Virus record (IMG/VR): IMGVR_UViG_3300042863_000830
Coordinates: 3,711 to 67,710 of that record
Origin: a virus
Length of the DNA: 64,000 bases
Direction: 5' to 3' (one strand)
A program made the position numbers and the translations under genes. The notes beneath the pieces are model-generated. The model saw nothing but the letters and a program-made list of their open reading frames with translations, did no database searches and was not told the origin of the DNA. Numbering within the stretch: position 1 is the stretch's first letter; every line of letters begins with the position of its first letter. Of this stretch, positions 1-64,000 are shown in pieces.

Positions 1-65
1 AATAAATTTAATATTTTTTTTCTACTATCTTTGCCATGTTAATGGTTTAGTACGGACAACTGATC

Positions 66-99
66 CCCCCGGTACCTTTTTAGGCGGCCGGGTTTTTTA
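66..99 (+). terminator. probable intrinsic terminator
   Basis: CCCGG...CCGGG imperfect stem followed by a T-run. Confidence 0.4.
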
Positions 100-174
100 T
101 TTTCCAAATCCTCTGAAAACCAAGCCACATCTATAATAACTCGCGTAAGCGAAAAATTTAAAACTCAATCACTT

Positions 175-420
175 AGAGGGAGAGGGGGTAACGTAACGAA
201 ACAGGGTGTAGTCAACCGCAAGGGGGAACGGGCAAAGTGGTGGTACGGGGGTTCGGTTTTTGGTTTTGGGTTTTGGTTATGGGTACGGGCAATTGCTTGG
301 TGTATATGGGTTGTAGGGTGGTTTAGTGGTTGCAATGTGGTCAGGTCAGGCAGTTGTATGTATGTGGTTAGGGGGATGTGTTGGTATTGGTATGAAGGAG
401 GGGAATGGGTAGGTGATTTG
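175..420. other. G/T-skewed non-coding tract with many G-runs
   Basis: + strand strongly C-poor; runs such as GGGGG, TTTTGGTTTTGGGTTTTGG; no credible ORF. Confidence 0.7.
314..391 (+). repeat. inverted repeat, left copy (78 bp)
   Basis: exact reverse complement of 63923-64000, compared base by base. Confidence 0.95.
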
Positions 421-437
421 CTAATAATATAAAAAAC

Positions 438-502
438 ATACCAAATATTTGGTACCAATATTTTATTTATACTATATTTGTGGTACCAAAAAAATGGTAT
501 AG
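438..502 (+). promoter_or_regulatory. Bacteroidota-type promoter overlapped by TGGTACCA palindromes (candidate operators)
   Basis: TTTG 448-451, 21-nt spacer, TATATTTG 473-480; palindromes TACCAAATATTTGGTA 439-454 and TGGTACCA at 450-457 and 481-488. Confidence 0.65.
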
Positions 503-504
503 AT

Positions 505-759
505 ATGTCAAGAGAGATTTTATACAAAAAAGAAGTTGGCGGTAGTGTAAAAATTGATGTGTCGCCAAAACAAGAAGTTGCCAAAGCGGATACTTTGGTA
601 GATTGGTTAAAAACCCATGAATTAATCAATATTTCGGCACTTTGTAGGCAAGCGGGTATCAATAGGTCAAATTTTGATAAAAGTCTTAAAATGGGGCTTA
701 TTTCGCCAAAACACGAAACAGTATTATCTAAAATTTTAAAAAAATATGGTTATGTTTAG
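505..759 (+). CDS. small helix-turn-helix DNA-binding protein
   Basis: INISALCRQAGINRSNF HTH-like segment; ATG 505 preferred because the TTG start at 478 overlaps the promoter. Confidence 0.6.
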   Translation: MSREILYKKEVGGSVKIDVSPKQEVAKADTLVDWLKTHELINISALCRQAGINRSNFDKSLKMGLISPKHETVLSKILKKYGYV

Positions 760-986
760 TTTTTTCAATGATTTTCATTCAAGTAAATATTCAAATGAGT
801 TTTTTTTATTTCCATCTTTGTCTTTTATAAGATCAAAAAATTCAAATTTTATGGGAATTTCAATTAGATGGGGGTATTGGGGCGTAGTAATTGGTTTTAG
901 GGGTAAAAATTAATTTAATGTTAATATTTTGATATTTATTTTCAATAAAGCAATTTAATTTGTTAATTTTATATTAAAATGTTTTA

Positions 987-1958
987 ATGACACAAAAACA
1001 GCAACTAGCGGCCGAGTATTTAGCAAAATTCCCGTCTATTAGTAAACACTCAATTGCGGCTAAACTTTACAATGATCATGAACATATTTTTAACAGCGTA
1101 GAACACGCAAGGACTGCAATAAGAGGAGTTTCAAGTGCTTGCGGAAAAAAGTCAAGTAAATATATAAAAATTACACATACTCCGGATTTGCCTCCATCTA
1201 AAATGCAAAACAGAGCATTTGTAGATTTACCAACAAGTTCTAATAATATTCTTTGGCTATCAGATATTCACATTCCAAATCAAGACAACGATGCTATTAA
1301 GTTAGCTATTGAGTATGGGGTTAAGAATAAAATTAATTGTATTGTATTGGGAGGAGATATTTTAGACAACACCCCGTTTACAAGTCATGATGCACCGCCT
1401 CCGGGAAAAGATGATGTAGTTGAGTGGTTTGAATATTGTGAAATATTTCTTTCGCATTTAAGAACAAAATTTCCAAAAGCACATATAGTTTGGCTAGAGG
1501 GAAATCATGATAATTGGTATGTAAGATACTTAATGAAAAAAGCACCTGTATTTTTTAATGATGAATATTACAGATTGCCGCAAAGACTTGATTTAAAAAA
1601 ATATAACGTAGAATTTTATGAACAACATGTAGTGGTTCGCGCGGGTAAGTTGCACATGCTACATGGCCACACAATTGTGAGAGGATTCATGGCACCCGTA
1701 AACGCTGCAAGAGGCGTATTTATGAGAGCTAAAAGCTCAATGATTATTGGTCATGTTCACGCTACTTCAAATCATTCTGAAACAAATATAAAAGAAGAAC
1801 AGATTAGTTGTTGGAGTGTTGGATGCTTATGCACATTAGCTCCGGACTATGATCCACACAATACAAAACACAATGTAGGATTCGCGCATATCTTGGTAGA
1901 AAAAAATGGAGAATTTGAAGTTCTAAATAAAAGAATTATTAATGATAAAATTTTATAA
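987..1958 (+). CDS. calcineurin-like metallophosphoesterase
   Basis: SDIH, GGDILD, GNHD, HGH and GHVH motifs in canonical order. Confidence 0.85.
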   Translation: MTQKQQLAAEYLAKFPSISKHSIAAKLYNDHEHIFNSVEHARTAIRGVSSACGKKSSKYIKITHTPDLPPSKMQNRAFVDLPTSSNNILWLSDIHIPNQDNDAIKLAIEYGVKNKINCIVLGGDILDNTPFTSHDAPPPGKDDVVEWFEYCEIFLSHLRTKFPKAHIVWLEGNHDNWYVRYLMKKAPVFFNDEYYRLPQRLDLKKYNVEFYEQHVVVRAGKLHMLHGHTIVRGFMAPVNAARGVFMRAKSSMIIGHVHATSNHSETNIKEEQISCWSVGCLCTLAPDYDPHNTKHNVGFAHILVEKNGEFEVLNKRIINDKIL

Positions 1959-2579
1959 TTATTTCTTAGAATAATTTAATATTATATATTCAGACATATC
2001 TTTAGGAACATTTCTATATGTTTTTTTAAAACCCTTGGGAGCCATTTCTATTAAAGTTTTATCAGTATATATTCCAGTAGGAAATCTTTTAAGAATAGGC
2101 ATCATGTGATAACTGTATAAATATACATTTGCCTTTTTTACATATCTAGTTAGGTTAACTGGAAGATTCCATTTCTTTATTTTTTCAATAGCTCTTATTT
2201 CGCAATCTTTTTCTAGCTCAACCATAGAGTCAAGCATATTAAGTACTTGTGTTTTATTAAGCATAATATTACCTGCTAGCCAATCCCATGTTTTGCCTGT
2301 ATTATCATTCCAATCATTCCACCTTTCGTCAGACTTCCATTGTTCCATATGTGAAAATTCATGGATAAGTATTTCAACCCATTCTTCAAAAGGTTTCCCA
2401 CAAGCAACCACAAGCGCTTTGTCTGTATCACAAAAATATCCACTACATTCTTGCAAATAATCATCTGTTAGCACTACGCGCCTTGATGGCGATAAAATTA
2501 ATTCTATCCCATATTTCTTACATTGTCTTTTTACTGATGTTATAAAAGGCTTATATTCTTCGGGGATATTGTATCTCAT
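1959..2579 (-). CDS. HExxH zinc metallopeptidase-like protein
   Basis: LIHEFSH motif with a downstream Glu (ELEKDCE). Confidence 0.6.
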   Translation of the reverse strand: MRYNIPEEYKPFITSVKRQCKKYGIELILSPSRRVVLTDDYLQECSGYFCDTDKALVVACGKPFEEWVEILIHEFSHMEQWKSDERWNDWNDNTGKTWDWLAGNIMLNKTQVLNMLDSMVELEKDCEIRAIEKIKKWNLPVNLTRYVKKANVYLYSYHMMPILKRFPTGIYTDKTLIEMAPKGFKKTYRNVPKDMSEYIILNYSKK

Positions 2580-2604
2580 ATCTCAAAATTAAGACTAAAA
2601 CTAC

Positions 2605-2632
2605 AAAAAACCCCCGTTATAAATAACAGGGG
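2605..2632 (-). terminator. intrinsic terminator, minus strand
   Basis: CCCCGTTAT/ATAACAGGGG stem with an A-run on + (U-run on -). Confidence 0.5.
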
Positions 2633-2688
2633 CTTCAACTAAAATCTAACCAAAAAAAAACACGGAACTATGTAAAATTATGTGTTTT

Positions 2689-3237
2689 TTAAATTATTTT
2701 TAAAAATTTCTTTTTAACCAAGTCCAATTTAGCCCTATATTCAATAATTAGGCTTTTAAGCTCGTCTTTTGTTGGTTTAGCAACCTGCCTAGCTAATTCT
2801 TGAAGGTATTCGACTGTCCCAGATCTTTCTTGGTCTAATTTTTTAGCATATACATCCAAATTACCGGATAAAAACACATTGTCATTTTCAGACTGCGGGC
2901 GACAGTTTTGCTCAAGCCATCTGGTGCCTAAATTAGCTCTTGGGATAAAATGCCCATTTTGGATTTTAGTCCAATGATATTTTTTACCTGAAGTAAAACA
3001 CTCAACCATACCTTCTTTATCAGCATATTTGCATCTAATGTATTGGCTAAAAACATGATCAAGATCTTCTGTTAAATTTTTGAAACTTTCAAAATCTTCT
3101 TCTTCATGTGCGTCCATTCTCCTTTGTGTGCTATGTATTGTGGCGCATTGTTTACACATTTTTTTTGAAAAATGATAATCAATTTTACTGCAATTAATGC
3201 ATCTTTTCTTTTTTACAATTATTGTTGAGTTTCTCAT
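2689..3237 (-). CDS. ninG: NinG/Rap-family recombination endonuclease
   Basis: LDHVFSQYIR...CFTSG...QNGHFIPR...TRW..NCRPQ pattern typical of NinG. Confidence 0.8.
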   Translation of the reverse strand: MRNSTIIVKKKRCINCSKIDYHFSKKMCKQCATIHSTQRRMDAHEEEDFESFKNLTEDLDHVFSQYIRCKYADKEGMVECFTSGKKYHWTKIQNGHFIPRANLGTRWLEQNCRPQSENDNVFLSGNLDVYAKKLDQERSGTVEYLQELARQVAKPTKDELKSLIIEYRAKLDLVKKKFLKII

Positions 3238-3854
3238 TTATTTTCGTTAATATCATAATAAAAAGAATTTGTATCTTCTACCACCCATTTGTCAGACTGG
3301 TTTTCAACGGAATCTAAATTGGTGTCAACCTTAAATTGTTTTAAATCTTCTGGCAATTGTTTTGTTACCCAATTAGAATCTTTCCAAAATATTCTATTAT
3401 TAGGCATACATAACAAGTACCCATCATCAGACTCTAAAACATGTCCACACTTGTAATCAGATGGCTCATCGCTATATGGGTTGTTATACCAATCAATTGT
3501 AAAAATGTATGTTGCCCAAACTTTTGTGCTATCTCTTAAAACAACTTGACATCTATGAAATGCTAAAAAATCATATTCAATTATAGATACATTTTCACTA
3601 AAACAATCCCATAATTGTTTGTAATTATAAGGAATATCTTTTGTTGGCATTTTAGTGTAAATTTCAGATAGAGGTACTCTGCTTCTTAGCATGCCAGAAT
3701 CGGTAAGAACATGAAATGTAACTATTTTCCCTGCACAAGATTGTAAAGCAAATACATATACATTGTAAAACTCATCAGCATCAACTTCATTTTTTGTAAA
3801 ATATGATTTTCTTACAAATGCTTTAAAACTTGGAATGTTTGAATTTAATTTCAT
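3234..3854 (-). CDS. phage hypothetical protein
   Basis: 206-aa ORF coupled to both neighbours by ATGA overlaps. Confidence 0.7.
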   Translation of the reverse strand: MKLNSNIPSFKAFVRKSYFTKNEVDADEFYNVYVFALQSCAGKIVTFHVLTDSGMLRSRVPLSEIYTKMPTKDIPYNYKQLWDCFSENVSIIEYDFLAFHRCQVVLRDSTKVWATYIFTIDWYNNPYSDEPSDYKCGHVLESDDGYLLCMPNNRIFWKDSNWVTKQLPEDLKQFKVDTNLDSVENQSDKWVVEDTNSFYYDINENK

Positions 3855-4063
3855 GGTGTTTTTTTTATTTTAATTTTACTAATATATCCTTTTACATATT
3901 CCCAGTATAAATGATTATCTGGATCTTTACATTTATAGATTTTATCTTCAGCATATTTAACTGCTTCTAATTTTGCTTTGTCTATACGTTCTTCAAATGG
4001 GATATTTTTTAATTTTAAAAAAAACTTAGTGTAAATCTCTACCGCTTTCTCTTTGTGGGACAT
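3851..4063 (-). CDS. hypothetical protein
   Basis: 70-aa ORF coupled to the next gene. Confidence 0.6.
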   Translation of the reverse strand: MSHKEKAVEIYTKFFLKLKNIPFEERIDKAKLEAVKYAEDKIYKCKDPDNHLYWEYVKGYISKIKIKKTP

Positions 4064-4199
4064 TTTCTGGTTTTTCTTTTAGTTTATGTAATTTATTGCC
4101 TATAAATCTATATTTTCCTTGATACTCCCCTTTCTTATGTACCTCTATTACCATATCAAGTTTTTTGGCTAATTCATAGATTAATTCTTTGTTTTCCAT
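4026..4199 (-). CDS. small hypothetical protein (57 aa, MENKELIYEL...)
   Basis: read by hand; first ORF after a minus-strand TATATTTG element at 4203-4210. Confidence 0.55.
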   Translation of the reverse strand: MENKELIYELAKKLDMVIEVHKKGEYQGKYRFIGNKLHKLKEKPENVPQRESGRDLH

Positions 4200-4292
4200 T
4201 GGCAAATATAATTAATTTAATAATTTAACAAAAAAAATTTTTGGAATTTAAATTAAATACTTTTACTTTGCTCTTGTAAACAACTAAAATTT
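4200..4292. promoter_or_regulatory. divergent promoter region
   Basis: AT-rich gap between leftward and rightward operons; TATATTTG on the minus strand at 4203-4210. Confidence 0.55.
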
Positions 4293-4499
4293 ATGGAAAA
4301 AGAAACAACGCTTGACGCTAGAGATGCGGTTTTATTACATTTGGAAGAAATAGAGAGGAATTTATCTTGGCTTTCGGAGAAAACGCAAATACCTTATCCA
4401 ACTCTTTATTCTGTGTTTAAACAGAAGCATTTTTCTTTGTCTGACAAAAATCTAGACAAGATAAACAACGTACTTGGAACTGATTTTAAAAACTTATAA
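4293..4499 (+). CDS. Cro/CI-like HTH protein
   Basis: LSWLSEKTQIPYPTLYS HTH; first gene of the replication operon. Confidence 0.65.
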   Translation: MEKETTLDARDAVLLHLEEIERNLSWLSEKTQIPYPTLYSVFKQKHFSLSDKNLDKINNVLGTDFKNL

Positions 4500-4511
4500 C
4501 TCAACTAAAAA

Positions 4512-5237
4512 ATGTCAAAGGACACATTTTATTTTTCACATGACTACAATAGTAGGAATGATGAAAAAATTAAAAAGCTAATTAGAAAACACGGGATGCA
4601 GGGGTATGGTATTTTTTGGGCTATTGTGGAAGAACTATACAATAATGCGAACGCATTGCATTTGGATTACGATGGCATTGCATTTGATTTAAGAACGGAA
4701 AGCGACATTATAAAAAGCGTATTACACGACTTTGATTTATTCGTTTTTAATGGTGATAATTTTGGTAGTTTATCTGTGCAAAATAGAATAAATAACCGAC
4801 AAGACAAAAGCCAAAAAGCTAGAGATAGCGCGTATTCTAGATGGAATAAAAATAAAATTGATGCGAACGCATTGCAAACGCAATCCGATAGCAATGCTAT
4901 AAAGGAAAGGAAAGGAAAGGAAATAAAAGGAAAGGAAAGTAAAGAAAGTAAACCAAGTATTGATGAGTTTCTATCTTTTTGCAAGGATGATATGATAAAA
5001 AACGGGATGATTTTTTCTTTGTATGAGTATTCGTTAAAATCTAAATTTTTATCATGGGTTGAAAATGATTGGAAAGACGGGAATAACAAGCCGATTAAAT
5101 CATGGAAATCTAAAATACGAAATACTATTCCGTTTTTAAAACCAATAAGCCTTACCACTAGTAATTCGTATCAAGATAAAGTGAACCAAGCCGTAAAAGC
5201 ATTTAAACCAATTCAGCAGTATGATAACGATCTTTAA
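4512..5237 (+). CDS. replication initiator-like protein (DUF4373/Lin1244-type N-terminus)
   Basis: YFSHDYNSRNDEKI...GYGIFWAIVEELY; internal DNA repeats; upstream of the helicase. Confidence 0.75.
   Translation: MSKDTFYFSHDYNSRNDEKIKKLIRKHGMQGYGIFWAIVEELYNNANALHLDYDGIAFDLRTESDIIKSVLHDFDLFVFNGDNFGSLSVQNRINNRQDKSQKARDSAYSRWNKNKIDANALQTQSDSNAIKERKGKEIKGKESKESKPSIDEFLSFCKDDMIKNGMIFSLYEYSLKSKFLSWVENDWKDGNNKPIKSWKSKIRNTIPFLKPISLTTSNSYQDKVNQAVKAFKPIQQYDNDL
4645..4952. repeat. iteron-like repeats plus purine tract (candidate origin)
   Basis: ATGCGAACGCATTGCA at 4645-4660 and 4861-4876; ATAGCA-A-TGCTAT at 4888-4900; (AAAGG)n-like tract 4901-4952. Confidence 0.65.
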
Positions 5238-7077
5238 AAACATTTATTCCAAGGAGCCTAACTATGTAACTCTAGAATATGGTTTAAACCGCATTAGGGA
5301 GGGCAAGAGTCGCCTATCTGTGTCCGAGATAAGGAATACTATCGATAAAGAAAAATCTGCCAATTTAAAGAAGAATTTGCCCTCTGTGTGTTTTTCTGGA
5401 AAATTTGGTGCAGAAAGGAAGGATTCTGACCTGATTCAGCATAGCGGATACATAGTCTTGGATTTTGACAACATTTTTGAACTAAGAGATCGCCAAACCG
5501 AGATTATCAGCAATAAATTCGTTTACGCTTGTTGGGTTAGCCCTTCAGGTAATGGGTTAAAAGCCTTGATTAAAATTGCAGATGGTAGTAAGCATAGAGA
5601 ACATTTTCAAGCATTGCAGGATATATTCCCCGATATTGACAAAAGTGGGGTTAATCCAAGCAGAGTATGTTACGAAAGCTACGATCCCGATATTTACATA
5701 AACGAAAAAGCTGAGGTTTTTAAAACCATAAAAAAGACCGAAAAAATTGTTATTTATGAAAAAACCGATGATGATGACAAGATTTTTAAGAAACTTTTAA
5801 CATGGTTATCTAACAAGAACGAGGCATTTGTAACCGGAGAAAGAAACAATTTTATTTTTAAATTAGCATCAGCTTGTTGTCGTTATGGTATTGATGAATT
5901 GACAGCTAATTCAATGATTAACAATGAATTTTTAAGTAATTCAGAGTTTACAAAAAGAGAATCAGATAATGCTATTTCATCTGCTTATAGAACAAATAGG
6001 GGTAGGTTTAGCAGTGCATCTTTTGATAAAGAAATTTTAGTTGATAAGACTTCTAAGTTAGAAGTTAAAGTAGAAAATGGTGTTATTGACGAAGATGGAA
6101 GATTGAATGATGTAATCTATGGAATTGATGTAAAAGAGCAAGCACTTGGATTGTATGAGCAAGGTTACGCCGCAGTGAGTGGAATTAACGTAAAAGAAAT
6201 GGACTTTGCTTTCAAGCCAAAAAAGGGAGAGATAACTGTGTTAACCGGTATAGGTAACTACGGAAAATCTTCTTGGAAAAAATGGTATCAGGCAATGCGA
6301 ATTTTGTTATATGGAGAAAAGTTTGCTACCTTCTCACCAGAAGATAATCCACCAGAAGAATACTATCACGATTTTGTAGAAATTTTACTTGGTTGCGATT
6401 GTACTCCTGCAAATCCAAATAGACCTTCAAGACAAATTTACGAATACACATACGACTTTGTTTGTAAGCACATTTTTTATGTTTATCCTAAAAATGTTAC
6501 TCCAACTCCTCAGTATATAATGGAAGTTTTTTTACAATTGATTGTAAAGGAAAATGTTGATGGTGTTGACATTGATCCATTTAATCAATTAGCAAATAAT
6601 TACCAAAACTTTGGTGGTAGAGATAAATATCTTGAATGGGTTTTATCTTTATTTTCTAGATTTTCGCAAACAAATAATGTTTACTTTTGGATAATCGCAC
6701 ATCCGGTTAAAATGCAAAAAGCAACAGATGGGAACTATCCTTGTCCTGATGTTTTTGACATTGCCGATGGTGCATTATGGAATAATAAACTCGATAATAT
6801 TTTAGTTTATCATAGACCATTTGGACAAACAGATCCTCAAAATCCCACTTGCGAATTTCATAGTAAAAAAATTCGTAGACAAAAAATAGTTGGTAAAAAG
6901 GGGTTTTTTGTATTTGAAATGTTATTTAAAACTAGAAGATTCTTTTTTAATGGTTCAGATCCTATGCAAAAACTTTTGAATGAAAAAAATATGACATTTA
7001 AAACCGAATCAGGACAAGAAGCATCGCAAGGGTGGGTGCCTTTTGAAAACGAAAACGGAGAAGAAATAATTTTCTAA
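5221..7077 (+). CDS. primase-helicase (BT4734/VirE_N-like N-terminus, SF4 helicase C-terminus)
   Basis: KKNLPSVCFSG, VLDFD and SPSGNGLK; Walker A GIGNYGKS; IDPFNQ and IIAHP SF4 motifs. Confidence 0.85.
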   Translation: MITIFKNIYSKEPNYVTLEYGLNRIREGKSRLSVSEIRNTIDKEKSANLKKNLPSVCFSGKFGAERKDSDLIQHSGYIVLDFDNIFELRDRQTEIISNKFVYACWVSPSGNGLKALIKIADGSKHREHFQALQDIFPDIDKSGVNPSRVCYESYDPDIYINEKAEVFKTIKKTEKIVIYEKTDDDDKIFKKLLTWLSNKNEAFVTGERNNFIFKLASACCRYGIDELTANSMINNEFLSNSEFTKRESDNAISSAYRTNRGRFSSASFDKEILVDKTSKLEVKVENGVIDEDGRLNDVIYGIDVKEQALGLYEQGYAAVSGINVKEMDFAFKPKKGEITVLTGIGNYGKSSWKKWYQAMRILLYGEKFATFSPEDNPPEEYYHDFVEILLGCDCTPANPNRPSRQIYEYTYDFVCKHIFYVYPKNVTPTPQYIMEVFLQLIVKENVDGVDIDPFNQLANNYQNFGGRDKYLEWVLSLFSRFSQTNNVYFWIIAHPVKMQKATDGNYPCPDVFDIADGALWNNKLDNILVYHRPFGQTDPQNPTCEFHSKKIRRQKIVGKKGFFVFEMLFKTRRFFFNGSDPMQKLLNEKNMTFKTESGQEASQGWVPFENENGEEIIF

Positions 7078-7094
7078 ATATAAAACAATAAACA

Positions 7095-7481
7095 ATGATT
7101 AAAATGCAAGTAATCGGGCATCTAGGACAAGATGCCACAGTAAACAATGTAAACGGCAAAAGTGTAATTAATTTTTCTGTTGCCCATTCTGAAAAGTACA
7201 AAAACAAAGATGGATTAGAAGTAAACAAGTCTATTTGGGTAAGTGCAGCTTATTGGACTGATAGAACAGCTATTGCCCCTTATTTAAAAAAAGGAACACA
7301 AGTGTATTTAGAAGGAATGCCAGAAGCAAAAACTTACACAAACAAAAATAACGAAACGTTGCCACAACTAAATATAAGAGTAGCATCATTAACCCTGCTG
7401 TCAAGTAGCAAACCGGCCTCTAATGATGATTTTTTAAACCAACCAAATGGTTTTGAAACAACAAACGAAAACCCGTTGTAA
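7095..7481 (+). CDS. ssb: single-stranded DNA-binding protein
   Basis: VIGHLGQDA, FSVAHSE and YLKKGTQVYLEG OB-fold motifs; acidic tail. Confidence 0.9.
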   Translation: MIKMQVIGHLGQDATVNNVNGKSVINFSVAHSEKYKNKDGLEVNKSIWVSAAYWTDRTAIAPYLKKGTQVYLEGMPEAKTYTNKNNETLPQLNIRVASLTLLSSSKPASNDDFLNQPNGFETTNENPL

Positions 7482-7484
7482 TGT

Positions 7485-7712
7485 ATGTATATTCACGAAT
7501 TAAGAAATATAATTTATGTCAAAACGCCGCTTGGTAACGGAAAAGCAATCGCTTGGATTGATTACGGAACAGAACTTAACACTGTTTGGAAGGTCATATT
7601 GCACGAATCTGGCATGGTGCGGAACTTTTACGACACAGACATCCTCGTATTGCCCAACAAAATGGACGGAGGAAATATCGACCACAACTATTTTAAAAAA
7701 CCAAAAATATGA
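7485..7712 (+). CDS. phage hypothetical protein
   Basis: 75-aa ORF tightly packed in the operon. Confidence 0.65.
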   Translation: MYIHELRNIIYVKTPLGNGKAIAWIDYGTELNTVWKVILHESGMVRNFYDTDILVLPNKMDGGNIDHNYFKKPKI

Positions 7713-7715
7713 ATC

Positions 7716-8000
7716 ATGACACAATTAGCATCAATTTGTCAATCTTTGTTAAAAGGGGAAATATTATCAATAATGAATGGTTTCCATAACTTTGGATGCA
7801 CTAACTTGCCTAGAGAAATAGGCAGAGGTGTAGAAAGAAAGTTTGGGGCTTCAGTTGAAAGGCAGGAGGTATCATTTAAGTCAAGATACAATCATGTTGG
7901 GGTTTATTACAAGTATAGATTAGATACAAAAGATCCAAAAAACAAGGAAGCAATAAAAAAAATGAAGGATTATATTAAAAAAACACAAAAATTAAATTAA
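7716..8000 (+). CDS. winged-HTH-like protein
   Basis: LLKGEILS...FGCTNLPREI resembles phage winged-HTH proteins. Confidence 0.5.
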   Translation: MTQLASICQSLLKGEILSIMNGFHNFGCTNLPREIGRGVERKFGASVERQEVSFKSRYNHVGVYYKYRLDTKDPKNKEAIKKMKDYIKKTQKLN

Positions 8001-8261
8001 ATGAATTTTAAGCCACTAAACAAAAGAGTATTAGTAAAAGTAGATAAAGAGAAAAAACAAACCGATGCCGGTATATTTTTACCCGAATCGGTTCAAAAGG
8101 ACTTTGCAACAGGCGTTGTAGTTGCGGTTGGCGATGAAGCCGAGCTTGTAAAAGTTGATCACAAAATCATGTTTGCCCACAGTGTTGGGGTAGATATTGA
8201 GGTCGATGGCAGCCCTTATAGGTTAATTCCGGACGAAGGCTATATTGACGCAATCGTTTAA
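8001..8261 (+). CDS. groES: co-chaperonin GroES (Cpn10)
   Basis: FKPLNKRVLV...TDAGIFLP...GVVVAVG. Confidence 0.9.
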   Translation: MNFKPLNKRVLVKVDKEKKQTDAGIFLPESVQKDFATGVVVAVGDEAELVKVDHKIMFAHSVGVDIEVDGSPYRLIPDEGYIDAIV

Positions 8262-8266
8262 TTTTT

Positions 8267-8297
8267 AAAATGCCTTCAAAAATATGAGGGCATTTTT
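8267..8297 (+). terminator. intrinsic terminator after groES
   Basis: AAAATGCCTTCA/TGAGGGCATTTT stem plus T-run. Confidence 0.55.
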
Positions 8298-8326
8298 AAT
8301 TTAAATACTATAAAAAACCTAATTTT

Positions 8327-9193
8327 ATGCTAACTATGAAAGCAAAACCAATAAATCATATATTTCTTAATCTAGAAAAGCCAATTCAGGATACTATAAA
8401 ATTGGGAGATTTAGAGCTATATCTTGATGGATCGTATCGACCAGAATGGAACGCAACTGTTGTCGGGGAAGTATATTCTTTGCCAAAAAACCCAAAAGGC
8501 ACAGATGGCAAAGTTGTTTCTAAATTAAAAGAAGGGGACAAGGTGTTATTTGATTATTCTGTTGTAGCTGAAAGAAAATTTGAATCCGATGGAGATTATT
8601 TTACTGAGATTACAAAAGATAGTCCTTATTACCAAAAATTTACTAATGGCAAAGGAGAATCATTATTGATTGTTGCTATGCCGGGTAAGATTTCTCATAT
8701 TTGGGTAGGTACTTATCATGATAAAAGAGGAAATTTTATTGATGGTTGCCAAGGAGCAGAACATAATATTAGTAGATGGAAAGCTCAGTTTAACTTTGGT
8801 AATACTCAATCTTTTTTCTTTAAAAATCTTGTTGACACAGGAACAAAAGGTGTATGGAAAGCGGATTATAGAGATATATTTGCAAAAGTAGAAAATGATG
8901 AATTAATAACAGTTGGCAATAGAATTATTCTTGAACCAATTGATATTGATTTGCCACAAGATGTTATTAAAGAAATGGGTGTAGTAGATACAATCAATGC
9001 AAAAGTAAGACTAGGAGATAGAGCTAAAGTTTTATCTGTGCCAGAGGGGGTGAATTTAAAAAAAGGAGATGTTGTTGGTTTTGAACCACAATTTCTTGAG
9101 AAATATGAATATAACAATAAACAATATTATTTAATAAAATCCTATCGAGCTTTAGGAATTTGGGAGGACACAAACAATGGCATACAACATTAA
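8327..9193 (+). CDS. long GroES-like protein (tandem Cpn10-like domains)
   Basis: KPINHIFL...GEVYSLP...LKEGDKVLFDY and VGNRIILEP...LKKGDVVGF, two Cpn10-like units. Confidence 0.55.
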   Translation: MLTMKAKPINHIFLNLEKPIQDTIKLGDLELYLDGSYRPEWNATVVGEVYSLPKNPKGTDGKVVSKLKEGDKVLFDYSVVAERKFESDGDYFTEITKDSPYYQKFTNGKGESLLIVAMPGKISHIWVGTYHDKRGNFIDGCQGAEHNISRWKAQFNFGNTQSFFFKNLVDTGTKGVWKADYRDIFAKVENDELITVGNRIILEPIDIDLPQDVIKEMGVVDTINAKVRLGDRAKVLSVPEGVNLKKGDVVGFEPQFLEKYEYNNKQYYLIKSYRALGIWEDTNNGIQH

Positions 9194-9818
9194 TGATGTA
9201 TATAATTTCTTAGTCTTTATCGTAAGAAAAGAAAGAGGGGTATTTATAACAATACCCGAAGCGATGCAGACTATTGATAACGCACAGCTTGAGGCAACCG
9301 AAGATTGGTTTTCTCAATATGGCGTTACTCAAATAATTCATGATGCAATTAGGAAACTAAGATCACAGGTTCAGTTTACATCTGCATCAGACGGACAGGT
9401 AACATTTGGATCTGATTATTTGCATATGATTGGTAACCCATATACGGTTACAGGAAGCACGATTAACGCAGTAAGATTTGTTAACGAAGATGAATTACCT
9501 TTTGCATTAACAAGTCAATTAAGACCTGTTTCAACTGCCAAACCAATTGCAAAAGACACGGCTGTCGGATTTCAAATATATCCTCAATCAACTCAAACAG
9601 GCTTTTACAATTATTTACGCAGACCAGCCACTCCGGTTTTAGGATATACTCAGGCAGGTAGAACAATAACTTACAATCCAAACACTAGCACTCAATTAGA
9701 ATTTACAGATGTTTACATCAATAACATTATAGCGCGTGCATTGAAATTTTGGGGTATTAATATGGCTGAACAAGACATTCAGCAATTTGCTCAATTACAA
9801 ACACAAGAAACTAAATAA
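9177..9818 (+). CDS. virion ring/adaptor protein
   Basis: INDVYN...KERG..IT...AQLE N-terminus recalls Bacteroidota podophage structural proteins; position before the tail stabilisation gene. Confidence 0.55.
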   Translation: MAYNINDVYNFLVFIVRKERGVFITIPEAMQTIDNAQLEATEDWFSQYGVTQIIHDAIRKLRSQVQFTSASDGQVTFGSDYLHMIGNPYTVTGSTINAVRFVNEDELPFALTSQLRPVSTAKPIAKDTAVGFQIYPQSTQTGFYNYLRRPATPVLGYTQAGRTITYNPNTSTQLEFTDVYINNIIARALKFWGINMAEQDIQQFAQLQTQETK

Positions 9819-9820
9819 AA

Positions 9821-10462
9821 ATGGCTAATAGTACTAAATTTTTAATGGCCGAGCAGGTTTTGCTAAGATTAGCAGGTGGTTACAGAGATGTAGCTCAATC
9901 TGTTCAAATGGAAGATGTAGTAAAAGCAATTGAGCAGGTTATTAATACCATGTTTCAAACGCAATATTACAGCGCAGTATTGCCAACCGGCGAAACAATA
10001 CCAGACAATTTAATGGTGGCGTTTTACGAAAATATTCAGGTTACTTCGTATGGCGATAGAGCAAAGGCAGAATTGCCAATAGTTCCAATTTCCTTACCAA
10101 GAAACATGGGTATTTATAGAGTAGTAAATACAAACGATATTGATTTTATTCCTGTTCCATTAGGACAAGGAGCATTATTAAAAGCAGATAAATTGTTAAA
10201 TGACCTTTTAGGAAGCGTTTATTATGAGGTAAGAAAGAATGAGGTTATATTTTCAAAAGATATTACACTTCTTGATGTATCAGAGGTAAATATGTATTTA
10301 GTTGTTATGGATATATCATTATATTCAAACACAGATCCATTACCAATACCAGCTAATATGGAAGAAGAAATTATAGAAAAAGTATTCGCTAAATTTGCTC
10401 CAATAGTTCCAGAAACAGGAATTGTTAATAGTTATAGTGAATTACAAAGCAAAACTAATTAA
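9821..10462 (+). CDS. virion ring/adaptor protein
   Basis: gene order and size; PLPIP near the C-terminus. Confidence 0.5.
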   Translation: MANSTKFLMAEQVLLRLAGGYRDVAQSVQMEDVVKAIEQVINTMFQTQYYSAVLPTGETIPDNLMVAFYENIQVTSYGDRAKAELPIVPISLPRNMGIYRVVNTNDIDFIPVPLGQGALLKADKLLNDLLGSVYYEVRKNEVIFSKDITLLDVSEVNMYLVVMDISLYSNTDPLPIPANMEEEIIEKVFAKFAPIVPETGIVNSYSELQSKTN

Positions 10463-10464
10463 AG

Positions 10465-11253
10465 ATGACAACAGCTAGTTTAGATTTTATAGTAAAAAAC
10501 TATTTACTTAAAAAAGGATACCCACTTCATTGGTATATGCAGTTTATGGTATACGCGGCAGATTGCTTGCGTGAAATTACTTTTGATGACTTAAGAGTAA
10601 TTAACACAAAGATATTGCCAGTAAATCAAAAAATTAACGCAGCAGAGCTACCAGAAGATTATCAAGATTATGTAACTGTTGGAGTTATGATTGGTCAAAG
10701 AATAAGACCTCTAGTACCTACAAGTACATTAAACCCATTGATTAGTTTAGATGTAAATCAAAATTTTTCGGAGCAAGAATGGACTGACAATGTGGTGCCA
10801 CCCGGATCTAATGAAAATCAACTTTATTACGGAGCTTTGCCATATGCTCAATGGTTTACCGTAAGGTATAATGATTATGGTGAAAACATTGGTAGATTTT
10901 TTGGTTTAGGAGCAGGCTATCAAGAGGATACGTTTCAAGTATTTAAAGAAAGAAACCAAATCCAATTAGATCAAAAATTTTATGTAGAAAATATTGTTTT
11001 ACAATATGTTTCTGATGGTCAATCAGCAGACGCCGCATCACAAGTAGATCCATATGCTATTAGAACAATTCAGGCTTATATTGAATACCAAATGAAAGCT
11101 CATAACAGAACTTACAATATGGGAGAAAGGCAATTAGCTGAAAATTATTATATTAAAGAAAGAAAAATATTAAGAGCTAGAAAATCAGATTGGAGTGTAG
11201 AGAAGATTAAGAGAATTGTTCAGAAAAATACAATGGGCGCACCAAAATCATAA
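10465..11253 (+). CDS. virion ring/tail tubular protein
   Basis: ELPEDYQDYV and LQYVSDG motifs; gene order. Confidence 0.55.
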   Translation: MTTASLDFIVKNYLLKKGYPLHWYMQFMVYAADCLREITFDDLRVINTKILPVNQKINAAELPEDYQDYVTVGVMIGQRIRPLVPTSTLNPLISLDVNQNFSEQEWTDNVVPPGSNENQLYYGALPYAQWFTVRYNDYGENIGRFFGLGAGYQEDTFQVFKERNQIQLDQKFYVENIVLQYVSDGQSADAASQVDPYAIRTIQAYIEYQMKAHNRTYNMGERQLAENYYIKERKILRARKSDWSVEKIKRIVQKNTMGAPKS

Positions 11254-11258
11254 TTGAA

Positions 11259-14200
11259 ATGATCAGAAACAAAAAGATTTTTACAGGAGGAGCAAATCAA
11301 GATGATAGTTTACACTTAATTCAAGATGCTCAATATTTGAGAGTAATGAACGGCAGAGTCGGTGTAACTCAATACGGTAGAAATAATCGTGTCGAGGGTG
11401 TGCCGGGTACAACTTCAATACCTCAATCAAAATATCCTCCATATGGATCAAATATTACAATCGGAAGCTGTATAGATATAGAAAACGAACGAATGGCGTG
11501 GTTTGTTTATAATACTATTGGAGATCATGGTATTTATTGTTATGACATGGTAGCAAATCAGGTTTATGCAGTAATATACGATAGTCAAATAGAAGGCGGA
11601 TTAAATTTTAATAAAGATTACAGAATAGATCGTAATTGTAAGGTAATAAATGGGGTGTTGTATTGGTCAGACAACTACAACGAACCCAAGAAAATCAACA
11701 TTGATAAGGGGATTAAGACCAACCAAGCTGAATATAATACAAACGAAACTGCGTATGAAATTCCATCTGGCGGCATCCCATATACTACTTTTACAATAAT
11801 TAGACGTCCGCCTTTTTATGCATTAAATGTAAATAAAGCCGAAAATGTAAGTTTTGATAATAATTTTATTGAAAATTCCGCATTTCAAATGTGTTATTTT
11901 TATGATTTTGTAGATAATGAAAGATCTAGACTATCTGCTTTTAGTAATTTGATGAATTTTAATACGCCGGGCGAAACAAATAATTACATAGCGTGTAGCG
12001 TTCCTTTATCTGAATACATAGAAAGCGAAATTGAAAAAATAAATATTTGTGCTAAGGATGTTGTTACTAATGTTATTTATATTGTAAAAACATTTGATAG
12101 AAATAATCCGGATGATGCTTTAGCGATATTTGAACATAACGAAGGAACAAATCAACTTGAATTTGATTTTTATAATGATATAGTTGGTATTCCTTTAAGT
12201 TCAAGTGAAACTTCTGTTCCGTATGATTTAGTACCATTAAAAAGTACAACATTGGAAACAGCAACAGCTAGGTTATTTTTAGCAAATAATTTAGCAGGGT
12301 ATGACACCCCATTAACTACAAGTTTAGCCATTGCGTCCACAACATCAACTACACCTTCAAGTAATAGTTTTATATCAGTTGTTAAAACATATAGCATCGC
12401 TATTAGAAATAAATATGATACAGGAGATATAAGATCAGAAGTTGTAGGGTATCTTTACGCTGCAGGAGAGGTAAATACTACTTATTTTTACAATGCCTAT
12501 AAAAATAGTTATTATAATGGTTTCCCAGCAACACTAGATTTGTCTGATGCAGATGGGGAATTTGCGAACGAAGGTAATTTTTTAACATGGTATGTTGCAA
12601 ATTACAATCCAGCAAATACAAATTATGAATGGTATCCTCCTTTTTTTGGTAATCCCGCATTTACATTTACCTCTGGATCAACTCCATCTTATTATGTTAC
12701 AATAGTTAATAACGTAGACGCTTTTAGTGCGCAAACCGTATTTAAAAGTAGTGCTACATATAATATATCTGTGGTATTTTATGATAGATTTAGAAGAAGA
12801 TCTGGTGTAGTTGACAAACCAATTAATTACACATTAGCTAATTTAACAGAAGATCAAAATTCTTTTATTCAATATTTAAATTGGACATTAAGTAATACAA
12901 ATGCCATAAATGAAATACCTAATTGGGCATATTATTACCAAATAGTTCAAACTAAAAATTTAATACAATCCGATTTTGTACAAATAGCTACAAATGGTAT
13001 TCAATATGCAACAAAGCAAGATATTGCTTCTGGAGGCGGGTATACTTATGGTAATACATATTCAATAGGTGTTTATGCAATTGGCTTAAATATTTCAAGT
13101 TTAACATCTGTGGGTTTAGGGTATAATTATAAAGAAGGAGATATGTGCAGAATAACAGACACAAGTGCAAGTTACAATGTCCAAGTCTTAGGCCAAGATG
13201 GTGAATATGTATTGATAGAAGCGTTTGATTTTGGTACTGTTTCTACTTCGGATTATAAAATAATAGAATTATATACGCCTAAAAAAAGTTCTACTCAAGA
13301 GCCTTATTATGAGGTAAGTCAGGTTTATGAAATAGAAAATCCTACTCAATCAAATAGGGAATTTAGTACAATTAACGGACAATTAATAGGGGATGTTTAT
13401 ATTTTACAAAGAATCGATGCGGCTAGTACAAATTATTTTACTGAAAATATGTCGCCATTTGACAGAGCATGGCAATATTGGAATACAAATTCTGGATGGC
13501 CTAATTTTATAACAAATTTAGGGCAAGCTAGAAATGAATATGAAATAAGATATTCTAATGTTTATACAACCGGCGCATCTAACAACGGCTTAAGTACGTT
13601 TGAAGTATTAAATTTTAAAACAGTGCCACTTGGCATGGGTAATATACAAAAATTACAACTTGCATCTAAAACAACAGAGCAGGGGGTTGTTATGTTAGCC
13701 ATTGGATCGTTCCAGACGGCATCTTGTTATCTTGGCGAGGTTCAAGTGGTAGGAGCATCTCAAAATGCCTTCTTAGCTCAAGATGTGGCTGTAATAGGTA
13801 CAATTAATGTATTAAAGGGTATGCTAGGCACAACACAGCCAGAAACGGTAGTTGAGTATCTTGGGGTTATTTTTTGGTATGACCTTAATAACGGCCAAAT
13901 AGCTCAATATAGCTCAAATGGAGTATTCCCAATTAGTTCTTTCAAAATGGAAAGACTATTTAAAAATTATGCAAAAGGCTATTTAGCAGCTAATTCTAAT
14001 AACTTAGATAATATAAACGGATTTCATCATATTCCAACCTACATTGATCCATTCCATAAAGAATTTGGAATATCATTGCCGGGCTTGATTTATGAGAACT
14101 ATGCAGACACATTGCCTAGTTATCCAACTGTACCAGCATACGCAAGTTCTATTATAAATAGATTTGATATGTCTGATAACTTGTCTAAGACCGTAGTTTT

Positions 14201-14732
14201 TCATTTGCAAGATAACCAATGGAAAAGCGACTATCAATTTATAGCTGAACAATACGAATATTTTGAAAACAGAATGTTTGGCTTTAAAAACGGGGCTTTA
14301 TATGAGTTTAATACTAATACTTCCACGTGGAACACTTGGTTTGGTACTCAATACCCCGTTAGGATTTGTTGGGTGGTTAATCAACCATTAAGCGGATTAA
14401 AAGATATGGCAGAATTGGTAGTTGAGGGTAATCAAGCCCCAGATTACACGGTTTTGTACACTACGCTTCCAAACACACAAATTACAGATTTGACAGAAAC
14501 AGAGTTTGTAAGCCAAGAAGGAATATACTACGGAAGGTTTTTGAGAGATAGACTATCGCCCAATGCAACAGGTACGCCGGATCAGAAGATGTTAAACGGA
14601 GATGTAATTCTTTCTCAAATTCCTCAAATTATGGCTGAATGGCAGTCTTACGACTCAATAATTTATGTTAATTTTGTAGATGTAGGATTTAACCTGTCAA
14701 GAGGTCAAAATTTTATTTTAGGTAATCAATAA
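11259..14732 (+). CDS. tail stabilisation/nozzle protein (P22 gp10-like)
   Basis: FTGGANQD...QYLRVMN, LYWSDNYNEPKKINI, RLFLAN and YDRFRRRS motifs; 1157 aa, beta-rich. Confidence 0.7.
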   Translation: MIRNKKIFTGGANQDDSLHLIQDAQYLRVMNGRVGVTQYGRNNRVEGVPGTTSIPQSKYPPYGSNITIGSCIDIENERMAWFVYNTIGDHGIYCYDMVANQVYAVIYDSQIEGGLNFNKDYRIDRNCKVINGVLYWSDNYNEPKKINIDKGIKTNQAEYNTNETAYEIPSGGIPYTTFTIIRRPPFYALNVNKAENVSFDNNFIENSAFQMCYFYDFVDNERSRLSAFSNLMNFNTPGETNNYIACSVPLSEYIESEIEKINICAKDVVTNVIYIVKTFDRNNPDDALAIFEHNEGTNQLEFDFYNDIVGIPLSSSETSVPYDLVPLKSTTLETATARLFLANNLAGYDTPLTTSLAIASTTSTTPSSNSFISVVKTYSIAIRNKYDTGDIRSEVVGYLYAAGEVNTTYFYNAYKNSYYNGFPATLDLSDADGEFANEGNFLTWYVANYNPANTNYEWYPPFFGNPAFTFTSGSTPSYYVTIVNNVDAFSAQTVFKSSATYNISVVFYDRFRRRSGVVDKPINYTLANLTEDQNSFIQYLNWTLSNTNAINEIPNWAYYYQIVQTKNLIQSDFVQIATNGIQYATKQDIASGGGYTYGNTYSIGVYAIGLNISSLTSVGLGYNYKEGDMCRITDTSASYNVQVLGQDGEYVLIEAFDFGTVSTSDYKIIELYTPKKSSTQEPYYEVSQVYEIENPTQSNREFSTINGQLIGDVYILQRIDAASTNYFTENMSPFDRAWQYWNTNSGWPNFITNLGQARNEYEIRYSNVYTTGASNNGLSTFEVLNFKTVPLGMGNIQKLQLASKTTEQGVVMLAIGSFQTASCYLGEVQVVGASQNAFLAQDVAVIGTINVLKGMLGTTQPETVVEYLGVIFWYDLNNGQIAQYSSNGVFPISSFKMERLFKNYAKGYLAANSNNLDNINGFHHIPTYIDPFHKEFGISLPGLIYENYADTLPSYPTVPAYASSIINRFDMSDNLSKTVVFHLQDNQWKSDYQFIAEQYEYFENRMFGFKNGALYEFNTNTSTWNTWFGTQYPVRICWVVNQPLSGLKDMAELVVEGNQAPDYTVLYTTLPNTQITDLTETEFVSQEGIYYGRFLRDRLSPNATGTPDQKMLNGDVILSQIPQIMAEWQSYDSIIYVNFVDVGFNLSRGQNFILGNQ

Positions 14733-14762
14733 AAGTATTAATTTTAATTTAAATAGAACATT

Positions 14763-15461
14763 ATGCCAATAGATCCAATGACAGCTGGCCTCATAGTAAG
14801 CGGTGTAAGCGCTTTAGGTAAAGGGATATTCGGTGCAACTCAGATGAGTAAAGCAAACAGATTAAATCCTCAATTTGCAGAGTATAAAGAAAATCCTTTA
14901 GCTAAACAAAATTTAGGTGTAGCTCAACAATTATTTTATGGCAGAACGCCGGGCATGAGTCAAGCTCAAGCCAATATTCAAGCAGCTCAAGCAAATCAAT
15001 TGGCAGCAGGTCAAAGAGGCGCAACTGACTCTGCAACATTATTAGCACTAGGCGCAGGATCACAAGGCGCAACTAATGCAGCACTATCAAACCTTGCAGC
15101 GCAAGAAGCTCAACAAAAAATGGGTATGTTTGATAATTTAAGTAGAGCATATGCAATGTCTATTGGAGAAGGAGATAAAGTACAACAAAATAAAATGATG
15201 AAATTCCAATTTGATGCAAATGCACAAAATGCATTACGTCAATCTGGTATTAGTAATATATTCGGTGGGGCAAGCGATATCGCAGGAGGATTAATGCAAT
15301 ATGGTAATTATCAAAATGCTCAGGATTACAATGAGGCATTGCGCGGATTGATTGGGAAGGGGGTTGGTTCAGTTGCTCCAACAATAGGAAGCAATTTATC
15401 GCAAAAGCAAATAAATAGAATGATGGGTAACCCATACGGTTTAAATTTTTCAAATCAATAA
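14763..15461 (+). CDS. probable internal virion/ejection protein
   Basis: Gly/Ala/Gln-rich with hydrophobic N-terminus; follows the tail genes. Confidence 0.55.
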   Translation: MPIDPMTAGLIVSGVSALGKGIFGATQMSKANRLNPQFAEYKENPLAKQNLGVAQQLFYGRTPGMSQAQANIQAAQANQLAAGQRGATDSATLLALGAGSQGATNAALSNLAAQEAQQKMGMFDNLSRAYAMSIGEGDKVQQNKMMKFQFDANAQNALRQSGISNIFGGASDIAGGLMQYGNYQNAQDYNEALRGLIGKGVGSVAPTIGSNLSQKQINRMMGNPYGLNFSNQ

Positions 15462-15464
15462 CAA

Positions 15465-16991
15465 ATGGCAAACGGAAATTTAGGTAGTTATGCGGTAACG
15501 CTTCCAAATGTGTTTCAAGCTCCGGGACAGGCTTTGCAGTCTGCAACTGAACAAGTGCAAAGACAAGGTGAAAATCTTGCTCAAATGCAAATGCGTCAAC
15601 AGGAAATTGCTGAAAGAAAAGCTGAAAGAGATGAAGCTCAATTGTATAGAAAAATGCAAACTATACAAGAGCTTTCTGATTTGTCAAAATATCAAACAGC
15701 AAATGATGTAGCAAATGCTATTGGAAATAAAAATGCTTTTGAAATAAGAAAAAAATATATAGACCTTGCAAGGCAGGGTAAGGTTAACGATGCTGATATT
15801 TTTGAGGGAATTAATAAAGAAATAGCTTCTACTGCACAAGGAATGAACGCATTAAAAGCGGAAGGCGAAAATTTTGAAAATGAACTAAAAAATATGAAGC
15901 AGATAATGCCAAAATTAGATGCGCCAAGAATATTGCGAGATTATAGAAAAGATGTAGTTAATAGAAGAATAGAAGATGGAGTTTCATTTAAAAATCCACT
16001 AGAGGTTCAGCAATCTGAATTTGCTACTAACTTATTAGATCCGGATAACTTAAGTGATTATTTAACAGATATAAGCGATTTAGAAAAGCAAGTAGTAAGC
16101 CCCAAATCTGTAAGAGAAATGAATTTGGCAGTAGGTTCTTCAAAAGACTTTGTTCCATTTGAAGGTAAAGTTCCATTTTTTGCTGAAGCGGTATTACCAG
16201 AAGGGTATATAGAGGGGGATTATTTGCCAAAAGGATTTGTACCCGAAACAAGGGTTAAGTCAGAAATCATTCCTGAAATAAAAAAATTAACAGGACTTGA
16301 TTTTAAAGTAGTTCCTGATGATGTATATAGCAATTTCGCAGACGATCCAATTGGGAAAACAAATGTCATTGCATTAGCAAAGCAAAAGTTTCCTACATAC
16401 AAAAATTTTACACCTGTTGAAAAGTATAATGCTCAAAAAAATGCACTTTATGATTATATAACCAAAAAAAATGTAAGCGGTTTTACAAGCAAAGAAAGAA
16501 AGGTAAAAGCAGATACTAATATAAATATTCCAAAAGAAGGTACGCCAACAGTTGATTTATGGTCTGGTATTAAAAATTTAGTAGAATCTACAAAAGAAGG
16601 ATTTGCTACACCTTTTAATGAACTTTCAGCAAAAACTCAAGGTATATTATTAGATTTTGCAAGAGATGCAAGTGGAAAAGGTAAAGATGAATTAAATCAA
16701 ACTAATATAGTTTTAAAGAAAAATCCACAAGGAGAAATAGCTATATATAAATATAATAGTAAAAAGCAATTATTGGGTGATATGATTGTTCCACTGAATG
16801 AGCAGGATGTGAATATAGAGGGACAAGCAACCGCTGCTGGGAAAACAGAAATAGCTCGAAAAGGGGAAAAATCAGATGAAAAAACTTATATTGCAGGAGG
16901 TAAAAAGTATACAAAATCTGATTTAAATAAGATGGGTTATACTGATGATCAAATAAAAGAGGCTATTAAATTAGGTACAATTAAACAATAA
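15465..16991 (+). CDS. probable internal virion/ejection protein
   Basis: helical, charged; lies between the small and the giant ejection genes. Confidence 0.5.
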   Translation: MANGNLGSYAVTLPNVFQAPGQALQSATEQVQRQGENLAQMQMRQQEIAERKAERDEAQLYRKMQTIQELSDLSKYQTANDVANAIGNKNAFEIRKKYIDLARQGKVNDADIFEGINKEIASTAQGMNALKAEGENFENELKNMKQIMPKLDAPRILRDYRKDVVNRRIEDGVSFKNPLEVQQSEFATNLLDPDNLSDYLTDISDLEKQVVSPKSVREMNLAVGSSKDFVPFEGKVPFFAEAVLPEGYIEGDYLPKGFVPETRVKSEIIPEIKKLTGLDFKVVPDDVYSNFADDPIGKTNVIALAKQKFPTYKNFTPVEKYNAQKNALYDYITKKNVSGFTSKERKVKADTNINIPKEGTPTVDLWSGIKNLVESTKEGFATPFNELSAKTQGILLDFARDASGKGKDELNQTNIVLKKNPQGEIAIYKYNSKKQLLGDMIVPLNEQDVNIEGQATAAGKTEIARKGEKSDEKTYIAGGKKYTKSDLNKMGYTDDQIKEAIKLGTIKQ

Positions 16992-16993
16992 TA

Positions 16994-19900
16994 ATGGCAG
17001 AAGAAATTTTAAATAACGATCCTTTAGGTATATTGTCAAAACCTAAAAATGATCAAGATCCATTAGGTATCTTAAAAAAAAAAGAATCTACACCTTTAGG
17101 ATCTTCGGTTACACCATTACCATCTCAAGATAAGTTTCAGCAAGGGTTAGCTATGGCTAAAAGCCCAATAGCTTCTGCTGTAAATAAAGATACACAAAAA
17201 GACAATAATTGGTTTGCTGGAATGTATAACAATCTTGTTAAACCTATATCATCCCTTGCAGGAGGAACCGCATATTTGGCAGAAGCTGTGTTGGGGGGTA
17301 GGCCAGAAGCTATGGTTACTCGTCTTGCATCTGCAAGAGAATTTCAAAAATCAACTGAATCTTTTTTTGATAAATTAAGATCTGAAAAATCATCAAAAGA
17401 ATACGAGCAAAAGCAAGCGAAAGAATTTGATGTTACACCTGTGCAGAAGGAAAATCAAATGTCCAGAGAAGATGCACTGACGCTGACAATGATTGATCCG
17501 GAAAAATTAACTCCTATTCAATTAAAAAAATATAATGAAATTTTAGTAAAAAATAAAGGAAAAGAAAAGCCATCTTCAATTTTCAGTGGAGTTGACGCTA
17601 AAGATGTAAAATCAATGGCTTTCCAAACTCCGGGACAATTATTAAGTTTTATAATGGGGGCATACACTGCTGGTACTACATATATACCTCAGTCAATTAG
17701 TGATGCATCAAATGAAATTTATGAAACAGATAAAGGTAATAAATTAAATGATGGCCAAAAAGCGGCTTATATATTTACGCAAGCAGCAGCTCAGTATGCT
17801 TTAGAAAAGGTTTCTTTAGATTTAATATTAAAAAATACAGGATTAGGAAAAGCTGCAAAACAAAAAATTGCCAATGAAATAGTAGATAAATTTGTTGCAA
17901 AAGGTGTTAAGGCAACTGCTGAAGATGTAGAAAAAGAAGCAATACGATTGGCTAGCTCTATGGCGTCTAAAGCAAAAAGAATTGGAATCAAAGCTGCAAC
18001 TGGAGCAGCGGTAGAACCCGGCACAGAGGCATTGCAAACAGGTGCCGCAGAAGGGGTTAAATTATTAACAAATAAAATTTCAAAAACAGATGTTTTTAAT
18101 GAAGAAGATATAATTGCTAATTTAGGTAAAAATATGATTAATTCTGCTGCAATGGCAACCGGCCCCGGAGCTATTGGTGGAGGATTTGTAGGCTCATTTC
18201 AAAATACAAAAAAAGCAATTAGGGAAGAAATCGCAAACGAAAAGGATGTTAATACTATTCAAAGTGAAATAAACAAACAAGTTGAAGAAGGAAATATAAC
18301 TCCAGAAGAAGCGCAAGCTGCAAATATTACAGCAAAACAATATGCAGATATAGCTAGTAAAATACCGTCAACAGTAACTCCTCAAGATAAGTATAAGATT
18401 ATTGGCGGTATTGAACAAAGAGAGGCTTTAAATATAAAAAAACAACAAGCATATGAAGAATTAACTGATTTAGATCCTGTATTTAAAAAAGAAAAGCAAG
18501 ATCAAATTGATTTAATTCAGGCTAAGATAGACGAAACAAATGATTATTTAGAAGGCATTGTAAGTGGTAAAAAACCTGAATATAAAGAGAAAAGAGGAAT
18601 GTACTTTAAAGTAGATTCTGAAGGCAATGAAACGCCTATAAATAAGGAAACCTATGATTTAGCTACGTCTATTCGTGATGAAGATAAAGTAAAAGAAAAG
18701 CAACAGTTTGACCAATTTGTAAATAGAATTGTAGAAGGGGAAAGAATGCAAACTCCTGAAGATTTACAATTCTACGAAAATAACAAGACAGAGATTGAAA
18801 AGGCGTTAAAAACAAAGGCAGAAGAAACAAAACCTGCTGTTGTAATGCCAGAAGAAAACGTAGCTCCTCAAGTAGTAGAGCCAAGCAAAGGCGCTGCCGT
18901 TATCATGCCAGAGGGGAATATTGCAGCAGAAACAACAGTAGTAGGCGCACAACAACAAGGCAAAGCTCCTTCTGTTATAATGCCAGAAGCTAATGTAGCT
19001 CCTGAAGTTGCAGTTAAACCAACTGAAGTAGATAAAAGGCAAAAACAATTAGAAAGGGTTGAAAGGCTTAATCCTGATGCAGGATTCCCATTGTTCAATG
19101 TGGGGCAAGTCCATAATGACGGGAATAGATATATCGTTAGCAATGCAACAGATAACAGAACAAATCGTAACGCAGAAGGCGTTGTAGTTATTTCTAAAAT
19201 TATAGAGCCAGCTCAAGTAGATGAAAATGGCAAAATGACCAAAGCCGCTACCGTTGAAACAACAATTTTTGATTCAAAAGAGGATGCTCAAAAGGCACTA
19301 CAAGATAACTATAATAAATATAAGGCTATTGCCGAAGAAAGATTATCAAAAGCTCAAGCAGAAGTTAAACCAACTGAAGCAAAGCCAGAAGTTAAATCTA
19401 AATTAGAAGCGTTTAAAACTAAGTTTGCTCCACAGCCTAAAGAGGTTTCAATAAGTGGTGCGAAAGGCGCAGAAACTAGAAAAATTAAAGAAGAAGCCGG
19501 GAAGGTAATGCCAAAGGATGCTCGAGGATTTGCTTTGTCTTGGCTAGCCAATAGTGGTGAAAAGATAAGTTCAGATTCAGTAAATAAATTACTTGGATCG
19601 TTTAGGGCATCTCTTAACGTTGGTAAAACAAAAAAAACACAAGAAGCATCAACAAGGGATTATGTTGATAATCAAGGACAAGAAATAGATACAATTGCAG
19701 ATAATATTTGGGATAATTTACCAGAAGGGTTAGAAGATAAAATTTCTAGTTCTCAAATTAGAGATCAATTAGAAATGCTTATTTCTGAATATCCAACTAA
19801 AAAAGCAGCAGCAGCAGCCCTTGTTCAATATGCTGGAGAAGATTTAAGTTTAGATCAACAAAGGGCTAAATATGAAGAAGGTAAGGGAATTGAAGAAATG

Positions 19901-22900
19901 AAAACAATTCCAATAGTTGATTCTAGAGGCGAAATAGAAGGCGGATATCAGGTTCCGGTTTCAGATGATAGAACATTTATTTTTAGTAAAGATTATGAAA
20001 CAGAAGTTAAAACGATTCCAATTGAATTTGAGGGCGGATTTGTTCCATTTGTAGAAGGTGAAGAAGATTTGCCATTTGCAGTAGAAGAACCAACAACAGA
20101 AGAAGTAGCCCAAATGCAAGATATAGTAAAAGACTATATTGATGATGGAACTACGTCTTTAACTGAAATTAAAAAAGCCATTGCTAAAGAACTTGGATAC
20201 AATACCAAGAAACTAAGACAGACAATAGATGATGCTTTTAATAAATACACAGCAACAAAAAAAGCAGCTCCGGCAGAAGTAACAAGCGGTGTTATTGGCA
20301 GAATTGGGAACGCATTGAAAAAGATGTTTGGAAAAGATGCTCAAAAGCCTTTTATAGCAAAAGACTCAAAAGCGTTAGAAGCAAAATTAAATGATATAAA
20401 AGATGATGTGAGATTTCAAATTGAAGCAGGGTTCAGAGGCACAAACGATATGCCAGTTGCATATAGATACGATACAGATAAAGTGGCTAGAGAAAGATTT
20501 GATATACCTAAATTAAAACAAATAGGTGCAGGAAGCGACAGGGTGGTATTTGATCTTGGTGATGGTAAAGTATTAAAAGTTGCAAAAACGCCTAGAGGAT
20601 TAGAGCAAAATATACATGAAGGTGATTATTATTTGTCAGGATCTATTATACCAGAGGTATTTGAAAGAGGATTAAACTATGTTGTAGTTGAAAAGATAGA
20701 GCCACCATTGAAAGCAACTAAAGGTTCTGATAAGTTAAATGACCTTTTAAATAAAATACAAAAGTTCTCTCAAAAAGACTTTGATAACCATGTTCCAGAA
20801 TTGCAAGAAGTAATTGAAGAATACGAGATGTCAGATATATTCAATTACGATTTATTGTGGAATGATTTTAAGGCTAAGCGAAATTGGGGATTAAAAGACG
20901 GGCAGCCATTGCATTTAGATGGAGGTTCATTTGGTGGATTGCAAATGCTAGATAAATTTAAAGGTCAAAAACCATTAAGTGATCCTGAATTTAGAGATAT
21001 CTATAATAAAAGCAAAAAGGCAAAAATTGAAAATAAAGACGTAGATAAGTTTACAAAGTTTATGGCTACGCCTGATGCGGATATACTTGGATTTACTTAC
21101 AAAAACAAAATGTATTTAAATGGAGAAAAATTAAATCCAAATACTCCAATACACGAAGCAGGGCATATATGGGTTGAGTGGACAAAAACAAACGATCCAA
21201 AGATTTATGCAAAAGGTATGCAATTGGTTGAAGGTTCTCCATATTTAGCAAAAGCAAAAGAAAGCAAGTTCTATCAGCAGCAAACAGAAAATATGAATGA
21301 TGCTGAAAAGGCGGAATATTTTAAGAACGAGGCATTGGCTATGGCTATTGGAGATAAAGGTGCGCAATTCGTTGTAGAGTCTAAGAAAGAGTCGTTTAAG
21401 GATTGGTTAAAAGCATTATGGACTAAAATAAAAAGTTTAACAGGATTTAAAGATTTGACAGATCAAGAGTTTCAAGATCTTACATTTGAAGAATTTTCTA
21501 AAATGGCTGTTAAGGAGATTTTAGGGGTAGAGAATGACTTAGACCAGTTCCAAGCTGCAAGATCAATAAAGAAAAAGAAAGAATTTGTAAAAAACAAGAT
21601 AAGGGGAGAAGCTAATAAAAGAGCAATAGATGATTTTGAGATAGATGATATGGTTAAGTTAATCAAAGCAGATTATGATTTACAAACATTTAAAAATATA
21701 AAAGATGCCGTACAAAAGCGAAGCGCAGAGGAGGTACTTCCAAGCCAACCGCGCAAAATTGGAGAAAGAAGGGGTGAACGTAGACGAGTGGAACCAAGAA
21801 TCGAAGGGCAAGCAGTTGCCGGAGAAGGTAAAACAACACAAGCCGAAGATTTTGAGGAAATCTCTGAGGAAATTGAAAATGTAGGTTTAGATAATGAAGA
21901 TGTAGATTATCTTGGTATTACAAATAAAGAATTGAATCAATTAAGAGAATCTTTAGGATTGCCAGAATATACTGGAACAGAGATTGAAACACATGAAATG
22001 TTAAGAGAAATTGCTGCTAAGATGATTAAAAAGAAAGCAAGCATAGAAAATCTGTACAAAAAAATCAGAAATGGTCAGCCTCTTAAAAATTATGAAGTAG
22101 CATTCATGGCTGAATATAGAGCTGCTTTAGATTTGGAATTAAAGAATAATCCTTCAAAAGAATTGCTTGAAAAAGTAAAAGAATTTGTTGACAATTCTCA
22201 AACTGCAGGATCATTATCAGGTAAATCATTGCAAAGTTTTCAAATAGTAAAAAAAATAAACGAAGCTAATACGTTGTCTAATTTCTTGCTTTCAAGGCAA
22301 GAAGATAAGGGTTTCGCATTAACAGATAAAATGATATCTGTAGAAACATCTAAATTTGAAAAAGTTCAAAAAGCAAAAGAAGATCTTGAAATTTCAATAG
22401 AGCAAGATATTGAGAAACAGCTTTCATACGAAGCTAAAAAAGAGCCTAAAAAAACTAAGGAAGAATATGCAAAAGAAAGAAAAGAGGCTTTAGAAGCAGC
22501 AAGAGAAGCCATAAAAAAGGTTAATAGGGGAGATTACGGGTTGTTTGCAGTGCCTACCTTTGGGGTTCCTCAATTATATGCAGCGGCACCACATATTAAT
22601 AAATATGCAAGAAGTTTATTTTCTGAAGGTGTTTCTAAATTAGATGATATTGTAACAGAAATTCAAAAAGAATTTTCAAGTATAATAGATGGTCTTACAA
22701 AAAGAGATGTCATTGATGTTATTGCAGGAAAGTATAATACTCAAAAAAGAACAGAAAACACAATTAATGCTGGTTTAAGATTATTGAAAAGAGAAGCAGA
22801 TTTACTAGGTCAATTAGAACTTGCAAGAAAAGGCGAAGAAGAAGCTAAAACAGAAAAAGAATTAGCTACAAAGAGCAGAAGAATAGTTGAACTTGAAAGA

Positions 22901-24625
22901 AAAATAAAAGAAGTAAGAGAATTAAACAGATCAAAAGAAGTTGCAGAAGAAGGAGTGTCGGAGCAATCTCCGAGCATTGGTAAAGATGATTCTGATAAAA
23001 CTTATAATGAAAAAAGGCAGAAATTTATTAGAAAAAAAATTGCCAAACTTGAAGATGATTTAAAAAATAAAAACTTTGAAAAAGAAGTAGTAGAAAAACC
23101 AAAGTACAAAGAGTCTAAAAAAACTAAAGAATTATATGAAAAATTAATTGATCTTGAAAAGAAAATTACTTTAGAAAGATATAAGGATAGACAATCAAAG
23201 TTAAGTAAATGGGAAAAAGGTTGGGATAAAGCGCAAAGTGTTTTGGGTATTAGAAGAATAATTCAAACATCAATTGATGCTTCTATTTGGTTAAGACAAT
23301 TGTCTAAAATTACCTTTAACCCACTTCATTGGGACGTTGCTTTAAAATTTTTAAATGCTAGTGGCAAATCTGCATTTAGTCAAAAAAATTATGACAGATT
23401 AATGTATAATCTTAATCAGGCTCCTGAATATAAGGATTCTGTTGAAGATGGTATTAGATATAACGATATTAACAAAGAAAATGTAAATGAACTTTTGCCA
23501 AAGAGTTTTATTTTCGAAATTCCTATTTTGAAAGAACCATTGCTTGTATCTCAAAGGTTAGCCGATGCTTCGCTAAACATAGCTAGATATGAGCTTTATA
23601 CGAAATTAACAAAAAATCTTTTAAGCAAGGGTATTACCAGAGAGTCAGATCCAAATGAATATAAAGAAATGGCAAAATATGTCATGAACATGACTGGTAG
23701 TGGTAATATGTTAAAAGTTTTGGAAACAAAATCTGGAGAAAAAGTAGCTTCGTCTGTTTTTTATGGTGCTAGATTAATGGCTTCAAATATAAACATGCTA
23801 AACCCTGTTTATTTTTTAAAAATGCCAAAAGAGGTGCAAAAAATGGCATTTCGAGATTTAGCAGCAAATACGTCTACAATACTTGCATTGGGTTTAGCAG
23901 CAGCAGCAGCAGGAGCTAAGATATCGTTTGATCCGGATGAGCCTGATTTTTTACAGCTTAGGTTTGGTAAAAAAGTATATGATATTACATCTGGTCAAGC
24001 TGCATATATTAGAACTTTTTTAAGATTGGTAGAAGCGGGATATGCAAGGGCAGCAAAAAGTAAATTTGAGGCAAGCGAATCGGCATCATTTGCTTGGAAT
24101 AGCACATTGAGATTTTTTAGAAACAAATTAGCTCCAAATAATTCATATGTTGTTAGCGCAATTGTTGGTAAAAATTCGATTGGTGAAGATTTTGATCCAA
24201 TGGAAATAGTTAAAATATACCCAATGTATGCAGATGATGCATATGAGGCGGCAAAAGAAGATGGTTTTATTTCTTTACTTACTGTATTGTTGCCAAATAT
24301 AGTTGGATTGGGTTATTCTAGTTATTACAGAGAAAGCGCTTTAAAACCTATGGATGAAATAATAATGAGAGCTAAAAACTCTGACGAAATGAATCCTGAA
24401 TCAGTTAAAAAGAATATTACCAAAGATGAATTTAAGCAATTTGTAAAACTTAGAGATTCTTTGATTGAGGAAAAAATGAAAGAATTATATGAAGAAGGTT
24501 ACAATGATACTCCTTTAAAGGAATTGACTAATGAAGAAATTGCAAAAGCTATACTTTTAATAAAGCGTAAAGCAACAAAAGAAGCCAAAAGTGAATTAGA
24601 ATTTGATAATGAAGATGAAGAATAA
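16994..24625 (+). CDS. giant (2543 aa) polyvalent/ejection protein with kinase-like and zincin domains
   Basis: kinase-like IGAGSDRVV..VLKVAK..DFKAKRNWG..LDGG at ~20500-20930; zincin NTPIHEAGH at 21152; helical C-terminal part; position. Confidence 0.7.
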   Translation: MAEEILNNDPLGILSKPKNDQDPLGILKKKESTPLGSSVTPLPSQDKFQQGLAMAKSPIASAVNKDTQKDNNWFAGMYNNLVKPISSLAGGTAYLAEAVLGGRPEAMVTRLASAREFQKSTESFFDKLRSEKSSKEYEQKQAKEFDVTPVQKENQMSREDALTLTMIDPEKLTPIQLKKYNEILVKNKGKEKPSSIFSGVDAKDVKSMAFQTPGQLLSFIMGAYTAGTTYIPQSISDASNEIYETDKGNKLNDGQKAAYIFTQAAAQYALEKVSLDLILKNTGLGKAAKQKIANEIVDKFVAKGVKATAEDVEKEAIRLASSMASKAKRIGIKAATGAAVEPGTEALQTGAAEGVKLLTNKISKTDVFNEEDIIANLGKNMINSAAMATGPGAIGGGFVGSFQNTKKAIREEIANEKDVNTIQSEINKQVEEGNITPEEAQAANITAKQYADIASKIPSTVTPQDKYKIIGGIEQREALNIKKQQAYEELTDLDPVFKKEKQDQIDLIQAKIDETNDYLEGIVSGKKPEYKEKRGMYFKVDSEGNETPINKETYDLATSIRDEDKVKEKQQFDQFVNRIVEGERMQTPEDLQFYENNKTEIEKALKTKAEETKPAVVMPEENVAPQVVEPSKGAAVIMPEGNIAAETTVVGAQQQGKAPSVIMPEANVAPEVAVKPTEVDKRQKQLERVERLNPDAGFPLFNVGQVHNDGNRYIVSNATDNRTNRNAEGVVVISKIIEPAQVDENGKMTKAATVETTIFDSKEDAQKALQDNYNKYKAIAEERLSKAQAEVKPTEAKPEVKSKLEAFKTKFAPQPKEVSISGAKGAETRKIKEEAGKVMPKDARGFALSWLANSGEKISSDSVNKLLGSFRASLNVGKTKKTQEASTRDYVDNQGQEIDTIADNIWDNLPEGLEDKISSSQIRDQLEMLISEYPTKKAAAAALVQYAGEDLSLDQQRAKYEEGKGIEEMKTIPIVDSRGEIEGGYQVPVSDDRTFIFSKDYETEVKTIPIEFEGGFVPFVEGEEDLPFAVEEPTTEEVAQMQDIVKDYIDDGTTSLTEIKKAIAKELGYNTKKLRQTIDDAFNKYTATKKAAPAEVTSGVIGRIGNALKKMFGKDAQKPFIAKDSKALEAKLNDIKDDVRFQIEAGFRGTNDMPVAYRYDTDKVARERFDIPKLKQIGAGSDRVVFDLGDGKVLKVAKTPRGLEQNIHEGDYYLSGSIIPEVFERGLNYVVVEKIEPPLKATKGSDKLNDLLNKIQKFSQKDFDNHVPELQEVIEEYEMSDIFNYDLLWNDFKAKRNWGLKDGQPLHLDGGSFGGLQMLDKFKGQKPLSDPEFRDIYNKSKKAKIENKDVDKFTKFMATPDADILGFTYKNKMYLNGEKLNPNTPIHEAGHIWVEWTKTNDPKIYAKGMQLVEGSPYLAKAKESKFYQQQTENMNDAEKAEYFKNEALAMAIGDKGAQFVVESKKESFKDWLKALWTKIKSLTGFKDLTDQEFQDLTFEEFSKMAVKEILGVENDLDQFQAARSIKKKKEFVKNKIRGEANKRAIDDFEIDDMVKLIKADYDLQTFKNIKDAVQKRSAEEVLPSQPRKIGERRGERRRVEPRIEGQAVAGEGKTTQAEDFEEISEEIENVGLDNEDVDYLGITNKELNQLRESLGLPEYTGTEIETHEMLREIAAKMIKKKASIENLYKKIRNGQPLKNYEVAFMAEYRAALDLELKNNPSKELLEKVKEFVDNSQTAGSLSGKSLQSFQIVKKINEANTLSNFLLSRQEDKGFALTDKMISVETSKFEKVQKAKEDLEISIEQDIEKQLSYEAKKEPKKTKEEYAKERKEALEAAREAIKKVNRGDYGLFAVPTFGVPQLYAAAPHINKYARSLFSEGVSKLDDIVTEIQKEFSSIIDGLTKRDVIDVIAGKYNTQKRTENTINAGLRLLKREADLLGQLELARKGEEEAKTEKELATKSRRIVELERKIKEVRELNRSKEVAEEGVSEQSPSIGKDDSDKTYNEKRQKFIRKKIAKLEDDLKNKNFEKEVVEKPKYKESKKTKELYEKLIDLEKKITLERYKDRQSKLSKWEKGWDKAQSVLGIRRIIQTSIDASIWLRQLSKITFNPLHWDVALKFLNASGKSAFSQKNYDRLMYNLNQAPEYKDSVEDGIRYNDINKENVNELLPKSFIFEIPILKEPLLVSQRLADASLNIARYELYTKLTKNLLSKGITRESDPNEYKEMAKYVMNMTGSGNMLKVLETKSGEKVASSVFYGARLMASNINMLNPVYFLKMPKEVQKMAFRDLAANTSTILALGLAAAAAGAKISFDPDEPDFLQLRFGKKVYDITSGQAAYIRTFLRLVEAGYARAAKSKFEASESASFAWNSTLRFFRNKLAPNNSYVVSAIVGKNSIGEDFDPMEIVKIYPMYADDAYEAAKEDGFISLLTVLLPNIVGLGYSSYYRESALKPMDEIIMRAKNSDEMNPESVKKNITKDEFKQFVKLRDSLIEEKMKELYEEGYNDTPLKELTNEEIAKAILLIKRKATKEAKSELEFDNEDEE
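21705..21884 (+). CDS. overprinted 59-aa basic protein (MPYKSEAQRRYF...) in the +1 frame of the giant gene
   Basis: ATG 21705 to TAG 21884, translated by hand; A-rich leader; local GC rise; resembles small phage MP(F/Y)KSxAQRR proteins. Confidence 0.6.
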   Translation: MPYKSEAQRRYFQANRAKLEKEGVNVDEWNQESKGKQLPEKVKQHKPKILRKSLRKLKM

Positions 24626-24655
24626 TATCTTTGTTACAACTAAAACTAACTTATA

Positions 24656-24967
24656 ATGGAAACATTAGAAGAATTAAGACAAAAGGTAGCCCTATATGAA
24701 CAAAACGGGGCTGCCAAGTTGTTTTACGCTTTAAATAGAAAGGCAAACGAAATGGCTGATTTGCTTAACAAAACCAACTTGTCCCATTTGCTTTTAGAAG
24801 ATCCAAAAGACAAGACTTTTGAAAGATTAAAAGCTATTTGGAATGATAGCTCTGCTTTGTCAACGGCAATTAAGGATCTAGGTATATCTGCTGGTGTTAC
24901 TGGCGATGAGCAAAAGGATGTAGTCAAAAAGCCATTTGTAGAAAGTATAGCTGAATCTAGAAGATAA
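24656..24967 (+). CDS. probable terminase small subunit
   Basis: 103-aa helical ORF coupled (TAATG) to the large terminase; position only. Confidence 0.45.
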   Translation: METLEELRQKVALYEQNGAAKLFYALNRKANEMADLLNKTNLSHLLLEDPKDKTFERLKAIWNDSSALSTAIKDLGISAGVTGDEQKDVVKKPFVESIAESRR

Positions 24968-27015
24968 TGGCTGAAGTAATAAGTATATACGGAACCAACA
25001 TTACCCTACCTGAATGTGATACTGAAATAGAAGATTGGGGTGAATCTAATCCTGCCGAGCAGTATTGGAGAAGAAAAGAACTGCCTAATATTTTTCAGGC
25101 AGTAGAATACGATAAGGAGGGCAACGCTTTGCTTGATGCACAACAGGCAGCTTTTGCCACAAGAGAAGTAGATAGATGCAAGAAAGGGTTTTGGTTTTAC
25201 AACAATGGTAAAGCCACATATATTACAGGTAAGCATTATTTTTACCTTCAATGGTGGAAGCTAGAGGATGATATCTATGGTGATTTCAGGGATGCGGATA
25301 AAAGATACTTTTTATTTTTAGACCATTGGGAAAAGACGCCGTGGTGTTTAGGTGTTGTCAGGGGTAAGAAACGCCGTGAGGGTGCGACCTCCCAAGCGAC
25401 ATCAAATATAATTTACGAGTGTATTTTCTATAAGAACAGCTTTTGCGGTTTGACGAGTAAAACGCAGATAGATGCCAAGGCAGCCTTTACCAACATGATT
25501 TCATTTGGTTACAGACAGCTCCCGGTATTCCTAAAGCCCAAGCAATTAAACAATAAGGACAGTGTAAGCGAACTTGTGTTTGCCCATAAGTCAGTAGACA
25601 TTAGAGGCACAAAAGGCAATGCAATAGATAATGATACCGGACATAGGTCTAGAATTGATTATCGTGCGCCTTCCTTGAACTCTTATGACTCTGGTCGTCT
25701 TAGTCGTGGTTTATTTGATGAAGGCGGAAAATGGGCAAAAGAAACGCCATTCTCGACATTCTTATCCATTGTAAGTAAAACATTGGTAAAAGGTGCCAAG
25801 AGAGTAGGATTTATTGAATGTCCATCAACCTCGAATAGTATGACTAGCGGGGGTGAGGAGTTCAAGATAGTATGGGATGCTGCCGATCATTTGAAATATC
25901 CCAAGACGCCAAATCGTTTGGTTAAATATTTCTCGCCCGCGTATGATGGTTATCTGGGCTTTATTGATCGATATGGCATGAGTGTAATCGGGCCACCAAC
26001 AGAAGAACAATATAAATATTTAGTTGATAATTACGTTGGTGCAGGCGATTTGAATGAAGAAGATGTTAGGTTGGGAGCTAAAGAATACTTATTAGCCAAG
26101 CGTAAGCAATTAGAAGCCGTTCAGTTAGAGGAGGAGATAAGAATGAATCCTTTTGATGAAAGGGAGATGTTCATGCTTAGAAATACCAATTGCCATTTTG
26201 ATGCGGTATTGCTTAACGACCTTTATGAAATAGCCAAAATTAATGAGAAAGAAGTGCTTGAATATGGTAATTGGACTTGGAAAGACGGAGTGCCATTTAC
26301 AGAAGCAGTATGGGAAACGACTAGCAAAGAAGCAGCAAGATGGACTAGAGCTAAGAATTTTAAGATAACAAAAGGCGAAACATACACAAGAAGGGGTAAT
26401 TTATTTTTACCTAAAAATTCAGTGCAGTTTATAATGGGATGCGATCCATTCCAAAACTCAGTGGTTGAACATGGAGAGGGTTCAAAGGCAACTAGCTTAG
26501 TTTTGAATAGATATGATATAGGCATAAACGATCCGGTTTATAATATGATGTTTGTTTCCAAGTATCACGCAAGACCTAAGATGGTAGAGCTTTTCCATAT
26601 GGATATGGTACTGCAATGCTTTGCTTATGGAGGCCAAATGCTAATAGAGGCGAAAATGGATGGCGGATTGCGAAAGTTTTTTGTTGACAATTATTGCGAA
26701 GCGTTTCTGATAAGATTGCCAGAAAAATCAAATTACGGGGTAGACCCTAATGCGGACAATAAAGCCCTAATGGTGAACCTTTGGGAACAATACATTTTAA
26801 CGCATGGTAAGGAAGGAAAGATAATATACCCAGAATTAATAGACGATAAATATGATGGATTGATTAAGTTTAATGTAAACGAAACAGAGGTATCTGACTT
26901 AGTAATGGGAGGCGGATGGACTTTATTTGCAGATTATTATAAAAGAGCAAACTTTAAAAAACCGGAAGCCAAATTCAAACTGACTGACTTTTTCCCACAA
27001 ACTAAACTAGCGTAA
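24967..27015 (+). CDS. terL: terminase large subunit
   Basis: YITGKHY, KKRREGAT Walker A variant, LFDEGGK Walker B, GCDPF nuclease motif. Confidence 0.9.
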   Translation: MAEVISIYGTNITLPECDTEIEDWGESNPAEQYWRRKELPNIFQAVEYDKEGNALLDAQQAAFATREVDRCKKGFWFYNNGKATYITGKHYFYLQWWKLEDDIYGDFRDADKRYFLFLDHWEKTPWCLGVVRGKKRREGATSQATSNIIYECIFYKNSFCGLTSKTQIDAKAAFTNMISFGYRQLPVFLKPKQLNNKDSVSELVFAHKSVDIRGTKGNAIDNDTGHRSRIDYRAPSLNSYDSGRLSRGLFDEGGKWAKETPFSTFLSIVSKTLVKGAKRVGFIECPSTSNSMTSGGEEFKIVWDAADHLKYPKTPNRLVKYFSPAYDGYLGFIDRYGMSVIGPPTEEQYKYLVDNYVGAGDLNEEDVRLGAKEYLLAKRKQLEAVQLEEEIRMNPFDEREMFMLRNTNCHFDAVLLNDLYEIAKINEKEVLEYGNWTWKDGVPFTEAVWETTSKEAARWTRAKNFKITKGETYTRRGNLFLPKNSVQFIMGCDPFQNSVVEHGEGSKATSLVLNRYDIGINDPVYNMMFVSKYHARPKMVELFHMDMVLQCFAYGGQMLIEAKMDGGLRKFFVDNYCEAFLIRLPEKSNYGVDPNADNKALMVNLWEQYILTHGKEGKIIYPELIDDKYDGLIKFNVNETEVSDLVMGGGWTLFADYYKRANFKKPEAKFKLTDFFPQTKLA

Positions 27016-27635
27016 TGTCTTGGACTAACTTTTTTACTAAAATATTTGTCATAAACTTGCCGGAAAGAACAGATAGACTAATAGAGATTGCAGAACAACT
27101 TTACAAATGGAATATCCCATACGAATTGATTAATGCCACAAAGCATGAAAATGGAGCAGAAGGCTTGCGCATTACAGTAGAGAACATATTTAGAGAAGCG
27201 ATAAAGAACGAATGGGAGTCAGTCTTGATATTTGAAGATGACGCTATGTTTGTTGATTCTTGTGGTAACCCTAACGATACAATGAATGAAGTTGTAAAGC
27301 AATTGCCTCTTACATGGGATATCCTTTATCTTGGGGCGCAATGTACTACGGGGTTTAAATTAAGAGCATCACCTAACCTTTTATTAGTAGAAAACGCATA
27401 TGCCACCCATGCTTGGGCAATATCATTACATGGGATGAAGGAGATATTGATGGCAGTTTTAGAAGCTCCAATAGACAATTGCATTGTAAATAAGATACAA
27501 TGCCATGGCACAACTTACATTACTTATCCACTTTTATGCACTCAAAGGCCGGGCGTATCAGATATAGGCAATACCTTTATTGACTGGCAGCCATTTATAG
27601 AACAAAGATATTATCAAAAACTAGGAAATTTATGA
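27015..27635 (+). CDS. glycosyltransferase family 25
   Basis: VINLPERTDR, LIFEDD, DILYLG and THA motifs. Confidence 0.85.
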   Translation: MSWTNFFTKIFVINLPERTDRLIEIAEQLYKWNIPYELINATKHENGAEGLRITVENIFREAIKNEWESVLIFEDDAMFVDSCGNPNDTMNEVVKQLPLTWDILYLGAQCTTGFKLRASPNLLLVENAYATHAWAISLHGMKEILMAVLEAPIDNCIVNKIQCHGTTYITYPLLCTQRPGVSDIGNTFIDWQPFIEQRYYQKLGNL

Positions 27636-28327
27636 GAGAAATTTGTATATGTATACCAACTTGGAATAGGGTAGAAATGACATTGAAAAGTTTTAGTAAG
27701 GTATATGACGATCCTCGTGTTAAAAACATTGTAATAGTGGACGACATGAGTGATTTGCCTATTTATAACCAATTAAAGCAAGAATGTGATAAGCTAAAAA
27801 AGGTTAAACTATTTAGAAACCTAAGCAACAGAGATTGTTATGCAAACAAGTATGTGGCTATAAGCCTATCAACAACAGACTATTGTATCATACTTGATTC
27901 TGACAATGAAATAGACACAGACTATTTGGACAAGATATATGAGCAAGAATGGGATAAAGACACGGTATTGGCACCAGATTGGGCTATGCCAATGTTTAAT
28001 TACACAGAATACGCTAACCTAATTGTAACCAAAGACAACTTACCGGAATATATAGACAAGTCAATGTTTGAAACTTGCTTGAATTGCATGAACTATTTTG
28101 TAAATAAAAATTCTTATTGTGAAGTATGGGATGCGGAAATAGATCCGGTAACCAGCGATAGCTTATTTCAGAATTACAATTGGCTAATGTCAGGTCGAAT
28201 TATCCATATAGTTGAAGGGTTAAGATACAATCATTTAGTCCACAATCAATCGCATTATATAAATAATGTGCAAAGAACAGGAGATTTTAGAGAAAAATTA
28301 ATAGAAAAAATTAGGGAATTAAATTAA
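27632..28327 (+). CDS. glycosyltransferase family 2
   Basis: ICIPTWNR, IVIVDDMS, LDSD (DxD). Confidence 0.85.
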   Translation: MREICICIPTWNRVEMTLKSFSKVYDDPRVKNIVIVDDMSDLPIYNQLKQECDKLKKVKLFRNLSNRDCYANKYVAISLSTTDYCIILDSDNEIDTDYLDKIYEQEWDKDTVLAPDWAMPMFNYTEYANLIVTKDNLPEYIDKSMFETCLNCMNYFVNKNSYCEVWDAEIDPVTSDSLFQNYNWLMSGRIIHIVEGLRYNHLVHNQSHYINNVQRTGDFREKLIEKIRELN

Positions 28328-28347
28328 ATTAATTAACTTTATCCCCT

Positions 28348-29085
28348 ATGGTAACCTTCAACAACGCGGGAAGAATGGGCAACTGGCTTTTTGAGTGTGC
28401 TACGGCTATGGCCTATGCGTTACGGCATGACTTAAATTTTACCGTTCCAAACGAAACTAGCAACCCAAAATGGAACCCCATCTATTGCTCGCATTTAATT
28501 AATGATAGCTATAATCCCGGACTTGAAAAAGTTCACTTATGGGAAACAAAACATTCTTACGAAGAATTACCATACGATTCATCATGGAAAGATAAGAATA
28601 TAATAATTGAAGGGTACAGACAAACAGCTAAATACTTTGACAACTATCGTAATGAAATACTTTACTTGTTAAATTTTCCATATAAAAAAATGGATGGCTA
28701 TGTTTCTATCCATGTAAGACGAGGCGATTATGTAACATTAAGAGATAAACATCCGGAGGTAACAATAGAATGGTATGAAAAGGCAATGGCTATGTTCCCT
28801 AACTATAAGTTTAAATTCTTTTCAGATGACATTAGTTGGTGTATGGAAACATTTGCGCATAGAAGCGATTGTGAATATTCTGGAAATACAGACGAGCAAT
28901 CCGATCTTGTAGAAATGAGCTGGTGTGAGCATCAAGTATGTTCTCCATCTACATTCTCTTGGTGGGGTGCGTATTTAAATAAAAATGAAGATAAAAAAGT
29001 AATCTTTCCGCAGTTTTGGTTTAGTGAAGGATGGTGCGGATTAGACACTAGCGATATTGTTAAACCTGAATGGATAAAATTATGA
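28348..29085 (+). CDS. glycosyltransferase family 11 (alpha-1,2-fucosyltransferase-like)
   Basis: GRMGNWLF, GYRQ, HVRRGDY, FSDD, STFSWWGAYL. Confidence 0.9.
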   Translation: MVTFNNAGRMGNWLFECATAMAYALRHDLNFTVPNETSNPKWNPIYCSHLINDSYNPGLEKVHLWETKHSYEELPYDSSWKDKNIIIEGYRQTAKYFDNYRNEILYLLNFPYKKMDGYVSIHVRRGDYVTLRDKHPEVTIEWYEKAMAMFPNYKFKFFSDDISWCMETFAHRSDCEYSGNTDEQSDLVEMSWCEHQVCSPSTFSWWGAYLNKNEDKKVIFPQFWFSEGWCGLDTSDIVKPEWIKL

Positions 29086-29672
29086 ATGATTTAATTATGT
29101 TTGATTTTCAGCATTTCTATCAAAGAATTGCAAAAGAGTTACCCAACAACGCACGACTAGCAGAAGTCGGTATTGCAAATGGCGATAGTGTTATATATCT
29201 AGCACAAGAATTAAAAAACTTGGGTAAAGATTTTAAAATTTATGCAATAGATAATATGGGCTACGGTGGTTTTTTCCAAATGAAAACCATATACGAAAAC
29301 ATTATAAAAAGCGGTTTGGGTGATTATATAGAAGTAATGCCTTACCCAAGTTTAGAGTGTGCTAAAATGTTTAATGATGGTTTTTTAGATTTTGTTTATA
29401 TTGATTCATCACACACATACAAAGAAACAAAGCAAGAAGTAATTGAATGGTATAATAAAGTAAAAGATGAGGGCGTACTAGCAGGCCATGATTTTAATGC
29501 AGATGAAGTAAATAGAGCAGTAAGTCAAATTGTGCCAAAAATATTTATCAGATCAGATATTGCAGATAGAGAATTTGAGGCAGAAAAAGTTTTACATTCA
29601 GAAGAAACTGCTAACGGATGGGGATTATGGTGGTTTAAAAAACAATGGTATTTAAAACTAAATAAATTTTAA
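29082..29672 (+). CDS. class I SAM-dependent methyltransferase (Methyltransf_24-like)
   Basis: EVGIANGDS, DFVYIDSSH, GVLAGHD; start taken at the ATGA overlap 29082. Confidence 0.85.
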   Translation: MNDLIMFDFQHFYQRIAKELPNNARLAEVGIANGDSVIYLAQELKNLGKDFKIYAIDNMGYGGFFQMKTIYENIIKSGLGDYIEVMPYPSLECAKMFNDGFLDFVYIDSSHTYKETKQEVIEWYNKVKDEGVLAGHDFNADEVNRAVSQIVPKIFIRSDIADREFEAEKVLHSEETANGWGLWWFKKQWYLKLNKF

Positions 29673-29673
29673 T

Positions 29674-30687
29674 ATGAAAACAGCTTGCGTATTAGGCGGT
29701 CATGGAATGATTGGGATGCAATTAGTAAAAAGATTAAAAAGCGAAGGTTATTGGGTAAGATCAGTAGATGTCAAACAGCCTGAATTTTCAAAGTCTGAAG
29801 CAGATGAAGCATTTATTTTAGATTTGCGTAATCCATCAAGTGTATCAAAGGCTTTATGGAACCCCCAACAAACAACATGGCATGATAACGTTAATGCATT
29901 TGATGAAGTGTATCAATTAGCTGCCGATATGGGGGGCGCTTTGTATGTATTTACAGGCGTTAATGATGCAGATATTATTTATGATTCAACAATGATTAAT
30001 TTAAATGTGGCAAAGGCTGCGTCAGAATGTGGAGTTAAGAAATTATTCTTTTCATCAAGTGCTTGTGCTTATAGCGAAAGACTACAAGAGTCATTAGATA
30101 GCGCATCATTAAAAGAAGATTCAGCTTGGGATGGCAAGCCAGATAGTGTGTACGGCATTGAGAAGCTACTATCAGAACAGATTTATGATTCTTTCAGAAG
30201 AAACAAAGGGTTAGATGTAAGAATTGGTCGTTTCCATAACATATTTTCTCCTGAATGTACTTACAAGGACGGCAGAGAAAAAGCTCCAGCAGCAGTGTGT
30301 AGAAAGGTAGCAGAAGCAACAGATGGTGGAGAAATTGAAATATTTGGTGATGGTTTACAACAGCGTAGTTTTTTATTTATTGACGAGTGTTTAGATGGTA
30401 TAAAAGCATTGATGCAATCGGATTATGTTTATCCTGTTAATATTGGCTCAGATGAAATGATATCAATTAATGACTTGGCTAAAATGGTTATTAAAATTTC
30501 AGGCAAAACTTTAACAATTAATAATGTTGAATCAAACGCATTAGGTGTTAGAGGTAGAAATTCAAACAATGAGTTGGTAGAAAAGGTAACAGGTTGGCGT
30601 CCAACAAAGCCACTTGAGGAAGGCATGGTTAAATTATATAATTGGATTGAATTAGAAGTTAATAAACATAAAAGCAAAAGTATATGA
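29674..30687 (+). CDS. GDP-mannose 3,5-epimerase-like NAD-dependent epimerase
   Basis: GGHGMIG, LAADMGG, SSACAY, YGIEK, GREKAPAAVCRK, GVRGRNS. Confidence 0.85.
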   Translation: MKTACVLGGHGMIGMQLVKRLKSEGYWVRSVDVKQPEFSKSEADEAFILDLRNPSSVSKALWNPQQTTWHDNVNAFDEVYQLAADMGGALYVFTGVNDADIIYDSTMINLNVAKAASECGVKKLFFSSSACAYSERLQESLDSASLKEDSAWDGKPDSVYGIEKLLSEQIYDSFRRNKGLDVRIGRFHNIFSPECTYKDGREKAPAAVCRKVAEATDGGEIEIFGDGLQQRSFLFIDECLDGIKALMQSDYVYPVNIGSDEMISINDLAKMVIKISGKTLTINNVESNALGVRGRNSNNELVEKVTGWRPTKPLEEGMVKLYNWIELEVNKHKSKSI

Positions 30688-31319
30688 TGATATCATTTGA
30701 TTACTTAGTCAGCAAGCATAAGTTAGATATAAAAGGCGTTCTTCACTTAGGCGCATCAACAGGGCAAGAAAGAAAAGAATACGATAATTATTGTAAGGGC
30801 GATGTTTTGTGGGTCGAAGCAATACCATCTGTTTATTTAGAATTAGTAAAAAACATAGAACCTTATGAAAAGCAAAGAGCTTTTAACGCTTGTCTAAGTA
30901 ATGTAGACAATGAAGAAGTGGTTTTTAATGTATCAAATAATGAAAGCCAGAGTTCATCAATGTTTGAGCTTGGTACTCATCTTTTAATCCATCCAGAAGT
31001 GCATTACATAGAACAGATAACAATGAAAACTAAGAGAGTTGATACTCTGTTTAAGGGTTATAGTTTTAAAAATATAAACTTTCTTAACGTAGATCTTCAA
31101 GGTGCAGAGCATTTGGCTATTGAAGGTATGGGTGATTTGATTAAAAATATAGATTACGCATTGCTAGAGGTTAATATGAAGGAAACTTATAAAGGATGTA
31201 TGCTTATTCCTGATTTAGATTATTTCATGATGCAGCGCGGATTTGAAAGAGTTGAAACAGGCGATTGGGTTGCCGAAACGTGGACTGATGCCCTTTATGT
31301 AAGAAAATTTAATATATGA
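30684..31319 (+). CDS. FkbM-family methyltransferase
   Basis: VLHLGASTGQE, QSSS, FLNVDLQGAE motifs. Confidence 0.85.
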   Translation: MMISFDYLVSKHKLDIKGVLHLGASTGQERKEYDNYCKGDVLWVEAIPSVYLELVKNIEPYEKQRAFNACLSNVDNEEVVFNVSNNESQSSSMFELGTHLLIHPEVHYIEQITMKTKRVDTLFKGYSFKNINFLNVDLQGAEHLAIEGMGDLIKNIDYALLEVNMKETYKGCMLIPDLDYFMMQRGFERVETGDWVAETWTDALYVRKFNI

Positions 31320-32137
31320 TAGACGTACCAAAGGAGTTTATGCCTACCATAAACACGGTTTATCCTTTTGAAAATTATACTATTTTTGAAGAATGGGTAT
31401 CTTCTAGGTTTATACCAGATTTTAATGGGAGGGCTTATTTAAGAATCCATTGGACATCATATCATGTAAATAACAATTATGGGAATGATCCGGTAGCTAG
31501 AAAAAGCCTGCAAGACTATGTAGATGCATTGCCTAGAAATCAACGATATTGGACAATTTGCCAATACGATGATGGGGTTTTGGTTGACTTTAAAGATTTA
31601 GATATATTGGTATTCAATATGAGTAAGAAAGAAGGGATAGAGATACCTTTGCTTTGTATGCCACATAGTTTTAAATGGAATGGTAAAAAAACAATTTTTG
31701 CTTCTTTTATTGGCACTAATACTCACCCAATAAGAAATTATGTATTTAATATTCAAAATTCAGATTATTACATATCCCAAGAGCAGCATGATGTAAATAA
31801 GTTTTGTGGTATTATTAGTCAATCTATATTCGGATTATGCCCTAGAGGGTATGGTTTAAACAGCTTTAGAATCGCCGAGTGCATCCAGTACGAAACTATA
31901 CCTGTGTATATTAGCGATGAGTTTATTAATTGCTTTGATGCCAATTTTGAAGATTATGGGGTAGTCATAAAAGCTGAAGATGCTCATAGGATAGTACCAA
32001 TTTTAAACAGTATCCCAAGTATAGACATAGTTGAAAAGCAACTAAAAATAAAAGAAATATACAATAAGTATTATACTTACCAAGGGGCTTTAAACAACAT
32101 AATACAGAATCTAAATGAAGATAGCGGTAATTCATAA
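31316..32137 (+). CDS. exostosin-like glycosyltransferase (GT47)
   Basis: SFIG, FGLCPRGYG..SFRIAE..IPVYISD. Confidence 0.8.
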   Translation: MIDVPKEFMPTINTVYPFENYTIFEEWVSSRFIPDFNGRAYLRIHWTSYHVNNNYGNDPVARKSLQDYVDALPRNQRYWTICQYDDGVLVDFKDLDILVFNMSKKEGIEIPLLCMPHSFKWNGKKTIFASFIGTNTHPIRNYVFNIQNSDYYISQEQHDVNKFCGIISQSIFGLCPRGYGLNSFRIAECIQYETIPVYISDEFINCFDANFEDYGVVIKAEDAHRIVPILNSIPSIDIVEKQLKIKEIYNKYYTYQGALNNIIQNLNEDSGNS

Positions 32138-32660
32138 TTTTGATGCTGGTGATCGATTTGACAGGTTAATGAATGAATTTAAAGAGCAGGGCATCAAAGA
32201 CTTTTCTTTTTTCCCTGCCGTATATGATTCTCATTCAGTTAAAAAAGCAATTAATTTAGCTCATAAACAATGCGTTCAGTATGCCAAAGACACAGGTTTG
32301 CCTGAAATATGCATAATGGAGGATGACGTTCATTTTACCAATCCGGATAGTTTTTCGTACTTTTTAAGAAATAAGCCATTAGATTTTGATATTTATTTGA
32401 GTGGCATATACATTGGGGAGATTCGTGAAGATCAAACAGTAGATAATTTTACTGGTTTTCATTGCTACATAGTCAACAGCAAGTTTTACGATACATACCT
32501 AAATACGCCTTTAGATGAGCATATAGACCGTGCGTTAGGGGGGTTAGGGAAGTATGTGGTTTCCGATCCTTTTATTGCTATTCAATACAACGGATTTTCA
32601 TATAACACAAAAATGGAAATGAATTATGATAGTTTATTGGAAGGCAGAAAATTATATTAA
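32115..32660 (+). CDS. glycosyltransferase family 25-like
   Basis: LAHK, IMEDD, DIYLSG, HCYIV, HID. Confidence 0.75.
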   Translation: MKIAVIHNFDAGDRFDRLMNEFKEQGIKDFSFFPAVYDSHSVKKAINLAHKQCVQYAKDTGLPEICIMEDDVHFTNPDSFSYFLRNKPLDFDIYLSGIYIGEIREDQTVDNFTGFHCYIVNSKFYDTYLNTPLDEHIDRALGGLGKYVVSDPFIAIQYNGFSYNTKMEMNYDSLLEGRKLY

Positions 32661-32736
32661 ATTAATTAATATAATTTAATTTGTTTTTTTTATTTACTTT
32701 TAATTAATTTTGGTTAATTAAATCTTCATTAGTATA

Positions 32737-35091
32737 ATGCAACAGGCCACCAACACATACCCTAACCAGCAGATAGATCCTAGAGAAAAAGGATACGATT
32801 GGATACTACAATACTGCAAAGCTGCTTGGGGTGATTCAAGAGGGTATGTTCCTAACAATATGTTAAATTTTGGTCAATCCAAAATGAACGAAATTAGAGA
32901 ATATGCATTAGGTAGACAAAGTACAACTAAATATAAAAAACTTTTAAACGTAGATGAGCAACAAGATAAAACTTGGTTGAACATTGATTGGACTCCGCCA
33001 TCTTTTTTAACAAAGTTTAGAGAGATAGCAATATCAAAATTAGTTCAAAGAAGATATGCGATAAATGCATTTGCAGTAGATCCAATTGCTAAAAGTGAAG
33101 AAGATAATTACTTTACCGAAATGAAGGTAAAGATTTTAATGAGAGAAGCGGCACAAAAGGCAGGTAATCAAGAATTACTTAACAGCCCAGTGTTAGCGCC
33201 TCAGCCGGGCGAAGCTCAAGACTTAGAGCAATTAAAGATGGAGGAGCAATTTGGATACAAGCACGTTATGTCTATGGAAGCAGAGATGGCAGCATCTTTA
33301 GCTATGTATCAAAATAAATTTGAAGAAAAAAGAAAACGCACAATAGAAAATCTTTTTGATTTTGGAATGGGCGGTTATACAGAATATATTGATGAAAATG
33401 GTCAAGTAAAATTAAGAGAGATTAACCCTGAAAACATGGTGTTATCTTATTGTGCTAAAAATGATTTTTCAGATTTAGTACATTGGGGCGAAGTTAGAGA
33501 AGTATATGTAGGAGATCTTGCGCCATGGTTTACAGTAGAGCAAATGAATCAAATCGTACAAAGCGTAGCAGGTCGTTTTGGTAATCCATCAAACTTTATG
33601 TATGGTACTGATTATTCTAAATATTGGAATAGATTCAAAGTACTTGTTTTAGATTTTGAATTTTTATCTTGGAACGATTATACATACAAAGAAGAAGTCG
33701 ACAATAGAGGTAATGTAAGATTTGGTAAGACAAAATACCAAGACGCAACTAAACTATCTGTAACCAAAGAAGGTGTTATTGATAAAATGGGGACTATACC
33801 TAACATGATAGATTTTAGCATGAAAGGTCAAGCAGAACCTATTTTTATGCCGGTTACTCGTAAGGTAGTTTATAAGTGCAAGTGGCTTATCCAAACAGAC
33901 TATATGTATGATTGGGGTATGTCAGAGAATCAAATTAGAAAACCATCATCTTGGTGGGATACTAAATTGAATATTCAGCTTTATTCTTGGAATTTTTATA
34001 AAATGCGTTTTGCTGGAATCACTGAAAGGCTAATCCCGCTTGAAGATAAAGCTAGCCTTACTTGGTTTAAATTACAAAATATGTCAAATAAGCTAATCCC
34101 TTATTTGATTAACATAGACTTAAATGCACTTGAAGGAGTTGACTTTGGTGGTGGTGGAGAAAAAATGAATCCTACAAAAGTTATGGATTTTATTTTCTCA
34201 AACTTTGTTGTGCCTTACAGATCAACAGACTTACTAAGTCAAAATCCTAATTATAAGCCTGTATCTATTGAAGCATCAGGTCAGTTAGCCGTGTTTGGTC
34301 AATTATATCAAGAGTTGCAAAACACTTTGGATATGATGCGCCAAGTATCTGGATTAAATGAATTAACAGACGGATCTACTCCAAATGCTAAAACATTAGT
34401 ACCAGTTGCAAATGCAGCAATGGAAAGTACAAATAATGCTTTGTATCTATTAAGTTTTGCAGATAAACAATTAATACAAGATTTAGCAGATGCCATTGTT
34501 AGCAAAGTTCAAATTGCAGTTAAATTAGGCAAGGTAGAAGGTTACGCTAGATCATTAGGTGAAGAAACTGTTAAATTTTTCCAAATTAATCCTGATATTT
34601 CAATTCATGAGTTCGGTATCTTTATTGAAGATGTGCCATCTGACTTTGAAAGACAACAGTTAATTCAAGAATTAAACATAAGAGATAGTCAAGGATTGAT
34701 AGAGCCAGAAGATAAGATTTTGGTAATGAGTACCAAAAATTTAAAAATGGCTTCTATGATTCTAGCTTATAGAATTAAAAAGCGCAGAGAGAAATTGCAA
34801 GAATTTGAATTACAAAAAATTCAGGAAGCATCTCAAGGTAATGCTATGGCAGTACAGGTTGCAGAGCAAGAGAAGCGTGTTACATTACAAACTCAATTAG
34901 AAGTCGATGTTGCCCGTATCAATGCTGAAAAGCAATGGGATTACATTATCCAAATGGGCAAGAAGGATAAAGATATTCAAGAAGCAGAAATTCAAAAAGA
35001 AGCAAAAGTTATTGCTCAAAGAATACAAGCAGATGCTAGAATAGTAGTAAGCGAAAAGAAACAATTACAAACACCAAAAACAGAAAAATAA
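32737..35091 (+). CDS. portal protein
   Basis: 784 aa; REYALGRQ...YKKLL, VSGLNELTDGSTP; between terminase and scaffold/capsid. Confidence 0.85.
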   Translation: MQQATNTYPNQQIDPREKGYDWILQYCKAAWGDSRGYVPNNMLNFGQSKMNEIREYALGRQSTTKYKKLLNVDEQQDKTWLNIDWTPPSFLTKFREIAISKLVQRRYAINAFAVDPIAKSEEDNYFTEMKVKILMREAAQKAGNQELLNSPVLAPQPGEAQDLEQLKMEEQFGYKHVMSMEAEMAASLAMYQNKFEEKRKRTIENLFDFGMGGYTEYIDENGQVKLREINPENMVLSYCAKNDFSDLVHWGEVREVYVGDLAPWFTVEQMNQIVQSVAGRFGNPSNFMYGTDYSKYWNRFKVLVLDFEFLSWNDYTYKEEVDNRGNVRFGKTKYQDATKLSVTKEGVIDKMGTIPNMIDFSMKGQAEPIFMPVTRKVVYKCKWLIQTDYMYDWGMSENQIRKPSSWWDTKLNIQLYSWNFYKMRFAGITERLIPLEDKASLTWFKLQNMSNKLIPYLINIDLNALEGVDFGGGGEKMNPTKVMDFIFSNFVVPYRSTDLLSQNPNYKPVSIEASGQLAVFGQLYQELQNTLDMMRQVSGLNELTDGSTPNAKTLVPVANAAMESTNNALYLLSFADKQLIQDLADAIVSKVQIAVKLGKVEGYARSLGEETVKFFQINPDISIHEFGIFIEDVPSDFERQQLIQELNIRDSQGLIEPEDKILVMSTKNLKMASMILAYRIKKRREKLQEFELQKIQEASQGNAMAVQVAEQEKRVTLQTQLEVDVARINAEKQWDYIIQMGKKDKDIQEAEIQKEAKVIAQRIQADARIVVSEKKQLQTPKTEK

Positions 35092-35092
35092 A

Positions 35093-35578
35093 ATGGTAAA
35101 GTCTTTATTGTCAGCAAACTTGAGAAAAGGTTTGCAAGAGGCACTTCAAATGGAATTATATCAATCTAACCTTTGGAAGCACTTAGCTAATCAATTACAA
35201 AGATTAGGTTACTTTGGTAGTCAGAAATATTTTTTAGATGAAAGTGCGGAAGAATTGACGCATTACCAAATTATCGTTGATTTTATGAATGATATGGGGG
35301 ATTGCGCTAGTTTGCCTGAAATTGAAGCAATGAAGGATAAAGTTGAATCAATTGGCGATGCATTAGAAATTGGGTACGAAACAGAGCTAGATGTATTAAA
35401 TATGTACAAAGAGCTACAAAAGAAAGCCCAAGAAGAAGATTGCGCAGTTGGCATTTTCTTACAACAATTCGTTACAATTCAAGTAAAAGCAGTCGGTCAT
35501 TACGGAGATTTGTTAGCTAAGTATAAAGTTGCTGAATACACTAAAGAGCTTTTAGAATTTGATCAACACATTAATTAA
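35093..35578 (+). CDS. ferritin-like protein
   Basis: ELYQS..., ESAEELTH, E..V and Q residues matching a ferritin four-helix bundle. Confidence 0.75.
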   Translation: MVKSLLSANLRKGLQEALQMELYQSNLWKHLANQLQRLGYFGSQKYFLDESAEELTHYQIIVDFMNDMGDCASLPEIEAMKDKVESIGDALEIGYETELDVLNMYKELQKKAQEEDCAVGIFLQQFVTIQVKAVGHYGDLLAKYKVAEYTKELLEFDQHIN

Positions 35579-35633
35579 TTAAATTTATTTTTTTAATTAA
35601 TTTTACATAATTTCGTAAACGAAAATCAACTAT

Positions 35634-36782
35634 ATGACAGAAGAACAAAACGGACAACAAGAGCAACAACAAGAACCAGCTAGACCAACCTATAAGGTTA
35701 GTTCTGGCATTCCAACACCGGAAGAATATGAAGCACAATCGTTTGCACCTGCACCCGTAGAGGCAGAGCCGGTTGAAGCGCAAGAACAAAGTAATGATCA
35801 AGTTCAAGGCGAGCCAGCCCCATTAGAAGAAAATCAAGCATCTTTTTCTATGCCATCATTTGATGGTGAAAGTAATGAAGGTGAAGAAGGCGAAGCCGCA
35901 GCAAACATTATAGATTGGAAAGAAGAATTAAAAAAGGCAAATCCAAAAGATATTCTAAAGGAATTGGGCTATGATGATTTTGTAGCTGAATTTGCTGAAT
36001 TTAGAAAGAATGGGGGAGATGCTTACAAATATTTAGAAGCAAAGGCATTTGATTGGGAAACGGTAAATCACCAAGATTTAGTTCTTGATGAATTAAAGTT
36101 ACAATACCCTCATTTAGCAGATGATAAGATTGAGAAATTATACCAAGCAAAGTATAAGTTATCAGAATATGCATCTGAAGAAGATAAGGAGGTTGGTTTA
36201 ATCCAATTAGAAGCTGATGCTGAATTAATAAGACAAAAAAGAATTGTAGAACAGAAGGCTTTTCAGATTCCAGACGTGGCTAGATCGCAAGAGGCGATTG
36301 ATACTCAGAACAGGATGGCAGAACAGCAAGAAATACAAGCTCAACAAGTCCAACAAGTTCAACAAGCACTTCAATTTTTCAAGGAACATGAAGCCACTAG
36401 AAACCTAATGGAAAGCAAGAGAGTTGCTATTGATTTAGGCGATAATGGTAAATTCAACTTCACTGTTGATAAGCCTGAAAATTTGATGGCAGTAGCTTTA
36501 GATTCAGAGAAATGGCAAAGGGCAATAGCTGTTAATCCGCAAGAGGCAGATCCAAGCAAATTGATTCCAGATGTCGCAAAATTGCAAAAAATTGCATTAG
36601 TAGCTTTGAATCCAAACTATGAAAAAGACTTGGTGAACTATGGCAAATCATTAGGATTGAAAACTATCGTAGAGGAAGGGCAAAATGCTCGCAGACCTGT
36701 CGGTAGCACACCTGCCCAACCTAATGAATCATTCGCCGAAGCTATTAAAAACAGGGCTAAGGTGGGTGTATTAGGCAGGTAA
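35634..36782 (+). CDS. capsid scaffolding protein
   Basis: acidic disordered N-terminus, coiled coil, immediately before the capsid gene. Confidence 0.65.
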   Translation: MTEEQNGQQEQQQEPARPTYKVSSGIPTPEEYEAQSFAPAPVEAEPVEAQEQSNDQVQGEPAPLEENQASFSMPSFDGESNEGEEGEAAANIIDWKEELKKANPKDILKELGYDDFVAEFAEFRKNGGDAYKYLEAKAFDWETVNHQDLVLDELKLQYPHLADDKIEKLYQAKYKLSEYASEEDKEVGLIQLEADAELIRQKRIVEQKAFQIPDVARSQEAIDTQNRMAEQQEIQAQQVQQVQQALQFFKEHEATRNLMESKRVAIDLGDNGKFNFTVDKPENLMAVALDSEKWQRAIAVNPQEADPSKLIPDVAKLQKIALVALNPNYEKDLVNYGKSLGLKTIVEEGQNARRPVGSTPAQPNESFAEAIKNRAKVGVLGR

Positions 36783-36813
36783 AAATATTTTACCACAATA
36801 AAAAAATAAAACA

Positions 36814-38166
36814 ATGGCAAGCATAGGTGCAATTAGTAAATCCTACGTCAGCTCTATTGATCCAGTATTAGATACAAGAGAGATCAATAAATTAGTGACT
36901 GACATTCAAAACGAAGATGCTCTTACAGACATCTTATGGTTAGGCGATAGAAAAAAACCAATCGCAACTGGTCAACCTTTGTACTACACTTTTGTAAACG
37001 AAAGTTTATTTAAGTTGTTAGATACAACTGGCGGTTCAGTAAACGGTTCTGGTACAACTTCATTAAACTTCACTTGTACAGCAGCGACTTCAGGTCAAGC
37101 TCGTAAAGATGATTTAGTGTTGGTTCCAACTGGTGCTATTTCTGCAATCGTAACTAACGTAGTAACAACTTCAGGCGTTGACACAGTTTATATTAAGACT
37201 GTATCTGGCGCTAACGCTACTTTAACTGCTGGCGACAAATTAAGTTTGTTCTCAGTAGCAGTAGGTGAGAACTCAGTTTCTCAAAGTAACTTACGTTTCG
37301 GTTTAACTAAGTATACTAACAAGTATCAAATCTTTAGAGAAATCTCTAAGATCACTGACGTTCAAAACGCAGCAACAATCGAAGTAGAATTTAACGGTCA
37401 AAACAAATTTATCGTTAAGGATCACTTAGAGAAAGCAATCCGTTTGAAAGGTCAAATCAACGCAGCATTTATTGCTGGTGATATGTCTGTTACAACATTC
37501 AGCGATACTAACCCTATCTTAACTGATGCTAACACAGAAGGTTCAAATGGTGGTGGACCGGTACAAACAACTCGTGGTTTGAACAAATACATTGAAATGT
37601 TTGGTTCTACATTAGTTAATGGTACTTTAGGTACAGTACAACAAACAAACATTGATAACGCTTTAGACGTGTTAATTGCTAACCGTTCTCCTAAAGATTA
37701 TTTAGTGTTTGGATCAAGTGCAGCTAAGCGTGCGCATGATACATATTGGAAGGCTTTAGGTTCTTCTGGTGTTCAATCAGTTCGTATCGTTGTAGACGGT
37801 AAAGAATTAGATTTGACAGTAGATAAAGTATCTTACGGCGGATTCCAATTGCATTACATGGCAATGCCAATCCAAGACCAACCAGTGTTGTTTAGCCAAA
37901 CAACTATCAACAAGTCTGTTTACTACATCCCGTACAACAACAGAGTAAAAGTTGAAGGTGGTGGGTTTGATTCTGCAATGAGAGTACGTTATGTACCAAC
38001 TCAAACTAAGTATGGTAATGACATGATCGGAGAAATCCATACAGGTGCATTATCTCCAGTTAACCCTAACGGAGATGCAATGAACTGGACATGTTCTTGG
38101 ACTACTGCGCAAGGCCTTGAGTGTTTGGGAGTACAGCATTTCCTTCGTCAACAAGTTTTGGCATAA
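36814..38166 (+). CDS. major capsid protein
   Basis: 450 aa; highly expressed-type codon bias (AAC, ATC, CGT); TRGL motif; strong terminator follows. Confidence 0.85.
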   Translation: MASIGAISKSYVSSIDPVLDTREINKLVTDIQNEDALTDILWLGDRKKPIATGQPLYYTFVNESLFKLLDTTGGSVNGSGTTSLNFTCTAATSGQARKDDLVLVPTGAISAIVTNVVTTSGVDTVYIKTVSGANATLTAGDKLSLFSVAVGENSVSQSNLRFGLTKYTNKYQIFREISKITDVQNAATIEVEFNGQNKFIVKDHLEKAIRLKGQINAAFIAGDMSVTTFSDTNPILTDANTEGSNGGGPVQTTRGLNKYIEMFGSTLVNGTLGTVQQTNIDNALDVLIANRSPKDYLVFGSSAAKRAHDTYWKALGSSGVQSVRIVVDGKELDLTVDKVSYGGFQLHYMAMPIQDQPVLFSQTTINKSVYYIPYNNRVKVEGGGFDSAMRVRYVPTQTKYGNDMIGEIHTGALSPVNPNGDAMNWTCSWTTAQGLECLGVQHFLRQQVLA

Positions 38167-38182
38167 AATTTGCAACAATTAT

Positions 38183-38212
38183 GAGAGGGTGGTTTCGGCC
38201 ACCCTTTCTTTT
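38183..38212 (+). terminator. intrinsic terminator after the capsid gene
   Basis: GAGAGGGTGG-tTTCGg-CCACCCTTTC followed by T-run. Confidence 0.85.
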
Positions 38213-38232
38213 CATAACTAAAACAACAAAAA

Positions 38233-39120
38233 ATGCAAACAGTCGGAAAATTTAACACAATTTCTGAAGATCTGATGAAATCAATCCCACAACTAGAGGT
38301 AGGTCAAGCGGTTACGTTTGAAATGCTTACAGGGGTTAAAAACAATGATCCAGATGAAAAAGAAAGACAAAGAAACCCAGTGCTTTATCCAAAAGCAAAC
38401 ATTCCTACAAGAGATAGAATCAAAGATCCATACTTAGCCAAGCAAGGCAAAGATGCGTGGGTAGAAATCGTGGTAGCGGATTATTGGGATAAGGAAAGAC
38501 CTATTGAAAGACTTTTTGTACCCGGATTAAGTGATGGAGTTACTAACTTCCAATTTGGAGGTAAATTCTCATTAGTCGGTGGTAATCAAAGAGATGAGGA
38601 GTTGTACGAGTACTTAATGATTACAAATTTCAATCAAGATTCAATCTTAGGCGAAGGTAGAGATACAAGCAAAATACCTTTATTTAAGTTGGTAAATACA
38701 AAGGCAGCAAGCCAAAAAACCTTGACAGGATTTGCTACATTGAAAGAAGCAGTAAGCATTATTTCTACATTGACAGCAGCAGAAGCAAGAAAAATTGGCG
38801 CAGCTCTAAACTGGAACGAATTTACTGATGATGATGCTATTTTGGCTGAAGCGGCAAACTTGGCAAGATCAAATCCAGAAGAATTTTTGAAGGTTTATAA
38901 AGATCCAAATTTAGAAACAAAGGCAGCCATTAGAAAGGCTTTAGATACTAATATTTTAAATTTTGACATGGCAACCGGTAAGGTAAACATAGGCAGTCAG
39001 GAGATTACAACTATTGCAAAACAAGACAGAGGTAATGTAACTGATGCTCTAACACAATTCATTTTGTCCGCTAAAAACGGAAAAGAAGTCTTGGAAAACA
39101 TCAAGAGTCAGTTAAAATAA
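38233..39120 (+). CDS. hypothetical, probably virion-associated protein
   Basis: 295-aa ORF directly after the capsid gene. Confidence 0.55.
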   Translation: MQTVGKFNTISEDLMKSIPQLEVGQAVTFEMLTGVKNNDPDEKERQRNPVLYPKANIPTRDRIKDPYLAKQGKDAWVEIVVADYWDKERPIERLFVPGLSDGVTNFQFGGKFSLVGGNQRDEELYEYLMITNFNQDSILGEGRDTSKIPLFKLVNTKAASQKTLTGFATLKEAVSIISTLTAAEARKIGAALNWNEFTDDDAILAEAANLARSNPEEFLKVYKDPNLETKAAIRKALDTNILNFDMATGKVNIGSQEITTIAKQDRGNVTDALTQFILSAKNGKEVLENIKSQLK

Positions 39121-39137
39121 TTTAATTTAATTTTTAG

Positions 39138-39174
39138 CAAAAAAGCTCCATTAAAAAAATAATGGGGCTTTTTG
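39138..39174 (+). terminator. intrinsic terminator
   Basis: AAAAAGCTCCATTA/TAATGGGGCTTTTT stem. Confidence 0.65.
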
Positions 39175-39218
39175 TATTTGTGTTATTATTTATTGGTATT
39201 TTTGATAAACGTTTTTTT

Positions 39219-39737
39219 ATGCCTTTAGTAGAAAATTTTACCGCCACACAATATGTAGCTACTCCAAATTTACTTGTATTGGATGATACAAGCACAGGAA
39301 GTGATGCAGGTATTACAGTAAGATATGTTTATTTGCAAAAAGCAGATGGATCATATTTAGTTGAAGAAGGAACAACAACTAATTATGAAATATGGACATT
39401 GGCTTCTGGTAATACAATTAGTTTAAATGTTTTAGATAAAGATTATGCATTAACAATTACGGTTGAGTGGAGAAGTAATAGCGCAGTATTATATAATAAA
39501 ACTGTGTCTTATTGTTTTTCAACTTATGCTAAAATATATAATGTAAAATTATCAAAAGCACAAGTATCAAGTCCAAGTTTGTTAGATAGAGATAATTGGT
39601 TAAGTACAAAATGTAATTTAAATACATACATTGATGCAGCCGATAACGCTGTCGCTTTAGGTGCAGGAATTACAATTGCGCAATTATCATTAAACAAAGC
39701 AAAATTTATTATTGATAATCCTAAATTAGTATTCTAG
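39219..39737 (+). CDS. putative structural protein
   Basis: start moved to ATG 39219 (MPLVENF) downstream of TATTTTTG 39197-39204; the 39162 start lies inside a terminator. Confidence 0.55.
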   Translation: MPLVENFTATQYVATPNLLVLDDTSTGSDAGITVRYVYLQKADGSYLVEEGTTTNYEIWTLASGNTISLNVLDKDYALTITVEWRSNSAVLYNKTVSYCFSTYAKIYNVKLSKAQVSSPSLLDRDNWLSTKCNLNTYIDAADNAVALGAGITIAQLSLNKAKFIIDNPKLVF

Positions 39738-40256
39738 ATGCCAACGACAGCAGAGGTAATTGATATAGCAAGAGTAACTGTTGCAGTTGTTATAAAAGCA
39801 ATTGAACAAAATCAAGAAAATGATCTTGAATTGCCTAATAAAATTCGCATTGAAGCAAATGCATTAGAGTGGGTGAACACAACAGGATACACAGGAATAA
39901 ATTTAAATGGATTTACAGACTATGTGTATGGAATGTGCGGTGGGTATGCGTTTGAGGCTGAAGCATTGATGGGTGTTGCTGGTGTTGTTGTAAATCCTTC
40001 AAGTGGTGGCAACGGAAGATTCCCAGAACAATTTGGCAAATTTGCTAGTAGTGGTTCTGTTGTAATTTCATTTAGTCAAGCGTTAAATAAATCATTGTTG
40101 TATGCGAGTAGAGGTGGTATTGATGTTGGAGAAATTATAACATCAGGTGTTCCGGTTTTAAATCAAGTTAAATGGGATAGTGCAACTGCAACTTTAACGG
40201 TGGCTTCAGCCGTTCCGTTTGTTACAGGAGAATATGTTAAAATATTAGTGTACTAA
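39738..40256 (+). CDS. putative tail-associated protein
   Basis: abuts the previous ORF and precedes the fibre genes; beta-rich C-terminus. Confidence 0.5.
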   Translation: MPTTAEVIDIARVTVAVVIKAIEQNQENDLELPNKIRIEANALEWVNTTGYTGINLNGFTDYVYGMCGGYAFEAEALMGVAGVVVNPSSGGNGRFPEQFGKFASSGSVVISFSQALNKSLLYASRGGIDVGEIITSGVPVLNQVKWDSATATLTVASAVPFVTGEYVKILVY

Positions 40257-40275
40257 AACACATAAAAATAATCAG

Positions 40276-43200
40276 ATGGCAATACAAGGTCTTTTTACGG
40301 GTGAAGTAAAAATAAGAGAATTAAATGGTGTGTTAATTGCCGCCAATGGTGTTGTAGATTCTGTTGGTAATATTACTTCAGGAACAGCCGGTACTTCTGG
40401 TTCATCTGGCACTGCTGGTACTTCCGGCTCTGCTGGTACTTCTGGTTTTGCAGGTACGGCAGGTAGACTTGTAAATAATTTTGTAGCAACAGCAGGACAA
40501 ACTACTTTTTATATTCCTAGCGGATATGATAATGGGATGGTGGATGTTTTTGTTAATGGAGTAAAATTATTCCCAAGCGATTTTACAGCCACAGATGGAT
40601 TTAATGTAATACTTAATAATCCTTTAAAAGTAGGCGATAATGTAGAGATAGATAATTTTGTATCTAGCTATGTTTCTTCTTCTGGTTCATCAGGGACGGC
40701 AGGCACCGCAGGAACTTCTGGAACAACTGGTACTTCAGGTATTGGTGGGGATAAGTATTATACAATATCTGTATCTATTTTTACATTAGGAACTGGTGGA
40801 TATCTTATGGTTTCTCCCGGCTTATCATACTCTCCTGCTCAATCAATTATTGTAGTACATGATAATACTCACTTTCAAGAATGTGAGGTAGTTTCTTATA
40901 ATGTTGTTACAGGAGAATTAGTATTTGGTGATCCTAATAGAGTTGTAGGCGGTGGAACATTCTCTAATTGGGTAGTGAACTTAGATGGAGCTTCTGGTGG
41001 TGATGGTTCTTCTGGTACAAGTGGAAGCTCTGGTTCAAGTGGTAGCTCTGCTACAAGTGGTACTAGCGGTACTACTGGTACTTCTGGTAGTTCAGGAAGC
41101 TCAGGTTCAAGTGGCTCTAGCGGTTCATCTGGCTCAAGTGGTTCAAGCGGTTCTAGTGGTACTTCCGGCTCCTCCGGAACATCTGCAACAAGTGGAAGCA
41201 GTGGTTCAAGCGGTTCGTCAGGTACTTCAGGTATAAATGGTACTTCAGGCACAACAGGTACTAGTGGTTCATCAGGTACAAGCGCAACTAGCGGTACAAC
41301 TGGAACTAGTGGCACTTCGGGTACAACAGGTACATCAGGTCTTTCAGGAGATAGATATAGAACAACATCTACTACAACATTTACTTTAGGCAATGCAGGT
41401 ACTATAACAATAGGAACACTATTGGGATATAGCCCTGCTCAATCAATAATTATAGTTTATGATGCTTCAAACTTTCAAGAGTGCGAGGTAGTATCATATG
41501 ATGCAAATACAGGTTCTTTAACATTTTTAGCCCCTACTAGAACAGTGGGTAGTGGTACTTATAGCGCATGGACAGTGAACTTGGATGGCGCGAGTGGTGG
41601 CGATGGTTCAAGCGGTACTTCTGGTACTTCTGCAACAGCAGGTACATCAGGTACTTCTGCAACGGCAGGCACCTCTGGTTCAAGCGGTACAAGTGGTACA
41701 ACAGGCACAAGTGGAACAACGGGTACTTCAGGAACAGCAGGAACAAGCGGAGTAAGCGGCATTTCAGCAGGACAGACTTATTATTTTAACCAAAGTGCAT
41801 CTTCTGATGTATCTCCTTATAAGGTATTAGCTACCGAACCTTCAACAGCAGCACAGCAAACTGTAACTGTTTCTGGGGTAAGTTCAGGATCAACTGCTTT
41901 AGTTAGTTCATTTCTAACTCCAGAATTAGGATTTACCATTATACCGGGCGGAGTACAAAGATTTCATTTACATTTTCTAAAACAAGCAAATGGTAACGCT
42001 TTTGAAGCATATGTAACAATAGAATTAGCAAACTCTGCGGGCGTTGGTTATGGTACAATAATACCTACAAATGCTTCAGAAGTAGACTTTTTAGATGCTT
42101 CAACACCGGTTGAGGTACTTACAGACTTAGTGCTTCCAACAACTGCGATTCTTGATACAGATCGCATTATTGTAAAGATTTACGTTACAAATTTTGGATC
42201 AGGAACTCACAATATAAATTGGTATACCGAAGGATCAACAAACTATTCTTATGTAATAACTTCAGTAGGTCAAATAGCAGGCACTTCTGGTTCATCAGGT
42301 ACTAGCGGATCAAGTGGAACATCTGGCGCAACCGGTTCATCAGGGGAAACTGGTACTTCCGGTTCTTCTGGAACAAGTGCAACTAGCGGTAGCTCTGGTA
42401 CATCTGGCGGCACTGGTTCGTCAGGCGAAACTGGTACGTCAGGTACTAGCGGTCTTTCAGGTACATCAGGGGCGCAAGGTACTTCTGGTTCATCAGGCAC
42501 TTCGGGTAACGCAACCACTTCTGCAAGAGCAGTTCAAGTATTTACTGCAACAGCAAGTCAAACAACTTTCACTGTAACCAATGGTTATAGCGTAGGAATG
42601 GTAGATGTGTTTGTAAATGGAGTTAAATTGGTTAATGGCGTGGATTATACGGCAACCAATGGTACTACTGTGGTATTAACAGATGCTTTAACAGTTGGTC
42701 AGATTGTTGAAATTGATAACTATTTGACTGCATTTTTACCAACCAATGCACTTAGAACAATAACTACATTTACTGCGACTGCTGGTCAGACCACATTTGC
42801 AGTTACATATACTCAAGGGTTAATAGATGTATTTTATAATGGTTCTAATTTAGCTCAATCAGAATATACTGCGACCAATGGTACAAGTATAATATTAGCT
42901 ACTGCTTGTCAAGTAAATGATATAGTAGTAGTATATGCTTATTCTTATGCAGTAGGAGCTTATAGTGGTATTGCTGGTAGTGGTACAATTAATACCATAC
43001 CAAAGTTCACCGCATCCGCATCAATAGGAGATAGTGCAATTACAGATGATGGAACAACTGTTACTTTAGTATCTAGAGCTTTAGCTGGTACAAGTGCTAC
43101 GTTTAATAGTAATCAAGCATTAACTGTTGTTGGCACAAATTCAACATCTGCAAATAATACTATAACTGGATATTCTGCTGATTTATATGCAGTTGCAGTT

Positions 43201-44289
43201 AGACAAAAAGGTGCATCTGCTGGTATAAGTGGAACTAATTTTATGGCACAAATAATAAGTGCAACGGGTGCTGAAGGATTAGAAATATATACCCCAAATT
43301 CAAAAGAATTAATTTTAGGCACAAATGCTACTGCAAGACTTACAATAGGCACTACTGGTGCTGCTACATTCTCAAGTAGTGTAAGAGTTAATAATGCAAA
43401 TGACATAGCAAGATTAAGTGTATTTGGAACTTCTGGTAATCCATCAATGACTGCTGATACAAATAACTTATTTTCAATTACGGGTAATTTAGGGCCACAA
43501 TTAAATATCGGTGGTTATAATGGTGCATCTTATGGTATGTGGTTACAAGTTAAAGATGCTAATAATAGTAATATTAATTACCCTATTTTATTACAACCAT
43601 TAGGAGGATCAGTTGCAATTGGAACTGCAAGTCCAAGTGCTTTATTACATTTAGCGGTTGCAAATGCAGCAGTAGATGGAACGAAAGGTGTAAAAATAAC
43701 AAATCCTGCTGGTACAACAGTGATGCTTGAGTGTGGAGTTAGTAGTGATTCTTTTGTAGGAACAACAAGTGCAAGTGATTTTAGTATAAGAACAGGCAAT
43801 TCAGAAAGAATGAGAATCACATCGGGGGGTAGTGTATTAATGGGAATTGGAACAAATTCTGCAAGTGCAAGATTAGCACTTGATGCAATTGGTATGGCAG
43901 TTTATGATGGTGGTAATTATAGACAATGCTATATGAATGGTAGCACAATGGCATGGTGGAATGGTAGTAATCAAGGAACTTTATCAAGTGCAGGGGTATG
44001 GACTGATGCATCAGATATTTCTATTAAAAAAGATGTTAAGGATATTGAATATGGCTTAGATGCAGTATTAAAGTTAAAGCCAAGAAGTTATAAAATGAAA
44101 GAAGATAATTTAGAACAAGTTGGTTTTATAGCACAGGAAGTTGAAGAAGTAATTAAAGAATTAGTATCAACAGACAATAGAGGTATGAAGGGATTATCTT
44201 ATGGACAATTAACTGCAGTTTTAGTAAAAGCAATACAAGAGTTAAAAGCAGAAATAGACGAACTTCATAAAATTGTAGCTACAAAATAA
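40276..44289 (+). CDS. tail fibre with Gly-(S/T)-S repeats and C-terminal S74 chaperone
   Basis: (GTS/GSS)n tracts; three FxATAxQTTF..DVFxNG domains; SDISIKKD...GFIAQE...LVKAIQE. Confidence 0.85.
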   Translation: MAIQGLFTGEVKIRELNGVLIAANGVVDSVGNITSGTAGTSGSSGTAGTSGSAGTSGFAGTAGRLVNNFVATAGQTTFYIPSGYDNGMVDVFVNGVKLFPSDFTATDGFNVILNNPLKVGDNVEIDNFVSSYVSSSGSSGTAGTAGTSGTTGTSGIGGDKYYTISVSIFTLGTGGYLMVSPGLSYSPAQSIIVVHDNTHFQECEVVSYNVVTGELVFGDPNRVVGGGTFSNWVVNLDGASGGDGSSGTSGSSGSSGSSATSGTSGTTGTSGSSGSSGSSGSSGSSGSSGSSGSSGTSGSSGTSATSGSSGSSGSSGTSGINGTSGTTGTSGSSGTSATSGTTGTSGTSGTTGTSGLSGDRYRTTSTTTFTLGNAGTITIGTLLGYSPAQSIIIVYDASNFQECEVVSYDANTGSLTFLAPTRTVGSGTYSAWTVNLDGASGGDGSSGTSGTSATAGTSGTSATAGTSGSSGTSGTTGTSGTTGTSGTAGTSGVSGISAGQTYYFNQSASSDVSPYKVLATEPSTAAQQTVTVSGVSSGSTALVSSFLTPELGFTIIPGGVQRFHLHFLKQANGNAFEAYVTIELANSAGVGYGTIIPTNASEVDFLDASTPVEVLTDLVLPTTAILDTDRIIVKIYVTNFGSGTHNINWYTEGSTNYSYVITSVGQIAGTSGSSGTSGSSGTSGATGSSGETGTSGSSGTSATSGSSGTSGGTGSSGETGTSGTSGLSGTSGAQGTSGSSGTSGNATTSARAVQVFTATASQTTFTVTNGYSVGMVDVFVNGVKLVNGVDYTATNGTTVVLTDALTVGQIVEIDNYLTAFLPTNALRTITTFTATAGQTTFAVTYTQGLIDVFYNGSNLAQSEYTATNGTSIILATACQVNDIVVVYAYSYAVGAYSGIAGSGTINTIPKFTASASIGDSAITDDGTTVTLVSRALAGTSATFNSNQALTVVGTNSTSANNTITGYSADLYAVAVRQKGASAGISGTNFMAQIISATGAEGLEIYTPNSKELILGTNATARLTIGTTGAATFSSSVRVNNANDIARLSVFGTSGNPSMTADTNNLFSITGNLGPQLNIGGYNGASYGMWLQVKDANNSNINYPILLQPLGGSVAIGTASPSALLHLAVANAAVDGTKGVKITNPAGTTVMLECGVSSDSFVGTTSASDFSIRTGNSERMRITSGGSVLMGIGTNSASARLALDAIGMAVYDGGNYRQCYMNGSTMAWWNGSNQGTLSSAGVWTDASDISIKKDVKDIEYGLDAVLKLKPRSYKMKEDNLEQVGFIAQEVEEVIKELVSTDNRGMKGLSYGQLTAVLVKAIQELKAEIDELHKIVATK

Positions 44290-45032
44290 TGCCATACGTT
44301 TATAGACATATCAGATTAGACAAAAACGAACCGTTTTACATAGGTATTGGTAGTGCTAAAAATTACTATAGGGCTTATGGAAAAGATAATAGAAACAAAC
44401 ATTGGCATAATATTGTAAAAAATACGAATTACGAAGTTGATATTTTGTTTGATAATCTTGATGATGACAGCGCAAGGGCAAAAGAAATAGAATTTATTAA
44501 ATTGTATGGTAGAGTTGATTTAGGAACAGGATGTTTGGTTAATTTAACAGATGGCGGAGATGGCTGTTTGAATAAAATTATAACTAAAGAAGTAGCAAAA
44601 AAGATGTCAGATTCTCATAAAGGTAAAAAACATACTGAAGAATGTAAAAAAAGGCTATCAGAATATCACAAAAAAAGATTGCAAGACCCAGAAATGCTTA
44701 AAAAGCATAAAGAATCAAGAATTGGCATAAAGCATAAAAATCCAATGTCTTTGGAACATAGGATTAAAATATCTGAAAATAACAAAAATCGTGTTATTAC
44801 TGATGAAACAAAGAATAGGATGTCTAAATGTAAAAAAACCATTATTTTACAATACGATTTAAACGGTAACTTTATCAAAGAATGGGAAGGAATAATTGAT
44901 GCTGTTAAGCAATATGGGACATCAACAAATATTACAAAGTGTTGTCAAGGTAAATTAAAAGAAGTATGTGGGTATATTTGGAAGTATAAACATCCAGAAA
45001 AGGTAGTTAAAAGAAAAAAACGTAACGAATAA
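44289..45032 (+). CDS. free-standing GIY-YIG-like homing endonuclease with NUMOD3/NUMOD1 repeats
   Basis: YVYRH...FYIGIG...R..E...NLTDGG; HTEECKKRLS; ILQYDLNGNFIKEW; GYIWKY. Confidence 0.85.
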   Translation: MPYVYRHIRLDKNEPFYIGIGSAKNYYRAYGKDNRNKHWHNIVKNTNYEVDILFDNLDDDSARAKEIEFIKLYGRVDLGTGCLVNLTDGGDGCLNKIITKEVAKKMSDSHKGKKHTEECKKRLSEYHKKRLQDPEMLKKHKESRIGIKHKNPMSLEHRIKISENNKNRVITDETKNRMSKCKKTIILQYDLNGNFIKEWEGIIDAVKQYGTSTNITKCCQGKLKEVCGYIWKYKHPEKVVKRKKRNE

Positions 45033-45044
45033 AACAAAAGTAAA

Positions 45045-46562
45045 ATGCCATCATTAAATACAGGTAACGCAATTTTATCAAATGCAATAGCAGTAAATTC
45101 ATCTTATAATGTAGGTATAGGAGGAGCAGCTTCTGGTAGTTATAAATTACAAGTTACTGGAAATGTAAATGCAGATAATTTTATTATTCAACCAACTGGT
45201 TATGGTTTATTGGCCTCGTTATCAAGAGATTTAACTGGTTCAGGATTTGGTGTATTAAATTTAAGAAATGGTTCAAATGGGTTTATTCAACCAGCTGCCT
45301 TATCAGTAGATAGAACATATACATTACCAGATGCAAGTGGTACAATAGCCCTTACAAGTAACCTATCTGCTTACTTACCTTTAGCGGGTGGAACTTTGAC
45401 GGGTGGTGTAACTTTTGCGGGTGGTGTATATAATTTTATTGGTGCAAATAGATTTTTTGCTGCTGCAAGCGGCTCTATAAATTATTTATATACTGGCTCA
45501 ACAAATCTTACAATTCTTAACCAAGCAGATACTGCTACATTATTTACATTAGCCAATACTGGTGCTGCTAATTTTTCGGGTAATATAACGGCAAGTGGTG
45601 GTATTATAGTTTATGGAAGTAATAATTCAGGCTCACCGGCTGCATTAGGAACATCAACTGCAAAATTTCAGTTATTGAATGGTGGCGTTTATGGAATGGT
45701 GGCAGACGTTTTAACAAATGGTAATACATATTTACAAAGCCAAAGAACAGATGGAAATACGGCTGCTTATAATTTATTATTACAACCATTAGGTGGTAAC
45801 GTTGGAATTGGAACGAGTAGTCCAAGTCAAAAGTTGCACGTTTTAGGTGGCGCAGCAAATACTCAAACATTAGTTTTAGAATCTTCAATTGCAAATGCAA
45901 ATGCTTATGCTGTTTTTAAAAGTACTGCTAAATCATATATTACTGGATTATCTTTTGACTTTTCAAATAGTTATATAATATATGATGAAACTGCTGCTGC
46001 TGCAAGAATGGTAATCACATCGGGGGGTATGGTTGGGATAGGCTCAACTGGTTATTCTAATTTTAGGCTACAAATAACTGCAGCAACATCGGATAGTACA
46101 GCTTTTGCATTAGGGATAGCAAACTCAAATGTTCAAGATTTGTTTTATGTAAGAAATGATGGATTAACAAGTACAGGAACAAGACCAAATTCACCTTATA
46201 ACAATACAACAGGAGCAGGGGCAAATGCAATATTTGCTAATGACGGAACTTTACAAAGGTCAACTTCATCAATAAAATATAAAACCGATGTAAGAAATTA
46301 TGATAAAGGCTTAGAGAAGGTAATGCAATTAAGACCTGTTTATTATAAAGGCAAAAATGATGGAGATACACAATATGCAGGTTTAATAGCAGAGGAAATA
46401 AATGATTTAGGCTTGGTTGAATTTGTACAATATGCAGAAGATAAAACTCCAGATGCCATTTATTATGCAAATATGGTATCTTTATTAGTTAAAGCAATCC
46501 AAGAACTAAACCAAAAAGTAAACGAACAACAACAAACAATAAACTCACTTATTAATAGATAA
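45045..46562 (+). CDS. tail fibre with S74 chaperone
   Basis: NVGIG repeats; SSIKYKTD...GLIAEE...LVKAIQE. Confidence 0.85.
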   Translation: MPSLNTGNAILSNAIAVNSSYNVGIGGAASGSYKLQVTGNVNADNFIIQPTGYGLLASLSRDLTGSGFGVLNLRNGSNGFIQPAALSVDRTYTLPDASGTIALTSNLSAYLPLAGGTLTGGVTFAGGVYNFIGANRFFAAASGSINYLYTGSTNLTILNQADTATLFTLANTGAANFSGNITASGGIIVYGSNNSGSPAALGTSTAKFQLLNGGVYGMVADVLTNGNTYLQSQRTDGNTAAYNLLLQPLGGNVGIGTSSPSQKLHVLGGAANTQTLVLESSIANANAYAVFKSTAKSYITGLSFDFSNSYIIYDETAAAARMVITSGGMVGIGSTGYSNFRLQITAATSDSTAFALGIANSNVQDLFYVRNDGLTSTGTRPNSPYNNTTGAGANAIFANDGTLQRSTSSIKYKTDVRNYDKGLEKVMQLRPVYYKGKNDGDTQYAGLIAEEINDLGLVEFVQYAEDKTPDAIYYANMVSLLVKAIQELNQKVNEQQQTINSLINR

Positions 46563-46567
46563 AGATC

Positions 46568-47974
46568 ATGGGCAAAACAAGGGATACCGGTTTTTTAAAT
46601 AATTGCGTCTTTACAGACTCCTCTAATAATGTGGGTATAGGTGCAGCAGCCAATGCCTCATTTAAACTACAAGTAACAGGAGCTACTAACCTTACTGGTG
46701 CTTTAAGTGGTACAAGTGCTACGTTTAGTGGTCTTACGCAAGATGCAGTACAGACAGTTATAAGAATGTCTGGTAGAAATGCATCTAATCAAATTAAAGC
46801 GTTAGATTTTAAATTAACTGCTGGTACTCCTTTATGGACAATTTCAACTGCTGCAGAAGGAACAGATGCAGGATTAAATATTATGCCTAATGGAACATCT
46901 GGCTTAGCATTAGCTTATACCGGTGCTGCTACATTTACACAAACAGGAGGTTCTTTTTTAATAGATACCAATGGACAAGTTATTTCTAAACAAGCATTAG
47001 ACGTTGCAACGGCAGGTGGAAGATTTACGGGTCAAAGCAATAGAGGTTCTTTAGGTGCTATTCATATTGAGCAAACAACAACAGGAGCAGATGGAGGTTA
47101 TATTGATTTTAGAACATCAAATAGTGGCTCAACTACTCCTACTGCTAAAATGCGTCTTGACGCTTCAGGTAACGTTGGAATCGGAACGAGTAGCCCTGCA
47201 GGTAAATTAGATGTTTATATTGGTGCATATCAAAATTTAATATTTAAAGCTGAATCTACATATCAATCAAGTTTAAGATTTAATGAATCAACTAATGGTC
47301 CAAGATTATATAGTGATGCTCAAACTGAAGAGTTTAGAATGCAACAATCATTTACTAGTACTGGATTTTTAAGTTTTTATACTGGACCTACCGAACGAAT
47401 GAGAATCACATCGGGGGGTTTTATTAAGGCAAGTAATAACGGTAGTTATATTGGAGTAAATGGTGCGTATCACGAATTTAGAAATACAAATACAAGCGCT
47501 ACTGATAATGTTGCAATAATCACTGTATTAGGAAGTACAAGTAATAATGCATCTAATTATCATTACATAGCAGTCACAGATGGGTCAGACAGAATGTTTG
47601 TTTATGGTAATGGAAATATAGTAAACACTAATGGTTCTTATGGTACACTTGCATCTGATAGAAGATTAAAAGAAAACATCGTATCTGCTACACCTAAACT
47701 TTATGACATAATGAGGTTGAATGTGGTAAATTTTAATTTGATAGGTAATGAGGACAAGCACATAGGATTTATAGCACAAGAAATGCAGGAGGTATTCCCA
47801 TCTTTTGTATATCAAAATGACACAAGAAAATATGATGATGACGGAAACTTAATAAGTGGGTATGAAGATTCATTAGGTTTAAAGGTTGGAATGGAGTTTG
47901 CTATTTTGACAAAGTGTATTCAAGAGCAACAAGCACAAATAGAAGAATTAAAAGCAATGATTGCAGCTAAATAA
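46568..47974 (+). CDS. tail fibre with S74 chaperone
   Basis: NVGIG and ERMRITSGG repeats; SDRRLKENI...GFIAQE. Confidence 0.85.
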   Translation: MGKTRDTGFLNNCVFTDSSNNVGIGAAANASFKLQVTGATNLTGALSGTSATFSGLTQDAVQTVIRMSGRNASNQIKALDFKLTAGTPLWTISTAAEGTDAGLNIMPNGTSGLALAYTGAATFTQTGGSFLIDTNGQVISKQALDVATAGGRFTGQSNRGSLGAIHIEQTTTGADGGYIDFRTSNSGSTTPTAKMRLDASGNVGIGTSSPAGKLDVYIGAYQNLIFKAESTYQSSLRFNESTNGPRLYSDAQTEEFRMQQSFTSTGFLSFYTGPTERMRITSGGFIKASNNGSYIGVNGAYHEFRNTNTSATDNVAIITVLGSTSNNASNYHYIAVTDGSDRMFVYGNGNIVNTNGSYGTLASDRRLKENIVSATPKLYDIMRLNVVNFNLIGNEDKHIGFIAQEMQEVFPSFVYQNDTRKYDDDGNLISGYEDSLGLKVGMEFAILTKCIQEQQAQIEELKAMIAAK

Positions 47975-47989
47975 TGTTAAATTTGTAGT

Positions 47990-48679
47990 ATGGCTTACAT
48001 TTATAGACATATAAGAATTGATACAAATATGCCTTTTTATATTGGCATAAGCAATACTAATGATGAATATAAGAGAGCATATTCTACATACGATAGAAGT
48101 ACTCAATGGAAAAGGATTACAAACAAGACTGAATTTGAAGTTGAAATTCTAATTCAAGAATTGACTTGGGAGGAAGCACAAGCCAAAGAAAGAGAGTTTA
48201 TATCATTATATGGCAGAAGGGACTTGAAAACAGGTACGCTTTGTAATTTAACTAATGGAGGCGAAGGATTTGATGGTTATAAATTATCAGATGCTGCAAG
48301 ACAAAAAATGAGTAATTCTCAAAAGGGTAATACAAATTGGAAGAATAGAGTTGTTACTGAGGAAATGAAAAGAAAAATATCTTTAGCCAATACTGGTAAG
48401 AAAAGGACTGAAGAACAAAAAATGTATAAAAGGTTAAAATATTCTGGTGTTAATAGTGCTAATTATGGTCAGAAATATAGCGAAGAAAGAAAAAAGAAAA
48501 TGTCTGAATCAAAGATTAAACGAGCAATTTTACAATTTGATTTAGATGGGAACTTTATAAAAGAGTGGTCTTCTAAGAAAGAAGCTGCTAAAAATGGATA
48601 TAATGAAAGCAATATATGGAAATGTTGCAATGGCTTAGGTAAAACACATAGAAAATGTATTTGGAAATATAAAATTTAA
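47990..48679 (+). CDS. second GIY-YIG-like homing endonuclease (NUMOD3/NUMOD1)
   Basis: YIYRH...FYIGI...NLTNGG; SEERKKKMS; LQFDLDGNFIKEW; own TAAATTTG element at 47978-47985. Confidence 0.85.
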   Translation: MAYIYRHIRIDTNMPFYIGISNTNDEYKRAYSTYDRSTQWKRITNKTEFEVEILIQELTWEEAQAKEREFISLYGRRDLKTGTLCNLTNGGEGFDGYKLSDAARQKMSNSQKGNTNWKNRVVTEEMKRKISLANTGKKRTEEQKMYKRLKYSGVNSANYGQKYSEERKKKMSESKIKRAILQFDLDGNFIKEWSSKKEAAKNGYNESNIWKCCNGLGKTHRKCIWKYKI

Positions 48680-48685
48680 AATAGT

Positions 48686-49012
48686 ATGAAGTATTTTTTT
48701 ATCAATCAATTAGACTGCGTTCCACAAGACGGAAATTTAACTGACTTTGTTGTGGTTGCACATTGGTCAAGAATCGCAAATGAAGTAGTAAATGATAAAG
48801 AATACACCGCAAGTGTATATAGTACTCAATCCTTCTCAAAGGATGATGTTACAAACTTTATCCCTTATGAGGACTTAACTTATGAAATCGTTTGTGGTTG
48901 GCTTGATGCTTCAATAGATGTTGCAGCTTTAGACCTTAATTTAGATGCTCAAATAGAGAATCAAGTTAACCCTCCTATTGTGGTACTTCCGCTACCTTTT
49001 TCTAACCCATAG
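48686..49012 (+). CDS. tail fibre-associated small protein
   Basis: FIPYEDLT..VCGW...NP..LP pattern usual downstream of phage fibre genes. Confidence 0.6.
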   Translation: MKYFFINQLDCVPQDGNLTDFVVVAHWSRIANEVVNDKEYTASVYSTQSFSKDDVTNFIPYEDLTYEIVCGWLDASIDVAALDLNLDAQIENQVNPPIVVLPLPFSNP

Positions 49013-49062
49013 GAAATTTCAAGTATTTAACTATATTTGTATATAAAATAAAAACTAAAAAA

Positions 49063-49242
49063 ATGAACCAAGAAACAAAACAACTACCGGTACCATCATT
49101 GAACGCTGAACAAGTTCAAGTATTAATGAATTATGCTAATGAGCAATTGCCAACAAAATATGGCAAAGAGATACTAGGATTTATTGAAAAAATAGCTATT
49201 GAATTAGAAAAAGCAAAAGAAGTTCCTGTTGAAACAGAATAA
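49063..49242 (+). CDS. small hypothetical protein (59 aa)
   Basis: read by hand, MNQETKQLP...; A-rich leader; TATATTTG at 49032-49039. Confidence 0.6.
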   Translation: MNQETKQLPVPSLNAEQVQVLMNYANEQLPTKYGKEILGFIEKIAIELEKAKEVPVETE

Positions 49243-49252
49243 AAAATAGAAA

Positions 49253-50779
49253 ATGAGCAAAAATACAGTCCTTAGTGAAATACCTAATGTATCAGGCATA
49301 ATAAAGCAAGTTGGTACAAGTGGTTTTGCAACTGCAACCCCTAATGTGGATTATCAACTACCAATTAGCTTAACCACATTTGGCACAACTGGACCGGCTA
49401 CTTTTAGTAGCAATGTATTAAATATACCTATTTATGGATCAAGTGGTACTACGGGTACTTCAGGTACTAGTGGTAATAGTGGATCTTCTGGATCAAGTGG
49501 TAGTAGTGGATCTTCTGGCTCGTCAGGCTCAAGTGGTACTACGGGAACATCAGGATCTTCTGGCTCGTCAGGATCTTCAGGATCTTCAGGTTCATCAGGA
49601 TCTTCAGGAACTACCGGTACAAGCGGTACTACTGGAACTTCAGGAACTACTGGTACTTCAGGTACAAGCGGCATTAGCGGGGACAGATATTTAACATCAT
49701 CAGCTACTTCATTCACATTAGGCAATGCTGGAACTATTACTGTCGGCGTTGGATTAGCTTATAGTCCTAGTCAAACAGTTATCATATCTTTTAATCCTAG
49801 CAACTATCAAGAATCAGTTGTAACATCTTATAACAACGGCACAGGCAGTTTAGTATTTGGTGCGCCAATCACAACAGTTGGTTCAGGCACATACAATGCA
49901 TGGTTAGTAAACCTAGCCGGTGCTAGTGGTGGCGATGGTAGTTCAGGGACTTCGGGGGCAAATGGCACATCGGGAATAAATGGCACATCTGGCGCAAATG
50001 GTACAAGTGGCTCAAGCGGTTCAAGCGGTTCAAGCGGCTCAAGCGGCTCAAGCGGAGTGAACGGAACAAGTGGCTCAAGCGGTTCAAGCGGTGTAAATGG
50101 GAATAACGGATCTTCAGGCACAAGCGGTGTAAATGGGAATAACGGATCTTCTGGAACAAGTGGAGTAAACGGAACGGCTGGTATTAGTGGCACATCTGGC
50201 GCAAATGGCTCGTCAGGTACAAGCGGCGTTTCTGGCTCATCAGGTTCTTCAGGAGTAAACGGAGGTGCCGGTTCGTCAGGTACAAGTGGCGCGCAAGGTG
50301 GTAATGGTACAAGTGGTGTTTCGGGTTCGTCAGGTACTTCAGGTGCAAACGGAGGCAATGGTTCTTCAGGCACAAGTGGGGTAAATGGAACTGGATTTAA
50401 TTCTATTTCTCCAACAACTGCAGGAGCTGTGCTTACAGCCAATGGTACATCTAATAGTGCAACAGCAAATACAGGAGTAACAATTAGCGGTTCTAATCTA
50501 ACTGCTGCTGCATTTTTTGAAAGTTCAGATATAAGATTTAAGAATGTATTAGAAACAAATCCATCAATAGACTTACCAATAGATGTAATTAAATTTACTA
50601 GAACAGATGATGATAACAATGCAGTAAGATATGGTTATTCGGCTCAACAAGTGCAATCATATCTTCCAGAGGCAGTTTCAGGTGGTGAAAAGTTATCCGT
50701 AAATTACATGGATGTTCATACATTAAAAATAGCAGCATTAGAAAAACGTATTGCAGAATTAGAAGCTAAATTAAAATAA
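49253..50779 (+). CDS. fibre with long Gly-X-Ser/Asn repeats and S74 chaperone
   Basis: (GSS/GTS/GVN)n; SSDIRFK...YGYSAQ. Confidence 0.8.
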   Translation: MSKNTVLSEIPNVSGIIKQVGTSGFATATPNVDYQLPISLTTFGTTGPATFSSNVLNIPIYGSSGTTGTSGTSGNSGSSGSSGSSGSSGSSGSSGTTGTSGSSGSSGSSGSSGSSGSSGTTGTSGTTGTSGTTGTSGTSGISGDRYLTSSATSFTLGNAGTITVGVGLAYSPSQTVIISFNPSNYQESVVTSYNNGTGSLVFGAPITTVGSGTYNAWLVNLAGASGGDGSSGTSGANGTSGINGTSGANGTSGSSGSSGSSGSSGSSGVNGTSGSSGSSGVNGNNGSSGTSGVNGNNGSSGTSGVNGTAGISGTSGANGSSGTSGVSGSSGSSGVNGGAGSSGTSGAQGGNGTSGVSGSSGTSGANGGNGSSGTSGVNGTGFNSISPTTAGAVLTANGTSNSATANTGVTISGSNLTAAAFFESSDIRFKNVLETNPSIDLPIDVIKFTRTDDDNNAVRYGYSAQQVQSYLPEAVSGGEKLSVNYMDVHTLKIAALEKRIAELEAKLK

Positions 50780-50781
50780 AC

Positions 50782-51339
50782 ATGGCATATAGTGACTTAG
50801 CAAATAATCAAGGTGTATCTTTTAATAGCTTAATCAGTGGAGTGTCTCAAGGATACTTTAGTGCAAAAACTACTATACCCTCTACCAACAAAATGGCTAC
50901 AAAGTCTGCTTGTAATACGTATGTAACTGTAAACCCCTCATATCCTTCTTTTGCAGCAAAAGCAGATAATCAATTAGTTGTAAAACAAGATTTACAAAAT
51001 AATGAAGCCACTTTATACATTACAAATAATTTCTTTACAGGAACTATAACAAACGTTACAGTTAATGGAGTTAGTATTACAGGTGCTTCATTCCCATTAG
51101 ATATAGGTAATGGCACAACAGGTTACACTACACAAATAGGTACATACGATATATTGGTTTATTATGCAGATGCTACTAACCTTGACAATTATATGCGTAT
51201 AGAAGATTCTGAATATAATACTGCCTGTATAGATGGATTTTCTTCATTAGGTCCAGGACCTTATTATGTAACATTCTCAAGTCAAGTAATCAATACAAGT
51301 GTTGGTGTTGTTATTGAATCTGGTGATGGAAATTGTTAG
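50782..51339 (+). CDS. putative structural protein
   Basis: beta-rich, follows the fibre gene. Confidence 0.5.
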   Translation: MAYSDLANNQGVSFNSLISGVSQGYFSAKTTIPSTNKMATKSACNTYVTVNPSYPSFAAKADNQLVVKQDLQNNEATLYITNNFFTGTITNVTVNGVSITGASFPLDIGNGTTGYTTQIGTYDILVYYADATNLDNYMRIEDSEYNTACIDGFSSLGPGPYYVTFSSQVINTSVGVVIESGDGNC

Positions 51340-54184
51340 ATGGCGCAGTTTTCCCCAATAGTTGCCATTGATGGATCTTGCCCATAAAATCTTTTATTTT
51401 ATCTATAACCATTTGTGCAGTAATTGATTTAGTGCATTCAAATTGTCTTTCAGTCCCTTTATGATCAGGACACCAATTCCAATCTCCTGCGTTTAATCTA
51501 TGCCTATTAAAGCAACCACTACACTTTCCTTGAGGTGCAGATACTCTTATACAATCTTCCATCTCAGCAAAAGGTTCAGAAAAACCACTAATAATAACGG
51601 TTGGGATATTTAAAGACCAAGATAGCCAACTTAAACCGCTCCCTATACCTATAAAGAACTCCGATTTAAGCATTTCTTCCATAACTGACTCAATACTACC
51701 ATTCGGGTGGACAACTACGCCATTTGGGGCTATATTGCCCATATAGTCAACGCCTTCTTTGGATATAAGTTTAACCACATATCCTTTGCTAATCAAATAG
51801 TCTACCACTTCTTGCCATCCTTTTGGATTATTCCAATATTTAGCTTGTGCGGTAGAATGTATAGCAATGACTACTTGCTTAATTTTTTCAACAGGTTTTA
51901 TCTTTAATCTAGGTCTTACCTCCTTGTACTCTAACCCTAGTATGTTAGTAGCAGCCTTTTGCATTGAAATTGTATGAGGCACTTCAGGTTCTTTATTTTC
52001 ATCATAAAACCACCCGACTCTGTATAAAGCATATACGTTTTGAACCACATCACCCGGACTTACAAATTCTAATTCAGGGTAATCAAACATATGATTCCAG
52101 AAAGTAGATACAATGACATGGCAATTATGTTTCTTTTTAAACTCCAAAGCATATGGCATCCAAGCTAAAGTGTCCCCTAGTGATTTACTTTCAAGCGTTA
52201 TAAAGACTCTCTTGCTTTCAAGGTTTAGCTTGTTTTCAAATATCAAATTACCTTGATCCCATATTTTAACCTCCCATTCAGTAAACCATTGTCTATTTAG
52301 TTTTACCCAATTATTAACATCTAAATGATTATTATAGACACAATTACCATTTTCGTAAAATTCAACATAAAATCTTTTGTCTAAAAGAACCTTATCTCGT
52401 TGGACATCATTTGTATAGTCTATTCCTTCAATGTCAACTTTGTTATCCTTTTTCAAGTCAGCCATTAACAACTCTTTAACCTTGTAGTTGTTTTCTTTTA
52501 AAAAGTTATAGAACTTAACTTCAAGTATATTGAAAGATGTGCCATTTGTGTAGTAATCTTTTTTGTCTTTAAATTTGGTTACAAATGATAAGATAGCATC
52601 TGTTTTGGCTGATAAAAAAGCAGAGCAATATGAATCTTCTTCATAAGACAGGTTAGTGTATTTATAGACTACAAAATCATTTGTATCTAATTCCTTTAAA
52701 TTGTTGTTTATTGTTGCTTTAGTAAGCTGGTAGTCGTAATTGATTATGTTTACCTTCTTATAGCCTAGTTTTTTAGCCAATTCTATTCCATTACGCATTA
52801 AGGTATACACGCAATACCCATGTTCTTTTTCAAATAATTGGTACTCTTTTTCTCCTTTTTTATTTGTAAACCAATGATAATATGCCACATTGTATTTAGC
52901 AAATTCACTCTTAAACAACAAAGGATTCTCTTTTGTATAAATAACATAATCACAAAGCTCTTGTGCATCTTCCTCTATTGGAAAATTCGCAGACAAAATG
53001 ATATTCGTGTTTAAACTAGATAAGCAATTTTTAAGCAGTTGTTTCCTGAAATCGTTATTAGGGTGGGCTAAAACAATTGATACAGAATCCTTATCTTTTT
53101 TAGCACTAACATTAATTCCTTTAATCTCCAAGTATGGATTATCTACAAAATGTTGTATTATAATAGGCTTTTGCTCCTTAATTGGTAGTTCAAGTAACTT
53201 TAAATAGGCTTCTTCATGCCTTAATCCAAAAATCAATGAATTGTTATCGGTAGGTACGTTGTAATTACATTCTAAGGTACTTAAATCAGTATCTATTGGA
53301 TTAATATACTTATCATACATACCATCATATTGAGGCAAATTACGGGCAATAATGGGCAGTTTGTAACCAATAGCTTCACGAAGTACCAATGGATTTAGCT
53401 CCCAAGTAGAATTAAACATAAAAATATCAGCCGCAGACATAAAGGTAGATATATCAGTCCTTTCCCCCCACACTTTCACATTGCTAGGTAAATCCTTCAT
53501 TAGTGGCTCCCAATAGTCCATAAAGTTCCCCGCTTGATTGCCGATAAAATGAAACATCATATCAGGGTACTTACGAGCAATTTCTAACCCTTCAGCTTGA
53601 TTCTTGCCCGAAGTCCAAAGCCCTACATTTATAACATGCTTCTTCTTTAAATCCATGCCTAAATCCTTCTTAGCGTGTATTTTTTCTATCCATAAATTAA
53701 GCTTTAAATCTATTGGGTAAGGTATGGTTACAAACTTACTATCCATCCCTGCAAATATATCTTCGTGCCAAGAGGTGCAAAAAGCATACATATCAGGATG
53801 GTATCGTTTACTATCAAGAGGTCTAAAATTAGAGTTATGACAAGTTTCTACTATGCGCCAAGTCCTATCATTGCAATACAATTCATTAAAAAGTGTGTCA
53901 TTGCCCATTGATTCTGGCATTTCATCCAAATGAACAATATCTATTCCGTTATCCCTAATTATATCCATAGCTCGCATTTTGTCGCTATCAAGACTATAAA
54001 AGTTATTACCCAATAAAGAGATTATTTGATCCCTTTGTACCGGGAATAACTTTCCATAATCCTCGTATTCCACAACAAAAATTTCAAACGATTCAGCATA
54101 GTCAAGTAAAGTTTGAATACGTTTAAGTACAAATTGAGGCATACCGCCCGTTGAGATATGCGACATTAGATATAATATTTTCAT
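51311..54184 (-). CDS. multidomain glycosyltransferase: GT4, GT-A-like insert and Aah/TibC-like protein O-heptosyltransferase
   Basis: GT4 motifs TGGMP, KNQ, ELNPLVLREA; Aah/TibC-like SLGDTLAW, STAQAKYWNNP.GW, FFIGIGSGLSWLSW, ISGFS, CSGC...WCP.H...QFECTKSI. Confidence 0.85.
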   Translation of the reverse strand: MKILYLMSHISTGGMPQFVLKRIQTLLDYAESFEIFVVEYEDYGKLFPVQRDQIISLLGNNFYSLDSDKMRAMDIIRDNGIDIVHLDEMPESMGNDTLFNELYCNDRTWRIVETCHNSNFRPLDSKRYHPDMYAFCTSWHEDIFAGMDSKFVTIPYPIDLKLNLWIEKIHAKKDLGMDLKKKHVINVGLWTSGKNQAEGLEIARKYPDMMFHFIGNQAGNFMDYWEPLMKDLPSNVKVWGERTDISTFMSAADIFMFNSTWELNPLVLREAIGYKLPIIARNLPQYDGMYDKYINPIDTDLSTLECNYNVPTDNNSLIFGLRHEEAYLKLLELPIKEQKPIIIQHFVDNPYLEIKGINVSAKKDKDSVSIVLAHPNNDFRKQLLKNCLSSLNTNIILSANFPIEEDAQELCDYVIYTKENPLLFKSEFAKYNVAYYHWFTNKKGEKEYQLFEKEHGYCVYTLMRNGIELAKKLGYKKVNIINYDYQLTKATINNNLKELDTNDFVVYKYTNLSYEEDSYCSAFLSAKTDAILSFVTKFKDKKDYYTNGTSFNILEVKFYNFLKENNYKVKELLMADLKKDNKVDIEGIDYTNDVQRDKVLLDKRFYVEFYENGNCVYNNHLDVNNWVKLNRQWFTEWEVKIWDQGNLIFENKLNLESKRVFITLESKSLGDTLAWMPYALEFKKKHNCHVIVSTFWNHMFDYPELEFVSPGDVVQNVYALYRVGWFYDENKEPEVPHTISMQKAATNILGLEYKEVRPRLKIKPVEKIKQVVIAIHSTAQAKYWNNPKGWQEVVDYLISKGYVVKLISKEGVDYMGNIAPNGVVVHPNGSIESVMEEMLKSEFFIGIGSGLSWLSWSLNIPTVIISGFSEPFAEMEDCIRVSAPQGKCSGCFNRHRLNAGDWNWCPDHKGTERQFECTKSITAQMVIDKIKDFMGKIHQWQLLGKTAPSNNFHHQIQ

Positions 54185-54300
54185 AATCCGATTTTAGTAT
54201 TCAGCAAATTTATATTAATAAATTTAATTTAAAAAATTAATATAAAAAAGTTAACGTAAAAAATCGCATAAAAAATATCAAACATCAGTATATTTGACAT
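54185..54300. promoter_or_regulatory. divergent promoters for the GT fusion gene and the lysis module
   Basis: TAAATTTG on minus at 54205-54212; TATATTTG on plus at 54289-54296. Confidence 0.6.
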
Positions 54301-54858
54301 ATGTATAAGAACATATTTATAGTCGTATTATTGTTTATCATTTTTTTAATGACAAAATCTGCTATTTCTTTAAAAGACATACAGCCTGTCGTAATAGAAA
54401 AGGTAGATACTTTAAGACAAGATACCACCATATATAAATGGAAGAAAGGAAAAGACATAGTGCATGATACTACAATATACGATACAACAATCAGTTTTCT
54501 AAATGTAGATACCAGCGCTATTTTAAAAGATTTCTTTGCCAAGAATGTATTCAAAGATACTTTATCATTACCAGAGGGAATAGTAGCTATAAATGACACT
54601 ATATCACAAAACAAGATATATGGCAGAAGTTTTAACGCTAGCTTAACACAAAAAACTATTGTGAAGGTAAGAGAGATACGCACGCCACCGCCACCACCAA
54701 AAGCATCATTGTATTGGGGAGTAATGGCAACAAAGCAAGAAAACAATTTTGGATACGGAGGAGGCTTGATTTACAAATCAGCTAACAAAGGAATTATCCA
54801 ATTAAATATTACTAACAACAAACAGTTCCAATTAGGATACTACTCTAAAATATTTTAA
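54301..54858 (+). CDS. membrane-anchored protein of the lysis module (spanin-like candidate)
   Basis: N-terminal hydrophobic helix, DT repeats, amphipathic beta C-terminus ending in Phe. Confidence 0.45.
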   Translation: MYKNIFIVVLLFIIFLMTKSAISLKDIQPVVIEKVDTLRQDTTIYKWKKGKDIVHDTTIYDTTISFLNVDTSAILKDFFAKNVFKDTLSLPEGIVAINDTISQNKIYGRSFNASLTQKTIVKVREIRTPPPPPKASLYWGVMATKQENNFGYGGGLIYKSANKGIIQLNITNNKQFQLGYYSKIF

Positions 54859-54860
54859 CA

Positions 54861-55181
54861 ATGGCAACAACAAAAAAGACAGATGAAAAAAAAGATGTAA
54901 ATGTATCTGCAAATCCATTGCCGGTCAGCTTTAAAGATTTTGTCAAGCATCCAAAAGAAGCAATTGCATTTTTAGCTATTATAGCTATGGGATATTTGTA
55001 TGTAGATATAAGAAGCACATTCCAGACAAATGCAGATAAGCAAGACAGAAGGGTTGATAAAGTGGAAACAAGATTAGACGCAGTGCAAGATGCATTGAGA
55101 AGAAGCGATTCATCAGGCGCAGTAACGGCATCTCAATTAAAAATGTTAAATGATTTAGGAGCTATAAAATCCCTTAAATAA
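54861..55181 (+). CDS. membrane protein with coiled coil
   Basis: AIAFLAIIAMGYLY TM segment followed by heptads. Confidence 0.5.
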   Translation: MATTKKTDEKKDVNVSANPLPVSFKDFVKHPKEAIAFLAIIAMGYLYVDIRSTFQTNADKQDRRVDKVETRLDAVQDALRRSDSSGAVTASQLKMLNDLGAIKSLK

Positions 55182-55507
55182 TGAAATACTTAGTATTCAT
55201 ATTTTTATTTGGTTGTGGTGTTACGGCTCAAGGTGTAAGTGAGGAGTCTAAAGAAGATCAAGAATTGGATATGCTTTTAAAAAAGGCGCAGTCCAATATC
55301 CAAGTCCAAGCCACATTGCAAGATGCCGCTACAAAAGAACAAAAGAAGATAGTAACGCAAACTATAAGCCAAATAGTAGGATTAAAAGAAGAAAACAAAG
55401 AATTAAAAATAGAATTAAATGAAACTAAAGCAAAGTTTGATAGCATCAGTCTTGATACTCTTGTGCCATACGTCTTATTGCCAGTACCCCGTAAAAAGGA
55501 TATTTAG
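55181..55507 (+). CDS. probable lipoprotein with coiled coil (o-spanin candidate)
   Basis: MKYLVFIFLFG-C lipobox-like signal. Confidence 0.5.
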   Translation: MKYLVFIFLFGCGVTAQGVSEESKEDQELDMLLKKAQSNIQVQATLQDAATKEQKKIVTQTISQIVGLKEENKELKIELNETKAKFDSISLDTLVPYVLLPVPRKKDI

Positions 55508-55820
55508 AGGTGATTCGGTGGTTATAATGAAAGTATCACAAGCAGATACAATCAATATGCTTTACAAGTTTTATTCTCAAAAAATAGATTCACTAACCGA
55601 TTCAGTAGCAATTAAAAACAAAACAAATGAAGAACTTTATAAAAAATTACTTGTTAAAAATGATACAATCTTTTATTGGAAAGGTAAATACGAAGCAAGT
55701 AGAGAGCTTTATACCGGATACAGAAATATCAACTACGAAAAAGAAGAAGCGTTCCACCTCCTCCAAAAAATCATCCTCATCGGAGTTATAATTTTACAAT
55801 TCACACAAATAGCAAAATAA
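55419..55820 (+). CDS. exported/membrane coiled-coil protein
   Basis: signal-like N-terminus, C-terminal hydrophobic helix; overlaps the previous ORF by 89 nt. Confidence 0.5.
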   Translation: MKLKQSLIASVLILLCHTSYCQYPVKRIFRGDSVVIMKVSQADTINMLYKFYSQKIDSLTDSVAIKNKTNEELYKKLLVKNDTIFYWKGKYEASRELYTGYRNINYEKEEAFHLLQKIILIGVIILQFTQIAK

Positions 55821-55821
55821 T

Positions 55822-56046
55822 ATGAAACAATTTTTTCAAGAAGACAATGGCAGATTTAGTATGAAGCGTTTATGTGGTTTATTATGTGTAGTAACTTTAT
55901 GTGCTACCATGTACCACAATAGCTTTAGTGAAGAACACATAGCTCCAAGTACAGTACTTGTAGAAGCGGTATCTTTGTTAGCCTTTGGCACTTTAGGCTT
56001 AACATCAGTTGAAAAGATATTTAAAAAGAAAGAAAATGCCGAATAA
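55822..56046 (+). CDS. holin-like protein
   Basis: 74 aa, two TM segments, basic tail, upstream of the endolysin. Confidence 0.6.
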   Translation: MKQFFQEDNGRFSMKRLCGLLCVVTLCATMYHNSFSEEHIAPSTVLVEAVSLLAFGTLGLTSVEKIFKKKENAE

Positions 56047-56122
56047 TGAAAAAAGAGCATTACTTATAGGGGCAACCCTCTGGGTAATATTATTGACATA
56101 TTTTACAATTAAAATGTTATAA
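56036..56122 (+). CDS. tiny single-TM peptide (28 aa)
   Basis: read by hand, MPNNEKRALLIGATLWVILLTYFTIKML; fills the holin-endolysin gap. Confidence 0.4.
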   Translation: MPNNEKRALLIGATLWVILLTYFTIKML

Positions 56123-56124
56123 AA

Positions 56125-56631
56125 ATGAAAGACCAAAAAACGTTGGAGAGAATACAATTGCTCCACCCTAAATTAAGAGAAGAAGCGTTAACTATGTATG
56201 ATGAGATTGTTGCAGCTTTAACAGGCACAGCAGCTTGTCGTTTTGCTTACACCCTAAGAACATTTGCAGAACAAGACGGATTGTTTGCACAAGGCAGAAC
56301 GAAGCCGGGTGCTATTGTTACTAAGGCTAAAGGCGGTCAGTCATATCATAATTACGGGTTAGCTATTGATATTGTTTTGTTAGTTGATAAGGATAAGAAT
56401 GGCACTTTTGAAACTGCAAGTTGGGACTTAAAGACTGACTTTGATGGCGATGGCAAGAGTGATTGGCAAGAGATTGTAGCTATTTTTAAAAGATATGGCT
56501 ACGAGTGGGGTGGCGACTGGAAGTTTAATGATGCACCTCATTTCCAAAAAACACTTGGTAAATCTATTGCAGAATTACAAGCATTACATAAAGCAGGTAA
56601 AGTTGACAAGAATGGTTTTGTATTAATCTAA
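56125..56631 (+). CDS. endolysin, M15-family L-Ala-D-Glu peptidase
   Basis: RTFAEQ..L.AQGRT, SYHNYGLAID, WGGDW, DAPHFQ. Confidence 0.9.
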   Translation: MKDQKTLERIQLLHPKLREEALTMYDEIVAALTGTAACRFAYTLRTFAEQDGLFAQGRTKPGAIVTKAKGGQSYHNYGLAIDIVLLVDKDKNGTFETASWDLKTDFDGDGKSDWQEIVAIFKRYGYEWGGDWKFNDAPHFQKTLGKSIAELQALHKAGKVDKNGFVLI

Positions 56632-56707
56632 TTATATATGTGTAAAAAAAAATAATTAATTAATTGAAATAGTTAGTTAATTTTATCTAAATATTAATGG
56701 TTCTAAA

Positions 56708-57010
56708 ATGGATATACAAACCGAAATAAGCCTGATGGATCAAAGACTATCAATTATGGAAAATAAACTTGATGATGTTGAGTCAAAATTAGACTCAATG
56801 GATAAAAAATTGAATCAAGTAATAGAAGCATTAATAGGCAATCCTTTGACCAAAAGTAATGGTCTTGTAGAGGATGTTAAGTCAATGAAAGAAAAGGTTG
56901 ACGACCACGACCAATCCTTAAAAAAAGTAAAATGGTTTTGGTTAGGTGTTATTTCAGTAGGTACTGCATTAGCTATATTAATACAATTTGTTTTAAAAGT
57001 TTTTGGTTAA
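56708..57010 (+). CDS. coiled-coil protein with C-terminal TM helix
   Basis: heptad repeats then WFWLGVISVGTALAILIQF. Confidence 0.6.
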   Translation: MDIQTEISLMDQRLSIMENKLDDVESKLDSMDKKLNQVIEALIGNPLTKSNGLVEDVKSMKEKVDDHDQSLKKVKWFWLGVISVGTALAILIQFVLKVFG

Positions 57011-57037
57011 TTTTTTTTTGGTTTATAAGCGATAATT

Positions 57038-57065
57038 GGAGGACTTAAAACGTCCTCCTTTTTTA
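57038..57065 (+). terminator. intrinsic terminator ending the lysis module
   Basis: GGAGGAC-N7-GTCCTCC followed by T7. Confidence 0.8.
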
Positions 57066-57122
57066 TTGCTTTCTTATCGTAAAACTTTACTTTCTGTTGT
57101 TCATTGCTATTAGCAGAAACGA

Positions 57123-57260
57123 CTAATTTGCCATTTTTTGTTGTTCTCTTTCGCATATCTTTTCTTTTAATTCTTTAATTTCTTGGTTAAGTTTTTTAAT
57201 TTTTTCTCTTAATACTTCAATTTCACATTCAAGTATTGTGGACTGTTTCAGTTCATACAT
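57123..57260 (-). CDS. small coiled-coil protein (45 aa)
   Basis: read by hand, MYELKQSTILECEIE... Confidence 0.4.
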   Translation of the reverse strand: MYELKQSTILECEIEVLREKIKKLNQEIKELKEKICEREQQKMAN

Positions 57261-57479
57261 TTTTTTTAAATTTACTTATAGTTATTGCAATTAAATAAAT
57301 AGTTATAGCTAACGGAAGGGATATTAAAATAAAATATAATAATTCATATATGAAAATAAGTGTTTCTTTAATCATTTTTAAAAATTTTAATAAGTTGATA
57401 AATATATTTATTTGCTACTATACAAAGTGCAAAAATCATTATTTTAACTATAATTTCTAGCCATTCAGGTAAATACATT

Positions 57480-57710
57480 TTAAATTGTTTTAATTTTACT
57501 AATAATTTCTTTCATTGCTTCTTTTTCTTCTTCCGTTTGTTCCTCAGGTTGAGCAAGTATTGCTTTTACTTCACATTCATTTTCCCATTTGTTAATGTAC
57601 TCTAATAATTCAGCATACGCTTCATCCGAATACCAAGAAAAATGATATACTCTAGCCAATAGCAATTGTCTTTCAAAAGCTGGTAATTCTCTAATAGTTT
57701 GTGTTTCCAT
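57480..57710 (-). CDS. hypothetical protein
   Basis: 76-aa ORF with A-rich leader. Confidence 0.6.
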   Translation of the reverse strand: METQTIRELPAFERQLLLARVYHFSWYSDEAYAELLEYINKWENECEVKAILAQPEEQTEEEKEAMKEIISKIKTI

Positions 57711-57728
57711 TTGGGTTATTTAGTTTGT

Positions 57729-57932
57729 TTAAAAATCATGTCTTACGACTAATACATGAATTCTACCTACTTTATTATGCTTTATAACTTCTGGCAATGG
57801 CAAACCTGTTTTAATTCGGTATTTGATTGCTTGTTGGGTTATTTTTTCATAAGGGTTCTTTTTGTTTAGTCTAAAATAATCTCTATCTACTTTGTCTGCA
57901 TACTCTTGTAGGCTAATTTGTTTGGTTTTCAT
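57729..57932 (-). CDS. small basic protein, possibly DNA-binding
   Basis: SLQEYA...ITQQAIKYRIK, HTH-like. Confidence 0.5.
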   Translation of the reverse strand: MKTKQISLQEYADKVDRDYFRLNKKNPYEKITQQAIKYRIKTGLPLPEVIKHNKVGRIHVLVVRHDF

Positions 57933-58095
57933 ACTGCTTTAATTTTTTTTGTAGCAAGTTATATTCTTTAGTTAATGATACTATTTCATCATAATTTTTT
58001 GATCTTGCTATCTTTTTGTCTATTTGTTTTAGGTTGTTTTTAATTGATTTTGTGTACTCGTCTTGTTTAAATAAGGCAAATATTTTTTTTAACAC
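57913..58095 (-). CDS. hypothetical protein
   Basis: 60-aa ORF in the operon. Confidence 0.4.
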   Translation of the reverse strand: MLKKIFALFKQDEYTKSIKNNLKQIDKKIARSKNYDEIVSLTKEYNLLQKKLKQYENQTN

Positions 58096-58098
58096 ATT

Positions 58099-58758
58099 TT
58101 AAAATTTATATATTTTAGTTTCTTTACGGCATTTTACTTGCCAATCGTTGTTGTTTAATTCGTTAAAGCCAAAATTTAGTTTAGAGTGTGCTTTTTTAAG
58201 CACCAATCCTTCATATAGGTCTACCTCTACTATTTCATTATATAGTTTAGTAAATCCACCCGTATATGTTGGGGCTTTGTATATGTTATCTATATTGGTA
58301 AAACATATATGTTCATAGCTTTCTACTCCTTCAGGTGTAACTATCATTCTATTTGACGGGTATTCTTCTTCAAGTAGTATCAGTCTATCTGCAAGGGTTT
58401 CACCTATCAGGTACATATCTTGCCATACAAGGACATCCCATATAATAAATTTGTCTTTCTCTTTAATTCCATTTTCACCTATCTTTCCTTTGTTTAAATA
58501 TTCTCCCGCATAGACATACCATTGGTTAGTTTTAGCTAATTGGTTAAATTCAATGTTTACATCTAAATTACTTAATGGATTCTTATGCCTATTATATACA
58601 TAAACATCATCTCCATTGGTAAAAACAAGGCAACAAGTTCCATTGTACTTTGGTTGTGCTAGGTACTCCTGACCTTCAAATTTATGCAATTCGGTGTGCG
58701 GTATTTTAAATTCAGGTCTTGGTGGATATATGTAATTAAAATTCAAGTATGGTATCAT
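58099..58758 (-). CDS. ATP-dependent ligase-like nucleotidyltransferase (adenylation domain only)
   Basis: motifs I PKYNG, III AGEY, IIIa FIIWDVL, IV EGLVLK, V WQVKCR; start set at ATG 58758 next to the upstream stop. Confidence 0.75.
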   Translation of the reverse strand: MIPYLNFNYIYPPRPEFKIPHTELHKFEGQEYLAQPKYNGTCCLVFTNGDDVYVYNRHKNPLSNLDVNIEFNQLAKTNQWYVYAGEYLNKGKIGENGIKEKDKFIIWDVLVWQDMYLIGETLADRLILLEEEYPSNRMIVTPEGVESYEHICFTNIDNIYKAPTYTGGFTKLYNEIVEVDLYEGLVLKKAHSKLNFGFNELNNNDWQVKCRKETKIYKF

Positions 58759-58759
58759 A

Positions 58760-58993
58760 TTAAAAATATTTGTCAAAAATTTCATTAAAAACAGATTCTC
58801 TATTGGATGCTTGACTATTGATTTCTTCAGCAAAATCTTCCCAATTGTTATCAATCATACGGACATTCCAACTATCTGCTAATGTTTCCCACATTAGGAT
58901 AAAATCTTCCATATCAAGGTATGGCAAAGTATCATTCTTAAACATATGATACATAGTTTCTCTTAACATTCTTGTTTTAGTTACTTCAGGCAT
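58760..58993 (-). CDS. hypothetical protein
   Basis: 77-aa ORF. Confidence 0.6.
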   Translation of the reverse strand: MPEVTKTRMLRETMYHMFKNDTLPYLDMEDFILMWETLADSWNVRMIDNNWEDFAEEINSQASNRESVFNEIFDKYF

Positions 58994-58995
58994 AA

Positions 58996-59148
58996 TTAAT
59001 CATTTAATTGGTTTAACAATGTATCTGCTAATTGAATAGACAATTCAGCAAGGGTTACTTGGTCTGCTGGTTTATTTAACGTGTACTTTGATATTAATGC
59101 TTTCATTAGTTCCGTAGCAATAAATTCCCTTTTAGTTAATTCGTTCAT
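58996..59148 (-). CDS. small hypothetical protein (50 aa, MNELTKREFIA...)
   Basis: read by hand; fills the gap exactly. Confidence 0.55.
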   Translation of the reverse strand: MNELTKREFIATELMKALISKYTLNKPADQVTLAELSIQLADTLLNQLND

Positions 59149-59150
59149 TT

Positions 59151-59348
59151 TTAATCTATTTTTTGGTTAGGTAATTGACATATTCTTACTTCGGTAAATG
59201 GTATACCGTCCATATCTTCACTTGCAAGTGTATCAATGTAGAAATTAAATAGGTCGGTTTCATCCCCATTTTCATCACAAGCGGACAATACAACATAATC
59301 GTCATCATTAAATTCATAAAGCGCTTGTATTAATTCTTTAACTTTCAT
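59151..59348 (-). CDS. hypothetical protein
   Basis: MKVKELIQAL N-terminus common in small phage ORFs. Confidence 0.6.
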   Translation of the reverse strand: MKVKELIQALYEFNDDDYVVLSACDENGDETDLFNFYIDTLASEDMDGIPFTEVRICQLPNQKID

Positions 59349-59350
59349 TT

Positions 59351-59518
59351 TTAGTTATTTTTTGAGTTTATTAATAATTCATCAATTTGATTTTCTGCTT
59401 CATCTCGCAATTCCCATTCCTCACTATCAATTACTTCCCAATCGCAATGTTCTTTACAATCAGGGCATAGTTCGTGTGCTATATGGCTTCCATATCCACA
59501 ACAAGTATTTATAAGCAT
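59351..59518 (-). CDS. small Cys-rich protein (55 aa)
   Basis: read by hand; CCG...CPDCKEHC zinc-ribbon-like; fills the gap exactly. Confidence 0.55.
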   Translation of the reverse strand: MLINTCCGYGSHIAHELCPDCKEHCDWEVIDSEEWELRDEAENQIDELLINSKNN

Positions 59519-59522
59519 AACT

Positions 59523-60104
59523 TTATTTTTTAAGTGCTACAATAGGGTTAATTAATTCAAATACTGCTTCAGGACTATCATACTGCATCAGGCGGTCAAT
59601 ACTTCCTTTAGTTACTGAAAAAGTCTTTTCTCCACTAATCAGGTTACCTTTATCTTCTTCTTCAATATCAGGACAATTAAGTATCAATTCACTCAATACT
59701 GCGCCATATTTCTCAACTAGGTCGGCATTGAACTTGTAAACTACATTCTCGGATAATAACCCTTCAAATTGGCTTAAAATACCCGCTTTAGTTTCATCTA
59801 CACTAGTGTACTTATCCATTACTATAAACATACAAGTAAAACCGGCTTCATCTTGTATCTTAAAATTATCAGGTGTGCTTTTTACTTGTCTATATTCTTT
59901 CATAAACAAGTCTTTGCCTACATTTTTAATGTCGCCTTCAATCATTTTAAGCTCTCCCGTTGCGGTGTCAATAGCTTGTTTAAGTTCTGCATACCTTTTA
60001 ACCTTATCGGTTAGTAAAGGCGCTTTAATGACCTTCTTGTCGGTCTTTTTAATTGTTTCTTTTACTTTTGTTGCGGTTGCAAACAAGTTTGTTGTGTTGT
60101 TCAT
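59523..60104 (-). CDS. hypothetical protein
   Basis: 193-aa ORF with its own promoter-like region. Confidence 0.7.
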   Translation of the reverse strand: MNNTTNLFATATKVKETIKKTDKKVIKAPLLTDKVKRYAELKQAIDTATGELKMIEGDIKNVGKDLFMKEYRQVKSTPDNFKIQDEAGFTCMFIVMDKYTSVDETKAGILSQFEGLLSENVVYKFNADLVEKYGAVLSELILNCPDIEEEDKGNLISGEKTFSVTKGSIDRLMQYDSPEAVFELINPIVALKK

Positions 60105-60171
60105 TTGTTAATGTTTTAGAATTTAAAAGTATAAAACTATTTTGATACTGCAAAATAATTTAATTTAATTA

Positions 60172-60750
60172 TTATTCAAATGGGTTAATTTCATAGGCAT
60201 CTTCCGTCCATTCTTCGGCATCCATACGTTTGTACATATCTTTTTCATCATCATATTCGACTTCGTTTCCCCATTCGTCTACCATTTTTGGCTCACCTAC
60301 TTCGTGGTTTATATGCTCACCTTTGGCGGTTAATCTTCCGGCAAACCATTCACCTGTTTCCATATAATAGAGGTCAAAAATAAGGTCGGGATACATCAAA
60401 GCTACTTTTTCAACATAATCTATCGGACTGCACCAAGAGGTTGTAAAAACAATAGACATACCATTTTCATCTTCTTCTATTATTTCGCTATCGTGTGCAT
60501 CCGTTCTTGTTCCCCAATTATGATATCGCCAATCGTACCAACCACAATAGCCATATTTTTGTATCCTTTCGGCTTTTACTTCATCACTTATCCCTTCCAT
60601 TGTATTAAGTTCTTTGGGCATAGGGATACATCCGTCCATAACAAATATATCTACATCCATTCCACTTTTAATGATTGACTTTTGCTTGAACATTTCAAGT
60701 TGTTCTTTGTCCCCACTAATTTGTAGGGTGTTACTGCACCAATTTGGCAT
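60172..60750 (-). CDS. DUF1281/YubB ferredoxin-fold-like protein
   Basis: MPNWCSN.L.I.G, WYDWR..NWGT, F.T.W.SP. Confidence 0.75.
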   Translation of the reverse strand: MPNWCSNTLQISGDKEQLEMFKQKSIIKSGMDVDIFVMDGCIPMPKELNTMEGISDEVKAERIQKYGYCGWYDWRYHNWGTRTDAHDSEIIEEDENGMSIVFTTSWCSPIDYVEKVALMYPDLIFDLYYMETGEWFAGRLTAKGEHINHEVGEPKMVDEWGNEVEYDDEKDMYKRMDAEEWTEDAYEINPFE

Positions 60751-60761
60751 AAAATTTAGTT

Positions 60762-61022
60762 TTATAGTTTATTGTATAAGGTTATATAATCTACATTTTC
60801 ATCACTTAATTTTTTAAGCAAATCAATGTCGTTGTTGGTTATTCCAAAAATTTCGTTTCCAAAGTTTAATGCAATTTCTTCTTCAAGCATTTCAAGGGTA
60901 TATGATAAAGAATATACTTCTTCATCATCATTCCAAAATGTTGGATTTATATTGTTTTTAATATAAGTTTTGCAAGTTGGTGTTAAATTTGTGTGGCTTT
61001 CAAATGTTAAATTAAATCTCAT
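60762..61022 (-). CDS. hypothetical early protein
   Basis: 86-aa ORF. Confidence 0.55.
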   Translation of the reverse strand: MRFNLTFESHTNLTPTCKTYIKNNINPTFWNDDEEVYSLSYTLEMLEEEIALNFGNEIFGITNNDIDLLKKLSDENVDYITLYNKL

Positions 61023-61028
61023 AAATTT

Positions 61029-61319
61029 TTATTTTTTAGTTTTAAGATATTGTATAAATGTTTCAATGATTGCATCATATTCTTCTTCATTCAAATTTTC
61101 TTCAGTCATTAAATTATCAGGTTCATCAATCCAACATTCATATTCATCATTTTCTTGCCATAAATCGTCTATATTTCTATCTACTTCTGCATAGTACCTG
61201 CCATTCCTTTCAACTATTTCAATAGTAATATAGGCATCATAAGTTCTTTCAAGTTTAAATTCTTTCTTCATTTCGTAGCGTTGTTCATCTTGTAATAATG
61301 TTGCGTTGTAATCGTTCAT
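61029..61319 (-). CDS. acidic hypothetical early protein
   Basis: 96-aa ORF, Asp/Glu-rich. Confidence 0.55.
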   Translation of the reverse strand: MNDYNATLLQDEQRYEMKKEFKLERTYDAYITIEIVERNGRYYAEVDRNIDDLWQENDEYECWIDEPDNLMTEENLNEEEYDAIIETFIQYLKTKK

Positions 61320-61508
61320 AAAATTTAATTTAATTGTTCTAAAATGTTAGTTTCTTTTTGTGTTTCATATACCACTTTATTGTAGTAAATATCAATTACA
61401 AGGGCGTTGTAATCAATTTTTAATTGGTCGCATACTGCATACCAATCGTTTATATTCCTGAAATCATCAGGATAAATTGTAAGAAATTTTTGTTGCATAA
61501 AATTTAAT

Positions 61509-62009
61509 TTAAAAGTTTAAAAATTGTTGTGGTATGTTAGTATTAAGTAGCTTATATCCTTTAGGCTTGTACTTGTCAAGTTTTTCAACCAAAGTTTTTT
61601 TGAAAAAATCGGGGTGTTTTTCCCACATATCTCTCAATGGTAATTTAAAGGTTATTGTTTGGTATGCAATTTCACTGCCATTATCAATCCCTATTAAAAT
61701 AGCTTTCTGCATCTCTTTATTTAGTTTTTTAGCAATGGCATCCTTTTCTTTTTTGGATGCTATTTCACAAGCTAATTGGTCTAAAAAATCCCATAAGGTA
61801 GTTCCATTAGATTCACAAAATCCTTCTGCATCTCTAATTAGTTCCCTGCTTATTTCAGTTCCTTCGTGGTGGTAACTACTGCATCCACCTTTACCCGAAT
61901 TTTCGGCATATCCACATTTAATCCCATTTACCCAAATGTTACCGACAAAGCATAAAGTTTCTTCACTCAATCGGTCATAGTGTTTAAAGTTTTTTAATTC
62001 AATTTTCAT
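61509..62009 (-). CDS. phage early hypothetical protein
   Basis: SEET.CF...NG...AEN.G.GG pattern. Confidence 0.65.
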   Translation of the reverse strand: MKIELKNFKHYDRLSEETLCFVGNIWVNGIKCGYAENSGKGGCSSYHHEGTEISRELIRDAEGFCESNGTTLWDFLDQLACEIASKKEKDAIAKKLNKEMQKAILIGIDNGSEIAYQTITFKLPLRDMWEKHPDFFKKTLVEKLDKYKPKGYKLLNTNIPQQFLNF

Positions 62010-62234
62010 AAGATTTGTTTGTTTTTTTGTTTATAATTATTGTGCTAAAAATTCATATTGTTTTGCCTGTTCTAGCCTTATTTTAAGGGTTTTTAACTTG
62101 TTTTGCGTGGCATATATGTTTTTAAATTTGCCTAGCGTAATTTGGCGTTCTATTGCCCTAATTTGGTTGCGTATGTGGTCGGTCTTTTTCATTATAGCAA
62201 ATTAAAGTTAATTATATTATTTTGATTAAGCAAA

Positions 62235-62399
62235 TTAATTTTCATCAAATTTTAATATTGTTAAAAAAGTTACCGATATTATGGCTATAATTACGGCATA
62301 TATTTTGCCATTTTCAGGCATTGCCAAGCTAATTAATATCAGGCATCCGAGCATAAAGCAAAGGATATAAAAAGCTATTTTGTATAGTTTATTTTTCAT
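62235..62399 (-). CDS. small two-TM membrane protein
   Basis: two hydrophobic helices; start at ATG 62399. Confidence 0.5.
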   Translation of the reverse strand: MKNKLYKIAFYILCFMLGCLILISLAMPENGKIYAVIIAIISVTFLTILKFDEN

Positions 62400-62400
62400 A

Positions 62401-62592
62401 TTAATAATTTTGAAATAATTGAATATAATTTGCATTTACTTCGTTTTCTTCTCTATAAAAGGATGCACCATTGTCAAGACTTTCATCTAGCCATTTATCT
62501 ACTTCTTTACTGCTATTGGTGTCTTTTACTTTATATGCCATTACCATATAAACACTTTCGTGTTCAATCGTCCAAAGTGAATATTTTTTCAT
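62401..62592 (-). CDS. hypothetical early protein
   Basis: 63-aa ORF. Confidence 0.5.
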   Translation of the reverse strand: MKKYSLWTIEHESVYMVMAYKVKDTNSSKEVDKWLDESLDNGASFYREENEVNANYIQLFQNY

Positions 62593-62604
62593 TGTATTAA
62601 ATTT

Positions 62605-62895
62605 TTAAATAATATTAAAATAAATTTCGTTTATATCTCTTTCAAATTGCGTTGGCTCGTCCCAATTATTAAGTATATCCAATTGGTAACCGATATGAAT
62701 TAACTCAATTTTTAGGCTTCTACATTCATCTTTCGTGGCTTCTCTACTTTCCATTGCATAGAAAGGACTGCATCCGGCGTGTTGTTCATTACCCGAATAG
62801 CATCTCTTTGAGGTGTTGTTCCAATTTAATTCTGGAAAATAGGCATATAGGTCGCTATTTCCTTCGTGGTACAAAAATTTTACTTTTACTTGCAT
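62605..62895 (-). CDS. phage early hypothetical protein
   Basis: AYFP...QH..C....REAT..E...L..EL...GY pattern; start at ATG 62895. Confidence 0.6.
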   Translation of the reverse strand: MQVKVKFLYHEGNSDLYAYFPELNWNNTSKRCYSGNEQHAGCSPFYAMESREATKDECRSLKIELIHIGYQLDILNNWDEPTQFERDINEIYFNII

Positions 62896-62957
62896 TTGAT
62901 TAGATTTAAATTTAAAAAATGGGCGGTTATACGTTACCGCCAAACGTCCTTTGGGGT

Positions 62958-63533
62958 TTATATTTTATTAATGATTTGGTACTTGTTTAGTAGCTTATAA
63001 ATATCGTATTTGCTTATATCTACATTTAAAACGCTTTTAAATTCTTCTGCTAATTTATTTGCTTGAATTTGTTGCGGTTTAGGTTCAAAATCTACGGCAT
63101 AGCTTTCTACTAAATCTCGCTTTTGTAGGTCTGTCAATCTTGTGCGGTATTGCTCTTGTTCATTAATGTAACCTTCTTCAATTTGACAAAGTACATTTAT
63201 TTGAAATTTGTGTCTTATTCTATATTCGTTTTCCATATCAATGGTTTCGCTTTCCACGAATTTAAATTCCACGATATCGGCGTGAATATATATATTACCC
63301 GAAAAATAGTAAACTTGCTTTGTATTTAAGTCTATTTTTCTTTTGTTCAAAATAGGGGTTTCAAAATCAATTAATGGCACTCGGTTATTTGATACGTTTA
63401 ACGTAAACCAATTAACCCTAGCAAGTTCATTGCCGTCCTTAAAAAATACTAAACGGCTAATTTGTTTCCCTTCAAAAAAATAAGGGTTAAAGTAACTTGA
63501 GTTTCTTGCGATTGTTGTAGTTGTGTTTTTCAT
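62958..63533 (-). CDS. hypothetical early protein
   Basis: start at ATG 63533 with A-rich leader. Confidence 0.6.
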   Translation of the reverse strand: MKNTTTTIARNSSYFNPYFFEGKQISRLVFFKDGNELARVNWFTLNVSNNRVPLIDFETPILNKRKIDLNTKQVYYFSGNIYIHADIVEFKFVESETIDMENEYRIRHKFQINVLCQIEEGYINEQEQYRTRLTDLQKRDLVESYAVDFEPKPQQIQANKLAEEFKSVLNVDISKYDIYKLLNKYQIINKI

Positions 63534-63569
63534 TGTTGTTTTATTTTGTTTAAGCAAATTGAGGTTTTT

Positions 63570-63599
63570 AAAAGTGGGGCTATATTTCAAGCCCCTTTT
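63570..63599 (-). terminator. hairpin/terminator
   Basis: GGGGCT-N8-AGCCCC flanked by A and T runs. Confidence 0.5.
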
Positions 63600-63600
63600 A

Positions 63601-63810
63601 TTAATATGATTGTTTAATATATTTAATAGCTTCCTTTAAATGGTTCATTCGGTTTGTCAATTCTTGTATCAATTGTTTTTTTGCTTTTACTTTGGTCGGA
63701 AAATAATTGTAGTTGTCAAATTTTATTGTCTCTCCTAGCAAGTTAATTGGGCTTATTTCTTCAATACTTGAGTACATTCCGTCATAATTGATTTTAAAAA
63801 TGTTTTTCAT
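63601..63810 (-). CDS. hypothetical early protein
   Basis: 69-aa ORF, first after the right-end promoter. Confidence 0.55.
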   Translation of the reverse strand: MKNIFKINYDGMYSSIEEISPINLLGETIKFDNYNYFPTKVKAKKQLIQELTNRMNHLKEAIKYIKQSY

Positions 63811-63922
63811 GTCTTTTTAATATTTTGATTAATTAATATAACACAAAGATAAGACGTAATTTTGATACCGCAAAATAATAAGCTACCATTCATCAAGTTA
63901 TATTACCGCTTATCACATTCTA

Positions 63923-64000
63923 ACCAATACCAACACATCCCCCTAACCACATACATACAACTGCCTGACCTGACCACATTGCAACCACTAAACCACCCTA
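63923..64000 (-). repeat. inverted repeat, right copy (at least 78 bp, runs off the window)
   Basis: exact reverse complement of 314-391. Confidence 0.95.

Follow-up and report, generated by a model that had tools for sequence, protein, structure and literature searches.

The window, that is, the whole stretch of 64,000 nucleotides that was analysed, belongs to a phage and encodes a primase/helicase, a virion structural protein, a giant gene, a large terminase, a portal and tail fibres. The giant gene sits between the virion structural gene and the large terminase gene, and a small ORF is nested inside it. The features discussed below are the following:

16994 to 24625, + strand: host gene, an ORF of 2543 codons in the virion/packaging module, without a reliable family match
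21662 to 21850, + strand: zone in which, across 9 related giant genes, the third positions of the giant frame (synonymous sites) lose most of their variability
21685 to 21704, + strand: A-rich leader (A fraction 0.65) before the nested ATG, a putative translation-initiation region
21705 to 21884, + strand: nested ORF, 59 codons and TAG, in the +1 frame of the giant gene; a member of the MPYKS family
21705 to 21827, + strand: conserved core, codons 1–41, with all family-invariant residues; the dual-coding constraint peaks here
21828 to 21884, + strand: the small protein's basic tail, rich in Lys and Arg; read in frame 0, the same stretch overlaps the acidic beginning of the conserved module that follows in the giant protein

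The original prediction had labelled the giant gene as one for an ejection protein. This label remains unconfirmed: the giant protein has only two Pfam matches, both under the curated cut-off, and no PHROG match. By eye, the protein (16994–24625) reveals an HExxH-type motif (HEAGH), a kinase-like stretch (Gly-rich loop, VLKVAK), N-terminal DPLGIL repeats and a threefold V(I/V)MPE.N(V/I)A repeat.

The inner ORF lies wholly within the outer one, on the same strand and with an offset of +1. It had been proposed as a hidden gene, and it is indeed present with the translation that had been given (59 aa and TAG); the 16 bases 5′ of its ATG match the A-rich leader that had been quoted. The claim that the stretch is richer in GC than its flanks also holds, with GC of 0.51 at 21700–21819 vs. 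0.25–0.38 in the flanks. In the giant frame (frame 0) the cassette corresponds to a linker rich in Arg, Gly and Glu, at about aa 1571–1631 of the giant protein. The three codons said to be unusual here are rare in the giant frame and enriched within the overlap: CGA makes up 2 of 61 codons there vs. 4 of 2482 elsewhere, CGC 1 of 61 vs. 0 of 2482, and CCG 1 of 61 vs. 7 of 2482. The length of the ORF is not beyond chance, as the +1 frame of the giant gene is also open for 64 and 55 codons, and its +2 frame has one open stretch of 64 codons. What lifts the nested ORF above chance is homology (E 2e-21) together with the comparative evidence, not its length.

The small protein had been likened to free-standing phage proteins, and many such homologues were found. 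All 101 candidate proteins of 35–104 aa from a large protein collection matched at E ≤ 0.01, the best at 2.3e-21, with identities of 55–87%. In an alignment of 36 homologues, the residues M1, P2, Y3, K4, S5, F12, E20, V26 and E28 are invariant, and the window copy retains all nine; its membership in the family is given by significant similarity over a core of about 41 residues. A profile search of 1.84 billion representatives returned 1351 clusters at E ≤ 1e-3, 388 of them at E ≤ 1e-10. In all of the best 150 of these 1351 representatives the match starts at residues 1–46, so the module is strictly N-terminal; in the window it begins at the ORF's own ATG. About half of the best 150 representatives, by the author's count, are long proteins of 150–1200 aa with the module at the N-terminus. 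The module thus occurs either alone with a basic tail or ahead of variable extensions, free-standing proteins of about 50–60 aa being common in the family. A Pfam scan of 10 long fused members detected NUDIX in two and DUF6321 in one, which is too little for the assignment of a function. The C-terminal extensions of the fused members L013, L015, L018, L048 and L053 show recurring short conserved modules and Gly/Ala-rich stretches.

Judged by sequence searches, the MPYKS family is unnamed and without a Pfam, PHROG or NCBIfam model. The small protein matches no Pfam family at E ≤ 10 and no PHROG, and its best NCBIfam match reaches only E 0.019, far under the cut-off. In a feature search of a protein atlas, the nearest named cluster was a viral one bearing DUF3008 (score 0.86); this is a lead only, and membership in Pfam DUF3008 (PF11450) was rejected as unsupported, the Pfam scan at E ≤ 10 being empty. 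The family also seems to be absent from deposited phage genomes: among GenBank phages the window DNA at 20500–23000 has no match, tblastn with the window protein gives a single match (E 8, at an intergenic spot of phage C75C1), and tblastn with a second family member gives none. The window ORF is like the other members in its invariant residues and its 55–87% identity; it differs in being nested rather than free-standing, in having an AGY rather than a TCN codon at Ser5, and in its GC-rich third positions.

Nesting is not peculiar to the window. A total of 357 relatives were confirmed in IMG/VR viral contigs, and the loci of the best 80 of these 357 were fetched. In 37 of the 80, as in the window, the gene is nested in a same-strand ORF, and the small ORF is always in the +1 frame relative to the covering one. 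This share is inflated, because likeness to a nested query was the measure by which the best 80 of 357 had been chosen. The covering ORFs range from 427 to more than 3300 codons, the shortest being truncated by the ends of the loci, and the nested copies are 46–74 codons long with variable tails and stop positions. In the remaining 43 of the 80 loci the gene either stands alone or, in its own frame, forms the N-terminal end of a longer protein. An antisense ORF of 153–212 codons covers the small gene in ten non-nested loci (L021, L030, L031, L034, L039, L040, L041, L051, L059 and L066); these antisense ORFs are probably spurious. No second copy of the gene was found in any locus, in the rest of the window or in the window's assembly bin, which comprises 422 other contigs and 4.2 Mb. 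Positions 337–63977 of the window make up what is essentially a complete contig of 63,641 bp. Apart from six runs flagged as possible sources, nearly the whole of 20700–22900 (share 0.89–0.97) occurs in 11 DNA runs from 9 studies, ten of them labelled as lake-water or freshwater metagenomes and one as 'metagenome'. For nine of ten nested products, a collection of 15 billion predicted proteins has no identical sequence, which fits the suspicion that such genes systematically go unannotated.

The pattern of variation reveals which frame selection acts on. In 30 distinct nested core DNAs, the mean column entropy is 0.576, 0.374 and 0.827 at small-frame codon positions 1, 2 and 3, respectively. 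The small frame varies as coding sequence normally does, and the giant frame shows the opposite pattern. A codon alignment of the window giant gene with 8 relatives gives the same picture from the other side. In the alignable flanks (21053–21650 and 21920–23300) third positions are the most variable frame-0 positions, with entropy mostly of 0.7–1.0, and across roughly 21662–21850 the frame-0 third-position entropy drops to 0.08–0.23. Synonymous variation of the giant frame is thus suppressed exactly across the overlap, as a real nested gene had been expected to require. Smaller frame-0 third-position dips are seen in the same alignment at 22334, 23003–23060 and 23231. Isolated pairwise differences were classed by their effect in each frame and compared with what all possible single changes would give. 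Those that leave the small protein as it is but alter the giant one number 2222 (65%), 3.5 times as many as expected. The opposite class has 258 (7.5%), 0.30 times the expected number, and 947 differences alter both proteins (0.62 times); a stop, in the small or the giant frame, arises from none of them. These pairwise counts are not independent events, because inherited changes are counted repeatedly. From these comparisons of sequence, the inner frame is under purifying selection and both frames are open across relatives, as an embedded pair of the Rz/Rz1 type would require.

It can be asked whether what is conserved is instead the frame-0 linker peptide or an element of the DNA or RNA itself (a recombination site or an RNA structure, for example), the +1 ORF being incidental. 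The core DNA of the cassette is conserved between otherwise unrelated giant genes; such an element would explain this, and also the coincidence of the cassette with the module-swap breakpoints described below. Against it, the variability is three-base periodic in the small frame, and the changes silent in frame 0 are precisely those that are depleted. RNAalifold on 21 nested copies found no conserved structure: the consensus fold has −0.04 kcal/mol, 2 invariant pairs and no covariation. The conservation sets in abruptly at the nested ATG. Moreover, free-standing versions of the same protein exist elsewhere that use other codons and have stops in the second frame. We consider this explanation highly improbable and retain that of a selected small protein.

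The second constraint on the cassette is the absence of stops in frame 0. The frame equivalent to that of the giant gene has no stops in any of 30 distinct nested copies, and it has 1–9 stops in every one of 37 distinct non-nested copies (5–9 in the AT-rich ones). The codon of Tyr3 is instructive: 28 nested copies have TAC there and 2 have TTC, for Phe. None has TAT, which occurs 11 times in the non-nested copies; TAT is avoided in the nested copies because it would create TAA in frame 0. Ser5 is encoded by AGY in 30 of 30 nested copies vs. 9 of 37 others. In nested copies, whose loci have a mean GC of 0.37, the small ORF reaches a GC3 of 0.76; in AT-rich free-standing copies its GC3 is only 0.15–0.37. 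Since frame 0 is kept stop-free, the small frame is forced to G or C at third positions, and the GC island and the rare frame-0 codons both follow from this required stop avoidance. The recurring linker motif of the giant proteins (D/N-A-V/I-Q-K/E ... R-V-E ...) is likewise the forced shadow of invariant small-frame residues. The DAVQKxS-type motif, for which a nested gene had been offered as the explanation, is accounted for in this way as the frame-0 shadow of the invariant MPYKS start.

The nested start has a leader of the kind expected in this genome. In the 20 nucleotides before the nested ATG (−20 to −1) the A fraction of 0.65 lies in the top 5% among the 159 internal ATGs of the giant gene, the mean being 0.42 for those 159 and 0.53 for real starts. 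In 26 nested loci the median upper-tail fraction for leader A content is 0.032. The other gene starts of the window have A-rich leaders too, with a Shine–Dalgarno-like sequence visible at only 1 of 35. Initiation on A-rich leaders without a Shine–Dalgarno sequence is a trait of Bacteroidota-type hosts. In the GC-rich locus L072, AAGGAGG lies 6 nt 5′ of the nested ATG, and in L025, the other locus with a low-A, GC-richer leader, GAGGAGGGG lies upstream of it. Contigs from RNA libraries (three runs of two studies) contain short pieces of the giant gene, and one of 179 nt covers 21685–21862. Because these are assembled contigs, neither RNA ends nor translation can be shown from them; moreover, carry-over of DNA is possible and conserved sequence favours such fragments, so that neither a separate transcript nor translation can be inferred.

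As translation is not shown, the ORF could be an untranslated relic: a once free-standing gene that was swallowed and lost its expression, with family similarity left over. The nested copy of L029 would suit this, as it has lost its ATG-Pro, an in-frame ATG being found 11 codons upstream. However, the +1 frame is open and the start retained in 37 of 38 nested copies, the favourable outcome of a test that had been proposed in advance. Decay is also hard to reconcile with 30 distinct nested DNAs that have diverged while keeping every invariant residue, with the 65% of isolated differences that are silent in the small frame, and with an A-rich or Shine–Dalgarno leader that is retained even where the flanks are unrelated. 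We regard a relic as very unlikely, and a gene that is still expressed remains the preferred reading.

Another possibility is that ribosomes start at the nested ATG and then shift by −1 into frame 0 near the end of the ORF. The product would carry the N-terminal module on the C-terminal part of the giant protein and so mimic the in-frame fusions found elsewhere. The long proteins that account for about half of the best 150 representatives speak for such an arrangement, as does the conservation of the window's downstream module in several nested loci. But no slippery heptamer of the form X XXY YYZ was seen by eye near the 3′ end of the window ORF, the tails and stop positions vary among the nested copies, the 21 copies analysed have no conserved RNA structure that could accompany a shift, and short free-standing proteins are common in the family. 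Both the frameshift and its fused product seem most improbable, and termination at the ORF's own stop is the reading kept here.

No match in structure or sequence points to a function. AlphaFold2 predicts three short helices and a disordered basic tail for the small protein, with a mean pLDDT of 81.6. Foldseek found no match in the PDB and none better than E 0.9 in BFVD; a PDB profile search gave MatP as its best match (E 0.018, insignificant), a wide search with VIA reached no more than Z 2.6, which is also insignificant, and the protein atlas returned only unnamed viral clusters. A head-associated role is probable, but it is inferred from gene order in the single PHROG-verified locus, L041: the free-standing gene begins there 10 nt past the portal gene and upstream of putative capsid genes, and the terminase and portal of this locus belong to the same PHROGs as those of the window. 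One guess, in which we place little confidence, is that the product belongs to the head module and uses its free N-terminal module to bind DNA or a conserved component of the virion.

The cassette also lies where giant genes change their neighbours. Among 30 nested loci, BLASTP sorts the 150 residues before the cassette into 13 clusters and the 200 that follow it into 13 as well, and upstream and downstream clusters combine in mixed fashion. The DNA of L035 is like that of L022 (90%) up to position 6179, two bases beyond the end of the nested ORF, and like that of L016 (74%) from 6187 on, for 3.2 kb; this switch of homology marks the 3′ end of the cassette as a breakpoint of module swapping. 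In L046 and L075, the counterpart of the C-terminal module of the window's giant protein forms a gene of its own further downstream. The covering gene of L050 and L070 has only about 50 codons ahead of the cassette. A gene of 164–171 codons lies between two very large genes in L050 (5348–5842), L070 (5362–5856), L046 (7130–7630) and L075 (7472–7987); of the two large genes, the one with the cassette is the upstream one in L046 and L075, and in L050 and L070 it is the downstream one, which has the cassette at its start.

How often nesting arose is less clear. A tree of 126 nt of DNA places all 38 nested copies on one side of its starred branch (support 95/83), but this grouping may have been pulled together by shared stop-avoidance codons. 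On a protein tree built from 42 aa, the nested state requires 10 changes, and in the AU test a single clade was not rejected (p 0.092). We tentatively put forward, as possible but not probable, a reading in which an ancient, widespread small gene was taken up into giant genes for virion proteins and lives on there as a cassette that codes in two frames. This cassette would be the junction where the N- and C-terminal modules of giant genes exchange between phage lineages, perhaps also serving as a site of homologous recombination, and the small protein, for which a free N-terminus is needed, would act with the giant protein in head assembly or DNA delivery.

To our knowledge, same-strand embedded genes in tailed phages are limited to a few textbook cases. 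In phage lambda, the spanin gene Rz1 lies wholly inside Rz in the +1 frame. The pair in the window is similar in that a small gene is wholly inside a larger one on the same strand and in the +1 frame of a tailed phage. It differs in belonging to the virion/packaging module and not to the lysis module, in having an embedded gene that is older and widespread, and in an outer frame that is a nearly unconstrained linker. An outer-membrane spanin of the Rz1 type was considered for the small protein and rejected: its 59 residues contain no Cys and hence no lipobox.

In phage phiX174, B is overprinted within A, and E within D. As in these pairs, a single stretch of DNA in the window encodes two proteins in different frames, and synonymous variation is suppressed there. 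In classical cases of overprinting it is the inner frame that is new, whereas here the inner frame has more than 1000 clusters of free-standing or fused relatives and the outer frame is the derived passenger; also, in contrast to the small viruses in which overprinting of the phiX174 type occurs, the phage of the window has dsDNA of about 64 kb and is not size-limited. The term 'overprinted gene' used in the original prediction can accordingly be kept in part. A real nested gene is supported, with its expression not shown; de novo overprinting is rejected, because the inner protein belongs to a family of 1351 representative clusters, many of them free-standing, and because the nested frame is old and constrained and the giant frame its passenger. 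Overprinting is the subject of several reviews (PMC8227390, PMC7017920, PMC8903798), and in the parts of these that were available, as in the accessible portions of the literature on MPYKS, phage overlapping or nested genes and polyvalent proteins, no published description of the gene was found.

On the observed homology, recurrent nesting, selection pattern, stop avoidance and leader bias, 21705–21884 is very probably a real protein-coding gene embedded in a giant virion-module gene, its translation being inferred. The phage would be one of freshwater, and the product a basic protein of 59 aa from a widespread phage family. Most likely, ribosomes initiate internally on the mRNA of the giant gene at the nested ATG, presumably by means of an A-rich leader like those of the phage's other starts, or of a Shine–Dalgarno sequence in the GC-rich relatives. 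For the giant protein, the DNA of the cassette would encode in frame 0 a hydrophilic linker whose sequence is almost free, selection being directed at the small frame and at the absence of stops in frame 0. On this reading the small gene is the older partner, engulfed by the giant one.

The nested gene recurs in dozens of uncultured phage lineages and is largely missed by standard gene callers, so it is worth looking for in annotation pipelines and in analyses of giant and polyvalent phage proteins. It explains a recurring linker motif and a GC island in giant phage proteins, and the cassette marks the junction of large-module swaps. The embedding in the giant gene would couple the synthesis of the small protein to that of the giant one, and the pair lends itself to clean tests of internal initiation and dual coding. 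In general, the usual story of overprinting is reversed here: the hidden frame is old and constrained, and the annotated giant frame reads through it.

What the first reader, a model, noticed from the sequence alone, without database searches (positions are those of the whole stretch)
51311..54184. Phage-encoded Aah/TibC-like protein O-heptosyltransferase fusion next to Ser-rich fibres
Seen: the C-terminal ~350 aa carry Aah/TibC-like motifs including a four-Cys cluster (CSGC, WCP, ECT), fused to an N-terminal GT4; the gene has its own promoter and runs antisense at the end of the fibre block. Known: Aah/TibC are iron-containing enzymes that heptosylate Ser in SGG-containing strand-loop-strand repeats of the autotransporters AIDA-I and TibA. 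Also seen: the fibres contain ITSGG, ASGG and very many GSS/GTS serines. Inference: this is the priming and elongating enzyme of a phage fibre O-glycosylation pathway, perhaps completed by the terL-portal operon. The sugar donor is uncertain, as no ADP-heptose genes are in the window.
Basis: partly seen in the sequence, partly recalled or inferred. Interest (0 to 1): 0.85.

Follow-up and report, generated by a model that had tools for sequence, protein, structure and literature searches.

The report
Phage three-module protein heptosyltransferase gene
A phage of flavobacteria-like hosts carries one large gene that joins three sugar-adding enzymes, one of them the type that bacteria use to put heptose on adhesin proteins, and it travels together with serine-rich collagen-like tail fibres, so it probably sugar-coats the phage's own fibres.

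Summary
ORF 51311..54184 (-) encodes 957 aa. Residues ~585-931 are a TibC/Aah-type (BAHT) domain: TIGR04414 scores 261.5 bits against a cut-off of 200, TibC 4rap gives E 3.5e-52, and the AF2 model matches TibC at TM 0.84. The catalytic Asp, Thr/Lys/Trp sugar contacts and four iron-binding Cys are kept. The adenine-contact Arg is Val. It is not an LPS-type GT9 (23.6 bits vs 185.3; TM about 0.45-0.51).

The N-terminus is GT4.

The family is large in metagenomes (>3,394 proteins) and occurs in at least two phage lineages. In the window's lineage, 15 other records carry both the gene and Ser/Thr-rich collagen-like fibres. Two relatives (G004, G025) lack both. In a second, myovirus-like lineage a separate TibC-like gene follows a 1,700-3,070-aa protein (31 of 37 loci). 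RfaE-like adenylyltransferase (41 of 79) and kinase (37 of 79) genes lie next to it.

G000 encodes ADP-heptose pathway genes, so a donor is plausible. The terL-portal sugar operon persists without the gene, so it is not its obligatory partner.

Fibre glycosylation is inferred, not shown. This is a new variant of a known enzyme kind.

The parts
51311..54184 (-). Whole gene, 957 aa plus stop: GT4, GT-A-fold module and BAHT (TibC/Aah-type) module in one polypeptide
   Evidence: ORF list and translation. Homologues start with the same N-terminal motif.
53180..54184 (-). Module 1, residues ~1-335: GT4-type GT-B glycosyltransferase
   Evidence: PF00534 E 6.9e-9 and PF13692 E 1.3e-7, residues 171-284. 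NCBIfam gives only generic GT4 matches far below their cut-offs.
52433..53179 (-). Module 2, residues ~336-584: no sequence family; GT-A / nucleotide-diphospho-sugar transferase fold
   Evidence: No Pfam or NCBIfam hit. AF2 model pLDDT 81.3. Foldseek gives 160 PDB matches at E<=0.001, and the listed rows are mostly GT-A-fold transferases or nucleotidyltransferases, TM 0.33-0.46. VIA gives Z up to 14.4, with 154 chains at Z>=8. The Atlas gives viral hypotheticals, with WavE at 0.88 as a lead only.
51392..52432 (-). Module 3, residues ~585-931: BAHT-type O-heptosyltransferase module. It has an N-terminal beta-barrel, a GT-B core and four Cys. The kept residues are D671, T778, K782, W853, C888, C891, C905 and C917. 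V834 stands where TibC has R286 and G848 where it has P300.
   Evidence: TIGR04414 261.5 bits. TibC E 3.5e-52. Residue mapping. AF2 pLDDT 90.7. TibC TM 0.84, rmsd 2.6 A.
51314..51391 (-). C-terminal 26-aa tail beyond the end of homologues; overlaps the convergent ORF 50782..51339
   Evidence: Homologues cover about 97% of the query. pLDDT below 50 at the model end.
54185..54300 (.). AT-rich divergent spacer between the gene and the plus-strand gene 54301..54858; presumed promoter region, not verified
   Evidence: Sequence. Promoter scans are not above chance.
40276..44289 (+). 1337-aa tail fibre with 85 G-X-Y triplets (89 Ser, 55 Thr), two repeated globular domains ending in NLDGASGGDG, and a C-terminal S74 chaperone domain; candidate acceptor
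   Evidence: Pfam Collagen E 2.3e-31 and Peptidase_S74 E 1.4e-13. PHROG tail fibre families. Tract counts.
49253..50779 (+). 508-aa collagen-like fibre, 69 G-X-Y triplets (77 Ser, 29 Thr); the last-but-one gene before the glycosyltransferase; candidate acceptor
   Evidence: Pfam Collagen E 5.6e-31. PHROG tail fibre families. Tract counts.
45045..47974 (+). Two further fibre proteins (505 and 468 aa) with S74 chaperone ends and no collagen tracts
   Evidence: Peptidase_S74 E 3.7e-6 and 4.9e-14. PHROG tail families for the 505-aa protein.
50782..51339 (+). 185-aa ORF of unknown family between the last fibre and the glycosyltransferase
   Evidence: No Pfam or PHROG match. Weak homologue in G001 beside its fibre.

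Best explanation
The gene encodes a cytoplasmic, three-module glycosyltransferase made during infection.

Its C-terminal module is a genuine TibC/Aah-type (BAHT) enzyme. I infer that it transfers a heptose from a nucleotide-activated donor onto serine hydroxyls of a protein. The donor is most likely host-made ADP-heptose.

The GT4 module and the GT-A-fold module then add further sugars. One polypeptide would thus prime and extend a short O-glycan.

The most likely acceptors are the phage's own tail-fibre proteins encoded just upstream, above all the two fibres with long Ser/Thr-rich collagen-like tracts. They would be modified before or during trimerisation and assembly.

What is shown: the domain identities, the conserved catalytic and metal-binding residues, the TibC-like fold, the gene neighbourhood and the co-occurrence pattern.

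What is inferred: the donor, the acceptor, the order of the three steps and any effect on the virion.
For: Family identity:
- TIGR04414 equivalog at 261.5 bits against cut-off 200. TibC E 3.5e-52.
- AF2 model (pLDDT 90.7) matches TibC 4rap at TM 0.84/0.80, rmsd 2.6 A, 359 columns, 32% identity. WaaC, WaaF and another GT9 chain reach TM 0.45-0.51.

Residues named as essential in the TibC paper (sections 10-12 read):
- D110, T226, K230, W305 and the four Fe-Cys are present in P0001.
- Among 157 domain rows, D is kept in 157, K in 155, W in 157 and each Cys in 153.

Neighbourhood logic:
- In two enterobacterial plasmids fetched as references, the BAHT gene lies directly before an ESPR-domain or putative autotransporter gene.
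- In the window it lies at the end of the fibre block.

Co-occurrence in the window's lineage:
- 11 of 13 window-type loci have a collagen-like ORF in the held flank, with 64-92% Ser+Thr in X/Y positions. The other 2 are cut within about 1.8 kb on that side.
- 4 of 5 long relatives have the gene. All 4 have Ser/Thr-rich collagen fibres.
- G004 (MCP 60% identical, CheckV 92%) and G025 (MCP 90%, fibre-to-lysis region covered) lack both.

Second lineage:
- The TibC-like gene follows an ORF of 1,716-3,072 aa, 27-34% Ser+Thr+Gly, in 31 of 37 loci with at least 4 kb upstream.
- An RfaE-II-like gene is present in 41 of 79 loci and an RfaE-I-like gene in 37 of 79. This points to a nucleotide-heptose donor.

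Donor in the bin: G000 has rfaE domain II at 191.9 bits (cut-off 181.5), an rfaE-I-like gene at 312 (345), a gmhA-like gene at 198 (209) and two GT9 genes.

Partner domains: of 50 sampled relatives' clusters, 22 carry GT4 and 14 carry FkbM methyltransferase domains. That fits glycan building on the first sugar.
Against: - No experiment: no fibre or virion protein is shown to be modified.
- TibC's adenine-contact Arg286 is Val here. In 157 rows it is Arg in only 42 and Val in 36. The nucleotide part of the donor is therefore not certain.
- TibC's known acceptors are beta-helical strand-loop-strand repeats (TibC paper), not collagen triple helices.
- SGG is not enriched in the fibres.
- The second lineage has the enzyme with no collagen-like ORF nearby: 0 of 66 loci.
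- Its giant neighbour has no PHROG family, so calling it a fibre is inference.
- The gene is transcribed opposite to the fibre genes, so co-expression is not implied.
- The co-occurrence rests on related genomes, with only two informative negatives.
- Five other fragments without the gene were uninformative or unclear.
- The host link rests on binning, similar G+C (33.6% against 32.3%) and terL relatives. No spacer-like match was found.
Confidence: 0.5

Rival explanations
1. The enzyme modifies a host protein or host surface structure during infection. This could mask receptors and stop further phages, or stop progeny sticking to debris. It is the usual reading of phage glycosyltransferase and rfaE 'auxiliary metabolic genes'.
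For: - The gene stands alone on the opposite strand, like a moron.
- Papers on aquatic phages read phage rfaE and glycosyltransferases as LPS/O-chain modification (passages seen in PMC7029224, and PMC11671562).
- In a megaphage the homologues have no obvious fibre neighbour.
Against: - The BAHT profile and fold are those of protein-serine enzymes, not LPS enzymes.
- The gene is gained and lost together with a fibre type in close relatives.
- No host acceptor was identified. I did not search G000 for autotransporters or other candidates.
- In the host's family only 2 of 17 genomes, G000 included, carry the family.
Confidence: 0.22
2. The enzyme glycosylates virion proteins other than the collagen-like fibres. 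Candidates are the capsid, the 185-aa ORF product or the non-collagen fibres. In this reading the collagen link is only a by-product of whole fibre-module exchange.
For: - The second lineage has the enzyme without collagen-like genes.
- ITSGG-type motifs occur in the non-collagen fibres too.
- Capsid and tail-tube glycosylation is the known case in mycobacteriophages (recalled; only a search listing was seen).
Against: Within the window's lineage the presence of the gene tracks the collagen-type fibres. The capsid genes are shared by relatives that lack it.
Confidence: 0.18
3. The C-terminal module is an LPS-type GT9 acting on a lipid-linked core.
For: Pfam places residues 767-870 in Glyco_transf_9 at 25.7 bits against cut-off 22. 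G000 has heptose genes and two GT9 genes, so heptose glycolipids probably exist in the bin's organism.
Against: - LPS heptosyltransferase I scores 23.6 bits against cut-off 185.3. RfaC scores 25.1 against 437.
- WaaC, WaaF and another GT9 chain reach TM 0.45-0.51 against 0.84 for TibC.
- The TibC-specific beta-barrel and four-Cys insertion are present.
Confidence: 0.03
4. The module is BAHT-like in fold but uses a donor other than ADP-heptose, such as another nucleotide or another sugar.
For: Arg286, which the TibC paper gives as the basis of adenine specificity, is Val. Pro300, the D,D-heptose determinant, is Gly. The window carries no heptose genes (searches found none on C1).
Against: - The second-lineage enzymes also have Val at that site, yet sit beside genes whose best matches are RfaE domain II and I.
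- The heptose O4 contact Trp305 and the phosphate contacts Thr226 and Lys230 are kept.
- One of the two plasmid BAHT references also has Gly at the Pro300 site; the other has Ala.
Confidence: 0.2

Closest known systems
TibC / Aah, bacterial autotransporter heptosyltransferases (BAHT; TIGR04414; PDB 4RAP, 4RB4)
   Same: Profile above the curated cut-off, about 32-35% identity and the same fold (TM 0.84). The catalytic Asp, Thr/Lys/Trp donor contacts and the four iron-binding Cys are present, as is the N-terminal beta-barrel.
   Different: - It is fused behind two other glycosyltransferase-type modules, whereas the two plasmid reference genes code for about 407 and 444 aa.
- It is phage-borne.
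- No autotransporter is encoded next to it; the neighbours are tail fibres.
- The adenine-contact Arg is Val.
- Thumb-tip residues are Tyr-Met instead of Phe-Val.
- Dodecamer formation and iron binding are untested.
LPS heptosyltransferases WaaC / WaaF (GT9)
   Same: Same CAZy-type superfamily (GT9, GT-B fold) and probably the same kind of donor.
   Different: Scores lie far below the family cut-offs and TM is only 0.45-0.51. They lack the beta-barrel and the Cys4 insertion, and their acceptor is a glycolipid.
Virion glycosylation in mycobacteriophages by phage-encoded glycosyltransferases (Freeman et al. 2023; recalled, only a search listing seen)
   Same: Phage-encoded enzymes that O-glycosylate the phage's own structural proteins in the cytoplasm. 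This is the same kind of outcome as proposed here.
   Different: Different enzyme families and hosts (Actinobacteria), and capsid and tail-tube targets. No BAHT-type heptosyltransferase is involved as far as I recall.
Glycosylated collagen-like surface proteins such as Bacillus anthracis BclA (recalled from general knowledge, no call)
   Same: Thr/Ser-rich G-X-Y repeats carrying many O-glycans on a filament that projects from a particle surface.
   Different: Different glycosyltransferases and sugars, and a bacterial spore rather than a virion. This is an analogy only.
PBCV-1 A64R capsid glycosyltransferase and other GT-A enzymes (2p6w; Z 12.5)
   Same: The middle module shares the GT-A nucleotide-sugar transferase fold. 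A64R is a virus-encoded enzyme acting on a virion protein.
   Different: About 9% identity. The fold level does not separate glycosyltransferases from sugar-phosphate nucleotidyltransferases, which score equally.

Membership tests
BAHT (TibC/Aah O-heptosyltransferases, TIGR04414) | Sequence profile above the curated equivalog cut-off | tested here: met
   261.5 bits against 200, residues 611-931, profile 37-372 of 374. The whole-genome search gives 264.5 bits.
BAHT (TibC/Aah O-heptosyltransferases, TIGR04414) | TibC protomer fold: N-terminal beta-barrel, atypical GT-B core, hairpin and Cys4 insertions | tested here: met
   AF2 pLDDT 90.7, with strands 20-80 before the GT-B core. TM 0.84/0.80 and rmsd 2.6 A to 4rap over 359 columns.
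BAHT (TibC/Aah O-heptosyltransferases, TIGR04414) | Catalytic base Asp110 | tested here: met
   D671 in SLGDTLAW aligns with D110. D is present in 157 of 157 rows.
BAHT (TibC/Aah O-heptosyltransferases, TIGR04414) | Donor contacts Thr226, Lys230, Trp305 | tested here: met
   T778, K782 and W853.
BAHT (TibC/Aah O-heptosyltransferases, TIGR04414) | Adenine contact Arg286 | tested here: not met
   V834 in P0001. Arg is present in only 42 of 157 rows, including both plasmid references. The second-lineage enzyme also has Val.
BAHT (TibC/Aah O-heptosyltransferases, TIGR04414) | Four Cys of the iron finger (Cys339, 342, 358, 370) | tested here: met
   C888, C891, C905 and C917. Each is Cys in 153 of 157 rows. 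Iron binding itself is not testable here.
BAHT (TibC/Aah O-heptosyltransferases, TIGR04414) | Ring-shaped dodecamer | not testable with these tools
   Not attempted: too large for the complex tool. The effect of the 584-aa N-terminal fusion on assembly is unknown.
BAHT (TibC/Aah O-heptosyltransferases, TIGR04414) | Adjacent autotransporter substrate gene | tested here: not met
   The plasmid references have an ESPR-domain or putative autotransporter gene next to the BAHT gene. The window has tail-fibre genes instead.
BAHT (TibC/Aah O-heptosyltransferases, TIGR04414) | Heptose transfer from ADP-heptose to protein serine | not testable with these tools
   Biochemical. Indirect support only: RfaE-like genes beside relatives' genes and heptose genes in G000.
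LPS heptosyltransferases (WaaC/WaaF) | Profile above the family cut-off | tested here: not met
   TIGR02193 scores 23.6 against 185.3. NF008204 scores 25.1 against 437.
GT4 (Glycos_transf_1) | Pfam profile above the gathering score | tested here: met
   PF00534 at 35.9 bits against 26.4 and PF13692 at 32.4 against 27, residues 171-284.
GT-A fold glycosyltransferases (middle module) | GT-A fold and a DxD-type metal motif | tested here: inconclusive
   The fold is met: Z up to 14.4, with 154 chains at Z>=8, and Foldseek E down to 7.6e-6. Nucleotidyltransferases score as high as glycosyltransferases. There is no sequence family. The only conserved motif seen is NYDY; reading it as DxD-like is my inference.

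The most novel reading that the evidence does not exclude
Aquatic phages of at least two unrelated lineages use TibC-type protein O-heptosyltransferases, usually fused or paired with GT4, GT-A and sugar-methyltransferase modules, to build heptose-primed O-glycans on their own tail fibres. This would be a second, independent system of virion glycosylation. On this reading the phage 'rfaE auxiliary metabolic genes' that have been read as LPS remodelling instead supply ADP-heptose for coating the virion. Ser/Thr-rich collagen-like tracts would then be a new acceptor type for the BAHT family.
Probability: 0.4. Interest if true: 0.8.

Novelty: new variant of a known kind. Interest (0 to 1): 0.62.

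Why it matters
BAHT enzymes are known as virulence helpers that heptosylate autotransporter adhesins in enterobacteria. Here the same catalytic module is found in phages.

- **Scale.** More than 3,394 related proteins were found in the large protein collection, and 257 stretches in viral contigs. Yet only 4 of 50,697 GenBank phage records carry it. The single cultured one, Microcystis phage Mel-JY01, labels it 'methyltransferase FkbM'.
- **Virion glycosylation.** If the acceptors are fibres, virion glycosylation extends to phages of Gram-negative aquatic bacteria.
- **Phage rfaE genes.** It would give a concrete role to phage rfaE genes.
- **Enzymology.** It would offer a one-polypeptide prime-and-extend O-glycosylation enzyme for glyco-engineering.
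- **Testability.** The question can be tested directly, because laboratory E. coli makes ADP-heptose.

I found no paper describing phage BAHT enzymes. The search library lacks most subscription journals, and supplements were closed.

Tried and rejected
- **Near-identical DNA in GenBank phages:** no match.
- **PHROGs:** no family for P0001, for the second-lineage TibC-like protein or for its giant neighbour.
- **Promoter and terminator scans:** at chance level.
- **SGG as acceptor motif:** not enriched. The ITSGG motif sits in three fibre proteins here; I recall it as common in fibre stalks of phages without this enzyme.
- **terL-portal operon as partner:** rejected as obligatory, because G004 and G025 keep it without the gene.
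- **Ferritin-like gene as an iron-supply partner:** G025 keeps it without the TibC-like gene and G004 lacks it, so there is no clean link.
- **DNA-glycosylation reading:** considered and dropped. No hydroxymethyl-pyrimidine genes were seen among the ORFs scanned. Not all small ORFs were scanned.
- **Spacer-like matches between C1 and the rest of G000:** none except the overlap with C321.
- **Five further relatives' fragments without the gene**. G025 was informative. G026 ends right after its fibre. G023 is unclear. G022 and G024 were not examined further.
- **Literature:** one search was badly designed and uninformative. One search found nothing relevant in PMC12014285.
- **Not used:** sequencing-run tools, the metagenome-contig scan and the genome-contig scan.


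Full report
**What is there**

The window is almost exactly one 63,641-bp contig (C1) of a 4.25-Mb, 423-contig genome bin. It is a phage. It carries:
- terL at 24967-27015, whose best matches are podophages of Flavobacterium, Cellulophaga, Tenacibaculum and Maribacter at about 29% identity;
- portal, capsid and fibre genes with an M15 endolysin;
- a primase-type replication gene.

ORF 51311..54184 on the minus strand encodes 957 aa. It is the only minus-strand gene between the plus-strand fibre block and the plus-strand lysis-like genes.

**The C-terminal module**

Residues 611-931 match NCBIfam TIGR04414 (hepto_Aah_TibC, equivalog) at 261.5 bits against a curated cut-off of 200. LPS heptosyltransferase models reach only 23.6 and 25.1 bits against cut-offs of 185.3 and 437. 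The solved TibC chain 4rap_A matches at E 3.5e-52, and WaaC at 0.057.

I read sections 11 and 12 of the TibC structure paper (PMC4358343) in full, and passages of section 10. It names these residues:
- Asp110 as catalytic base;
- Thr226, Lys230, Arg286 and Trp305 as donor contacts;
- Pro300 as the D,D-heptose determinant;
- Cys339, 342, 358 and 370 as iron ligands.

In the window's protein these positions read as follows:
- D671, T778, K782 and W853 are kept;
- C888, C891, C905 and C917 are kept;
- Arg286 is V834;
- Pro300 is G848.

I aligned 157 domain rows. They comprise the best 150 representative clusters, two enterobacterial plasmid BAHTs, a second-lineage phage enzyme and the query. Asp is present in 157, Lys in 155, Trp in 157 and each Cys in 153. 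Arg286 is kept in only 42, against Val in 36.

An AlphaFold2 model of residues 585-957 has pLDDT 90.7 and pTM 0.87. It superposes on TibC at TM 0.84/0.80, rmsd 2.6 A, over 359 columns. WaaC, WaaF and another GT9 chain reach TM 0.45-0.51.

The domain is therefore a member of the BAHT family and not an LPS-type GT9. There are two exceptions among the family's features: the missing adenine-contact Arg and the missing autotransporter neighbour.

**The other two modules**

Residues 171-284 match GT4 profiles above their cut-offs.

Residues ~336-584 have no Pfam, NCBIfam or PHROG family. A model built with 30 homologues has pLDDT 81.3. It matches GT-A-fold nucleotide-diphospho-sugar transferases:
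- Foldseek gives 160 PDB matches at E<=0.001, at modest TM of 0.33-0.46.
- VIA gives Z up to 14.4, with 154 chains at Z>=8.

Glycosyltransferases and sugar-phosphate nucleotidyltransferases score alike, so the fold is clear and the activity is not. The first strand-helix, SVSIVLAHPNNDFRKQLLKNCLSSL, looks GT2-like to me; that is my reading, not a test. The protein Atlas gave only viral hypotheticals, with WavE at 0.88 as a lead.

**How common it is**

- The large protein collection holds more than 3,394 relatives among the 8,000 candidates scored. Of the 120 listed, 24 are three-module forms covering at least 95% of the query at 60-92% identity. Many others are GT4+TibC forms of about 680 aa.
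- The representative library has 1,418 clusters at E<=0.001 for the C-terminal domain, and 716 at E<=1e-30.
- Of the best 149 clusters, 21 are at most 450 aa, 67 are 451-800 aa and 61 are longer.
- In a sample of 50 (every third cluster), 48 match GT9, 22 GT4, 14 FkbM methyltransferase and 4 Methyltransf_24.
- Viral contigs gave 257 stretches, of which 79 loci were kept.
- Only 4 of 50,697 GenBank phage records carry the TibC-like part. These are three megaphage records and the cultured Microcystis phage Mel-JY01, where a 1226-aa protein is labelled 'methyltransferase FkbM'.
- In the host bin's family, 2 of 17 genomes have a match, G000 included, and 0 of 13 high-quality ones. The gene is mobile and not part of the core genome.

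**Two phage lineages**

*Lineage A, the window's type.* This comprises 13 of the 79 loci. The gene lies beside collagen-like fibre genes. Eleven of the 13 have an ORF with at least 45 residues of G-X-Y in the held flank, with 64-92% Ser+Thr in X/Y. The other two are cut within about 1.8 kb on that side.

*Lineage B, the other 66 loci.* Its terL is 56-57% identical to Mel-JY01 and to Flavobacterium myophage 'immuto'. The gene order there is:
- a GT4 + Methyltransf_24 + GT25-like protein of 727 aa;
- a separate 379-aa TibC-like protein scoring 296.7 bits on TIGR04414;
- a 127-aa protein whose best family is RfaE domain II (100.7 bits, below the cut-off of 181.5);
- a 251-aa protein whose best family is RfaE domain I (109.8 bits, below 345).

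By tblastn the adenylyltransferase-like gene is present in 41 of 79 loci and the kinase-like gene in 37 of 79. Neither occurs in lineage A or the window.

Upstream, 31 of 37 lineage-B loci with at least 4 kb of flank have an ORF of 1,716-3,072 aa with 27-34% Ser+Thr+Gly. In L031 this ORF has a CBM5/12 match but no PHROG family. No lineage-B locus has a collagen-like ORF.

**Co-occurrence test in lineage A**

Capsid-protein relatives gave 38 loci.
- Of five long records, four have a TibC-like gene, as GT4+TibC open frames of 673-697 aa. One (G004) has none.
- The four positives all have Ser/Thr-rich collagen fibres.
- G004 is 66.3 kb, has a capsid protein 60% identical and CheckV completeness 92%. 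It has a single 746-aa fibre, no collagen tracts and no TibC-like gene. It keeps homologues of all eight terL-portal sugar genes.
- G025 has a capsid protein 90% identical. Its fragment covers the fibres, the DUF7936 gene, a lysis-region gene and the next module. It has neither collagen tracts nor the gene.
- Four other fragments without the gene were uninformative or unclear.

In total, 15 other records plus the window have both features. Two have neither. None with adequate coverage has one without the other. These genomes are kin, so this is suggestive and not a statistical proof.

**Donor**

The window has no heptose genes. The bin has:
- rfaE domain II above cut-off (191.9 against 181.5);
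- an rfaE-I-like gene (312 against 345);
- a gmhA-like gene (198 against 209);
- two GT9 genes.

The host link itself rests on binning, similar G+C (33.6% against 32.3%) and the terL relatives. No spacer-like match was found.

**Mechanism proposed**

During infection the cytoplasmic enzyme uses host ADP-heptose to put heptose on serines of the phage's fibre proteins. Its GT4 and GT-A-fold modules then extend the glycan.

Shown: domain identities, residues, fold, synteny and co-occurrence.

Inferred: donor, acceptor, order of steps and benefit to the virion.

The points against are listed in the Against line. The main ones:
- the acceptor type differs from TibC's beta-helical repeats;
- SGG is not enriched;
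- lineage B lacks collagen tracts;
- Arg286 is absent;
- the gene is antisense to the fibre genes;
- nothing has been measured.

**Literature**

My searches found no paper on phage-encoded BAHT enzymes. Two papers on aquatic phages read phage rfaE and glycosyltransferases as LPS-related (passages seen). Virion glycosylation in mycobacteriophages is recalled; I saw only a listing of 24 papers that hold the phrase.

**Verdict**

This is a new variant of a known enzyme kind: a phage-borne, three-module BAHT fusion tied to a fibre type. It is widespread and undescribed, and its target is testable but untested.

Noticed in passing
window 1-391 and 63924-64000; G000 contig C321: Window 1-391 equals the last 391 bases of the 4,248-bp contig C321, which carries phage-like genes. 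The window's last bases are the reverse complement of window ~321-390. The 63.6-kb unique part is therefore flanked by the same sequence in inverted orientation. IMG/VR classes two close relatives (G001, G002) as having inverted terminal repeats. The phage may have kb-sized inverted terminal repeats and a genome of about 72 kb.
   Followed up: partly
window 27015-32660: There are eight sugar-related genes between terL and portal: GT25-like, GT2, GT11, Methyltransf_24, NAD-dependent epimerase/dehydratase, FkbM methyltransferase, GT47-like and GT25-like. All eight are kept in G004, and the four covered are kept in G025. Both relatives lack the TibC-like gene. Their target is unknown; it may be a second glycosylation system.
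   Followed up: partly
window 35093-35578: A ferritin-like protein (PF00210, E 6.4e-17) is encoded between the portal and scaffold-like genes of the structural block. It is present in G001 and G025 and absent from G004.
   Followed up: partly
window 44289-45032 and 47990-48679: Two related ORFs with NUMOD1/NUMOD3 motifs, which look like homing endonucleases, sit between the fibre genes.
   Followed up: no
L031 13309-14440, and 41 / 37 of 79 viral loci: Split RfaE-like adenylyltransferase and kinase genes lie directly after the TibC-like gene in a myovirus-like lineage. A protein of more than 1,100 aa with an N-terminal cytidylyltransferase-like domain follows them.
   Followed up: partly
L090 4750-8430 (Microcystis phage Mel-JY01, PP395634.1): The 1226-aa protein annotated 'methyltransferase FkbM' contains the middle and TibC-like modules (query residues 366-926, 44% identity). 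It lies next to a 'structural protein' and upstream of a cytidylyltransferase-like gene and terL. It is the only cultured phage found with this domain.
   Followed up: partly
window 16994-24625: A 2543-aa protein just before terL has no Pfam or PHROG family. G001 has a homologue, but G004 shows no match.
   Followed up: no
L031 1-9024: The ORF upstream of the lineage-B glycosyltransferases, at least 3007 aa long, has a CBM5/12 match. It also has an intein-splicing-domain match below cut-off (30.1 bits against 35.8) near residue 2532-2674.
   Followed up: no
G018:C32 13338-14354 (L141) and 8640-9344 (L142): One other genome of the same genus has a stand-alone 382-aa TibC-like open frame (255 bits). 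A weak second GT9-like hit lies 4 kb upstream. The context was not examined.
   Followed up: no
L147 (megaphage LR756501.1) 8995-14782: In a 735-kb megaphage the homologous modules are spread over a 1140-aa and a 725-aa protein. No RfaE-like gene or obvious fibre lies within 9 kb.
   Followed up: partly
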